Made by a program: the position numbers and the translations under genes
Shown: positions 1-47,800 of the stretch, one piece after another
How positions within the stretch are numbered: the first letter of the stretch is position 1
Layout: each line of letters opens with the position of its first letter
NCBI GenBank assembly: GCA_964526065.1
Contig: CAZGID010000001.1
Coordinates: forward strand, 1 to 47,800
Reading direction: 5' to 3'
From: an uncultured bacterium
GTDB taxonomy: Bacteria > Omnitrophota > Omnitrophia > Omnitrophales > Aquincolibacteriaceae
Length of the DNA stretch: 47,800 nucleotides
The notes under the pieces: model-generated
Seen by the model: the letters and a program-made list of their open reading frames with translations, nothing else
Told to the model about the DNA's origin: nothing
Databases searched by the model: none

Positions 1-1
1 C

Positions 2-379
2 ACCATGATGATCTCCGGTCTCTTGATTCTGGTCTACATTGTTTACCATCTGCTTCATTTCACTGTGGGGGTTACCCATCCGGAAATCATGCATCTCAAA
101 GACCCCCTGGGACGTCATGATGTTTACACCATGGTGGTCACGGCTTTTCGCGACTGGCGTATCACGGGGATCTATATTGTCAGCATGCTGCTGCTTGCCA
201 TGCATCTCAGCCACGGCATTTCCAGCGCTTTTCAATCCCTGGGTTGGAATAATGAACGCACAATGGTCTGCCTCAAGCGGCTCAGCTGGCTGCTTGCGGT
301 CCTCATTGCCGCCGGATACATCGCCATTCCCGTTGCGGCCGTCAGCGGCTACTTACCGCTGCCGGGAGGTGCTGCATGA
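2..379 (+). CDS. sdhC: Succinate dehydrogenase/fumarate reductase membrane cytochrome b subunit (b558 type), 5'-truncated by the window edge
   Basis: Hydrophobic helices carry His pairs (HLLHF, HLSHG) typical of the dihaem anchor. The frame is open back to base 2. The stop overlaps the sdhA start (ATGA at 376-379). It directly precedes sdhA-sdhB. Confidence 0.8.
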
Positions 380-2283
380 CCCTTGATGCCAAAATCCCTT
401 CGGGTCCCCTGGCCGAAAAGTGGGACAAGCGTCTTTTCGAAGGCAAGCTGGTCAATCCCGCCAATAAACGCAAATACAAGATTCTCATTGTCGGCACCGG
501 GCTGGCTGGCGGATCGGCGGCGGCTTCTCTGGCGGAACTTGGCTATGAAGTCGAAACGTTTTGTTTCCAGGACAGTCCGCGGCGGGCGCACAGCATTGCC
601 GCCCAGGGCGGGATCAACGCGGCAAAAAATTATCAAAATGACGGCGACAGCATCCGGCGTCTTTTCTACGACACCATCAAAGGAGGCGACTTTCGTTCGC
701 GTGAAGCCAATGTCTACCGCCTCGCACAATTAAGTACCAACATCATTGATCAGTGCGTAGCACAGGGCGTCCCCTTTGCCCGCGAATACAGTGGTTTTCT
801 GGCGAACCGGTCTTTTGGCGGTGCCCAGGTTTCACGAACCTTTTATTGCCGCGGCCAGACCGGCCAGCAGCTTCTGCTCGGCGCCTATCAGGCGATGGAA
901 CGGCAAATCCATCTGGGAAAAATCAAACATCACAGCCGCACCGAAATGCTGGATGTCGTGGTCTCGGGCGGCCGGGCGCACGGGATCGTCACCCGCAATC
1001 TGATTAACGGAAAAATCGAAACGCACTCCGGAGATGCTGTCATTCTGGCCACCGGCGGCTACTCCAATGTTTTCTTTCTTTCGACCAACGCCAAAGGCTG
1101 CAATGTTACCGCCGCCTGGCGGGCCCATAAGCAGGGCGCCTATTTTGCCAATCCCTGCTTCACTCAAATTCACCCGACGTGCATTCCCGTAAGCGGACAT
1201 TACCAGTCGAAACTGACGCTGATGTCCGAGTCATTGCGAAATGACGGCCGCATCTGGGTCCCCAAAAGCGCCGAAGACAAAAGACCGCCCCAGCATATTC
1301 CCGATGATGCGCGCGACTATGTGCTGGAACGCAAATATCCCAGTTTCGGCAATCTTGCCCCGCGGGATATCTCATCCCGCAGCGCCAAAGAAGTTTGCGA
1401 TGAAGGCCGCGGAGTCGGCCCGGGCGGCCAGGGCGTGTATCTTGATTTTGGCGACGCGATCCGGCGTCTTGGAGAAAAAACCGTCGAGGAACGCTACGGC
1501 AACCTCTTTCATATGTATGAAAAAATTACCGGCGAAAATCCCTATAAAACGCCGATGCGCATTTACCCGGCTCCGCACTACACGATGGGTGGTCTTTGGG
1601 TGGATTACAATTTAATGAGCACCGTCGAAGGCCTTTTCGTTCTGGGTGAAGCCAACTTCTCCGATCACGGAGCCAATCGCCTGGGAGCGAGCGCCCTCAT
1701 GCAGGGCCTGGCCGATGGGTATTTCATCATCCCGGCCACCATCAGTGACTTTCTGGCGCGCATCCGGCCCGGCGAAGGGGCCAATGCCCCCGAATTTTCC
1801 GAAACCCGTGAACGGGCTGAAAAACAAACCCGTCGCCTGCTTGGCATCAATGGCCGCCGGACGGTGGATGATTTTCACCGTCAGCTCGGCAAACTCATGT
1901 GGGACTACTGCGGAATGTCGCGCAGCGAATCCGGTCTGAAGAAAGCTTTGGCAGAAATTCCCGCCTTGCGCGAGGAGTTCTGGCAGAACGTCCGCATCCC
2001 CGGCGAGGGGCAGGAGCTGAACCAGACGCTCGAGCGTGCCGGCCGGGTTGCCGATTTCCTGGAATTCGCCGAATTAATGTGTCAGGACGCGCTTCACCGC
2101 AAAGAATCCTGCGGCGGGCACTTCCGGGTCGAAAGCCAGATGCCGGACGGCGAAGCCAAACGCGACGATGAACATTTTGCCTATGTCGCCGCCTGGCAGC
2201 ACCGTCCCGGAAAAGCGGCGGAACTTCATAAAGAGACGCTGCATTTCGAATCCGTCCAGCTTGCACAAAGGAGCTATAAATAA
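376..2283 (+). CDS. sdhA: Succinate dehydrogenase/fumarate reductase flavoprotein subunit
   Basis: 635 aa. N-terminal FAD Rossmann [14 protein letters not shown], covalent-FAD His motif [30 protein letters not shown] Shine-Dalgarno just upstream. Confidence 0.95.
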
Positions 2284-3035
2284 TGAAAATGAAGCTTCAT
2301 ATCTGGCGGCAGAAGAACCGCAATAGCGCCGGCAAAATGGTCACGTATGAACTGACCGACCTTAGTCCGGATATGTCCTTTCTGGAAATGCTCGACGTTC
2401 TCAACGAACAGCTGGAAAGCCGCGGTGAAGACCCGGTGGCTTTTGATCATGACTGCCGCGAGGGCATTTGCGGTATGTGTTCCCTGATGATTAACGGAGA
2501 AGCCCACGGCCCGGATAAAGCCACGACCGTCTGCCAGCTGCATATGCGCCGGTTTCAGGATGGCGATGAAATTTTTATCGAGCCCTGGCGGGCACGCGCC
2601 TTCCCGGTTGTCAAGGATCTCTGCGTCGACCGTTCGGCTTTTGACCGCATCATCGCGGCCGGCGGATATGTTTCGGCCAGCACAGGCCGGGCTCAGGACG
2701 GCAATACGCTGTTGATTCCCAAAGACGATGCCGAAGAAGCGATGGATGCGGCCGCCTGTATCGGCTGCGGCGCGTGTGTGGCAGCCTGCCCCAATGCCTC
2801 AGCGATGCTCTTTGTGGCTTCCAAGGTTTCTCATCTGGCCAAAATGCCCCAGGGACAGCCGGAGAAAGCCAAACGCGTCTGGAATATGGTGCGTCAGATG
2901 GATGAGGAAGGTTTTGGAAACTGCACCAATCACTATGAATGCATGGAAGCCTGCCCCAAAAGCATCCACGTGAAGTTTATTGCGAAGATGAATCGCGATT
3001 ATCTGGCCACCACGCCGAATCCGCCTGCCGGCTGA
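2283..3035 (+). CDS. sdhB: Succinate dehydrogenase/fumarate reductase iron-sulfur subunit
   Basis: 250 aa. Three Cys clusters: [10 protein letters not shown]...C (2Fe-2S), [12 protein letters not shown] (4Fe-4S), [12 protein letters not shown] (3Fe-4S). TAATG overlap with sdhA. Confidence 0.95.
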
Positions 3036-5522
3036 TTACTTCTTCAACTCCACCTGCTTCTTACATTTCAAACACATCACATAGAGTTGTTTTTCAGGCT
3101 TCAGCGAAAGCGCATAAATAATCAGCGGGATACCGATCAGGACCGGTGTCAAAACAATCCCGCCGATTAAAAGTCCCCAATACTGACCCGGATTGAAGTT
3201 TGCATGTTTCTTACCGGCGGTCGGAAGTCGCAAGCGGGCGCCGCAAAACGGGCATTGCAGACCTTTGGCAATCGCTTCGATATCGGCAAGCTGCCCCATG
3301 GCCGACGCCGCAGCCGCCCGCACATTTTCATTTTTATCCTTAAGCACTTCCAGCAGGGCTTCCCGCACACGAGCGTCCCCAAGTTTGGATAGACTGTCGA
3401 CCGCCGCTTTCCGCACCCGGGAATCCTTGTCTTTGACGAGTTCCAACAGCGCATCGGCGGCCCGTTTTTCGCGCAATTCGCCGAGGACTTGCGCGGCCTC
3501 AAGCCGGGCATCCGCCGTGGGCGACTTCAAAAGCTCCATCAATATCTCGACCGCCGGTGCCCCGATCTGGCGAAAAACCCAGGCCGCTTCCCGCCGCGCC
3601 TGAGGCTCTCCCTTTTCCAGCACCTGGGCCGCCACTTTTAAAGCTTCGGTATCGCCATGCCGCCCTAAACACCAGGCAGCGCGTACCTGCACCGAAGGAT
3701 CTGCGTCTTGTAGTAAGGGGCGAACTTCCTGCAGTATATTTCCATCCCCGATGGTTCCCAAAGCTTCCAGCACCCGCTTGCGGACTTCGGCATCCGGATT
3801 CTGGAGTGAACTTTTTAATGCGTCGATGGCCTCCGTGCTTTTCAAGGCCCCGAGGACACGGGCCGCATTCCCTTGTACCGCCGGAGAAGGATCCTGCAGG
3901 CTTTTAATGAGGTAAGCCACGGCGGCCTTGCCGACCATGCCGATCGCCGCCACGGCCGTTTCCTGCACCTGTTTGTCTTTATCGCGCAAGCCTTCGCTGA
4001 GGGCATCCATCGCTTTTGAATCGCCGATTTGCCCCAACGCATTCAAGGCACGCATCCGGACGGGCGGTTCGGGATCCTTCACCAGAGCGGCAAGCGCCTC
4101 CACTGCTTTGGCATCGCCAATTCTCCCCAAAGCCTCCGCCGCCTGCTGACGCATGAAACGGTCTTCATTTCCAAGTGCCTTGATCAAGGGATCCACCGTC
4201 GAAGGTCCCAACAAGGTGAGTGCCAGTGTCGCATCGTCTCGGACTTTATCATTGCGGATCTTGAGCATTTCGACCAAAGGCGCAATGCTTTTGGGATCAT
4301 TCAATCGGCTGAGCAGGGCAATGACCCGCTGCTGCACAATGGCTTCCTTGTCTTTCAATCCCTCGATCAACGCATCCAGGGTTTTTTCTCCATACTGTTC
4401 CAGATAAGCGGCTGCCGCTTTACGCGTCGCCTCCAGTTCATCATTCAGGGCCTTGATCAAAACCGGATAACCTTTCGGGTCTCCGATTTTTCCCAGCGCC
4501 GTCACAACCTGTTCACGGACGTTGTCGCTTTTGTCCGCATAAGCTTCACAAAGAACTTCCAGCGCTTTGGTGCTATGAATTTTCCCGAGCTTTCCCGCGG
4601 CAATTGCCCGGACATTTTCATTTTCATCTTTTAACCGCTCGATCAGCTGATCTTCCTCTTCGGCGGTATCCAGAATTTCCAAGGCTTCCGCCGCGGCCGA
4701 TTTCACCCGTTCATCGTTGTCCTGTTTTAATCCGCGCAAGGCTTCAGCCGACCCGCTGTCCCGAAGCCGCCCCAGCGCCTGAACCGCACACAAGCGGACG
4801 CTTGCATTTTTGTCGTTCAACGCCTCACGCAAAGCCGGGATGGCCTTGGCATCCGGACGCTCTCCGAAATAGGCCGCTGCTTTTTCACGCACCGCCGCCT
4901 GTTCATTTTTGAGCGCCTCAAGAAGAGCATCCACCACGAGTTCCGGATTTTCATAACCGGAAAGCGAATGGACGGCGGCAACCCGGATACGGACTTCCGC
5001 ATCCGTCAAACAACTGGCCAGAACGGAAACGGATTCCGCACGCCGCAGTCTTCCCAGCGCTTCTACCGCCTGAAAGCGGACTTCCCCATCCGGATCTTTG
5101 ACTAAGGGAAAAAGCTGGGAAGCCGCTTCCGTTTCGTGGCGTTTTCCAATTACTTCCGCAATGCCGGCCCGGACGGTTGCTTTTTCGGCCGACAGTTTGG
5201 ACGTCAACGTGCCGACGGGAAGCCCGTTCATTCCGGAAAGAAGAAAGACGGCCCGCCGGCGAATCACGGCGTTGGAATCTTCAAGGGATTGAATCAGGGC
5301 TTCGGCGGCCGGAACTCCGATGCGCTGCAAGGCATGGGTGGCCGCCTGGGCCACTTCCTCATTCGAGTCGGCCAGGGCGGCCGTCAGGGCTGCAATGGCG
5401 TGAAGGTCGCCGATTTTTCCAAGAGACTCTGCCGCGCCTTTCCGAATGGAGGCGGACTTGTCTTCTTTAAGTGTTGCAATGAGTTCCTGGACTTCTGAGG
5501 AACCTGACGATGGTTCAGCCAT
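3036..5522 (-). CDS. HEAT-repeat (PBS-lyase-like HEAT) protein, 828 aa, with a C-terminal CxxC-hydrophobic-CxxC module
   Basis: Roughly two dozen tandem ~31-aa repeats of the form AAxALGxIGDxxAvxxLxxxLxDxxxxVRxxA. The last 75 aa read CPFC...YWGLLIGGIVLTPVLIGIPLIIYALSL...CLKC. Confidence 0.85.
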   Translation of the reverse strand: MAEPSSGSSEVQELIATLKEDKSASIRKGAAESLGKIGDLHAIAALTAALADSNEEVAQAATHALQRIGVPAAEALIQSLEDSNAVIRRRAVFLLSGMNGLPVGTLTSKLSAEKATVRAGIAEVIGKRHETEAASQLFPLVKDPDGEVRFQAVEALGRLRRAESVSVLASCLTDAEVRIRVAAVHSLSGYENPELVVDALLEALKNEQAAVREKAAAYFGERPDAKAIPALREALNDKNASVRLCAVQALGRLRDSGSAEALRGLKQDNDERVKSAAAEALEILDTAEEEDQLIERLKDENENVRAIAAGKLGKIHSTKALEVLCEAYADKSDNVREQVVTALGKIGDPKGYPVLIKALNDELEATRKAAAAYLEQYGEKTLDALIEGLKDKEAIVQQRVIALLSRLNDPKSIAPLVEMLKIRNDKVRDDATLALTLLGPSTVDPLIKALGNEDRFMRQQAAEALGRIGDAKAVEALAALVKDPEPPVRMRALNALGQIGDSKAMDALSEGLRDKDKQVQETAVAAIGMVGKAAVAYLIKSLQDPSPAVQGNAARVLGALKSTEAIDALKSSLQNPDAEVRKRVLEALGTIGDGNILQEVRPLLQDADPSVQVRAAWCLGRHGDTEALKVAAQVLEKGEPQARREAAWVFRQIGAPAVEILMELLKSPTADARLEAAQVLGELREKRAADALLELVKDKDSRVRKAAVDSLSKLGDARVREALLEVLKDKNENVRAAAASAMGQLADIEAIAKGLQCPFCGARLRLPTAGKKHANFNPGQYWGLLIGGIVLTPVLIGIPLIIYALSLKPEKQLYVMCLKCKKQVELKK

Positions 5523-5612
5523 AATTATTTATTCCAGACGATGAATTGCGAGAGGTTATACAAGGTTAAAAGAAGTATAGCATGCCCTATCGGGCTCTGC
5601 CGGGCGATGGCG

Positions 5613-5897
5613 GCGAGGACTCCACATGGGAATCTTGACGATTCCCTATGCGGGAAATCTCTTTGGCGGTCACAAGAGAGCGTCTTCCTTAGACGCACCT
5701 TGTGCCGTCATCAATCATAAGATTGATGGCGGAGAGGGAGAGATTTGCCCTCGCGCCCGTGCGCGAGGACTCCACATGGGAATCTTGACGATTCCCTATG
5801 CGGAAAATCTCTTTGGCGGTCACAAGAGAGCGTCTTCCCCAGACGCTCCTTGTGCCGTCATCAATCATAAGATTGATGGCGGAGAGGGAGAGATTTG
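5613..5897. repeat. Tandem direct duplication, 2 x 135 bp (5613-5747 and 5763-5897), 150-bp period, 15-bp spacer
   Basis: The two copies differ at 4 positions by my alignment. Each ends with TGGCGGAGAGGGAGAGATTTG, the last 21 nt of tRNA-Ser read on the plus strand. Each copy holds three inverted repeats: ATCAAT/ATTGAT, a ~13-bp stem CACAAG.GAGCGTC/GACGCTC.CTTGTG, and GGGAATC/GATTCCC. Confidence 0.9.
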
Positions 5898-5965
5898 AAC
5901 TCTCAAGGGCGCAAGCGCCCGCCGGTTTTCGAGACCGGTGCAATACCGGATTATGCGACCTCTCC
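5877..5965 (-). tRNA. tRNA-Ser (anticodon CGA), class II with long variable arm, CCA encoded
   Basis: The reverse complement GGAGAGG..CCGGT-CTCGAAA-ACCGG-C-GGGCGC-TT-GCGCCC-TT-GAGAG-TTCAAAT-CTCTC-CCTCTCC-G-CCA folds as a cloverleaf. It has a 7-bp acceptor, a 5-bp anticodon stem, U33, anticodon CGA, a 6-bp variable-arm stem and a TTCAAAT T-loop. Length is 89 nt. Confidence 0.88.
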
Positions 5966-6000
5966 ATAAGGAAAGAAGACAAACTTGCAGTGAAGGTGCC

Positions 6001-6029
6001 ATTGTAAGCGTTCCGGCAATTCCGGTCAA
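6001..6029 (-). promoter_or_regulatory. Sigma70-like promoter candidate for tRNA-Ser
   Basis: The minus strand reads TTGACC (6029-6024), a 17-nt spacer, then TACAAT (6006-6001), about 35 nt upstream of tRNA position 1. The -35 element overlaps the stop codon of the GGDEF gene. Confidence 0.5.
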
Positions 6030-7807
6030 CTTCCCGTCGTCTGGCGCAGATCTTCTTCTGTAGAGACCTTGTTTTTACCTGTTTTTTTGGACCGGTACAG
6101 CGCCTCGTCGGCACGCCGGATCATCGGGTCGGGAATCGTCTCTTTTGGATGCAGGGTGCCGACGCCCAAGCTAATCGTTACGGGAATTCGTTTTCCTTCC
6201 CAGTCAAAATGATGCTGTTCGATCGCCTTGCGGATCCGTTCCGCCACCTTTTCAGCCGCATCTTTCAACGCGGTATTGCGGAGCATGACAATAAATTCTT
6301 CTCCCCCGTAGCGGGCCACAAAATCAGTTTCGTGAAACGGGCGCTGCGACCGCAGGCAGGACTGGATGATGCGGGCCGCATGCTTTAACACATAGTCCCC
6401 CGCCGCATGTCCGAATGTATCGTTGACCGGCTTGAAATTATCCAGGTCTGTCAAAATCACGGAAAGCGGATTGCCGTTATGATGCGATTCCCGCGTGACC
6501 TGGTTCACCACTTCCCGGAAATAACGAATGACAAAAAGACCGGTCAAACCGTCACGCGTGGCCAAATCAAAAAGCCGCGCCTGTTCCCGGCTGGCGACAA
6601 GATGGCTGTACAGCATGGAAAAAATGAACAGCACCAGAATCAGCAAAACCGGTTGAAGCACATAAATCCAGTACCCGGCCAGCCAGAAAGCAAGAAAAGC
6701 TCCCGCCATCCAGAGCACCCCAAGGGCGACCGCCCAGAGAAAAGAAGCGAAATACCGCAGGGAAACAAAAAGAAGTGATGCCGCCATCCCCACGAGCGCT
6801 AAAAGCATGGCATTCATGCCGAGCGGCACCTCCCGAATAAATTGCCGCGTCAGTAAACTGTTTGCCACGTGGGCCAGCACGCCGACCAGCGGGAACTCCG
6901 CCGCCATGGGGGTCGCCTTTAAGTTGGCCACGCCGCGCGCACTCAGGCCGATCAGACAGATTTTTCCCGCAAAATCGGACGGGTTTAATACCGGCGGCCG
7001 CCCCTGCTCAAGGGCCTGATACGTACGGATCACATCTGCAAAAGAATAATGGGGAATAACGCTTTGCCGGGTCCCGGCCCAGTTGATCAGCAGTTTGCCT
7101 TCCGAATCCAGCGGTAAGGAAACCGCCGACTGGCTGAAACGGTCCAGATGATCATAGTAGATTTGCAGCCCCAGATAAGGATGAGAGGCTTTGCGGGAGA
7201 CCAGATAAGGCGCAATGCGCCGAAGCACCCCGTCGGGATCGGGTTCGGCATTAATATGCCCGACGCCCGCGGCAGCTTCGTTGATCTCCGGAAGCGAATA
7301 CCGCCATTGCAGGCTCTCCCCGCCGGGTTCCAGCACCATAGGCAGGGAATGCACCCAATAAGTTTTTCCCGGATTCTTTTCCAGCACAACCGGCAGATAA
7401 ACATTCTCCGCCTTTTGAATCGCTTCTTTCAATGTCGTTGTTTCATAAACGCCGGGAGAATCCTGAAACAGCATATTGAAAACGATGGCTTTGGCTTTCC
7501 ACTTATGCAGCACATTCATCATGGCCGCATGGTAGTTCCACGGCCAGGGCCATTGACCGATGGATTGCAGACTCTCTTCGTCAATTTCAATGACGACCAG
7601 ATCCGGATGAACTTCAAGTGCAGGCCGCTGGCGGAAAAAATAATCGAGAACACGCTGCTCGGCTGCTTCCATCCGTCCCGAGGCCAGGAGAATTAAATGC
7701 AGCAGAATGATGAGCAGACAGAACAAAAGCTGCAGGACATCCGGCCGGGTCAGGATGGAGGGCCGCTGGCTTCGCGTAAAAAGGCGTTCTAGCGTCGGAA
7801 ACTTCAT
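6026..7807 (-). CDS. CHASE2 sensor-domain diguanylate cyclase (GGDEF)
   Basis: 593 aa. N-terminal TM helix, a ~300-aa extracytoplasmic region of CHASE2 type, a cluster of TM helices, then a GGDEF domain (DLDNFKPVNDTFGHAAGD, RYGGEEF). Confidence 0.85.
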   Translation of the reverse strand: MKFPTLERLFTRSQRPSILTRPDVLQLLFCLLIILLHLILLASGRMEAAEQRVLDYFFRQRPALEVHPDLVVIEIDEESLQSIGQWPWPWNYHAAMMNVLHKWKAKAIVFNMLFQDSPGVYETTTLKEAIQKAENVYLPVVLEKNPGKTYWVHSLPMVLEPGGESLQWRYSLPEINEAAAGVGHINAEPDPDGVLRRIAPYLVSRKASHPYLGLQIYYDHLDRFSQSAVSLPLDSEGKLLINWAGTRQSVIPHYSFADVIRTYQALEQGRPPVLNPSDFAGKICLIGLSARGVANLKATPMAAEFPLVGVLAHVANSLLTRQFIREVPLGMNAMLLALVGMAASLLFVSLRYFASFLWAVALGVLWMAGAFLAFWLAGYWIYVLQPVLLILVLFIFSMLYSHLVASREQARLFDLATRDGLTGLFVIRYFREVVNQVTRESHHNGNPLSVILTDLDNFKPVNDTFGHAAGDYVLKHAARIIQSCLRSQRPFHETDFVARYGGEEFIVMLRNTALKDAAEKVAERIRKAIEQHHFDWEGKRIPVTISLGVGTLHPKETIPDPMIRRADEALYRSKKTGKNKVSTEEDLRQTTGS

Positions 7808-7851
7808 AGGATCAAGTGTAACATCGGCCGAAAAGGAAGGATTCTAAACGA

Positions 7852-7895
7852 GGGGAAAAAGAAGAAGGCCCGGAAGAAAACTCTTCCGGGCCTTC
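7852..7895 (-). terminator. Rho-independent terminator of nrdJ
   Basis: Perfect 13-bp stem GAAGGCCCGGAAG / CTTCCGGGCCTTC (7864-7895) with a 6-nt loop. On the minus strand it is followed by TTCTTTTTCCCC. It lies 20 nt after the nrdJ stop. Confidence 0.8.
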
Positions 7896-7914
7896 ATTGA
7901 ACAACCGCTTGGGA

Positions 7915-10900
7915 TCAGGAACAGCCCATGCTGTTACCGCAATTCAGACAGCGATAACAGGATCCATTCCGGACGGTGACATGCCCGCAGACATTACAGA
8001 AGGGCGCATCCCCCATCATACCGGAAAGATGTTCATCGAGCGCATCCGCCTTGGCATGACCCGCCTCGGATTGGGCGGCCACCAGACGGGACCCCCCATT
8101 GCGGGCGGCCGCTTGCGCCGCGCCATCAATTTCCTTGGCGTGACCGTTTCCGGGAGCCGCCGGTGCCGGAGAGCTTTCCGGCAGCTGATGAACCTTCTGC
8201 GTATTCAGTTGCAGCGTGGCGGGATCAGGCGGAACCTGGACAAAATCAGTGCGGCCCAGATATTCCATTCCCAGCACCCGGAACAGGAAATCCACAATCG
8301 AAGTCGCAAATTTCACATTCGGATGATCCACGGATCCCTGCGGCTCAAAGCGCGTGAAGGTAAACACACTGACGAATTCTTCCAGCGGCACCCCGTGCTG
8401 CAGGCCGAGCGAAACGGCAATCGCAAAACAGTTCATGATCGAACGAAACGCAGCGCCTTCTTTGTGGATATCCACAAAAATTTCGCCAAGTTTTCCGTCT
8501 TCATATTCGCCGGTGCGGAGATACACTTTCTGGCCTCCCACACGGGCCTCGACCGTAATCCCGTCCCGCTTTTTCGGAAGCCGGCGGCGGCGGGTCAATT
8601 CCTGCAGAGCGGCTGCCGCAGCGGCCGGAATCTGCGGGTTCTTTTCCGCCTTCTCATCCTTGTCGTCCTTATTATCCGAACGCGTATTGAGCGGCTGAGA
8701 GTGCTTGCAGCCATCGCGGTAAAGCGCCACGGCCTTGAGCCCCATCTGCCAGCCCTGGACATAGATATCCTTGATTTCTTCGACCGTAATTTCATTGGGC
8801 AGATTCACGGTCTTGGAAATCGCGCCCGAAATAAACTTCTGGGCAGCAGCCATCATCCGGATATGGGACATGGGATGAAGGAAGCGTTCTCCGTATTTTC
8901 CGCATTTATTGGCACAATCGAAAATCGGAAGATGTTCAGACTTCAAATGCGGCGCGCCTTCGATCGTCATCATGCCGCAAATAACGTTGTTCGCCTCATC
9001 AATTTCCGCACGGCTGAAACCCAGCGCCGATAACAAATTGAAATCCGGCTTGTTGAAGGCTTCGGGTTTGATCCCGAGGCGCTTCAGCGTTTCCTCTCCG
9101 AGCGTCCAGCGAGTGAAGGCAAAGGAAAGATCAAAAACCGAGGGCAGCATCGCTTCAATGCGCGCCAGATCTTCTTCCGCAAAGCCCTTTTCTTTCAGCG
9201 TCTCCCGGTTAATCCACGGGGTGCCTTCCAGGCGTGAAGTCCCGCGAATGTAATCGACGATATCCTGAATCTCAGCATCCGCATATCCAAGCCGCCGCAA
9301 TGCCAGCGGTACGGACTGATTGATGATCTTGAAATACCCGCCTCCGGCCAGTTTCTTGAACTTCACCAGCGCGAAATCCGGTTCGATACCCGTCGTATCG
9401 CAATCCATCAGAAGCCCGATGGTTCCAGTCGGCGCAATGACGCTTGCCTGTCCGTTGCGGTAGCCAAATTTCTTGCCCAGCCGCAACGCCTCTTCCCAGT
9501 CTTCGCGGGCGGCTTCGAGAAGATCAGCCGGACAGTCTTCAGCCGAAATTTCATAGGCGGCATCCCGATGCATGCCGATGACTTCCAGCATGGACTCCCG
9601 GTTTTTGGGATACCCCGGAAACGGTCCTTTGGACGCAGCAATTTCCGAAGAAACCTTGTAGGCATGGCCGGTCATGATCGCCGTCAAAGCGCCGGCCACC
9701 GCCGTCGCACGGGAAGAATCATAAGGAATCCCTTCGACCATAAGCATCGTACCCAGGTTGGCATAACCAAGGCCCAACGGCCGGTAATCATGGCTGTTCT
9801 TGGCAATCTGGCGGGTCGGATACGAAGCCAGATCCACCACAATTTCCATTGCCGTGATAAAAACCCGGATGGTGTGGCGGTAGGCTTCAATATCAAAGCG
9901 GCCTTCGGCATCCACATACTTCATCAAATTGATGGAGGCCAGGTTGCAAGCGGAATCATCCAGGTACATGTATTCCGAGCAGGGATTAGAGGCATTGATT
10001 TTGCCCGATGCCTTGGAGGTATGCCAGCGGTTAATTGTGGAATCAAACTGAACCCCTGGATCCGCACAGCTCCAGGCGGCCTGGGCAATCTGATCCATCA
10101 AATCGCGGGCCTTAAAGGTTTCGCAAACTTCCCCGGTTGTCCGGAAACGGGTCTGCCATTCCCCGTCATTTTCGTAAGCCTTCATGAAGTCGTCGGATAT
10201 GCGGACCGAGTTATTGGAATTCTGGCCCGAAACCGTCCGGTAAGCTTCCCCGTTGAAGTCTGAAGGATAGCCGGCATCAATCAGGATCTTGGCCTTCTTT
10301 TCTTCGCGGGCCTTCCAGTTGATGAAATCGACAATTTCCGGATGATCGAGATCCAGACAAACCATCTTTGCGGCCCGGCGCGTCGTTCCGCCCGATTTGG
10401 TGGCCCCGGCTCCACGATCGAAAACCTCCAGGAAAGACATCAGTCCGGAAGACGTACCGCCGCCGGAAAGTTTTTCCTGCCGGCCGCGAATCGGCGAAAA
10501 ATTGGATCCTGTACCGGAACCGTATTTGAAAAGACGGGCTTCGTTCTGAACCAGCTCGAAAATCGCCATGAGATCGTCTCCAACCGACTGAATAAAGCAG
10601 GCGGAGCACTGCGGATGGGTATAGGCGTCTTCGGTCTGCTTGATGGTGTCCGTCTCGCTGTCCCAGAACCAACTGCCACCACTGCCTTTGATCCCGTACA
10701 AATGAAGGCCGCAATTGAACCACACCGGCGAATTGAAGGCCGTTTTCTGGGTAATCAACAGATGGAGGAGTTCATCTTCAAAAATCTGGGCATCGCGGGG
10801 AGACTTGAAATAATTTCCCAGCTTTTCACCGGCTTCACGAATGGTATGGGCAATGCGGTAAACCACCTGGCGGGCGCTGACTTCATGACCGGTTTCAGGA

Positions 10901-11169
10901 ACCCCGGCTTTACGGAAATATTTGGAAACAATGATATCGGTTGCCAGCTGACTCCAGTCTTTGGGGACTTCCACATCTTCCATGCGAAAAACCACCGAGC
11001 CATCCGGATTGGTAATAGCCGAAGTGCGGCGCGTATATTCAACAGCATCCAGCGGATCCTGCCCTTCCTGCGTAAAATAACGCTCAAAGGTCAATCCATT
11101 CTTAAGTTCAAACTCCTCTTCCCGGGACACTGTCTTATTGCCTGATTTTTTGGTGGTTTTAACGCCCAT
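7915..11169 (-). CDS. nrdJ: Class II (adenosylcobalamin-dependent) ribonucleotide reductase
   Basis: 1084 aa. Active-site stretch [23 protein letters not shown] and the Cys-rich C-terminal tail [27 protein letters not shown] typical of NrdJ. AGGAG SD 8 nt upstream. Confidence 0.93.
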
Positions 11170-11230
11170 ACCGGCTTCTCCTCTCGGTTTTACGGGCCTT
11201 CAGCCGTACCAGCCCGTAAATGCTTATTTT

Positions 11231-11277
11231 ACCATATCTTGAGATTTTTTGACGCCAAAATACCATATCTAGTGTGT
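11231..11277 (-). promoter_or_regulatory. Tandem NrdR-box-like operators upstream of nrdJ
   Basis: ACCATATCTTGAGATT (11231-11246) and ACCATATCTAGTGTGT (11262-11277) are centred 31 bp apart. The distal box matches about 12/16 of the acaCwAtATaTwGtgt consensus on the minus strand. A TAAAAT -10-like hexamer (11231-11226, minus) abuts the proximal box. No nrdR gene is in the window. Confidence 0.55.
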
Positions 11278-11462
11278 TTAGATGATAAATCGGCCTTGCT
11301 GAAATATGACTTTAACCATTTTTTCGTTGGAATTTCGAGCGAGCTTTGTGATTTGGGACCTTGGGGCCGCCATCCCGGCTCTCGCTGCCTCCCTTGAACC
11401 GGTACCGGAAGGTACCGGTGATTTCCAGCGATGGATTTGTTCAGTCGACCGTCTTTAGAGAC

Positions 11463-11500
11463 AAAAAAGGTTCCACCCTTACAGGTGAAACCTTTTTATT
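11463..11500. terminator. Bidirectional rho-independent terminator-like hairpin
   Basis: AAAAAA-GGTTCCACC-cttaca-GGTGAAACC-TTTTTATTT: a 9-bp stem with one mismatch, flanked by an A-run and a T-run, so it reads as a terminator on either strand. It is the only such structure between mnmE (stop at 11755) and nrdJ. Confidence 0.55.
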
Positions 11501-11754
11501 TACTTCTGACTGAAAAATCCGGTAACAAAATCGGCTTAAGCGGGATACGGCACTTCTTAACTGAACGGGAAACAGAATTAATCATTCGGGGTAATCCAGA
11601 AGCTCTTTAACCTTATTTTTATATCGGCTGTTTCTCGACAAGAATTCGTTTCCAACTTAAGCGTCGGGTATTTTACTAAACATTGAACCGCTGTCAAACT
11701 CAAAAATGAAAAAGATGAAAAATAAATTTAAATTTTTTGTTGCAAAAACTTTTT

Positions 11755-13137
11755 TTATTTCCCGATACAAAATTCGGAAAAAATTACATCCAGCAAATCT
11801 TCCGAATACACCTCTCCGATCAATTCTTTCAGTGCTTCCAGCGCCGCACGCACTTCAAAAGCAATCAATTCCAGTGACGCTTTTTCACCAAAAGCTTGTT
11901 GTCCCCGCCGCAGGGAAGCAACGGCCGTTTGTAACGCATGACGATGACGAAGCCGTGTGATCTGTTCCCCTTCCGCTGCAGAATCTCCGTCAAAAATATT
12001 CCGCACGATTTCTTTTTCGAGAAGAGAAATGCCTTCGCGTGAAAAAACAGAAATAGAAATAAACTTTTCATCGACGCCGGACATCTGACGCAATGCTTCC
12101 GTGCTTGTTTTAACCGGAAGATCCGATTTAGTCATCACCGTGATCATTTTTTTCTTTGCCGTCTGAATCGCTTCAAACGTTTTCCGGTCTTCATCATCCA
12201 GCGGCGCAGAACCGTCGATCAAAAACAGGCAAAGATCCGCCTCATCCAGTGCCTGGCGCGTCCGCTCGACCCCCATCTGGTCCAGGGGATTGGAAAAGCG
12301 GCCGGAGAAACCCGCCGTATCGGTTAAACGGATCAGGATACCGTCGATTTCAATCCCTTCTTCCAAATGATCCCGCGTCGTTCCCGGATACGGGGATACC
12401 AGCGCACGGTCCCGCTCGAGCAGGGCATTGAACAAAGAGGATTTACCCACGTTGGGTTTCCCGGCAATGATCACTTTCGCGCCTTCACGCAAAAGCCGTG
12501 TGCGGGAGAAACCCGCCAGCAGCGTTTCCATCTCAGAAAGCACGCCGGATAAAAGCTGCGACAACCCGGCGTCCGTATACACCTCAAGATCTTCTTCCGG
12601 AAAATCCAGATAGGCTTCGAGGTGCGCGTAAAATCGCATCAACCGGTTTTTCATATCACCGATTCGCTGTGAAAGTGCGCCCTTTAACTGACGAACGGCC
12701 ATTTCCTGAGAGCGCCGGCTGCGGCTTTGAATCAAATCCAGCACCGCTTCGGCCTGCATCAAATCCATTTTACCGTTCAGAAAAGCACGCTTGGTAAATT
12801 CACCCGGCTCCGCCGGGCGCGCTCCGGCTTCAAATAAAAGAGAGAGGATTCGCTGAAGGACCCCCTGCCCGCCATGCCCGCTGATTTCGATTGTATCTTC
12901 ACCGGTAAAAGAATGGGGCGCACGAAAGACGGCGGCCAGGATGTCGTCCACCAGTTGTCCGTTCTCCTGCACCGTTCCATAATGAATCGTGTGCGACGCA
13001 AACTCCGATAAAAGGCCTTTGGAAAACCGCAGGACCTTCGCGGCCACCGCAAACGCTTCCGATCCACTGACCCGGATCACCCCCAGACCGCCTTCTCCCG
13101 GCGGTGTCGCAATCGCCGCAATGGTTTCTTCCATCAT
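11755..13137 (-). CDS. mnmE: tRNA uridine-5-carboxymethylaminomethyl modification GTPase
   Basis: 460 aa. G-domain motifs GKPNVGKSS, DTAG, TKSD and the diagnostic C-terminal FCIGK. ATGA overlap with folC. Confidence 0.93.
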   Translation of the reverse strand: MMEETIAAIATPPGEGGLGVIRVSGSEAFAVAAKVLRFSKGLLSEFASHTIHYGTVQENGQLVDDILAAVFRAPHSFTGEDTIEISGHGGQGVLQRILSLLFEAGARPAEPGEFTKRAFLNGKMDLMQAEAVLDLIQSRSRRSQEMAVRQLKGALSQRIGDMKNRLMRFYAHLEAYLDFPEEDLEVYTDAGLSQLLSGVLSEMETLLAGFSRTRLLREGAKVIIAGKPNVGKSSLFNALLERDRALVSPYPGTTRDHLEEGIEIDGILIRLTDTAGFSGRFSNPLDQMGVERTRQALDEADLCLFLIDGSAPLDDEDRKTFEAIQTAKKKMITVMTKSDLPVKTSTEALRQMSGVDEKFISISVFSREGISLLEKEIVRNIFDGDSAAEGEQITRLRHRHALQTAVASLRRGQQAFGEKASLELIAFEVRAALEALKELIGEVYSEDLLDVIFSEFCIGK

Positions 13138-14432
13138 GAACGCCTTTCTTGAATGAGCCGGTGCGACCGGCGCAAGCAGGTACGGATTTCGCCAACCAGA
13201 TAAAAGGACCCGGCGGCCACCACACGGCCTTTTGGCCCGGTCCGTAACCCGGCCAGGCGAAAGGCAGACTCGCTGTCCGCAGCGGGCAGGACACGCTGAA
13301 AATAAGGTGCTGCGGCCTGCATTAAAGAGCGGACATCAAAGCTGCGGGGATTTCGGAATTCCGTCACAATGACCTCTTTAAAATAGGTACCCAGTTCCTG
13401 GAGCATGGCGGCTGCCTTTTTATCCCGGGAGGTTCCAAAAATCAAGACAGGATGTTTTGCTTTTCCGCCGCCGCCTCTTTTAAGAAAGCGGACAAGCGCT
13501 ATCACCGAAGCCGGATTATGAGCCACGTCCAGAAGAACGGAAGGCTTCCCCTCCCAGGATTCCAAACGGCCCGGCCAAGCGGAAGCGGATGCAAGAGCCG
13601 TCGAGAACCGGCCGGCCTTCAGGGGCCAGCCAAAATACTCGCGAAGTTCACCGGCGGCCTTGACCGCCAGGGCGGCATTCCATTTCTGATGCTCCCCGGC
13701 AAGACCCGGCTGCCGGGCCACCGGCCGGCGAATCCAGATCAGCCGGGCTTTCTCCTGCCGGCACCGGGCCAGGATCGATCCGCGGGCCTCCGGATGCTGC
13801 TTCGCGCTGATCACGATGGCTCCGGAGTGGATCACGGCGGCCTTCTCTGCGGCGATTTTCTTCAGGGTCCGCCCCAGAAAGGCTTCATGGTCATAATGAA
13901 TCGGCGTCAACAGCACCAGCGGCGCTCCGAGCGCATTGGTGGCATCCAGGCGTCCCCCCATGCCCACTTCAAAGATGGCGGCCCGCACCCCCGCCAGCGC
14001 AAAAACCTGGACCGCCAGAAAGGTCATGACCTCAAAGTAGGTCAGGGTTCCCAAGCCTTTTGGAATGGGATGCCGCTGCAGCCTACGGCGCACTTCCTGC
14101 ATCGCCTGACTCCAGAGACGCCGTGAAACCGGCTTTCCGTTCAGGCGGATACGTTCCCGGGGATCTTCCAGATGAGGCGAGCAGTAAAAACCCGTGGAGA
14201 TGCCGTGATTCCGAAGAATGGATTCCAAAAAGAATCCGGTGGAACCTTTTCCTTTTGTCCCCGCAATAATAATCGAATTCAGCCGCCGCTCGGGATGACC
14301 GGCCGCCGCGAGAAGCCATTTTGTGCGGTCCAGATTCCACGTGCGGTTCCGGGGGCCCAACCCCGTACGCTCAAGATTGAGAAACGAATTCAGGTACGCA
14401 AGGGATTCGGAAAATTTCATGGGGAATACCAC
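13134..14432 (-). CDS. folC: Dihydrofolate synthase / folylpolyglutamate synthase
   Basis: 432 aa. Mur-ligase P-loop IIAGTKGKGST. Overall FolC-like layout. Folate gene context. Confidence 0.88.
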   Translation of the reverse strand: MVFPMKFSESLAYLNSFLNLERTGLGPRNRTWNLDRTKWLLAAAGHPERRLNSIIIAGTKGKGSTGFFLESILRNHGISTGFYCSPHLEDPRERIRLNGKPVSRRLWSQAMQEVRRRLQRHPIPKGLGTLTYFEVMTFLAVQVFALAGVRAAIFEVGMGGRLDATNALGAPLVLLTPIHYDHEAFLGRTLKKIAAEKAAVIHSGAIVISAKQHPEARGSILARCRQEKARLIWIRRPVARQPGLAGEHQKWNAALAVKAAGELREYFGWPLKAGRFSTALASASAWPGRLESWEGKPSVLLDVAHNPASVIALVRFLKRGGGGKAKHPVLIFGTSRDKKAAAMLQELGTYFKEVIVTEFRNPRSFDVRSLMQAAAPYFQRVLPAADSESAFRLAGLRTGPKGRVVAAGSFYLVGEIRTCLRRSHRLIQERRS

Positions 14433-14458
14433 GCCGCCCGAAAACGGGCGGATTTACC

Positions 14459-16042
14459 TTAATGCCGGAAATGGCGCTCGCCCGTGAACACCATGGCGAT
14501 GCCGTAGAGATTGCAGGCCTCGATCACATCGGCGTCGCGGATGGACCCGCCCGGCTGAATAATGGCCCGGATTTTATGGTCACGGGCCTCTTCAATAGAA
14601 TCCGGCATCGGGAAGAAAGCGTCACTGGCCAGATAACCGCCTTCCGTGCGGAAACCTGCTTTTTGACACGCCAGATACACAGCATCCACCCGGGACATCT
14701 GTCCCGCACCGATGCCAACTGTCTGCCGGCCCTGCGTAATGACAATCGCATTTGATTTCACCACTTTAACGCATTTCCAGGCAAAAAGAAGATCTTCGAG
14801 CTCTTGGGCAGACGGTTTGACTTTGGTCACTACCTTCAGATTCTTACGCAGCTGGGTTAGATGAGAACGGATGGGTTTGTCCCGGTCCTGAAGCAAAATC
14901 CCGCTTTTGAAAAAGCGCATGTCATAAGGACCGCCTTCGCCCAGCTCCCCGGTCGCAATGACGCGCAAATTCTTGCGCGCCTGAAGCAATTTAAGTGCCG
15001 GGCGATCAAACGAAGGAGCCACAATCACTTCGAAAAAGCGCAATAGCTCCAGCGCTTTCTCCGCCGTATGCTTGTTGCAAGGCCGGTTCAATCCGATAAT
15101 GCCGCCAAACGCCGACATGGCATCGCATTCCACCGCACGCTCTACAGCATCCGCCAGGTTCTCGCCCTCCGCCATGCCGCAGGGATTGTTATGCTTCACT
15201 ACACAGGCCGCGGGCGCCTCAAATTCGCGCAGAATGTCGACCGTCGCTTCAATATCGAGCAGATTATTGAAGGACAACTCTTTGCCATGCAGCTGATTGA
15301 ATTCGAAACGCGGTCCGCGTTCCACTGCCGTGTAAAGCGCCGCCCGCTGATGCGGATTTTCGCCGTAGCGCAATTCCTGCTTTTTCTGATAGGTCACATC
15401 CAGCCGCTCCGGTAACGGCGCCGGTTCACCGGATTTTGCCGACGGCCGGCGCGAAAGGAAACTGAAAATCGCCTTATCATAGGAAGAAGTCCGTTCGAAA
15501 ACCTTGCACGCCAGCTCCCGCCGCAGCTCGGCCGGCACCTGCCCCTTGTTTTGTTTCATTGCCTCCATCACACGCGAGTAATCTGAAGGATCACAGATCA
15601 CGGTCACGGATTCCGAGTTTTTCGCTGCCGAACGCAGCATAGAAGGACCGCCGATATCAATGTTCTCGATCGCCGTTTCAAGCCCCACGTTCGGGCGGGC
15701 CGTCACTTCTTCAAACGGATACAGATTTACCACCACAAAATCAATGGATTCAATACCATGCTGGGCGGCTTCTCGCACATGCGACGCCTTCTCGCGGCGG
15801 AAAAGCAAACCGCCGTGAATTTTCGGGTGCAGGGTCTTGACCCGCCCTTCCAGAATTTCGGGAAAACCCGTGAACTCTTCGACCGGGCGCGCCTGAATGC
15901 CGGCATCCCGGAGGGCTTTAAGCGTGCCTCCGGTTGAAAGAATTTCCACCTGATGTTTTGCGAGCGCCCGCGCAAAAGGAATAAGACCTGTTTTATCCGA
16001 GAGACTGATTAATGCGCGCCGGGTTTTTTTTGCTTTTGGCAT
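14459..16042 (-). CDS. purH: Bifunctional AICAR formyltransferase / IMP cyclohydrolase
   Basis: 527 aa. MGS-like N-terminus RALISLSDKTGL...STGGT and the characteristic C-terminus MVFTGERHFRH. Confidence 0.95.
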   Translation of the reverse strand: MPKAKKTRRALISLSDKTGLIPFARALAKHQVEILSTGGTLKALRDAGIQARPVEEFTGFPEILEGRVKTLHPKIHGGLLFRREKASHVREAAQHGIESIDFVVVNLYPFEEVTARPNVGLETAIENIDIGGPSMLRSAAKNSESVTVICDPSDYSRVMEAMKQNKGQVPAELRRELACKVFERTSSYDKAIFSFLSRRPSAKSGEPAPLPERLDVTYQKKQELRYGENPHQRAALYTAVERGPRFEFNQLHGKELSFNNLLDIEATVDILREFEAPAACVVKHNNPCGMAEGENLADAVERAVECDAMSAFGGIIGLNRPCNKHTAEKALELLRFFEVIVAPSFDRPALKLLQARKNLRVIATGELGEGGPYDMRFFKSGILLQDRDKPIRSHLTQLRKNLKVVTKVKPSAQELEDLLFAWKCVKVVKSNAIVITQGRQTVGIGAGQMSRVDAVYLACQKAGFRTEGGYLASDAFFPMPDSIEEARDHKIRAIIQPGGSIRDADVIEACNLYGIAMVFTGERHFRH

Positions 16043-16854
16043 TGGATTTTCACTTTCCTTCTGAATTCGCGGTGCAGGGCCTGGGTGAGTTTTCCGGGAT
16101 GGCCCGCGGCAATGCGGCGGCCGTCGAGTTCACGCACCGGAAGAATTTCCCATGATGTGTTTGTCAAAAAAACTTCCCGCGCATTGAAGAGTTCATGCCG
16201 CGAAAAAAAAGTTTCACGCACGGGGATTTTCAGCTGAGAGGCGCATTCTATCACAAAGCGCCGGGTGACGCCATTCAAGATGCTCCCCGACGGCGGCGTC
16301 CAGAGCTCGGTTTTTTTTCCGTTTTTTGAAATCAGAAAAATATTTCCGATCCGCGTTTCAGCCACATATTTGCGGGCATCCAGCGATAACCATTCATACG
16401 TCGCTGCGCTATCCGGAACGCCCAGTCCGGCCATCACCGAGGCAAGATAATCGCCTGTTTTGGCCGATGACGGCCCGGCCTTGGGCTGCGGCCGGATTTC
16501 GGATGCCGTGCGGATCGCCACGCCTTCGCGCCACAATTGCAGCCGGCGGGCCCGTATTCCGGCCAACACGAAACCATGTTCACCGCAAAAGGTAATGCGA
16601 AGGACGGCATCCGTCAGACGCGAGGCACGAAGTGCAAGCCGCAGCTCCTGCCGGATTTTCGCCCGGCTCCAGGGGATTTTGCTTCCGGTGCTGCGAGCCG
16701 ATGCCTCCAGCCGCTCCAGATGCTCTTCCTCACAGAAGATATGCCCGTCATAAACCCGCAGCGTCTCAAAAAGTCCCGGCGAATCCAGCACCAGCCATTG
16801 AAGCAGCTGTGTCTCGTGAACGGCTTGACCGCGGCAATAGGCCTGAAAAATCAT
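16009..16854 (-). CDS. pabC: Class IV aminotransferase-fold protein, probable aminodeoxychorismate lyase
   Basis: 281 aa of the BCAT/ADC-lyase fold family. ATGA-coupled to the upstream chorismate-utilising enzyme. Its 3' end overlaps purH by 34 nt. Confidence 0.65.
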   Translation of the reverse strand: MIFQAYCRGQAVHETQLLQWLVLDSPGLFETLRVYDGHIFCEEEHLERLEASARSTGSKIPWSRAKIRQELRLALRASRLTDAVLRITFCGEHGFVLAGIRARRLQLWREGVAIRTASEIRPQPKAGPSSAKTGDYLASVMAGLGVPDSAATYEWLSLDARKYVAETRIGNIFLISKNGKKTELWTPPSGSILNGVTRRFVIECASQLKIPVRETFFSRHELFNAREVFLTNTSWEILPVRELDGRRIAAGHPGKLTQALHREFRRKVKIQCQKQKKPGAH

Positions 16855-18245
16855 GGATCCGAGACGAGGGCTTCTGCCAACGCCTCCCCTTTATGCAGCG
16901 TTTCATCATATTCGCGCTCGGGGTCTGAATCTGCCACAATGCCCGCGCCGACCTGAAAATAGCCGTGCCCGCGGCGGTGGAGCGCCAGCGTGCGGATGAC
17001 AATGTTCAAATCCGCGTTCCCGTGGAAATCCACATAACCGAGTGATCCCGTGTAAATGCCGCGCCGCAGCGGTTCCAGCTCATCAATAATTTCCATGCAC
17101 CGGATTTTGGGACAGCCGGTGATCGTTCCGCCGGGAAACATCGCCTGAAGCACGTCCCAGTTGTCCTTGCCGGTCTGCAAACGCCCCCGGATTTTGGAAA
17201 CCAGATGCATCACATGCGAATATTTTTCGACTTTCATCATCTCGCTCACTTTAACCGTCGGCCAGTCGCAAACGCGTCCCAGATCATTGCGTTCAAGGTC
17301 CACCAGCATGATATGCTCGGCCCGTTCTTTCGCATTCAGTGCGAGTTCACGCACCAGGGCGCCGTCACGGCGCCGCTTTCCCCGGGGGCGCGTTCCGGCA
17401 ATAGGTTCCGTTTCACACCAGCGGCCTTTCTTTTGAAACAAACGCTCGGGCGACGCGCTGACGATATGCCAGTCCTCCTGCCTTAAATAAGAAGCAAAGG
17501 GCGACGGATTAATACGCCGAAGCCTTTCATAAAGATGAAGCGGGTCGCCGCCATATCGGAATGAAAAGCGCTGCGAGAGGTTCGCCTGGTAAATATCTCC
17601 GGCGCGGATGTATTCCTTTGCCCGCCGCACCCGGGTCAAAAAGGCCGTCCGCGAAAGCTCCGGTTCAAACTGTTTTAGATGAAAGGGTTTCTCAAAGCGG
17701 AATGGACCGGAGGACTGCAGGCGAGTACGCAGCCGCTCATAGGCCGTATCCAGATCGCTTTTATTGCCATGCACCACGAGACGAAACGTTTTTGTCTTAT
17801 GATCATAAACCACAATTTCGCGGTAAAAACCAAGGAAGGCAAGCGGCATATCCGGTCCCGGCTTGCGGCGAAAATGGATACGGTCCAGAAAGGCCGCGAA
17901 TTCATAACTCCAGAATCCGACAGCGCCCCCCGTAAAATAAGGCGCGCTTTTTCCGACGAGCTGGTATTGCTTGAAAATCTGCCGCAGGGTCGACGCCCAC
18001 CGGGATGACGGCACGCGCCCATTCCGCACTCCCCGCATTTCCAGAACCGAGGCATTCAACCGGATCTCAAGAAAGGGATCAAAACCAAGATAGGAATAAC
18101 GCTGTTTCGGGGGGTGGAAGGAATGACTGTCGAGAAAAAAACAAATCCTGGAACCGGGCGCCAAAGCGCGAAAAACTTCCCAGGGAGTCTTTTTTAGCTT
18201 AAAACACCGGGAATAACGCTTCCAGCGCTGCGCCGGCATAGACAC
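16851..18245 (-). CDS. pabB: Chorismate-binding enzyme, probable aminodeoxychorismate synthase component I
   Basis: 464 aa. Motifs PIAGTRPRG, GGTITGCPKIR, IYTGSLGY. Assignment to PabB rather than TrpE rests on the coupled pabC-like gene and on folC nearby. Confidence 0.65.
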   Translation of the reverse strand: MSMPAQRWKRYSRCFKLKKTPWEVFRALAPGSRICFFLDSHSFHPPKQRYSYLGFDPFLEIRLNASVLEMRGVRNGRVPSSRWASTLRQIFKQYQLVGKSAPYFTGGAVGFWSYEFAAFLDRIHFRRKPGPDMPLAFLGFYREIVVYDHKTKTFRLVVHGNKSDLDTAYERLRTRLQSSGPFRFEKPFHLKQFEPELSRTAFLTRVRRAKEYIRAGDIYQANLSQRFSFRYGGDPLHLYERLRRINPSPFASYLRQEDWHIVSASPERLFQKKGRWCETEPIAGTRPRGKRRRDGALVRELALNAKERAEHIMLVDLERNDLGRVCDWPTVKVSEMMKVEKYSHVMHLVSKIRGRLQTGKDNWDVLQAMFPGGTITGCPKIRCMEIIDELEPLRRGIYTGSLGYVDFHGNADLNIVIRTLALHRRGHGYFQVGAGIVADSDPEREYDETLHKGEALAEALVSDP

Positions 18246-18259
18246 CGACCCGGACGCGT

Positions 18260-19198
18260 TTATTCCGCGTCCTTGAGGTAGGTCAGAAAATCACTGTCGG
18301 TGGAAATCACAAGCCGGCTGCCTGCCAACAGCCGCGGATAACGTTCCACCGTGTTGAGGAAAGCAAAAAAAGCGGGGTCTTTGGAATAAGCCTCGCCGTA
18401 GATACGCGTCGCCTCGGCATCCGCTTCGCCACGAAGCGTCTGAACCTTACGGTATGCTTCCGATTGAATCCGGTCCAGTTCTTTATCCTTTTGACCCAGA
18501 ATTTCGGCACGCAATCCCTGACCCTCGGAACGCAAAAATTCTGCGGCGCGCTTTCTTTCAGAAATCATCCGCTCAAAAACCTTCTTTTGAACCGACTGGA
18601 TATAATTGACGCGCTTGATCCGCAAATCGATCATTTCGATGCCATATTCAGAGAGAATTTTCCGCGCGGACTCCAGAATCATATGAGTGATCTGATCCCG
18701 GCCAACCTCAATCCGCTCATAATTACTTTCACCGGTGATATCTTCCTCATCGGTGGGCTTGGCTTCCAGAATCTGGTTGGTCGTGCGCACCATGTCGACC
18801 AATCGGTGCCGGGTAATATAGTTGCGTGTAATACCATCCATAATGTCATCCAGACGACTTTGCGCGTTCGTTTCCGTGTGCATCGTTTGCAGAAATTTCA
18901 GGGGATCATTGATCCGCCAGCGCCCGGTCACATCGACCCAGATAAATTTCTTATCGCGCGTGGGCACTTCCGAAGGATAACCGTCCCATTCCAGAATCCG
19001 GTTGTCAAAAACGTGCGTTTCCTGAATGAATGGCACTTTCCAGTGAAGCCCGGGATTATGAATGGGTTCGCCGACCGGATCGCCAAACTGGGTGATGACG
19101 ACCTGCTCGGTTTCATCCACAATAAAGGCGCTATTGAGAATTAAAATGCCGGCAATTGAAATAATGATGAGGGAAAGAGCGAGAATCGGCTGTCTCAT
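18260..19198 (-). CDS. hflC: SPFH/band-7 protease modulator HflC
   Basis: 312 aa. N-terminal TM helix and an SPFH domain (FIVDETEQVVITQFG...PGLHWKVPFI). ATGA overlap with hflK. Confidence 0.88.
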   Translation of the reverse strand: MRQPILALSLIIISIAGILILNSAFIVDETEQVVITQFGDPVGEPIHNPGLHWKVPFIQETHVFDNRILEWDGYPSEVPTRDKKFIWVDVTGRWRINDPLKFLQTMHTETNAQSRLDDIMDGITRNYITRHRLVDMVRTTNQILEAKPTDEEDITGESNYERIEVGRDQITHMILESARKILSEYGIEMIDLRIKRVNYIQSVQKKVFERMISERKRAAEFLRSEGQGLRAEILGQKDKELDRIQSEAYRKVQTLRGEADAEATRIYGEAYSKDPAFFAFLNTVERYPRLLAGSRLVISTDSDFLTYLKDAE

Positions 19199-20229
19199 GC
19201 TTCCTGCGCTCCTTTTTCGGCATTTAATTGCAGCAAGGGCAAAATGCCTTTCTGGCTTTCATCAATAATCAACTTGTCCTGAAGCTGCGGCAACGTGGCA
19301 TCCAGAGCTTCCAGATAAAGCCGCTTTTTTGTTACTTCTGGCGCCTGACGATAGGCTTCCCAGGAAAGCAGGAAACGATCGGCATCCCCCTGCGCCTGAT
19401 TCACACGCCGCAGCGCATAACCTTCCGCTTCGCGGATCTGCTGCTCGGCCTGACCCAGTGCGCGCGGAATAATGCGGTTGTATTCTTCCCAGGCCTGATT
19501 GACGAGCTTCTCTTTTTCCTGGCGGGCTTCATTGACTTCATTAAAAGAAGGCTTCACTTCATCCGGCGGGTTCACATCCTGAAGAATCACATTCCGGATT
19601 TCGATGCCCGAGTTGTAACCATCCAGCACCTGCTGAAGCATGGCCTCGGCTTCCAGCTGAATTTCTTCGCGGCCGGCTGTCAATATCTGGTTGATATTGT
19701 GGTCGCCCACGACCAGGCGCATAATCGCTTCCGACATATTGCGCAGTGTTTCGCGCGGATTGCGGATCTGGAAGGCAAACTTCACCGGATCTTTAACCCG
19801 ATACTGCACAATCCACTCGACTACCGCGGTGTTCAAATCACCGGTCAGCATCTGGGATTCGACCAGCAAGGGGTCGTTGTTGGCGGGCTGACGCAAACGG
19901 GAAACGCGGGCGGTTTCATCGTCCCGTCCCTGAAAAATGGAACGCACGCCGGCCGCCACCGTACGAAAACCAAATTCTTCCTTATAAACGTAGGTCGTTT
20001 TGATCTTGCGCACCGTTTCAATTCCAAAAGGAAGTTTCATTTGAAGCCCGGGACCCGTCGTGCGCACATAAGCGCCAAAGCGCTGAACCAGCCCGACTTC
20101 GTCCGGTCCCACCTGGTAAAAAAGAGAGCCGACTGCCGTCAATCCGAGAACTAAAATGACGAGCGGAATCATCCACGGGCCGAAACGAAGCGGCGGAATC
20201 CGCGAATCCTGGGGGAAATTAACTTCCAT
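19195..20229 (-). CDS. hflK: SPFH/band-7 protease modulator HflK
   Basis: 344 aa. TM helix and SPFH domain (VGPDEVGLVQRFG...PGLQMKLPFGIE). Coiled-coil C-terminus. Precedes hflC as in the canonical hflKC pair. Confidence 0.88.
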   Translation of the reverse strand: MEVNFPQDSRIPPLRFGPWMIPLVILVLGLTAVGSLFYQVGPDEVGLVQRFGAYVRTTGPGLQMKLPFGIETVRKIKTTYVYKEEFGFRTVAAGVRSIFQGRDDETARVSRLRQPANNDPLLVESQMLTGDLNTAVVEWIVQYRVKDPVKFAFQIRNPRETLRNMSEAIMRLVVGDHNINQILTAGREEIQLEAEAMLQQVLDGYNSGIEIRNVILQDVNPPDEVKPSFNEVNEARQEKEKLVNQAWEEYNRIIPRALGQAEQQIREAEGYALRRVNQAQGDADRFLLSWEAYRQAPEVTKKRLYLEALDATLPQLQDKLIIDESQKGILPLLQLNAEKGAQEA

Positions 20230-20231
20230 AC

Positions 20232-21575
20232 TTATTTTTCTCCGTTTTCGTGGGCATAAAAAACAAGCCCGCTGGCCAGTTTGGGATAGAAATAGGTGGA
20301 TTTCTGAGCCATTAACTCACGCACCGCGCCCATGTCGCGCAATATCTCAACCCGGGGAGCCGGCAGCACAAAGGCCAGACCGGCCTCCTTTTTTTCCACG
20401 CATGCCTGCGCCTCACCAAAAGAGTGCGTATAGAACAGAACCGATTCCCAGCGTTCTTCCGGAATCCCCCAAAGGGATTTAAGAATCAGATGCGAGACGA
20501 GATTGACGTCGAGACGGTACCATAAATCCGCATGCCCTTCCGGCATCCGGCTTTTTGCCTCTTCAAAATCTTTTAATTCCAAAACAAAGGCCTTGTCCGG
20601 GAAAAGAAGTCCAAAGGACGTTTTACCCCCGGCCGCCTTGGTGATTTCTGTTTCCAGGCTTTCCGCTTTGACCTGCCGGACGGTAAAGCTGGATTCCAGC
20701 GCTTTCATCAAATCGGCTTTGATCTCCGCCACCCCTTCTTTTCGCAAAAGGCGGTGGGTCGGATAAAGCACAAGGCCGGGATCGTGAAATTCCACGAGCG
20801 CCATCATGACATAGTCGGAACCGAGTGAACCGGCGGGAGGATTTCCCGCTTCCCCGCGCTTTTTCATCGCATAATCCAGCGCCGTCTGATAACGGTGATG
20901 TCCGTCCGCAATATAGATTTTTTTACTGCTCAGCAGTTTCCGGATCTTGTCCTGCAATTCCGAATTCTCAAGCGGCCATACGGCGTGCTGCACCCCTTTA
21001 TCATCCGGCACATCAAAGGCCGGCTCCTGCTTCAGGATCTCCTGATACAAAGCCGCCATCGCCTGTTCATTATCTTCATACAGCCCAAACACGGGCGAGA
21101 AATTCACCCGGGCCGTTTCCAGCAACCGCATGCGGTCCGCGCGCGGACGGCTCAGCGTCTTTTCATGCGGAACAACGATTCCTTTGTCAAAGGGCTCCAG
21201 GCGCAAACGACCGATCAGGGCCGTCCGCACACAGTCTTTTCCCGAAACCGGATCGCGAAAAATCTGCCGGTAAAGATAGTAGGCCGGCGTGGTCTCCTGG
21301 GTGAGAACCCCTTCCCTCTGCCATCCGGAGAAAAAGTCGCGGGCGCGCGTATACCCATTCTGTTCAGGAGTGTCTCCGCTTTCCGGACGGTTCAAAATCA
21401 ACCGGATACAGTTATAGGCGGATCTTTCGTAGAGCGCCCCCTGCTCGGCCGGAGAAATCACATCATAGGGAGGAGCCAGCACTTCCCGGTAACTTACTTT
21501 TCCGGAATCGTACCGCCAGCCGTTAAATGGAAGAAATTCCGTCATGATTGCCGTTTGCGGTGAGGATAAAACCAT
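20232..21575 (-). CDS. DUF1015-family protein (function unknown)
   Basis: 447 aa. The N-terminal PFNGWRYD...APPYDVIS signature resembles DUF1015 proteins. The start is uncertain (ATG at 21575 or 21545). Confidence 0.6.
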   Translation of the reverse strand: MVLSSPQTAIMTEFLPFNGWRYDSGKVSYREVLAPPYDVISPAEQGALYERSAYNCIRLILNRPESGDTPEQNGYTRARDFFSGWQREGVLTQETTPAYYLYRQIFRDPVSGKDCVRTALIGRLRLEPFDKGIVVPHEKTLSRPRADRMRLLETARVNFSPVFGLYEDNEQAMAALYQEILKQEPAFDVPDDKGVQHAVWPLENSELQDKIRKLLSSKKIYIADGHHRYQTALDYAMKKRGEAGNPPAGSLGSDYVMMALVEFHDPGLVLYPTHRLLRKEGVAEIKADLMKALESSFTVRQVKAESLETEITKAAGGKTSFGLLFPDKAFVLELKDFEEAKSRMPEGHADLWYRLDVNLVSHLILKSLWGIPEERWESVLFYTHSFGEAQACVEKKEAGLAFVLPAPRVEILRDMGAVRELMAQKSTYFYPKLASGLVFYAHENGEK

Positions 21576-21642
21576 AGGAGGGCGATACTAACATAAGACA
21601 ATTGCTTTGACAAGGCGGCCAGCCCGAGATTAACATGCCGTC

Positions 21643-22047
21643 ATGAAACTTGGGGAAACGTTTTATTTCTATCGCCCGTTTTTGAATTTCCTCATTGTCG
21701 GCATCGCGGCTTTCGCTCTCTTCATTTACACACAGGGTTTGCCGCTGGTATTCCTGTTGATCGGCCCGGCCATTTATATTGCCGATATGCTGCAAAACGT
21801 TTCCCTTCCGCTCGTGCGCAGTTTTGCCGGCACCGGTTTTAATTTCACGCCATTCCAGCTCGACTATTTCGTCCTGCTGCCCGCCACTCTGCTGTACTTT
21901 GGCTTGATCGGATTTTTACTCAGCCACCTGCTGCGGGATGAAGGCTGGCTCCGGAATCTCACCATTTTAGCCCTGTTCGCTTTTGCCGGTTTTCTCCACT
22001 ACATGGCGTGGCAGCAGCTGGAACAGTTCTACATTCCGCGATACTAA
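21643..22047 (+). CDS. Small integral membrane protein, hypothetical
   Basis: 134 aa with about four hydrophobic helices. No recognisable motif. Its stop overlaps the convergent gene by 4 nt. Confidence 0.55.
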   Translation: MKLGETFYFYRPFLNFLIVGIAAFALFIYTQGLPLVFLLIGPAIYIADMLQNVSLPLVRSFAGTGFNFTPFQLDYFVLLPATLLYFGLIGFLLSHLLRDEGWLRNLTILALFAFAGFLHYMAWQQLEQFYIPRY

Positions 22048-22364
22048 CGCACCCGCGCCCCGGACGTCATTGGCCGCTCCGGCACCAGCAGACTGAGCCC
22101 GTTCTCATCCGAAGCTGCGAGCAGCATTCCCTGGGATTCTACGCCCCGGATCACCGCCGGCTCCAGATTGTCCACAATCACGATTCTCTTGCCCGGCAAT
22201 TCGGTTTCCCCGTAAGCCAGGCGAATACCGGCAACAATCTGCTTCTGCACTTCCCCGACACGGATCTTGAGGACATAGAGTTTGTCCGCATTGGGGTGCG
22301 GCGCGGCCTCTTCGATGATGGCGACGCGCAATTCGATTTTCTGAAAGTCTTGAATGGATGCCAT
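22044..22364 (-). CDS. Stand-alone tRNA-binding (OB-fold, CsaA/EMAP-like) domain protein
   Basis: 106 aa. KIELRVAIIEEAAPHPNADKLYVLKIRVG...GVESQGMLLAA matches the tRNA_bind domain of CsaA and of the MetRS C-terminus. AGGAGG SD 6 nt upstream. Confidence 0.8.
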   Translation of the reverse strand: MASIQDFQKIELRVAIIEEAAPHPNADKLYVLKIRVGEVQKQIVAGIRLAYGETELPGKRIVIVDNLEPAVIRGVESQGMLLAASDENGLSLLVPERPMTSGARVR

Positions 22365-22469
22365 GCTGCCTCCTGTTTTAGGGCCCTAACAAGGGTCCGC
22401 ATTTGATATTATAGGACTATTGAAATGCAACTCTTTTATTTACAATAGGTTACTAGCCATGCTTTTTGC

Positions 22470-22498
22470 TTGCTTTCGCTCCGTTCAGTGCTTATAAT
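22470..22498 (+). promoter_or_regulatory. Sigma70-like promoter candidate for the inositol operon
   Basis: TTGCTT (22470-22475), a 17-nt spacer, then consensus TATAAT (22493-22498), 62 nt upstream of the ino1 ATG. GGAGG SD at 22545-22549. Confidence 0.45.
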
Positions 22499-22560
22499 CA
22501 TCGCGTTTTTCATCTCTCAAGCGACCCTTCTGATTCTCTTTTACGGAGGAAATACAAAAC

Positions 22561-23667
22561 ATGGGAAAAATCAAAATCGCCATTGCCGGTGTTGGAAACT
22601 GCGCCGCATCCCTTATTCAGGGAATTGAATATTATCGTGCCAGTGTCAACGGCAATAAGAAAAAAGAACATCTGGGACTCATGAATTATGACATGGGAGG
22701 GTATTTCCCGGAAGACATCGAAGTGGTCGCCGCATTTGATATCGACAATCGCAAAGTCGGCCAGCGTTTTGATGCCGCATTGAATGCCAAACCCAATTGC
22801 GTCCTGCCCCTTTTCACCAATATCCCCAAAAGCAAGGTTCAGGTTCAGATGGGTCCGGTTCTGGACGGCTTTGCTGATCATATGCGGGATTACCCGGAAG
22901 AACGCACTTTTATCCCCTCAAAAGCGAAGCCGGTCAAAGTGGAAAAAGTGCTCAAAGACACCGGCGCGGAAATTCTGATTAACTACCTGCCGGTCGGTTC
23001 CCAGAAGGGTACGGAATATTACGCCGAAGCCTGTTTGAAAGCGGGCGTCAGTTTTATTAACTGCATGCCGGTTTTTATCGTTTCAAATCCGGAATGGGCG
23101 AAACGCTTCCAGGACAAGCGTATTCCCTGCATCGGCGACGACATCAAGGCCCAGATCGGTGCCACCATCGTTCACCGCACGCTGGCGAAGCTGTTCTCGG
23201 ACCGCGGCGTTAAAATTGACCGCACGTATCAGTTGAACACGGGCGGCAACACGGATTTCCTCAACATGCTCAACCGGTCGCGTCTGGCGTCGAAGAAAAT
23301 TTCGAAGACGGCGGCGGTACAGAGCCAGTTGATCGAACCGCTGGCAGAAGAGAACATCCACATCGGTCCTTCGGACTATGTTCCCTGGCAGAATGATAAT
23401 AAGGTCTGTTATCTGCGCATGGAAGGCCGCGGCTTTGCGGGATTCCCGATGAATCTGGAATTGCGTCTTTCGGTCGAGGATTCGCCCAACAGTGCCGGCT
23501 GCGGCATTGATGCCATTCGCGCCTGCCGGATTGCCCGCGACCGCAAGATCGGCGGTCCGCTGATTTCCATTTCGGCCTACACGATGAAGCATCCGCCGAA
23601 ACAGATTCCGGACACCGAAGCCCGCGACCTGGTAAAGAAATTTGTTCAGGGAACCTGCCCCCGGTAA
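22561..23667 (+). CDS. ino1: myo-Inositol-3-phosphate synthase (Ino1 type)
   Basis: 368 aa. The N-terminus KIAIAGVGNCAASLIQGIEYY closely resembles the actinobacterial Ino1 Rossmann motif (VGNCASSLVQGVEYY). Size and layout fit the bacterial/archaeal MIPS family. Confidence 0.85.
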   Translation: MGKIKIAIAGVGNCAASLIQGIEYYRASVNGNKKKEHLGLMNYDMGGYFPEDIEVVAAFDIDNRKVGQRFDAALNAKPNCVLPLFTNIPKSKVQVQMGPVLDGFADHMRDYPEERTFIPSKAKPVKVEKVLKDTGAEILINYLPVGSQKGTEYYAEACLKAGVSFINCMPVFIVSNPEWAKRFQDKRIPCIGDDIKAQIGATIVHRTLAKLFSDRGVKIDRTYQLNTGGNTDFLNMLNRSRLASKKISKTAAVQSQLIEPLAEENIHIGPSDYVPWQNDNKVCYLRMEGRGFAGFPMNLELRLSVEDSPNSAGCGIDAIRACRIARDRKIGGPLISISAYTMKHPPKQIPDTEARDLVKKFVQGTCPR

Positions 23668-23672
23668 AAACC

Positions 23673-24281
23673 ATGCTGCGTAAAGCGGTTTATCCAAAGA
23701 TCGAAGCGACCATTAACGCGGCCGCTCGTTTTCTGGATAGCAAAGGCCTCACCCCGAATCAGCTGACCCTGGGCGGCCTCGCCTTAAACTTCATCACCGG
23801 TCTGGTTTTTGCCAACGGGCTTTTCTTTCTCGGCGGGCTGCTGATGCTGCTGGCCGGCATTGGAGACATGCTGGACGGCCCGTTGGCGCGCGTGACGGGA
23901 CGTGCGTCACGCTTCGGCGCTTTTCTTGACTCCACGGTCGACCGGTACTCTGATTTTTTTCTTTTCTCAGGAATTGCGCTGTTCTATGCCAAAAGCGGTC
24001 TGGGCGGCGCCTTTCTCCTGGTTATGGCCATTTTGATGGGCTCTTTTGTCACCAGTTACGCCAAGGCACGAGCTGAAAATCTGATTCCTGCCTGTGGCGT
24101 GGGAATCTTTGAAAGAACAGAACGCATTCTGGTTCTGGCGGTGGGCACCCTTATTACGCCTTTGCTTCCGCTGGCCCTCTGGGTGCTCGCGATCGGCACC
24201 AATGCCACGGCCATTCACCGGATCGTTTATACCCGCAAATTCCTTTCCGACAACGCCGCCTCGTTTGACAAACAGCCCTGA
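23673..24281 (+). CDS. CDP-alcohol phosphatidyltransferase, probable phosphatidylinositol-phosphate synthase
   Basis: 202 aa, polytopic. Exact CDP-OH motif D-G-x2-A-R-x8-G-x3-D-x3-D in DGPLARVTGRASRFGAFLDSTVD. It starts 5 nt after the ino1 stop. Substrate assignment is by gene context only. Confidence 0.75.
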   Translation: MLRKAVYPKIEATINAAARFLDSKGLTPNQLTLGGLALNFITGLVFANGLFFLGGLLMLLAGIGDMLDGPLARVTGRASRFGAFLDSTVDRYSDFFLFSGIALFYAKSGLGGAFLLVMAILMGSFVTSYAKARAENLIPACGVGIFERTERILVLAVGTLITPLLPLALWVLAIGTNATAIHRIVYTRKFLSDNAASFDKQP

Positions 24282-24346
24282 TCGGGCGGCTTTCAAGTTT
24301 CGTTTCAAAGCGCCGAAAATAAGATAAACATTCCGCAGGGATTTTT

Positions 24347-25195
24347 ATGTCAAAACGGCTTCTTTCCTTTTTACTTTTTCTGACCTGTCTTGTTCCGCCT
24401 CCGGTTATTTTAAAGGCCGCCCCGCTCACCGACGTGGCACCCATTATTCGCCAAATTGAGTTGCGGCGGGGAAACTGGACCGCCATGCGCGCGGATCTTT
24501 CGCTTGTCTTTGTCACGGAATTCGGCCAGAGCGCCTCCTGTCAGGCCCGTCTGGTCTATGAGCGGCTTGATGAGCAGCTCCTGCTGCATTGCCGCAATCC
24601 CTCTGGCAAGCTGCTCTTTACTTTCCGGACGCAGGACCGCTTCTTTTCGCTTTATCTGGTGGATCAAAACCGGGTCTATGAGGGAGACATTCTGGACTTA
24701 CAGAACAACCCGGAAATCGAATCGCATCTCCGGCCGCTGGATCTTTACCGCGCTTTGAAACCCATTACCATGGCGGAAGGCGAAACGCTGGTCGAATCTG
24801 TCGGGGCCAACTGGGTGACGCTGCAGATCTGGCGCCAGAGCGCCACTAACCAGTATTTGTCGCGGCGGCTCTTTGTCTCGCCCGAAGGCGACGTGTTAAA
24901 AGAGAATTTTTATCAGCCGGACCAAATGCCTTCGATGACGATTGAACGAAGTGAATTTTACCGGTTCTTTTCCCCCGTCCGGGATTTTCGCGAACCTGTG
25001 ATCTATCCCCGCCGGATTCTGGTGGAATCGGCCGAACCTTCCCGCAGTGTGTTGTTGCTATTCGAAGAGATCCGCTTTTTTTCCCTGCTGGATCAACAGG
25101 ATTGGTCGCTGGGCGCGCCTTCAAATGCGGAAGTAGTGAAAGTAGAACCGCTCGTGGAATCCGATCCGGCTGATGGGCCGGGATCAGTGAATTAA
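24347..25195 (+). CDS. Exported protein, hypothetical
   Basis: 282 aa. N-terminal signal peptide MSKRLLSFLLFLTCLVPPPVILKA/AP. No catalytic motif. It lies 65 nt downstream of the CDP-alcohol transferase on the same strand. Confidence 0.6.
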   Translation: MSKRLLSFLLFLTCLVPPPVILKAAPLTDVAPIIRQIELRRGNWTAMRADLSLVFVTEFGQSASCQARLVYERLDEQLLLHCRNPSGKLLFTFRTQDRFFSLYLVDQNRVYEGDILDLQNNPEIESHLRPLDLYRALKPITMAEGETLVESVGANWVTLQIWRQSATNQYLSRRLFVSPEGDVLKENFYQPDQMPSMTIERSEFYRFFSPVRDFREPVIYPRRILVESAEPSRSVLLLFEEIRFFSLLDQQDWSLGAPSNAEVVKVEPLVESDPADGPGSVN

Positions 25196-25729
25196 AACCG
25201 CCGCCGCCAGTACGGTTGTCCAGTTGCCATTCTTATCCCCGCGGGCACTCTGGGTAATGGCCGTCGTCTTCACAATCTCATTGGAAATTTTCCAGATTTC
25301 CTTGCGGGTGTCATAACTGGCATCCGGATCAAATTTAACGCCCAGAATAGTGGCCAGCATACTGGCCGCCAGATCCTCGGCATAATCTCCGGTTTTCTTT
25401 TCATTCTGCCCGTACGTGTGCACTTCGGCCAGATAACCGTATTGTTCCGGCTTTTTCGGGATCGCCACACCTACGGAGGACGCAATCAGGCGGTTCGGTT
25501 CATTGGTCGCACAATCGGCCACCACCGTAAAAAGCACCTGTCCGGGCGTTAGGTATTTCAATCCTGCTTTCCGGGAAATCATTTTGCAAAAGGGCGGATA
25601 AATACTGGAAACTCGGACGATATTGAAGGGCGCAATCCCGGCATCCCGAAGCGCCGACTCATAGCTGGAAAGCTTCTCGCGGTGAACGCCGACCCCTTTG
25701 GTCAAAAACAGTTTACTGGGAAGAATCAC
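25184..25729 (-). CDS. pdaD: Pyruvoyl-dependent arginine decarboxylase
   Basis: 181 aa. N-terminal FLTKGVG and the self-cleavage region NIVRVSSIYPP (Ser-Ser) typical of PvlArgDC. GTG start overlapping the upstream stop (GTGA). Confidence 0.85.
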   Translation of the reverse strand: MILPSKLFLTKGVGVHREKLSSYESALRDAGIAPFNIVRVSSIYPPFCKMISRKAGLKYLTPGQVLFTVVADCATNEPNRLIASSVGVAIPKKPEQYGYLAEVHTYGQNEKKTGDYAEDLAASMLATILGVKFDPDASYDTRKEIWKISNEIVKTTAITQSARGDKNGNWTTVLAAAVLIH

Positions 25730-26163
25730 GCATCGGCTCCTTCTTTTAATGAATATTCGGTTGTGCGGATTTCATCGGCCGTACGAAAGCCGGAGATTTT
25801 TGATTCTCCCCGCTTCCAGACATAAAAAATCTGCCGGCCGTTCTTTTCCGCCGGAAACTCCACGACACCGTTTTCCAGACTGCGAATCACGCAGCCGAGA
25901 GCATGCACTTTTTCGATTTCCTTCTTCAACGAATAAATCTCGTTTTCCAGCTCACTGATTTCTTTTTCATAATCCCGTTCCGGCTCTTCCGGCGCACAAA
26001 CTTTCTGTGTTCTTTCCGCCTGGGAAATCAATTCATGAAAAAGCAGAACATCATGACGGCGGTCGTACACATCCTTAAGCTGACGGATATTCTCAAGCAA
26101 ATCCGTAATTTCAGGCAGAATAGCATTCGCTTCATCGAGAGAAAAAAGACGGGAACGCTGCAT
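25726..26163 (-). CDS. DUF2203-like small protein (function unknown)
   Basis: I place the start at ATG 26163 (MQRSRLFSLDEANAILPEI...), giving 145 aa. This ATG overlaps the amidohydrolase stop (TGATG). The longer track ORF (to 26382) would lie inside the amidohydrolase gene. The N-terminal LFSLDEANAILP pattern resembles DUF2203. Confidence 0.55.
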   Translation of the reverse strand: MQRSRLFSLDEANAILPEITDLLENIRQLKDVYDRRHDVLLFHELISQAERTQKVCAPEEPERDYEKEISELENEIYSLKKEIEKVHALGCVIRSLENGVVEFPAEKNGRQIFYVWKRGESKISGFRTADEIRTTEYSLKEGADA

Positions 26164-26891
26164 CAAAGGCCTCCAAAAATGCGGAGAGGATTTTCGGAAA
26201 AAATTGTGTCCCAGGCTTTCTGATTTCGGGCAAGAATGATTTCGTACTTCATCATTTCGAGCCGGGGATGTGAATACGGCATGTCGGAACCAAACACCAC
26301 TTTTTTCGCGCCTGCTTTGCGCACCAGATAGTCGGTCCTGAACCAGGAAAGCGTGGACGTATCCAGATAAACATTCCGGCATCGCAAGGCGATTTCGGCC
26401 GCTTCCCGGTAAGTATCTTTTCCCGAGTGCCCTAGAATAAAAGAAATTTTTTTATATCTCAAGAAAATTCCTTCCCACGCGGAAGGCCGGCAATGATCTT
26501 CATGCGATGTATGCAGCATCACGGGCATGCCGTGCTTTTCCACCTCGCCCAAAAGGTCCCGGGCGACCGTCGCCGTAAAATGATCGGAGCGGGGATGCAG
26601 CTTCACGCCGCGAAACCCTTTACGGGCATTGCGTGCCAGCTCGTCATAGGCCGCTTTTTCATTGGGATTGAGCCGGCAGAACGGCAGTACGTGGCGATGG
26701 CGGGCCGCAACGGCCGCCACACGCGCATTGGTCCGCCGGTAGCTCGGTCCGGGATCGGGCTCGTCGATCGGGAAAAGCACCAGATGCGAGAAAGGAAGAT
26801 CCTGGTAGGTTGTCTCAAGCCGCTTCCAGGTGGCCCAGCCGCCGTCCCGCGACCGGCCCAGATGCACATGCATATCCACCAGAGGTTTCAT
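26163..26891 (-). CDS. Amidohydrolase-2 / COG2159-type metal-dependent TIM-barrel hydrolase
   Basis: About 242 aa. N-terminal metal-binding DMHVHL, later HTSH and VFGSDMPY. The ATG at 26891 overlaps the upstream stop by one base (TGATG); an alternative TTG lies at 26894. Confidence 0.7.
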   Translation of the reverse strand: MKPLVDMHVHLGRSRDGGWATWKRLETTYQDLPFSHLVLFPIDEPDPGPSYRRTNARVAAVAARHRHVLPFCRLNPNEKAAYDELARNARKGFRGVKLHPRSDHFTATVARDLLGEVEKHGMPVMLHTSHEDHCRPSAWEGIFLRYKKISFILGHSGKDTYREAAEIALRCRNVYLDTSTLSWFRTDYLVRKAGAKKVVFGSDMPYSHPRLEMMKYEIILARNQKAWDTIFSENPLRIFGGL

Positions 26892-28282
26892 CAAAGGCTT
26901 TCCCGCTCCGGCGCCTGATCCGGCACCATCGTGGGAATCAGGCCGCCGCCGCGCGAGACATTGATGACGCTTTCACTGCTCAGGCGGGAAAAGCCGCCGG
27001 CATAGCGGCCGCCAAAAACCAGAATATTAAAATTGTACTTTTTATAATCCAGCTCCAGCTTGCCGTTAACGACCGCCGGCACCGTCAGGATCGGGAGGTT
27101 GACATATTCCTGAACCACCCAGTCGCCCTTAAGCGCCCGGTCAATCGTTTCATTCCACTGAGCATCCGGCGTTTCGCACCCGATGGTGACGTCCTTTCCG
27201 CCGTAACTGCAGGAAGGCTTCAAAACCAGAGTTTCTTTTTCATCCTTCAAAAAGTCGATCAAATAAATCTTCTTGCGTCCGTAAAAATCTTCGGCATCCA
27301 CCAGCCGCCGCGTCCAGGGAATAAATTCCCGCTTTACCTTGTTTTCCGCTTCAGTGAAATAGTGATCGTATTCCGAGTTGGTGAGAATAGAAAGCAGGGC
27401 TTTAGTCCCGGCCAGCCGGGAGCGCAAGGGGTTGGCAATGCAAACGGCCTGCTCGCGGTACGCTTTAATCATATCCTGCACCTCATCGAGCCGCTCCAGT
27501 AGTTCTTCAAAAATCACGCGCCGCAGAATCAACCGGATGTGTGTCTCTTTGTAATACAGTTTCCCGCCCCGGTAACGCAGATCGCGCGGATCGGCAATGA
27601 AAGTCCGGTAGCCGCGCGACTCAAAATAAGCCTGCAAATATTCGAACTCCGGCCGTGTCCGAACCGTCCGCCAGTCGACAATGGCAATATTCGGCGTTTC
27701 AAATCCGCCAAACTCCTCATAAGCCCCCAGCAAGGCATCGAGAATACTCTGGGCGCGGGTATTGGCACGCAGGTGATGTTCCCGGATGAAGTCCTGAAGC
27801 GGCTCTTCCTGAAGCAGAATCTGCTCCACCTGATCGGTGTAAGCAGCGCCCGCCGGCGAATCACAATTGAATTCGACCAGTTTCAAGCTCTGGCCTTCCA
27901 GAATGGCGTCGTACCGGGAAAAAACAACGGTCTGGGAATAGCCGGGATCGATACTGATCAGATCGGCGGCCTCGGGCTTGAGACGGAAAACATAGGAAAG
28001 ATGCTTTTCTTCGAAGTAAAGCCGCGTCGCCATGGTAATCACCTGGGAGAACGTGCGCGCGACTTTTTTCAGAAGCATTTCCTGTTCCGGTTGAACAAGA
28101 AAAGGTTTATAGAAGGTCGGGATGGTGAAGCGGCCGTAGCGGAAATAGGAATTGTCGAGCTTTTTGAAAAACCGGGGGAACGCCTTGATTACCTCAGGCG
28201 CGTGCGCCGTGAGGTATTCGTCATAAGCGTGATTGAGATTTTGACTCATACTTTCCGGAGTAAACCCGGAGCATGGTTTCAC
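26891..28282 (-). CDS. ATP-grasp amidoligase, glutathionylspermidine-synthase-like / circularly permuted type
   Basis: About 452-463 aa. [24 protein letters not shown] matches the R-x-D...KLxExNxDxP pattern of GspS-type ligases. [17 protein letters not shown] and DWVVQEYV are ATP-grasp-like. The start is GTG 28282 or ATG 28249, both inside the sucD 3' end. Confidence 0.5.
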
Positions 28283-29123
28283 CGATCACGTCCGGTCTGT
28301 AGGCGACCGTGACGCCGGCCGCTTCCAGACGCTGAATCTTGTCCTGCGCCTTGCCGCTGCCACCGGAAATAATGGCGCCGGCATGCCCCATCCGCTTTCC
28401 CGGAGGCGCCGTGCTGCCCGCGATAAATGCAACCACAGGTTTGGTCACATGGGATTCGATATATTCCGCCGCTTCTTCTTCGGCACTGCCGCCGATTTCT
28501 CCAATCAGCACAATGGCTTTGGTTTCCGGATCGGCTTCAAATAATTGCAGGGCGTCAACAAAGTTGGTTCCGACAATCGCATCGCCGCCGATTCCGATGC
28601 AGGTAGATTGGCCGAGATTGCGTTCGCTGAGCTGCCAGACGGCTTCGTAGGTGAGCGTTCCGCTGCGGGATACCAGCCCGATCGGACCCGGCTTGTGGAT
28701 ATATCCCGGCATGATTCCGATTTTGCACTGATCCGGCGTAATAATACCGGGACAGTTCGGGCCGATCAGCCGCACTTTTTTACTGCGCAGCCAGCTTTCA
28801 ACCCGGGCCATTTCAATCGCGGGAATGCCTTCCGTAATACAAATCACAAGTTCAATGCCGGCTTCCGCCGCTTCGCGGATCGCGGCGACGGCAAATTTGG
28901 CCGGAACATAAATCACCGAGGCATTGGCACCCGTCGCCTCCCGGGCTTCACGCACCGTATTAAAAACGGGAACGCCTTCGACTTTCTGTCCTGCTTTGCC
29001 CGGCGTGACCCCGCCGACAATTTTTGTCCCATACTCCAGCATCTGCTTTGTGTGAAAAGAGCCGTGCCCGCCGGTAATCCCCTGCACCAGAACCCGTGTC
29101 TCGCGATTGACCAATACGCTCAT
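28221..29123 (-). CDS. sucD: Succinyl-CoA synthetase alpha subunit
   Basis: 300 aa. [15 protein letters not shown] and the phosphohistidine loop [15 protein letters not shown] overlap with sucC. Confidence 0.95.
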
Positions 29124-30307
29124 GAGGCCGCCTCCACCACTTTACGCGCCGCATCTTCAAAGCTGGAAGCAGAAATCAGCTCCATTTTAGAGGCTTCCAG
29201 AATTTCTTTTCCCTTCTTCACATTGGTGCCTTCCAGCCGCACGACGATGGGCACTTTCCGCGAGGCAGTTTCTTTGTTCTGCTTCAATTCTTCCACCGCG
29301 GCCAGAATGCCTTCCGCCACCACATCGCAGCGCATAATCCCGCCGAAAATATTGACCAGAATCGCCCGCACATTGGGATCGGTCAAAATGATTTTGAATC
29401 CCGCCGCCACTTTTTCCTTATTGGCGCCGCCGCCGACGTCGAGGAAATTGGCCGGTTCCCCGCCGGCATACTTAATAATGTCCATCGTTGCCATGGCCAG
29501 CCCGGCCCCGTTTACAATGCAGCCGATATTTCCGTCCAAACCGACATAGCTCAGATCGAATTTCTTGGCTTCCACTTCGCGCGGGTCATCCTGACTCGGA
29601 TCATGCAAAGCCGCGATCTCCGGCTGGCGGTATAACGCGTTGTCGTCAATGTTGATCTTGGCATCAATGGCAACGACCTCACCGGATTCCATGATGGCCA
29701 GCGGGTTGATTTCGATCAGTGAGGCGTCCTTCTCAAGAAAGATACGGGCAATGGCAGTAAAAATGGCCGCAAACTGTTTGGCCTGATCTGCCGGCAGATT
29801 CAGACGCGCTGCCAGGGCCTCGGCGTCTTTTCCGGACAATCCCTCAACCGCAGAAAAGTGCTGTTTAAGAATTTTTTCAGGGGAATGGATCGCGACTTCT
29901 TCAATTTCCATGCCGCCGGCTTCCGAGAGGATCAGGCAGGGGGCTTTGCAGGAGCGATCCAGCACGACGCTGGCGTAGTATTCCTTGCGGATGGGACTGG
30001 TGACCTCAATCAGAACCTGATTGGTCGGCTTGCCTTCAGGACCCGTTTGCGGCGTCACAAGCTGTTTGCCCAGCAGCGCCGCCGCTACATCGCGAACTTC
30101 TTCGGGCTTTTTAACGAGCTTCACGCCGCCGCCTTTACCGCGGGCACCCGCATGAATCTGCGCTTTCACAACAAAGGATTTACCGCTTTCAGCAATGTCG
30201 CGGCTGGCCTGAAGCGCTTCTTCCGGCGTGCGGGCCACCCGGCCCGGGTGAATCGGGATCCCGTATTGTTCGAAAATGGCTTTGGCCTGGAATTCGTGGA
30301 TATTCAA
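29120..30307 (-). CDS. sucC: Succinyl-CoA synthetase beta subunit
   Basis: 395 aa. Canonical N-terminus [18 protein letters not shown], an ATP-grasp fold, and a C-terminal CoA-ligase domain ([10 protein letters not shown]). Confidence 0.95.
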
Positions 30308-30322
30308 GGAAAACGACCTGTC

Positions 30323-31450
30323 TTATTTTCGTGCTTCCAGCGGCACGTAATGCTGGTTCTGCAATCCTGTGTAAGTAGCCGACGGACGAATCAAACGATT
30401 ATGCGACAACTGCTCAATCACATGAGCGGTCCATCCCGCCACCCGGCTTGCCGCAAATACCGTCGTAAAGAAATCGACCGGAAAACCCAAAATATAAAGT
30501 ACCGAAGCGGAAAAAAAGTCGACGTTACAGGGAATCTTTTTTTCCTCCCACATCACTTTTTCCACAATATTGGAAATATCCATCCACTGGGACTGTGAAC
30601 TTTTTTCGCACATCCGGGCAGCGATTTCCCGAAACGCCGTCGCCCGGGGGTCCTGTTTCTTGTAAACCCGGTGGCCGAATCCCATGACCTTCTCTTTTCG
30701 GGCCAGGAGATCTTTGACGTATCCTTCCGCCCGGGACGGGTCCTTGATATCCAGAATCATTTCCATGGCCCGTTGATTCGCGGAACCGTGTAAATCTCCT
30801 TTCAACGTCCCGACCGCCGCCGTAATGGCCGAATACATATCGGCCTGGGTCGAAACCGTCACGCGGGCAGAAAACGTCGAGGCATTCAGCCCGTGATCCG
30901 CGAGCAGGATCAGGTAGGCATCCAGCGCCTTTTCCATTTCCGGTTCCGGTTTGCTGCCATTCATCATGTAATAGAAATTGCCGGCATGGGACAGGCTCAT
31001 ATCCGGTGCAAGGGGTTCTTTTCCCTGGCGAAGACGGTGAAAAGCGGCAATAACGGTTGGAAGCGCTGCCGTCAGGCAAAGCGACTTGCGCTGATTGTTC
31101 TCAAGCGTGATGGAATCGGCATCCGAATCAAACAGCCCCATGACAGATACCAGGGTCCGCAAGACACCCATGGGATGGGCCGTCCGGGGAAAGGCTTTCA
31201 GCACTTCGAGGACTTCCGGGCGAACGGCCCGCCGGGCGGCCAGTTCTTTTTTTAGCTTCTCAAGCTCCGCGGCCTGCGGCAGGCGGCCATACCAAAGCAG
31301 GTAAACCGTTTCTTCAAAAGTAGAATTTTCAACAAGTTCATGGATCGGAATCCCGCGATAAAAAAGACGGCTGCCCTGGCCGTCCACAAGGCTTAATGCG
31401 GTTTCAGCCGCGATAACCCCTTCAAGTCCTGGCATGTATTGGGTTTGCAT
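30323..31450 (-). CDS. gltA: Citrate synthase (short, ~375-aa type)
   Basis: Catalytic-His motif GFGHRVYK, and LLADHGLNASTF. I prefer the ATG at 31450 (AGGAG SD 6 nt upstream) over the GTG at 31453 used by the track. Confidence 0.92.
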   Translation of the reverse strand: MQTQYMPGLEGVIAAETALSLVDGQGSRLFYRGIPIHELVENSTFEETVYLLWYGRLPQAAELEKLKKELAARRAVRPEVLEVLKAFPRTAHPMGVLRTLVSVMGLFDSDADSITLENNQRKSLCLTAALPTVIAAFHRLRQGKEPLAPDMSLSHAGNFYYMMNGSKPEPEMEKALDAYLILLADHGLNASTFSARVTVSTQADMYSAITAAVGTLKGDLHGSANQRAMEMILDIKDPSRAEGYVKDLLARKEKVMGFGHRVYKKQDPRATAFREIAARMCEKSSQSQWMDISNIVEKVMWEEKKIPCNVDFFSASVLYILGFPVDFFTTVFAASRVAGWTAHVIEQLSHNRLIRPSATYTGLQNQHYVPLEARK

Positions 31451-31490
31451 CACTCGCTCCTGTGCAGATATGGCATCTTATTTGCAGAGT

Positions 31491-31519
31491 ATTATATCGA
31501 ATCATTAAAAAATTCCTAC
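31491..31519 (-). promoter_or_regulatory. Weak internal promoter candidate upstream of gltA
   Basis: Consensus TATAAT on the minus strand (31496-31491), about 40 nt upstream of the gltA ATG, in an AT-rich 70-bp gap. The -35 region is poor (TAGGAA/GTAGGA). A second TATAAT sits at 31527-31522. Confidence 0.3.
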
Positions 31520-31523
31520 TTCA

Positions 31524-33152
31524 TTATACGGAAGCAGTCTTTCTCGAAACATCCGGTTCGGAAGCCGGACGGTCGCCGTTCCGGCCCGCCGGTGCCGCGG
31601 CCGGTTCGCGGTTGTAGGGGCCGAGTTCCTCGTGGTACGTCTGATCGGTGCTCAGATTCCACAGATCGTAACCTGCTCCCACGAGATTCCGTGCGGCATA
31701 AAGCCCCGAAAGAATCGCCCGGTCGCTGTTATCGTACCGGAACATCCCGCAGCGGCCGATCACTTCCAGATTTTCAAAGCCTGCCAGATATTTTTTCAGA
31801 ATCTCGATTTTGTCCTGGTATTCGCCTTCATAAACCGGATAAACGTTGGGGATACGAACAACGAACGCTTCGATCAAATCCGCACGGTTTGCCAGTGAAA
31901 CCTTTTCCAGCTCTTCCATCGCGAAGCGGATCATGTCCTGCGACGAAAGCTGCCATAACTCATCCCCTTCGGAAACAAAATATTCCAGCCCCAGCGTGGT
32001 CGTTGATAAATCGCGCACCATGTAATGGCTCCAGTTTTTGTAATTCTGTACGCGGCCGAGACGGACTTCGGGGCTGTGAATATAAATCCAGTTGTCGTCA
32101 AAAAGATGCGGCCGGTTCAAAACCACATTAACCACGATAAAACTCCGGAACTTCAAGCCCACCGCAGCTTCCAGCACCCGGGCGGGCGCCGCCGGAACCA
32201 GTTGCGTGATCAACCGCGTCAAGGGAATGCTTGAAACAAATTCATCCGCCGTCAGGGAGTGAAGCGCCGTTCCGCAGCGGATCTGAATTTCCTCCACCCG
32301 TCTGCGGTTATGCAAAACACTGATGACATCCGATTCCAGATAATAGCGGACGCCCTGTCTTTCCGTTTCGTTCTTCAGACGGTCACAAAAAAGCCCCGGT
32401 CCGTAAATCGGATACTGAAATGCTTTAACGAAACTGCGAACGCGGGGACTTTGATTGCCCATTAACGCATCGGTTACGGCCCGCCGGAGGGACATGCCGC
32501 GGATGCGCTGTACTGCCCAGTCGGAAGAAAGGTCCCGGCAGGAAATTCCCCATACTTTTTCGGTATAGGTTTTAAAAAAAATTTCATACAACCGCCGGCC
32601 AAAACGGTTGGTCACCCAGCCTTCAAAAGTTCTCTCATTGCCGCGGCGCTGCCACTGCGCCTTGAAATAACTGAACAGGCAAAGCAGCGCGTTCCACAAT
32701 CCCAGATTTTTCAGCACATTGAAAAGACGCAGCGGGTAGTCATAGAAACGATTGCGAAAATAAATGCGGGAGCGGCGGCGGACCGTCATCAAGTCATCCC
32801 CCAGCATATCCTGCCACAGCCGGTTGACTTCATCGGACTTTGAAAAAAAGCGGTGGCCGCCAATATCGAAATAATTGCCGTTGCGGCAGAGCGTGCGGCA
32901 AAGACCGCCGACGCGCTCCTGCTTTTCCACTACCGTGACATTGAATTTTTGACGCGCCGCTTCAAGGGCGCAGGCAAGACCAGCCGGACCGGCTCCAAAA
33001 ATGATGAGGGATCGTTTCCTAGGCGGCTTCATAAGTTCTGACTGGTGTGACAAATGACGAACGTCCGATAAAGATTGCGTCCGGCCGTTCGCAATCTCAG
33101 GGCTGGGCCGCGGGAATCCTGGCGAATCGCCCTGATTGATGTTCGCGGGCAT
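31524..33152 (-). CDS. FAD/NAD(P)-dependent oxidoreductase (amine-oxidase / desaturase-like fold)
   Basis: Dinucleotide-binding motif IIFGAGPAGLACALEAA...VVEKQERVGG. Low-complexity Pro/Ala tail. The longest form (542 aa) overlaps the upstream gene by 56 nt. The alternative ATG at 33032 (MKPPRKRSLIIFGAG) gives 502 aa. Confidence 0.7.
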   Translation of the reverse strand: MPANINQGDSPGFPRPSPEIANGRTQSLSDVRHLSHQSELMKPPRKRSLIIFGAGPAGLACALEAARQKFNVTVVEKQERVGGLCRTLCRNGNYFDIGGHRFFSKSDEVNRLWQDMLGDDLMTVRRRSRIYFRNRFYDYPLRLFNVLKNLGLWNALLCLFSYFKAQWQRRGNERTFEGWVTNRFGRRLYEIFFKTYTEKVWGISCRDLSSDWAVQRIRGMSLRRAVTDALMGNQSPRVRSFVKAFQYPIYGPGLFCDRLKNETERQGVRYYLESDVISVLHNRRRVEEIQIRCGTALHSLTADEFVSSIPLTRLITQLVPAAPARVLEAAVGLKFRSFIVVNVVLNRPHLFDDNWIYIHSPEVRLGRVQNYKNWSHYMVRDLSTTTLGLEYFVSEGDELWQLSSQDMIRFAMEELEKVSLANRADLIEAFVVRIPNVYPVYEGEYQDKIEILKKYLAGFENLEVIGRCGMFRYDNSDRAILSGLYAARNLVGAGYDLWNLSTDQTYHEELGPYNREPAAAPAGRNGDRPASEPDVSRKTASV

Positions 33153-33627
33153 AACGGACGTACCGCTGGGCCCATTTTTTCAGACCGGCGATCTCCTGAC
33201 GGGTCAGATGACGGACAAATTTTGCGGGCCGGCCGAAATAAAGCGCGCCGGATTTCAGCTTCTGATTATGCGTCACGAGGCTTCCGGCTCCCAGAATGGT
33301 GCCTTCACCGATCACGGCCCCATCCAGCACAATCGATCCGATTCCGATCAGCGATTGGTCTCGAACGGTACAGGCGTGCAAGGTGACCTGATGCCCGACC
33401 GTGACGTAATCGCCGACGCGGCAGCCCCGGTTCGTTTCCACATGAAGAAGACTTAAATCCTGAATATTGGTATAGCGGCCGACCCGGATGTCCTGGATAT
33501 CGCCGCGCATCACCACGCCCGGCCAAATACTGGAATAATCGCCGACCCGGACGCGGCCGATGAGACAGGCGGCGGGATCCAGATAAACCTGCTTTCCGAT
33601 TTTGGGAGTAAGCTGCCGCTGCGGCAT
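33097..33627 (-). CDS. Gamma-class carbonic anhydrase family / hexapeptide-repeat (LbH) protein
   Basis: 176 aa. VYLDPAACLIGRVRVGDYSSIWPGVVMRGD followed by hexapeptide repeats, as in the YrdA/PaaY/CamH-like family. Confidence 0.8.
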   Translation of the reverse strand: MPQRQLTPKIGKQVYLDPAACLIGRVRVGDYSSIWPGVVMRGDIQDIRVGRYTNIQDLSLLHVETNRGCRVGDYVTVGHQVTLHACTVRDQSLIGIGSIVLDGAVIGEGTILGAGSLVTHNQKLKSGALYFGRPAKFVRHLTRQEIAGLKKWAQRYVRYAREHQSGRFARIPAAQP

Positions 33628-33629
33628 GA

Positions 33630-36320
33630 TCAGCTTTTGAGCAGCTGGCGCAGAACGTATTGAAGAATGCCGCCGTGGCGGTAATATTCGAGCTCTACCG
33701 GCGTGTCGATACGCGAGACCACTTCAAAAGACTTGTTTCCGCCTTCACCGCGAACCTGACAAGTTAATCGAGAGCCCGGTTTCATGGCCGTTAAACCTTC
33801 TATGGAATAACTCTCATCGCCTTTCAAGCCCAGGCTTTCACGATTCTGCCCGGGCAGGAATTCCAGCGGAAGAATTCCCATTCCAATCAAATTACTGCGG
33901 TGAATGCGCTCATAGCTTTCGGCAATCACGGCTCGAATTCCGAGCAGCGCCGGACCCTTGGCCGCCCAGTCGCGGGAGGAACCGGAACCATATTCTTTTC
34001 CGGCCAGAACCAGGGTCGGTACGTTTTCCTTCTGGTACTGCATGGCCGCTTCATAAATACTGGTCTGTTTGCCGTCCGGCAGATGGCGCGTCCAGCCGCC
34101 TTCCGTTCCCGGCGCCAGCAGATTGCGCAGGCGGATGTTTCCGAAAGTGCCGCGCACCATGACCTCGTGATTACCGCGGCGGGAGCCATAGGAATTGAAA
34201 TCCTTCACATCCACACCGTGCTGAATCAGGTACTTGGCCGCGGGACTGTCCTTGGCAATGGAACCGGCCGGCGAGATGTGGTCGGTCGTTACCGAATCTC
34301 CCAGCATCACCAGCACCCGCGCCTCGCGGATATCCTGAACCGCTGCGGGATCCGCTTTCATCCCTTCAAAGAAGACAGGCTTTTTTACATAGGTCGACTT
34401 TTCATCCCAGACAAACGTGTCGCCGGAAGGAATTTTCAAAGCCTGCCATTCCGGATCGCCTTGAAATACATTCGCATACCGGCTGCGGAACATTTCCGCC
34501 TGAATTCCCGCCATCGCTTTGCGCAGCTCCTCCTGCGTCGGCCAGAGATCTTTCAGATAGACTGGATCGCCGTTGCGGTCTTTTCCAAGCGGGTCCCGCG
34601 TCAGATCCAGATCCATGGTTCCGGCCAGCGCATAAGCTACGACCAGCGGCGGCGAAGCCAGATAATTGGCTTTGACCTGCGGATTGATGCGGCCTTCAAA
34701 ATTGCGGTTGCCGGAGAGAACCGATACCGCCACCAGATCACTTTCCTTCACCGCTTCCGATACCGGTTCCGGCAAAGGCCCCGAGTTTCCAATGCAAGTG
34801 GTGCAGCCATAGCCCACCAGATGAAACCGGAGTTTTTCCAGATAGGAAATCAAACCGGCGGCTTTCAAGTAATCCATCACCACCTGGGAACCCGGTGCCA
34901 GGCTGGTTTTCACCCAGGGCCGGGTTTCCAGCCCCCGCTCGACCGCCTTTTTGGCCAGCAATCCGGCGCCGATCATCACCGCCGGATTCGAGGTATTCGT
35001 ACAGCTGGTAATGGCCGCAATCACCACAGAACCATGAGTCAAATGATAAGTCTCGGTTCCGATCTTCACCGGGGCTTCGGCGACCAGGGTGCCGGTGGAT
35101 TTGCCTCCCCCGGCTGCCGGCGCCATGTCTCCCAGCACCTTGCGGAACTGGTCGCGTGCCGCACCAAGCGCCACGCGGTCCTGCGGCCGTTTGGGACCTG
35201 CAAGGCTCGGTTCCACCTGACTCAACTCCAGTTCCAGCAAATCCGAATATTCCGGTTCCGGCGAGTCCGAGGTTCGAAACAGTTTTTGCGCTTTCAGATA
35301 CGCTTCCACCAGTTTCACCTGATGTTCATCACGGCCGGTCAAACGCATGTAGCGCAAGGTTTCCTGGTCCACCGGGAAAAATCCCATGGTGGCGCCGTAT
35401 TCGGGAGCCATGTTGGCAATGGTGGCCCGATCAGCGAGCGTCAGGTTTTCCAGGCCGGGCCCGAAAAACTCGACAAACTTACCGACAACGCCTTTTTTGC
35501 GCAGCATTTGTGTCACCATCAAAACAAGATCCGTCGCGGTGGCCCCTTCCGGAAGTTTCCCGTTCAGCCGGAAACCCACCACTTGAGGAATCAGCATGGA
35601 AACCGGCTGCCCAAGCATCGCGGCTTCGGCTTCAATGCCGCCGACACCCCAGCCAAGAACACCCAGGCCATTGATCATCGTGGTGTGCGAGTCGGTTCCG
35701 ACCAGCGTATCGGGATAAATCACAACCGCATCTTTTTCCTTGCGGCTCATCACGACATGCGCCAGATATTCCAGATTCACCTGATGCACAATACCGGTTC
35801 CGGGAGGAACGACACGAAAATTATGAAAAGCCTGCTGCCCCCAGCGCAAAAACTGGTAACGCTCATGGTTGCGTTCATATTCGCGGCCGACATTCGCCCG
35901 AAAGGCCTCGGCAGAGCCAAACGCATCGACCTGCACAGAATGGTCGATCACCAGATCCACGGGCTCGAGCGGATTGATCTTTTTGGCATCGCCGCCCATG
36001 GCGGTAATCTGATCGCGCATCGCCGCCAGATCCACGACCGCCGGCACCCCGGTAAAATCCTGAAGCACCACACGCGCCGGCGCAAAACTGATTTCGCGGT
36101 CCGGCTTGCGCTTGGGGTCCCACTTCGCCACCGCCTCGATATCTTCACGTGAAGCCGTGCGGTCATCCTGACGCAGCAGATTTTCCAGCAAAATGCGGAT
36201 GGAATAGGGCAGACGGCCAAGCGGACCCAGGCCGGCCTTTTCGAGAGTTTCCAGGGAATAAAACTGATAGTCCCGGCCGTCAACCTGCAGACGGGAGCGG
36301 GATTTCAAAGCATCGGGCAT
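33630..36320 (-). CDS. acnA: Aconitate hydratase A
   Basis: 896 aa. Fe-S ligand motifs [10 protein letters not shown] and [13 protein letters not shown]-terminal swivel domain. Confidence 0.95.
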
Positions 36321-36344
36321 ACGATTTCCAAACGAGGTTAAAAA

Positions 36345-37280
36345 TCAGGCGTTTTGCAGTTTTAATTTAGCGCAGTTTTCTCGGACATGTTCCGCCGAAG
36401 CTTCCAACGCTTCCTTTTCTTCCGGCGTCAAATCCAGTTCCACGACTTCGGCCACACCCTGCTTGCCGATCCGGGCCGGAACGCCGCAGTACACATCCCG
36501 CAGACCGTACTGCCCTTCCAGATAGACGCAGGAAGGAATGACTTCATGACGGTCTTCGATAATGGAACGCACCATGCGCGTAACCGAAGCGGAAGGCGCA
36601 TAAAAGGCACTTCCGGTCTTCAAATACTTCACAATTTCCGCTCCGCCGTCCCGCGTGCGCTGGTTAATGGCTTCGATCTTGTCCTGGGGCAGCAGCTCCG
36701 AAACCGGCGTGCCTTTTACCGTCGTATATCTCGGCACGGGAACCATCTGATCGCCGTGGCCGCCAAGCACCATCGCGTGCACATCCCGCGGCGCACACTG
36801 CAGTTCTTCGGCAATAAAGTAAGCACAGCGGGCTGAATCCAGTTCACCGGCCATTCCGATCACGCGCGTATGTTTAAAACCTGAACGCTTCCAGGCCAGA
36901 TACGTCATGACGTCAAGCGGATTGGTCACGATGAGAAGAATCGCTTCCGGAGAATACCGCACGCACTGATCCACGATTCCGGAAATAATTTCCGTATTTT
37001 TCATTAACAGATCATCGCGGCTCATGCCGGGCTTGCGTGCCAGGCCGGCCGTAATCACAACCACTTCGGAACCGGCCGTGTCCGCATAATCATTGGTGCC
37101 TTTAATGGAAGTCGTGAAACCCTCGATCGGCGCTGATTCCATCATATCCAGCGCCTTCCCCTGCGGCAGGCCTTCGACAATATCAATCAACACCACATCG
37201 GCAATTTCTTTTTCTACAATCCGCTGAGCCGTGGTGGCTCCAACAAATCCCGCCCCAACAACCGTCACCTTCGGTTTCAT
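36345..37280 (-). CDS. mdh: Malate dehydrogenase (LDH-like family)
   Basis: 311 aa. VVGAGFVG, the substrate-specificity Arg in [11 protein letters not shown], and the catalytic LGGHGD. Confidence 0.92.
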
Positions 37281-38380
37281 TTTGCACTCCCTGCCAGCTT
37301 TTTCATTTTTTCGATAATCGCCTGGCCCATTTCGCGAGTCCCGACGATATTGGGATCATCCCGGTTTTCTTTCATGTCATAGGTAACCGACTTGCCTTCG
37401 CGGATGACTTCCGCCACAGCCGTCTCCAGCCGGTCCGCCGCTTCGGTTTCATTCAAATGCCGCAGCATGAGAACGCCGGAAAGAATCATGGCCGTCGGGT
37501 TGACCTTATTCTGTCCCTTGTATTTCGGCGCCGAACCATGCGTCGCTTCAAAAAGCGCCCCGTTGGTGCCGATATTGGCACCCGGCGCTACGCCGAGCCC
37601 GCCGATCAATCCCGCCGCAAGGTCGGAAACAATGTCGCCGTACAAATTGGGTAGCACCAGCACATCGTATTTTTCCGGCCACTGCACCAGCTGCATGCAC
37701 ATGTTGTCGACAATGCGGTCCTCGAATTCGATATCCGAATATTTCTTGGCCACTTCGCGCGCGACTTCCAGAAAAAGGCCATCGGAAAACTTCATGATAT
37801 TGGCCTTGTGCACTGCCGTGACTTTTTTACGACCGTACTTGCGGGCATAATCAAAAGCAAACCGCACAATGCGCTCGGTACCAAAAACCGAAATGGGCTT
37901 AATGCTGACGCCGGAATCATCCCGGATTTTGCGGTCGGAACGCTCATTGATGTAACCGATCAAATCTTTAACTTCAGGCGTTCCCTTTTTGAACTCAATC
38001 CCCGCGTAAAGATCTTCCGTGTTTTCACGGACGATGACCAAATCAATGTCTTTATAAGGCGTCCGGACGCCGGGATACGTTTTGCAGGGGCGGACACAGG
38101 CGTATAAATCCAGTTCCTTGCGGAGGGCCACATTGACCGAACGAAAACCGGTTCCGACCGGGGTGGTAATCGGGGCTTTAATCGCAATCGAATTTTTGCG
38201 GATCGAAGCCAGCACGCGGTCCGGCAGCGGGGTGCCTTCTTTTTCCATAATATCGATGCCGGCCGACTGGATATCCCATTGAATATCCAGCCCGGTTGCG
38301 TCGATGCAGGCTTTGGTCACTTCCGCCAGTTCCGGGCCCACGCCGTCTCCGGGGATCAATGTAATCGTATATTTACCCAT
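37277..38380 (-). CDS. icd: Isocitrate dehydrogenase (isocitrate/isopropylmalate dehydrogenase family)
   Basis: 367 aa. [20 protein letters not shown] closely parallels the IDH substrate-binding motif SLNVALRQELDLYICLRP. Also [13 protein letters not shown] gene context. Cofactor specificity is not determinable by eye. Confidence 0.85.
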
Positions 38381-38463
38381 GTCTCACCACCTGTCTTTCC
38401 AAGGGTTTACGGCCTGTGCTTGACTTTCTTTAAGGCCGCTGATAAATAGAAGGCCTTTATCCA

Positions 38464-39276
38464 ATGAAGGGATTATTGTATATGAATCAGGACCCAATTG
38501 AAAAGACTCTCTTTGAAGCCCTTGAAAAGGCCGGAAACCTGCTGCGCGAGGCGCTGCCCCGCCGGGCCGGTTTTGAGCGCAAGAGCGAACTGAGCCTGGT
38601 GACCGAAACCGACCGCCAGGCCGAAAAAGTGATCATTGAAACCATATTCCGTTCCTTCCCCAATCATGCCATTCTGGCCGAGGAATCGCTGGGCCAGGGA
38701 AATTCTCCCAAACGCTGGATCATTGATCCGCTCGACGGCACGACGAACTTTGCCCACACCTATCCGGTTGCCTGCGTGTCGATCGCCTATGAGGAGAACG
38801 GCGTGCTGGAATATGGCGGTGTTTTTGATCCGTTCCGCCAGGAGCTTTTCTATGGCCGGCGCGGCAAGGGCGCCTTTCTCAACGGGCATCCGCTCCGAGT
38901 CTCGGAAAACAGCCGGCTGGCGGACTCGCTTCTCGCCACCGGATTTCCCTATGACCGCAAAAAGAACATCGATTCCTATGTCGGCATCCTGCGGGATTTC
39001 CTCATGCACATCCATGGCGTCCGCCGCACCGGGTCGGCTGCAACGGATATCTGTTATGTGGCCTGCGGCCGTTTCGACGGCTATTGGGAAGCCAAATTGA
39101 ACCCCTGGGACGTGGCCGCCGCAGCCTTGATATTAATGGAAGCCGGCGGCCATCTTACGGATTATGCCGGCGGAGCGTTTTCAGTGGATGCGCGCCAGAC
39201 GGTGGCCTCAAACGGAAAAATTCATGCGGAGATGCTGGAAGTCCTGAAACCGCACCGGAAGGTCGGCCTGGATTAA
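38464..39276 (+). CDS. suhB: Inositol monophosphatase family protein
   Basis: About 264-270 aa. Motifs LAEES, WIIDPLDGTTNF, WDVAAA. The start is ATG 38464 or 38482. It is the only plus-strand gene within about 22 kb of minus-strand genes. Confidence 0.88.
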   Translation: MKGLLYMNQDPIEKTLFEALEKAGNLLREALPRRAGFERKSELSLVTETDRQAEKVIIETIFRSFPNHAILAEESLGQGNSPKRWIIDPLDGTTNFAHTYPVACVSIAYEENGVLEYGGVFDPFRQELFYGRRGKGAFLNGHPLRVSENSRLADSLLATGFPYDRKKNIDSYVGILRDFLMHIHGVRRTGSAATDICYVACGRFDGYWEAKLNPWDVAAAALILMEAGGHLTDYAGGAFSVDARQTVASNGKIHAEMLEVLKPHRKVGLD

Positions 39277-40061
39277 GAGGTCTGAAGCGACTGCAGGAAC
39301 TGAACCGGCTTTTCCCAGAAATCCTCTCCCGCTGCATACGGAAGATCATTATGCCCGCCGCCCGGAATGGAAAAGAAACCTTTCGGCTCCGGCGCCAGTT
39401 CAAAAAGCTTTTCGCCCATCGCATAAGCGCAGGTTTCATCCTGCGTGCCGTGAATGAAATAAACCGGCGCTTTTACGGCACTGATATATTCAATATTGGG
39501 AAATCGAAAATCTCCGAGCATTTGATCGGCGAGAAAAGACGGAATGGCCGCATAGTGCAGCCCCGCCAGATCGGCAAAGGAAGTAAACGGCGCCTCGAGC
39601 AGAACCGCGGCGACACGCCGCTCCGCCGCCAGGCGGATCGCAGGATATGTTCCGAGCGATTCGCCGTATACAAATAGACGCTCGGGCGGCTGCTGCTTCT
39701 TCTCCGTCAGCCAGAGGTAAGCAGCTTCGGCATCGCGCAAAATATCCTGACCCGACTGAAGGCTTCCCTCGCTACGGCCGTAACCCCGGTAATCGAGAAG
39801 AAAAACCGAAAATCCGCGGCGCACCCAGCCGGCCGCTTTTTCCAGACGCCCCGAAATATTGCCGGCATTTCCGTGGAAAAACAGCAAGGCGCCTTGCGGC
39901 TTCTCCGCCTCAAACCACCAGCCGTGAATTTTGACGCCGTCGACCGTCTTCAAAAAGACGTCTTCGGCTTGAAGCCCGTAGCTCTCCGGCTTCTCATAGT
40001 ACGTCTTATCAGGAAAGAAAATCATGGAAGTGATCATGAGATTAAATATCCAGCGCAGCAT
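39273..40061 (-). CDS. Alpha/beta hydrolase with N-terminal membrane anchor (BEM46/ABHD13-like)
   Basis: 262 aa. Hydrophobic N-terminus WIFNLMITSMIFF, oxyanion FFHGNAGN, nucleophile elbow YGESLG, and late HG/GGGHND. It lies 29 nt downstream of the giant ORF. Confidence 0.8.
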   Translation of the reverse strand: MLRWIFNLMITSMIFFPDKTYYEKPESYGLQAEDVFLKTVDGVKIHGWWFEAEKPQGALLFFHGNAGNISGRLEKAAGWVRRGFSVFLLDYRGYGRSEGSLQSGQDILRDAEAAYLWLTEKKQQPPERLFVYGESLGTYPAIRLAAERRVAAVLLEAPFTSFADLAGLHYAAIPSFLADQMLGDFRFPNIEYISAVKAPVYFIHGTQDETCAYAMGEKLFELAPEPKGFFSIPGGGHNDLPYAAGEDFWEKPVQFLQSLQTS

Positions 40062-40090
40062 AATGGATGCACCAGTTTAACATAAAGCGG

Positions 40091-43000
40091 TTAGGCGGAC
40101 CGCAGGAAATGCTGGCGCATTTTCTCGGCGGAAGCCAGCAAAACGCCGAGAATTTCCGACGGGACCTTGGAATCATCATAATAGTAGTGCTGATCGCCGA
40201 TCAGAAAACGCTGCAAAAGCTGGTCGTAAAGTTTCTGAGAAAGCCGGGCCGCCGACCACAGCAGCGGATACTCCTCGGCATAGCGGTTGTTCCCCGAGCT
40301 GACGAGATTGTGTTGAATCGTCTTCGCATGCTGCATGGCACCTTCATACTGGGCGCGGGAATTCCATTGCCGCGGATAGACATACACCATCCGGTTGAGC
40401 ACTTCCGTAATCGATTCCCGTCCCGCCATCCCGGCCATCCGGGACGCGGCGTTGGCCAGCAGGCTTCTGGCGCGCGCGGCCGATTCCGGGACAATCAGTT
40501 GAACCCGGTCCTCGCCCACCGTTTCAGCGACTTCTTTCTCGATCACGCCCGCTTGTGTCTGCAGGGCCTGCGCCTCACTGCGCAATTGTACCGCCGAAGC
40601 GGTCCGCTCAAAATCGGGCAGCCAGACCACCAGCAGATTCAGATTTTCTTCCGATTCGAGAATCGAAACCAGACTGTCCACACGCGGCTGTTCATTCACC
40701 ACCCAGACCACGTCGGCGGCCTGATTTTCCGAAAATTCAATCCCGGCCGCCTGAAGTTCCCGGTTCTGCACTTCCAGAACATTCCGGATTTCCGGATCGT
40801 GCCAGGCCGGCAAATACGCCTGAAAGATTTCCGCCGCAAACGCCTCTTCGGCAATCAGTTGTTCAAAACGCCGCAGCATCGCTTCCACCTGAACGATTCC
40901 CGACTCTTCGACCGCGTCGATTAATTCCCGCACCGCAAACTCAGGCGGACTGCGCCGCGGCTCGGCCAGCAGATAAGTGACCATCCGGCGGCCGATGCGG
41001 GCCAAGTCCGGTTCTTCTTTTGCCTCTACACGCGCAAGTCCGTCATCGCGCGCTTCGGGACGCTGCGCCAGTTCGGCAATTTTGCGCCGGGCTTCTCCAA
41101 GCAACCACGGGTGCGGCCCGGCAGTAGCGCCCGGCCGGATGGGCGTCTCGGTTGTCAAGTCGCGGTAAGAATCCAACTCGAGTTCGGTGGCTAACCCATC
41201 ATCAAGAATATAGGACAACCACTTAATTTTGTTTTGCCGATCATCTGATTTCCAGTCTTCCTGATCATTCAAACCCACGGCGAGATCGGCTTCTTCAACG
41301 TAGGCCGGCCGGTGGAAAAGCATAAGAAGATCCGAGGTCAGCCCCTGTTCCTTCAAAAGCGGCCGCAGGATTTTGTTCGCCCGGCCCCGCGTATTCACAT
41401 CCAGAAACACAATGTGACGCAAACCAGCTGCCACATACCCTTCTTGGCGAAGATAACGAAGAACCTGCTCCTTGGCTTCCGGCGATGCGTGCGGCTCCCC
41501 ATTCTCAAAAGTCAGTCCCAATCCCGTTTGAATAGCACGTGAAAAAAGAAACGGCTTCCAATGAACGCCCAGCTTTTTCAATTCAGGCCGCACATAATCC
41601 CCCAGGTGATCGGCACCGCTGCGCAACGGCACAAGGGCAACCTGATCCGGAGATGCTCCCGATGCCTGCAAAAGCCCTTCCACATGTTCGCGGACCATCT
41701 TGCGGAAATCGATCAGCATTTCCGTGATTTCCGAGTCTTCAAACAAAATGCGTAAAAATGTCTGCAAGGCCGTTCGCGCCGCTTTCTTTTGATCCGCATA
41801 GGCTGCCTCTCCTGTTTCCGCGGCATTCGCCAGCCATTTCAAAATCAAAACTGCTTGCTGCGGCCGCAGGCCGGCTAGTGTCTGCAAACTCTGTTCCAGC
41901 TCCGCTTCCTTCTGATTCAGCGCCGCCTGCTGGATGCGGTTAAATAAAGTTTCTGATTCACGATGGTAGGCTTTGAGCCCGTCTTCAAGTTCCAACCGGG
42001 AAAGTGAGGCAATTTCATTCACGTGATAAAAGACCACACGCCGATCGCCCAGCGCTCCGTAAACTTCCGGCCGTTGAAAAAATTGCCGGATGGCGCTATA
42101 GTCCCACGGACCATCCCGCGGTTCCGTGCCGGCGTGCGCTTCCAGAAGGCGAATTGCATTTTCAGTCAACGCACGGCTGGCATCATCCAGATCGGAAGTC
42201 CAGTAAAACGGCATTCCGCGCTCTTGAAGGAATTCGCGGGACCGTGCTTCGGAGCGGTCCAGAATTTTTTCGAGTCGGCGGCGCACTTCTTCCGGATTTT
42301 CATCCAGTGCCAGAATTTCGCTTTCCATCACATCCCCCCGGAAACCCGCCACAACAACCCGGCTCCCTTCGCCCCGCACATTGAGATGTTCGCCCGGAAA
42401 CCGGCGGCGGATCACGTCATGAAGCTGCTCAGCGATCAATTCGGCGGTCGTCCACTGAATTGTTTCTTCAAAATTTCCTTCGGGCGTCCGGATAGTAAAA
42501 GAAAGAGTTTTAAGCGTCTGCCGCTGGACTTCCTGCCCGGAGATCCTGTCAAAGCGGTTGCCCGCCGGCCGGTCGTCCGGATCGATCTTCAGATACTGCT
42601 GCTCATAGGTCTCAAACGAAATACTTTCCCAAACTGCCAGCACGCGCAGCCAGCTTTCCAGCTTTTTCTTAACCGCCGGCGCCTGACCGGGCGTATCGCG
42701 CAGCGTCTGACGATAAATTTCTTCCAGCGGGCGGATATAAAACCGCCAGAAAAGACCTTCCGGAGATTTTGAAAATTCGGCGCCCGGAATGCCTGCGATT
42801 TTGACAACGGCGCGAAGCGTATCCAGTTGGGCATAGCTGCGGGGCAAAGCCAGCCCGTGTTTCTGCCAGGTGGCATCGATCATTTCCTGAATGAAAGCAA
42901 GCATGGGCTGAAGCAGTTCGTACGGGCTACCGCGATCCACCAGGGAACGCAAATTCTGTAAATAAGACAAAACCAGCTGGCCCGTTTGAATCACGAGCAC

Positions 43001-46000
43001 GGGATCATCCGAAAGGTAAGATTCCCGCAGCGCCGTGCGTATGCTCTCGGGAATACCCGTGCGGGGATCTATGCCGGTGTTCATCAGAACCGGCAGCGCC
43101 GAAATCGCCATATGGTGCCGGCTTCGCAGTAATTGCTGAAAGGCCTCAACACCTTCCGGAAGGGCAAGCCGTTGATAAAATTGAGCAGCTGCGGGGCGGA
43201 TAAAGGAACGCATTTCTGGAGCGCGATGCACGGAAAAATTAACAAAATCCGTGAATTCTTCCATACCTTCCATTTTAGAAAAAATGGTATTCATCAAATT
43301 CTCCACCGCATTAGGCTGTAAAGAAGCCCCGGATTTCAGGACGGGCTCAATGGCCAGAATCAAACTTTTGCGGGCCTCTCCGGATATCGCCGCCATTTCT
43401 TCCAGCTGTTTGAAAAACCCCGCATCGCCTCGCAGCACCGCCCCCTCAACCAGCGGGCGCAAGCGCGAGACCTCAGAAATTGCTTTCCAGCGCGCTGTAT
43501 CGTATTGAAGAAAACGGTCCAAACCAAAATTTTTAAGTGCCGTTTCGAATGCATCCTGCCGGCTTCCGAATTTGCGCCGCGCGGTATCCAGGATATAAAC
43601 CTGAATAGCACCGAGCGCCACCCGGAAAGGAACGGGATAGTCCTGATCCGCCATCACCTGCTCCATAACCGCCATTGATTTTAGAGACTCCGAGGCGGTT
43701 TCAAATCCCATGCGGCCCGATTCACGCCGGTACATCGGCTGTGCCGCCACCATGACATCGAAAGGATAATCTCCTGCCACCAGCATTTCGCCGATAATGT
43801 GCAGGAACAATCGGAGACTGTCGCGATTCGGTGCCCTCTCAATATAACGGATGATATTTCCTAACCCGTGTTCGAGCTGGCGGTCCCGGTCTTCGGGCGT
43901 CAACGCGGAAGAGGCCTTCTTTAACATATCGCGCGTTAGAATCTCGATGTCCGCGTAGGCTTCCGGCACGGGCTGCCATAGCGGCGTATTGGCATATAAG
44001 CTCGAAACATACTCGGCAAATTCGATCTCATCCACCGCGGAACCGCCGGACGGCTGTTTTTTACGAGCTTCCGGCCGGCCCAGCGCGATGCGTTCTGGCA
44101 TATCGCCGGCCGCCATCAAGCGAACATCGAGCTGTTTCCTGTCATAGTAGCGGTCTTCGCCGGGATCCAGGTAAAAATCCAGCGTATGGCCGTAATGATT
44201 CCCAAGATTCTGACGAACCAGTTGATGCGCCGCTTTAAGACGCTGCTCCGCCTCCGGCACACGCTGCTGATTGACCAGCTCCGGCACAGGCGCCGTCAGA
44301 TTGCCAAATTCCAGATGAAAATTCCTCTTCGCAGGCATCGCGGCCTGCGGAGTGCGGAATAAATCCTCCTGCACAATCCTCATCATTCTGAAATAGTCAC
44401 GCATGGCTCGGGTACTCCGGATATTTTCCATAATATCCCGGAAGGACTCGCCCGCCTGATCCCGCTGCATATATGCCACGATCTGTCTTTGCATCGTTTC
44501 AATTTGCACAATGCCCTGCTGGGACAGGCCGGGAAAGCCCGAAAATAACTCCTGCCATTTGGCAAAACGTGTCTTTGTTTCCAAAGAAGGTGGAAGGTTC
44601 TCGACAAACACATCGTTATCTTCGGGCGCCAGATACGAAACAACAAATTCGGCATCCTTAAAATTCAGAGCCCTGTCTCGCAACGTGATTTCGCCATAAT
44701 TTGAAATCTGGACATGATGAAGCAGCCGGGCTTCAATATCCGAACGCAGCAGATTCTGCCGAACGGCTGGATTCAGATCAAAAGCAGGGCCGAATTCAAA
44801 GGCATAAACTCTTTTGATTTTCTTCCCCTGCTCATCGAGTTCGACCGCATCCAGCATCGTATGGTAATCTCCGGCAGGATGGCTGACGCGCACAACCACA
44901 TTGAACCGCAGATTCCGTTTCTGCCGGGCCGCGGGTTGTGACATTTCCTCCGTCAAGAAATTAAGCTGATGCATGGCTTTGTAACCTTCTTTCATCGTTT
45001 GAACGGCTTGATGACGCAAGAAGGCCATATAAAACGATGTGTAGAGTGGAGAGTATTTTTTCTTTCCATCGGCATTGACAGTCACCGAGAGATCTTTGAC
45101 GTCAAGAAAAGGCAGATAATCCAGCCGTCCGGGCGTTTGTAAAATCCCAAGGAGTTCTTCAAAGGATTCCGGAAGGCGGTGATAGATTCTCTCAAACTCA
45201 GCGGTGGCGGCGCTCACCTCATCCGCCAGCCGCCTCTTAATATGCGGTTCGGAAAGCCGGCGGGTTTCCTCGATCACAATGGCCGAATGCTTTTTTCCAA
45301 GGTCTGTTAACTGAACGCTTTCCTGAGAATCAACAACCGGGATAATTTCACGCTCAAAAATCGAAGTCCCTCCTGGTGTTTCCCGGCCCAGGATTTCATC
45401 GGTCTTTTTTCCATCGAATTTATGGATGACGGCCAGAGTCTGAAGCAAACGTTCATAACGGCGGTAATTGACGTTCCGATAACTTCCCTGTTCCGCTCCT
45501 TCGCGCAGCAATTCGACGCCAATATCCCGCAGCATAATATGAAAATCAGGGATGAGGCCGGTCAATGCGTCCGTATATTTTTGAAGGAACATTTCATAGT
45601 GCTCCACATTGAAACCATGATGCCGGATCAGTGTTCGCACCAGATTTTTGACTTTAGCGGCCGCATAAGGACGGACGACTCGTTTTATACGGGACTTGGA
45701 TTTGCGATTCTTGGAGTATTCCGGATAGTAATAATACATCCGCATCCATTCCATAATCAGCACCGGATCCTCCAGACGCACCGCTTCTTCAACCGCCTTA
45801 TTCAGATTCTCATCCCCGCCGCTTTCCGGCATATCCCCGAAACTCAGGACCATCGCCATGGCCTGTTTGTTCCAATAATTCTTTTTAAATGCCCTGTGTA
45901 CCACTTTTCTTTGCCCGGAATCTGCCAGCAGCTGATTTAACTTTATTGGGATCCCTTTGAGAGAAAGATCAAAATCCCGTCCTCGCGACGCCGCTTCCAG

Positions 46001-47773
46001 ACGCCTTGCCATGGTCAAAATTTCCTGAACGTCCTGAATTTCATTAATCAGAAAATCCAAAAGCACTTGCGCATTTGGCAGGCGGCCGGCCCCGGATTTG
46101 GTCCAATTGGCCGCAAAATCAGTAAGCACATGGATCATCTCGCGCCGGTATTCCGCATCTTCCCGGATTCTCTTCCGGCTTTCGGCATCGGTGATCTGCC
46201 CGTCTTGAATGGTTCGGGCCAGCCGGAAGAGTTCGCCTCCGTCCGGATAGCGGCGCTGCGCATCCCCGAGGCTTTCCAGAAATCCGAATCTCGGATTTGC
46301 TTCCGAAACTTTCCAGGAAAGCAAGGCCTCTTCAAGCGGCGTTCCCGCTTCTGTAAAAACCTTCTCCTGTTTTTCAAAGGCATCCGTTAACTCCGAATAT
46401 GCATAGTACTTTTCATCCGGAGAAGCGCCGGTATCTTCAAGAATCTGAAGAAACCGCTGCAAATTCAACATGCTGTAGGCCCGCTGTTGATCGCCTGCGA
46501 TGTCCTCCGTTTTGGCAGCTTCACGCCGGACATCGCTGAGACGCACAAAAAGTTCGTTGCTTGCCTGCAGGGTTTCCTCATCGAAATTTTGTGTGACTCT
46601 TTCGGAAGTCAGGATGGCTGCAGCAAAATGAAACCGATTGACCGCGTTATTGTCCCGGACAAACTCAATCAGACTTTCTTCTGCCTTGGTGCGTTCAGAA
46701 CCCGTCAATCGCAAGAAACGCTGCAGCCCCTCGCGAATCCGATAGCGTTCCTCTACCGTCATTTTCCAAACCAAAACATTCGATGAATCCCGGACCTTTT
46801 CCCACAAACGCCGGTTGAATTCTTTATCGGAAAGCTTTGGCAGCTCGGGTTCTTCTTCGATTTCTTCTGTCTCTTTTTCCGCATCCCGGCGGAAGCGCAG
46901 CTCCTGAATCGCCACACCGCTCAATTCACTCAACCGCTTCAAACTGCTCTCCAGGGCCGCTTCATCCACTTCTTTGACGGCTTCATCTTGAGCCAGGCTT
47001 ACAAAAATGGCCGCATACACGCGCACCGCCTGCGGCAGACGGCCAAGCGCCGTGATTAATGCCTCGCGCGGGGGATCGGCCGTTTCCAGCCGTGCGGCTT
47101 CGCTTTTTAATGCGGTAATGATCTGTTCCCAGCCGCCGTTCCAGACCGCCAGTTTTTCATCGCGGCTCATTTCATGAATGCTCCGCGCCTCCGAACGAAC
47201 CGTAGGTATTTCAACGCGTGCTTCCGGCCGGCCTCCATCCTGGCTCTCTTCCCAAGACCTGAACTTCAACTCCCGAAGATCAAAATAGAATCCCTTAAAA
47301 AGGCGCGCAGCGGTATCCCGGGCGGAGCTAACCATGCGAGTCTGCGTCTCCTCAAGAATTTCCGTGTCAATCAGTTCCGCCTGCAAAGCTTCTAAACGAA
47401 GCCGTGACTCACCGGCTTGTGCCGTTCCGCCGAGAAAAGGGTCCAGAATGTCCGAATAAAGACGGCCCGTCAGACTCTCAAGGAAGGCATGAAGCTCTTC
47501 ATAAGTGGCCCGGGTGCCCATATTCTGATTTTGATCGTATACGCGGTGCGAAAGGCGGTCTACCAAGTTGAAAGCCAAAGCCGTGCGCAAAACTGCATCC
47601 AGCACCTCCAGCTTTTCGCGATCGCGTTCCAAAACATCCGGGTCTTCGGAATTTGCAACAGCGGAAAATTCTCCTTTTATCTGCTGAAGAACCCCATGCA
47701 AGGAAGCTTTTCGAACCGCAGGCAAATCGGTTAAAGATCTTATCGATTCTTCATGCGCCGTGGTAATCATCAT
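40091..47773 (-). CDS. Giant hypothetical protein, at least 2,560 aa, no assignable domain
   Basis: A single uninterrupted 7,683-nt ORF with a TAA stop at 40091-40093. The first ATG is at 47773, but the frame stays open to the window end (47800) and no SD precedes that ATG. The translation has no P-loop, Rossmann, metalloprotease, helicase, NRPS/PKS, RTX or YD motifs, no TM segment and no Cys. Confidence 0.8.
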   Translation of the reverse strand: MMITTAHEESIRSLTDLPAVRKASLHGVLQQIKGEFSAVANSEDPDVLERDREKLEVLDAVLRTALAFNLVDRLSHRVYDQNQNMGTRATYEELHAFLESLTGRLYSDILDPFLGGTAQAGESRLRLEALQAELIDTEILEETQTRMVSSARDTAARLFKGFYFDLRELKFRSWEESQDGGRPEARVEIPTVRSEARSIHEMSRDEKLAVWNGGWEQIITALKSEAARLETADPPREALITALGRLPQAVRVYAAIFVSLAQDEAVKEVDEAALESSLKRLSELSGVAIQELRFRRDAEKETEEIEEEPELPKLSDKEFNRRLWEKVRDSSNVLVWKMTVEERYRIREGLQRFLRLTGSERTKAEESLIEFVRDNNAVNRFHFAAAILTSERVTQNFDEETLQASNELFVRLSDVRREAAKTEDIAGDQQRAYSMLNLQRFLQILEDTGASPDEKYYAYSELTDAFEKQEKVFTEAGTPLEEALLSWKVSEANPRFGFLESLGDAQRRYPDGGELFRLARTIQDGQITDAESRKRIREDAEYRREMIHVLTDFAANWTKSGAGRLPNAQVLLDFLINEIQDVQEILTMARRLEAASRGRDFDLSLKGIPIKLNQLLADSGQRKVVHRAFKKNYWNKQAMAMVLSFGDMPESGGDENLNKAVEEAVRLEDPVLIMEWMRMYYYYPEYSKNRKSKSRIKRVVRPYAAAKVKNLVRTLIRHHGFNVEHYEMFLQKYTDALTGLIPDFHIMLRDIGVELLREGAEQGSYRNVNYRRYERLLQTLAVIHKFDGKKTDEILGRETPGGTSIFEREIIPVVDSQESVQLTDLGKKHSAIVIEETRRLSEPHIKRRLADEVSAATAEFERIYHRLPESFEELLGILQTPGRLDYLPFLDVKDLSVTVNADGKKKYSPLYTSFYMAFLRHQAVQTMKEGYKAMHQLNFLTEEMSQPAARQKRNLRFNVVVRVSHPAGDYHTMLDAVELDEQGKKIKRVYAFEFGPAFDLNPAVRQNLLRSDIEARLLHHVQISNYGEITLRDRALNFKDAEFVVSYLAPEDNDVFVENLPPSLETKTRFAKWQELFSGFPGLSQQGIVQIETMQRQIVAYMQRDQAGESFRDIMENIRSTRAMRDYFRMMRIVQEDLFRTPQAAMPAKRNFHLEFGNLTAPVPELVNQQRVPEAEQRLKAAHQLVRQNLGNHYGHTLDFYLDPGEDRYYDRKQLDVRLMAAGDMPERIALGRPEARKKQPSGGSAVDEIEFAEYVSSLYANTPLWQPVPEAYADIEILTRDMLKKASSALTPEDRDRQLEHGLGNIIRYIERAPNRDSLRLFLHIIGEMLVAGDYPFDVMVAAQPMYRRESGRMGFETASESLKSMAVMEQVMADQDYPVPFRVALGAIQVYILDTARRKFGSRQDAFETALKNFGLDRFLQYDTARWKAISEVSRLRPLVEGAVLRGDAGFFKQLEEMAAISGEARKSLILAIEPVLKSGASLQPNAVENLMNTIFSKMEGMEEFTDFVNFSVHRAPEMRSFIRPAAAQFYQRLALPEGVEAFQQLLRSRHHMAISALPVLMNTGIDPRTGIPESIRTALRESYLSDDPVLVIQTGQLVLSYLQNLRSLVDRGSPYELLQPMLAFIQEMIDATWQKHGLALPRSYAQLDTLRAVVKIAGIPGAEFSKSPEGLFWRFYIRPLEEIYRQTLRDTPGQAPAVKKKLESWLRVLAVWESISFETYEQQYLKIDPDDRPAGNRFDRISGQEVQRQTLKTLSFTIRTPEGNFEETIQWTTAELIAEQLHDVIRRRFPGEHLNVRGEGSRVVVAGFRGDVMESEILALDENPEEVRRRLEKILDRSEARSREFLQERGMPFYWTSDLDDASRALTENAIRLLEAHAGTEPRDGPWDYSAIRQFFQRPEVYGALGDRRVVFYHVNEIASLSRLELEDGLKAYHRESETLFNRIQQAALNQKEAELEQSLQTLAGLRPQQAVLILKWLANAAETGEAAYADQKKAARTALQTFLRILFEDSEITEMLIDFRKMVREHVEGLLQASGASPDQVALVPLRSGADHLGDYVRPELKKLGVHWKPFLFSRAIQTGLGLTFENGEPHASPEAKEQVLRYLRQEGYVAAGLRHIVFLDVNTRGRANKILRPLLKEQGLTSDLLMLFHRPAYVEEADLAVGLNDQEDWKSDDRQNKIKWLSYILDDGLATELELDSYRDLTTETPIRPGATAGPHPWLLGEARRKIAELAQRPEARDDGLARVEAKEEPDLARIGRRMVTYLLAEPRRSPPEFAVRELIDAVEESGIVQVEAMLRRFEQLIAEEAFAAEIFQAYLPAWHDPEIRNVLEVQNRELQAAGIEFSENQAADVVWVVNEQPRVDSLVSILESEENLNLLVVWLPDFERTASAVQLRSEAQALQTQAGVIEKEVAETVGEDRVQLIVPESAARARSLLANAASRMAGMAGRESITEVLNRMVYVYPRQWNSRAQYEGAMQHAKTIQHNLVSSGNNRYAEEYPLLWSAARLSQKLYDQLLQRFLIGDQHYYYDDSKVPSEILGVLLASAEKMRQHFLRSA

Positions 47774-47800
47774 GTTCGGCCGGGGTAAAGGTTCGTAAAA

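Follow-up and report, generated by a model that had tools for sequence, protein, structure and literature searches.

Introduction

Giant, poorly conserved and domain-poor open reading frames (ORFs) are common in Omnitrophota, where a role in attachment or predation has been proposed and where the products may be cleaved (PMC10066038; bioRxiv 10.1101/2023.11.21.568195; bioRxiv 10.64898/2026.06.07.730766). Seymour et al. (2023) set the threshold for a giant gene at >20 kb (PMC10066038), and the catalogue of Nielsen & Lui (2026) has a cut-off of >=10,000 aa (bioRxiv 10.64898/2026.06.07.730766); TM helices or a signal peptide are found in 94% of the catalogued long Omnitrophota proteins. The Archaeovorin and Dockerin-type proteins exceed 30,000 aa and feature HEAT repeats, glycosyltransferases, dockerins, C39/S8 peptidase and SecA-like domains, and many TM helices (West-Roberts et al. 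2023, bioRxiv 10.1101/2023.11.21.568195).

Here we analyze a very long ORF in a 47,800-nt stretch of DNA (the window; contig CAZGID010000001.1) from an uncultured Omnitrophota bacterium. Like the giant ORFs described from this phylum, the gene lies in an Omnitrophota genome, and its family is poorly conserved, forms singleton sequence clusters and carries hardly any annotated domains; its complete relatives have a signal peptide, and modules are common to otherwise unrelated giants. Of the gene, 7.7 kb are visible in the window; the complete relatives are very long as well, at 19.3 and 19.9 kb, close to but just under 20 kb and well below 10,000 aa. The Archaeovorin and Dockerin-type giants are far longer, and the part of the present gene that is seen has no TM helix and none of the domains listed above for them (no Pfam match at E <= 1e-3).

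MARTX multi-effector toxins and viral polyproteins are single, very long polypeptides in which unrelated modules lie between conserved ends, with short conserved sequences at the module borders and a module repertoire that is shuffled between lineages. The layout of the present giant is akin to theirs as a functional analogy only: neither sequence nor structure is similar, cleavage is putative here and no protease was found, and the MARTX repeats, cysteine protease domain, T1SS genes and C-terminal RTX signal are all lacking.

The gene is an instance of the described Omnitrophota giant-ORF phenomenon, and the particular family is newly delineated here. The initial annotation had considered the gene the most plausible seat of undescribed biology, which in its strong sense does not hold, since the gene fits the giant, poorly conserved, domain-poor ORFs already described. 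The family itself is uncharacterized; it is not described, and its R-x-E-x-R joints, SA/AA-ending cap and Cys avoidance were not found, in the available text of the Seymour, West-Roberts, and Nielsen & Lui papers (PMC10066038; bioRxiv 10.1101/2023.11.21.568195; bioRxiv 10.64898/2026.06.07.730766).

Results and Discussion

A cysteine-free coding sequence open at the window edge

A single minus-strand ORF of at least 2,560 aa had been reported to run open to the window edge, and we confirmed this: the 27 nt between the first ATG and the end of the window contain no in-frame stop (Table 1). Because its GC content at the three codon positions (GC1/2/3 of 0.64/0.39/0.57) resembles that of the other 28 window genes, we consider the 7.7-kb stop-free frame a real coding sequence. 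The predicted product begins MMITTAHEES... and contains no cysteine (0/2560; P ~6e-14 at the window's Cys rate of 1.18%). No signal peptide was found in aa 1-2560, and the maximum 19-residue Kyte-Doolittle mean of 1.22 agrees with the earlier statement that there is no TM helix.

Searches with Pfam (E <= 1e-3), NCBIfam, PADLOC and PHROGs returned no significant family for the ORF, and a PDB sequence search gave no match. Profile searches found no RTX, NRPS, PKS, Rhs-YD, helicase or P-loop families. An anti-phage defense or phage reading received nothing from PADLOC or PHROGs, and the viral contig scan was empty. Neither the ORF nor the window holds a protease domain, a secretion-system gene or an adhesin-type domain; no DNA tandem repeats were found in the ORF, and BLAST detected no internal repeats. 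The initial description of a predominantly alpha-helical protein with no recognizable motif was thus correct for known motif libraries and for most of the length, but it overlooked the absence of Cys and the five copies of R[PS]EAR, and module A contains a Rossmann-like alpha/beta domain.

Table 1. Features of the giant ORF and its downstream neighbors (window positions; aa numbered from the first ATG)
Feature	Position (nt)	Strand	Residues (aa)	Remarks
Giant ORF	40091..47800	-	1-2560	>=2,569 codons, open at window edge; first ATG 47773, giving 2,560 aa; stop codon 40091-40093
Helical stretch ahead of first joint	47231..47773	-	1-181	No signal peptide, no N-cap
Joint motif 1	47216..47230	-	182-186	RPEAR
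Joint motif 2	47183..47197	-	193-197	RSEAR
Helical unit 1	44078..47182	-	198-1232	Resembles repeated units of P0007, P0021, P0006 and L090 ORF
Start motif in unit 1	46745-46777	-	333-343	LW.M[ST].EER
Module M	44516..45670	-	702-1086	Best conserved portion of unit 1
Joint motif 3	44063..44077	-	1233-1237	RPEAR
Helical unit 2	42257..44062	-	1238-1839	Opens with '..YANTPLWQPVPEAY' at aa 1263-1273
Joint motif 4	42242..42256	-	1840-1844	RSEAR; immediately precedes module A
Module A	41063..42235	-	1847-2237	Helical bundle and Rossmann-like alpha/beta/alpha domain
Joint motif 5	41048..41062	-	2238-2242	RPEAR; border of modules A and B
Module B	40094..41041	-	2245-2560	Family C-terminal cap; ends ...HFLRSA(stop)
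Alpha/beta hydrolase	39273..40061	-		262 aa; Hydrolase_4, E = 7e-19; 29 nt downstream of giant ORF
suhB-type inositol monophosphatase	38464-39276	+		Synteny anchor
Isocitrate dehydrogenase (IDH)	37277-38380	-		Synteny anchor

A family of giant modular proteins

The ORF had been called an orphan, which proved wrong: an exhaustive phmmer (HMMER) search of 1.84 billion proteins with aa 1361-2560 identified 30 homologs, 11 of them at E <= 1e-30, and the closest relatives align with aa 327-1785 too, with weak similarity beyond module M. NCBI gives Candidatus Omnitrophota as the source of three relatives (P0027, P0001, P0024). Five ORFs (P0007, P0021, P0006, and those of loci L090 and L091) define, in the present analysis, a family that is marked by R-x-E-x-R joints and module B. 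Cys depletion is family-wide (0-0.08% in relatives), with counts of 5/6649 in P0007, 2/6442 in P0021, 0/1475 in P0006, 0/3435 in the L090 ORF and 0/1420 in the L091 ORF.

Three blocks, modules M, A and B, are common to relatives. Module M matches P0006 30-388 (E = 1e-33), P0007 and P0021 each contain several copies that match it, and an overlapping segment, aa 753-1377, aligns with L090 ORF 1358-1974 (E = 1.5e-32). The similarity of unit 2 to P0007 3062-3969 is colinear but weak (22% over 959 aa, E = 1e-9), and a single-sequence structure model of low confidence shows this unit as helical. Module B matches P0005 (E = 2e-45), P0006 (2e-42), P0007 (2e-39) and P0021 (1e-24); in its alignment, 9/9 members end at one fixed column, with SA or AA.

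Two relatives are complete, P0007 at 6,649 aa (19.9 kb) and P0021 at 6,442 aa (19.3 kb). Judged by eye and hydropathy, both begin with a signal peptide; it is followed by a conserved N-terminal domain of ~600 aa (..QDAH..PEAQ.. / ..GGFH..), which is absent from aa 1-2560 of the window ORF. By the same criteria, most longer relatives with an apparently complete 5' end have a signal-peptide-like start. The window protein and P0021 have diverged strongly, with ~25-30% identity within alignable blocks; module A is missing in P0021, so the two need not be colinear. Another family member reaches 3,435 aa or more on a contig of 1.07 Mb, and its frame is still open where the retrieved sequence ends.

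A recurrent motif at module borders

The motif R[PS]EAR occurs five times in the giant ORF against 0.02 expected from shuffles, and its background frequency was 0.025 per 2,560 aa, as counted in ORFs with 613,000 residues at 80 loci from Omnitrophota and further phyla. With the broader pattern R[PSAT]E[AVLI]R, the counts were 5 observed versus 0.15 expected in the window ORF, 6 versus 0.24 in P0007, 4 versus 0.15 in P0021 and 2 versus 0.03 in P0006. The R[PS]EAR sites mark where modules A and B and the helical units meet their neighbors, and module A is flanked on both sides. Their positions are conserved: joint motif 3 shares its alignment column with RAEVR (L090 ORF 1835), RSELR (P0006 619) and RSELR (P0007 3404), four proteins in all, and P0002 has RSEVR at the position equivalent to joint motif 4. 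The codons of R[PS]EAR differ from copy to copy, which places the selection at the protein level. In other Omnitrophota giants, the joints carry different motifs that are specific to a lineage and likewise flank module A (R.[SL]P[ST][GA] in P0001, 18 versus 0.06 expected; D.AM in P0009, 11 versus 0.15).

At the joints compared, R-x-E-x-R stands at the start of each unit, and a short variable linker then leads to an 'LW..S.EER' helix; the motifs would separate independently folding modules. In the structure model, the motif residues lie at helix ends, with no long disordered linker, and pLDDT drops from 92 to 58 at joint motif 5. The joints could be simple structural caps; they may also be processing sites at which a lineage-specific protease cuts the chain. 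An HExxH scan of the closest family members found no credible protease motif.

Module A, an enzyme-looking domain

The AlphaFold model of module A (pLDDT > 90) shows a discrete fold with ends that coincide with joint motifs. Its conserved motifs are LKWLAN.AE (1978-1986), VPL.[ST]GA..LG (2046-2058), HI.F.D.G..G[ST] (2120-2132), GLN[DE]...W (2167-2174) and LDDG.E (2189-2197). The module is common to >20 other multi-module proteins, some of them named Candidatus Omnitrophota; this enzyme-looking domain circulates among such giants and was probably acquired by the window copy.

A Foldseek search with the model gave no match at E <= 1e-3 and no confident structural relative. Type I phosphoribosyltransferases (PRTases; UPRT/HGPRT) and SIS phosphosugar-binding domains have, like module A, a three-layer alpha/beta/alpha arrangement with two strand-Gly-rich-loop-helix elements, and VPL.[ST]GA..LG is similar to the UPRT motif VPILRAGLGM; the large N-terminal helical bundle is particular to module A. 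The top PRTase match in Foldseek was 8tr1_B (TM 0.48 on target, rmsd 3.5 over 144 columns). At the PRPP loop, where the PRTase consensus is [DE][DE]...[ST]G.[ST] or DP...TGGS, module A has D.G..G[ST]. We rejected an assignment to type I phosphoribosyltransferases given this difference, the lack of a Pribosyltran/UPRTase Pfam match and Foldseek E-values > 1e-2; hhalign against E. coli Upp returned a probability of 0.4%.

Completeness and authenticity of the ORF

We favor, with a probability of roughly 0.6, the reading that the giant ORF is the C-terminal part of a ~19-20-kb gene from this uncharacterized family. Most likely, its 2,560 residues are the C-terminal end of a modular protein of ~6,000-7,000 residues that evolves fast and contains no cysteine. 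This builds on direct observations of homology, synteny, architecture, Cys avoidance, and a joint motif that recurs and keeps its position; export is added as a prediction. Because both complete relatives carry a signal peptide and an N-terminal domain that are missing here, the true start, already suspected in the initial annotation to lie outside the window, is probably ~10-12 kb beyond it; P0021, which has the same gene order, points the same way with its 6,442 aa. By analogy with P0007 and P0021, aa 1-181 would be the last part of an earlier unit that starts outside the window.

Complete members consist of a predicted signal peptide of the cleavable type, the conserved ~600-aa N-terminal domain, a series of divergent helical units, each roughly 600-1,700 aa long, and a conserved ~320-aa C-terminal cap ending SA or AA. 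Judging from the signal peptides of the relatives, the giant protein would be exported via the Sec pathway and would have its role beyond the cytoplasm, probably on the cell surface or in cell-cell contact, as proposed for Omnitrophota giant ORFs generally. The best reading is thus a predicted exported giant protein of the known Omnitrophota kind.

The ORF might instead be complete from the ATG at 47773 and encode a soluble, mostly helical cytoplasmic scaffold with one enzyme-like domain, the N-terminal half having been lost or split off. An ATG-ATG pair at 47773/47770, the lack of a signal peptide or TM stretch, and a fluid family architecture (module A is present here but not in P0021) are consistent with this. 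The missing Shine-Dalgarno site, offered earlier as a sign that the start lies elsewhere, is a weak argument: only 13/29 window genes have such a site and the hydrolase also lacks one, so with 16/29 genes in the same state its absence is uninformative. We nevertheless judge a complete protein unlikely, as the frame stays open up to the window edge, aa 1-181 resemble a unit's final portion leading into a joint rather than an N-terminus, the positional counterpart P0021 is far longer, and a signal peptide opens most of the longer relatives that appear complete at the 5' end. Such extreme Cys avoidance would also be unusual in a host whose other proteins have 1.2% Cys. Far less probable still is an artifact, whether an assembly chimera, a frameshift fusion of several genes or a decaying pseudogene. 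Contig ends often truncate the family members, which indicates that these genes are hard to assemble, and module content varies among relatives; however, 2,569 stop-free codons at ~54% GC are impossible by chance, and composition is even along the gene. The order of module M, joint and helical unit is colinear with that in independent relatives from other samples, module B closes all of them, and uninterrupted ORFs of 3,400 to 6,600 aa are found in relatives whose contigs measure 45 kb to 1.07 Mb.

Synteny and the downstream hydrolase

The same-strand alpha/beta hydrolase 29 nt downstream of the giant ORF was found as initially annotated (262 aa, Hydrolase_4). Locus L082 carries P0021, hydrolase, suhB and IDH in the order and orientation of the window, with identities of 54% for the hydrolase, 57% for suhB and 81% for IDH, and a gap of 104 nt between P0021 and the hydrolase. 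The giant gene and the hydrolase had been proposed to form a two-gene unit; functionally, the hydrolase might process, acylate, deacylate or release the giant protein. The shared strand and short gap, the pair retained in L082, the joint absence of both genes from five further Omnitrophota genomes in which the suhB-IDH-aconitase order is retained, and hydrolase matches to peptidase-type alpha/beta families (S33, S9 and S15, among others) speak for such a unit. The proposal is supported in part, however, as five other module-B members (L084, L086/L087, L089, L090, L091) have unrelated downstream genes. Co-presence in two locally syntenic genomes can also be plain inheritance, the Pfam matches are generic to the alpha/beta-hydrolase fold, and a weak terminator-like hairpin overlaps the stop codon of the giant gene, leaving a functional unit conceivable but doubtful. 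The window IDH is 77-82% identical to those of Candidatus Omnitrophota MAGs that share the suhB-IDH-MDH-aconitase order.

A real gene, most likely incomplete in the window

The minus-strand ORF that the initial annotation singled out is real: it runs for 2,560 codons from its first ATG, and its frame stays open across the last 27 nt of the window. Its G+C content at codon positions 1/2/3 (0.64/0.39/0.57) follows the pattern seen in the other 28 window genes, which indicates a coding sequence rather than a chance ORF. The protein as a whole has no significant match in Pfam, NCBIfam, PADLOC or PHROGs and, as described, no TM-like segment, and the rest of the window is indeed housekeeping (sdhAB, nrdJ, mnmE, purH, ino1, aconitase, mdh, isocitrate dehydrogenase (IDH) and suhB). 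No match was found among PDB sequences, no DNA tandem repeats or internal repeats detectable by BLAST were present, and scanning genome, metagenome and viral contigs with back-translated patterns of the window protein alone returned nothing. The absence of a Shine-Dalgarno element had been taken as evidence on the start. This argument fails, as an SD-like site precedes only 13 of the 29 window genes and is lacking even from the adjacent alpha/beta hydrolase gene. We conclude that the ORF is a real gene, most likely incomplete in the window. Its stop codon lies within a weak terminator-like hairpin (5 pairs, then TTTATGTT); sites of this kind are no more numerous in the region than in shuffles.

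Coordinates of the features described (nt, window positions unless stated; aa, residues of the giant ORF unless stated)
Feature	Position	Strand	Details
Giant ORF	40091..47773	-	open at window edge
Terminator-like hairpin	40087-40103	-	
Module M	aa 702-1086		
Module A	aa 1847-2237		
Module B	aa 2245-2560		
R[PS]EAR motifs	aa 182, 193, 1233, 1840, 2238		copies at 1840 and 2238 bracket module A
HEAT-repeat protein	3036-5522	-	828 aa; PF13646, 11 stretches, E = 6e-141
tRNA-Ser(CGA)	5877-5965	-	
CHASE2-GGDEF diguanylate cyclase gene	6026-7807	-	
Class II (B12-dependent) ribonucleotide reductase	7915-11169	-	1,084 aa; TSCPD domain near aa 877-967 of this protein
Low-G+C segment	11001-12000		G+C 0.435 vs ~0.55 elsewhere
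nrdJ-mnmE intergenic gap	11170-11754		585 nt
Two adjoining SPFH/Band-7 genes	18260-20229	-	312 and 344 aa
ino1 and CDP-alcohol phosphatidyltransferase gene	22561-24281	+	
suhB-type inositol monophosphatase	38464-39276	+	14 kb from the ino1 pair
Region upstream of P0021	1-9610 of locus L082		

Exhaustive searching reveals a family of modular giants

The ORF had been called an orphan. Exhaustive phmmer searching with aa 1361-2560 against 1.84 billion representative proteins overturned this view, returning 30 homologues, of which 11 reached E <= 1e-30. Word-indexed searches with the full-length protein and with alignments A1 and A3 found nothing and missed the relatives seen by the exhaustive search. 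They came back empty even when the query alignment included exact segments of proteins in the 15-billion-protein collection that this search is described as covering (ten were looked up); their negative result is therefore no evidence for orphan status. An apparent orphan gene can be placed in a family once every sequence is scored, not only word-indexed candidates.

Mapping of the whole ORF against its homologues resolved three blocks, modules M, A and B. More than 20 multi-module proteins, the longest of 7,094 aa, contain module A, and for two of them NCBI names the source as Candidatus Omnitrophota. Module B caps the C-terminus in a narrower family, made up of P0007 (6,649 aa), P0021 (6,442 aa), P0006 and the fragments P0005, P0017, P0027, P0029 and P0030; all nine sequences in its alignment stop at one column, with SA or AA. 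Module M is present in several copies within P0007 and P0021 and in one copy in P0006. A metagenome scan with the module-B profile added two members: the L090 ORF, of at least 3,435 aa, which lies on a 1.07-Mb contig and is open at the edge of the fetched sequence, and the L091 ORF, of at least 1,420 aa. The precomputed Pfam record of P0007 and P0021 is empty, and every cluster looked up was a singleton at 90% identity. By sequence comparison, we assign the window gene to a rare, fast-diverging family of giant modular Omnitrophota proteins.

A second group of module-A carriers (P0009, P0010, P0020, P0022 and P0028) has common end pieces of its own, an N-terminal domain after the signal peptide ('LP.PG.MV.LS.AY.P..IKG..V.P.NP..FDFI.D') and a C-terminal domain ('GGIDLN ... 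PVIINI.P'). The chain between these ends includes enzyme-like stretches (kinase, receiver, methyltransferase, HAD, NUDIX and others), assigned by visual inspection or from the product names in NCBI/IMG.

Members of the Omnitrophota occur widely, are uncultured and for the most part ultra-small, and are believed to live on other cells; no other part of their genomes is as conspicuous, or as poorly understood, as the giant genes. The window gene fits the literature class of giant, poorly conserved, domain-poor ORFs of this phylum; compared with the giant classes catalogued so far, it is shorter and has none of their signature domains. Identity as an Archaeovorin or Dockerin-type protein was rejected, and so was membership of the RTX, NRPS, PKS and Rhs proteins or of the defence and phage proteins. 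For the window alone the result is modest: the gene, most likely incomplete here, is of a kind that has been noticed before and is poorly known. For the family, three testable regularities emerge: near-total cysteine avoidance, a fixed C-terminal cap and short conserved joints that delimit modules. The last is the part most worth attention.

Cysteine avoidance

Overlooked in the initial annotation, the 2,560 residues of the window ORF include no cysteine. Cysteine makes up 1.18% of the other window proteins on average, giving P ~6e-14 for zero in 2,560. Similar counts were obtained for the relatives P0007 (5/6,649), P0021 (2/6,442) and P0006 (0/1,475) and for the L090 (0/3,435) and L091 (0/1,420) ORFs, and several module-A carriers are likewise depleted (e.g., P0028, 1/3,720). 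Cysteine avoidance is near-total and family-wide in the giants related to the window ORF. Such avoidance often goes with secreted or extracellular proteins. Elsewhere in the window, both proteins encoded by the adjoining SPFH/Band-7 genes also contain no cysteine.

A short motif recurs at module borders

The giant ORF had been reported to contain no recognizable motif. This is correct for known libraries, but a recurrent R[PS]EAR was overlooked. The five copies compare with 0.02 expected from shuffles and with a background of 0.025 per 2,560 aa in the ORFs of 80 fetched loci from Omnitrophota and other phyla. They differ in codons, which indicates conservation at the protein level; a DNA-level repeat was rejected for the same reason, a 14-nt string being common to only two copies. 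All long members of the module-B family contain more copies of the family-wide form (R-x-E-x-R, specifically R[PSAT]E[AVLI]R) than expected.

Observed and expected numbers of joint motifs in giant proteins
Motif	Protein	Observed	Expected
R[PSAT]E[AVLI]R	window ORF	5	0.15
R[PSAT]E[AVLI]R	P0007	6	0.24
R[PSAT]E[AVLI]R	P0021	4	0.15
R[PSAT]E[AVLI]R	P0006	2	0.03
R.[SL]P[ST][GA]	P0001	18	0.06
D[RSDAK]AM	P0009	11	0.15
D[RSDAK]AM	P0028	6	
PG[NA][LF]GPGAMN	P0024	3	

At one joint, the motifs of four proteins occupy the same columns of a multiple alignment (RPEAR-1233 in the window ORF, RAEVR-1835 in the L090 ORF, RSELR-619 in P0006 and RSELR-3404 in P0007), and each is followed by a short variable linker and then a conserved '..ANQNA...LW..S.EER..I' helix. 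The motif stands immediately before module B in all members, and immediately before module A in the window ORF and P0002. Other module-A carriers flank module A in like fashion with different motifs, and short, lineage-specific joints are thus a general trait of these modular giants. Examples of border motifs in other giants are D-x-A-M (P0009/P0028), R-x-S-P-[ST]-G (P0001) and TPGNLGPGAMNIDEP (P0024). In the second group of module-A carriers D.AM is found repeatedly along the chain, and in P0009 it encloses module A.

Predicted structure of module A

Alignment-based AlphaFold modeling of aa 1841-2560 gave pLDDT >90 for exactly model residues 1-400 (aa 1841-2240), with confidence falling past the second of the motifs that bracket module A. 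Module B was poorly modeled because its alignment holds only nine sequences, and a single-sequence model of aa 1361-2560 was unusable (pLDDT 38.6). In the model, module A opens with a helical bundle at its N-terminus and continues as a three-layer alpha/beta/alpha domain with two strand-Gly-rich-loop-helix elements, VPL.[ST]GA..LG and HI.F.D.G..G[ST].

Foldseek comparison of the alignment-based model with PDB and BFVD yielded no match at E <= 1e-3. Weak matches of module A were to SIS phosphosugar-binding and RecJ DHH domains and to HGPRT-type phosphoribosyltransferases (best TM 0.48 on target), and PDB sequence searches with the module A and B profiles returned only spurious designed helical proteins. 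Identity as a PRTase/UPRT was considered and rejected: the motif resemblance is real and statistically unsupported, hhalign against E. coli Upp aligning the expected motif at a probability of 0.4%. Module A is probably a new Rossmann-like domain, and it probably binds a phosphorylated ligand, judged solely by loop geometry and conserved polar residues.

Gene order and the probable upstream extension

The window IDH is 77-82% identical to the IDH of Candidatus Omnitrophota MAGs, and the suhB-IDH-(mdh)-aconitase order is kept in five of these. None of the five (0/5) has a giant gene or the hydrolase beside suhB, the two genes being jointly absent. The order in locus L082 is identical to that of the window: giant P0021, alpha/beta hydrolase (54% identical), suhB on the opposite strand (57%) and IDH (81%), with the giants ~25-30% identical in the blocks still alignable.

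P0021, the full-length positional counterpart of the window ORF, has a classical signal peptide at its N-terminus. P0007 has one too (MKHQKIISPVLTLSFIFSCLA...) when translation is taken from the ATG that lies in frame 11 codons upstream of its annotated start. Both proteins have a common ~600-aa domain after the signal peptide, ending at the first R-x-E-x-R motif, and a signal-peptide-like start was seen in most longer, apparently 5'-complete relatives. The window ORF begins MMITTAHEESIRS..., and its first 181 residues lead directly into the joint motif. The suggestion that the true N-terminus lies outside the window is therefore probable, given the length and synteny of P0021 and the signal peptides of the relatives, from which the upstream part itself is extrapolated. 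In our estimation the gene very probably continues upstream of the window edge; if its lineage resembles P0021 and P0007, ~10-12 kb would be missing. The idea that P0007, P0021 and P0018 carry a Tiki/TraB-like protease as their N-terminal domain was rejected, having no Pfam support.

A two-gene unit of giant and hydrolase had also been proposed. The genes are paired in the window and L082, but a family-wide partnership was rejected, as five other family members have unrelated downstream genes (an 80-aa ORF then an SNF2-type helicase gene; metH; an AAA ATPase; an ECF sigma factor; an unannotated gene). A functional link within the window/L082 clade is possible.

Upstream of P0021, L082 carries genes for a protein kinase of >1,900 aa, for PilZ and MBOAT proteins, for a CMP-sugar-type cytidylyltransferase and a family-2 glycosyltransferase, and for an MptE-like protein (faint match). 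The region looks like a surface-glycan neighborhood.

Joints as candidate processing sites

Because relatives have signal peptides and avoid cysteine, we infer that the full giant protein would be exported through Sec. Its site of action would be the surface or other cells, in line with what has been proposed for giant ORFs of Omnitrophota generally (PMC10066038), and its joints may separate independently folding modules. West-Roberts et al. suspect that Omnitrophota giants are cleaved, at points that are unknown (bioRxiv 10.1101/2023.11.21.568195), and according to the literature this gap stands in the way of structural work on them. Concrete candidates for such points are the joint motifs. 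We tentatively propose, at a probability of roughly 0.3, that short lineage-specific border motifs are the processing sites of Omnitrophota giants, whose genes would encode exported, protease-cut bacterial polyproteins. After export, a protease that evolves together with the polyprotein would cut it into individual proteins, among them enzyme-like modules (module A, for example), in a manner resembling a viral polyprotein or a MARTX toxin. If this is true, the motifs would provide a simple rule for splitting giants into pieces for structure prediction.

It is equally possible that the joints are not cleavage sites and serve as structural caps, or as places where module exchange is tolerated. 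Module content differs between close positional counterparts, and thus modules have been gained, lost or exchanged. As for the protease that processing would call for, a built-in HExxH metalloprotease was rejected: the motif is enriched in P0018, P0019 and P0015, and a HExxH scan found it absent from the closest family and the window ORF. Term searches in the accessible part of the literature on Omnitrophota giant ORFs found no mention of joint motifs or cysteine avoidance, and a full-text search found no paper combining Omnitrophota with polyprotein.

Other features of the window

One further window protein consists almost wholly of HEAT repeats; HEAT scaffolds are, per the literature, the commonest domain in much larger Omnitrophota giants. 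The myo-inositol-1-phosphate synthase gene ino1 is followed directly by a CDP-alcohol phosphatidyltransferase gene, and together with suhB these resemble a pathway for inositol lipids or inositol solutes in an Omnitrophota genome. A G+C-poor segment coincides with the nrdJ-mnmE gap, in which Rfam at gathering thresholds found nothing. The ribonucleotide reductase is of class II and carries a TSCPD domain. Just downstream of the diguanylate cyclase gene lies tRNA-Ser(CGA), the only RNA gene found in the window.
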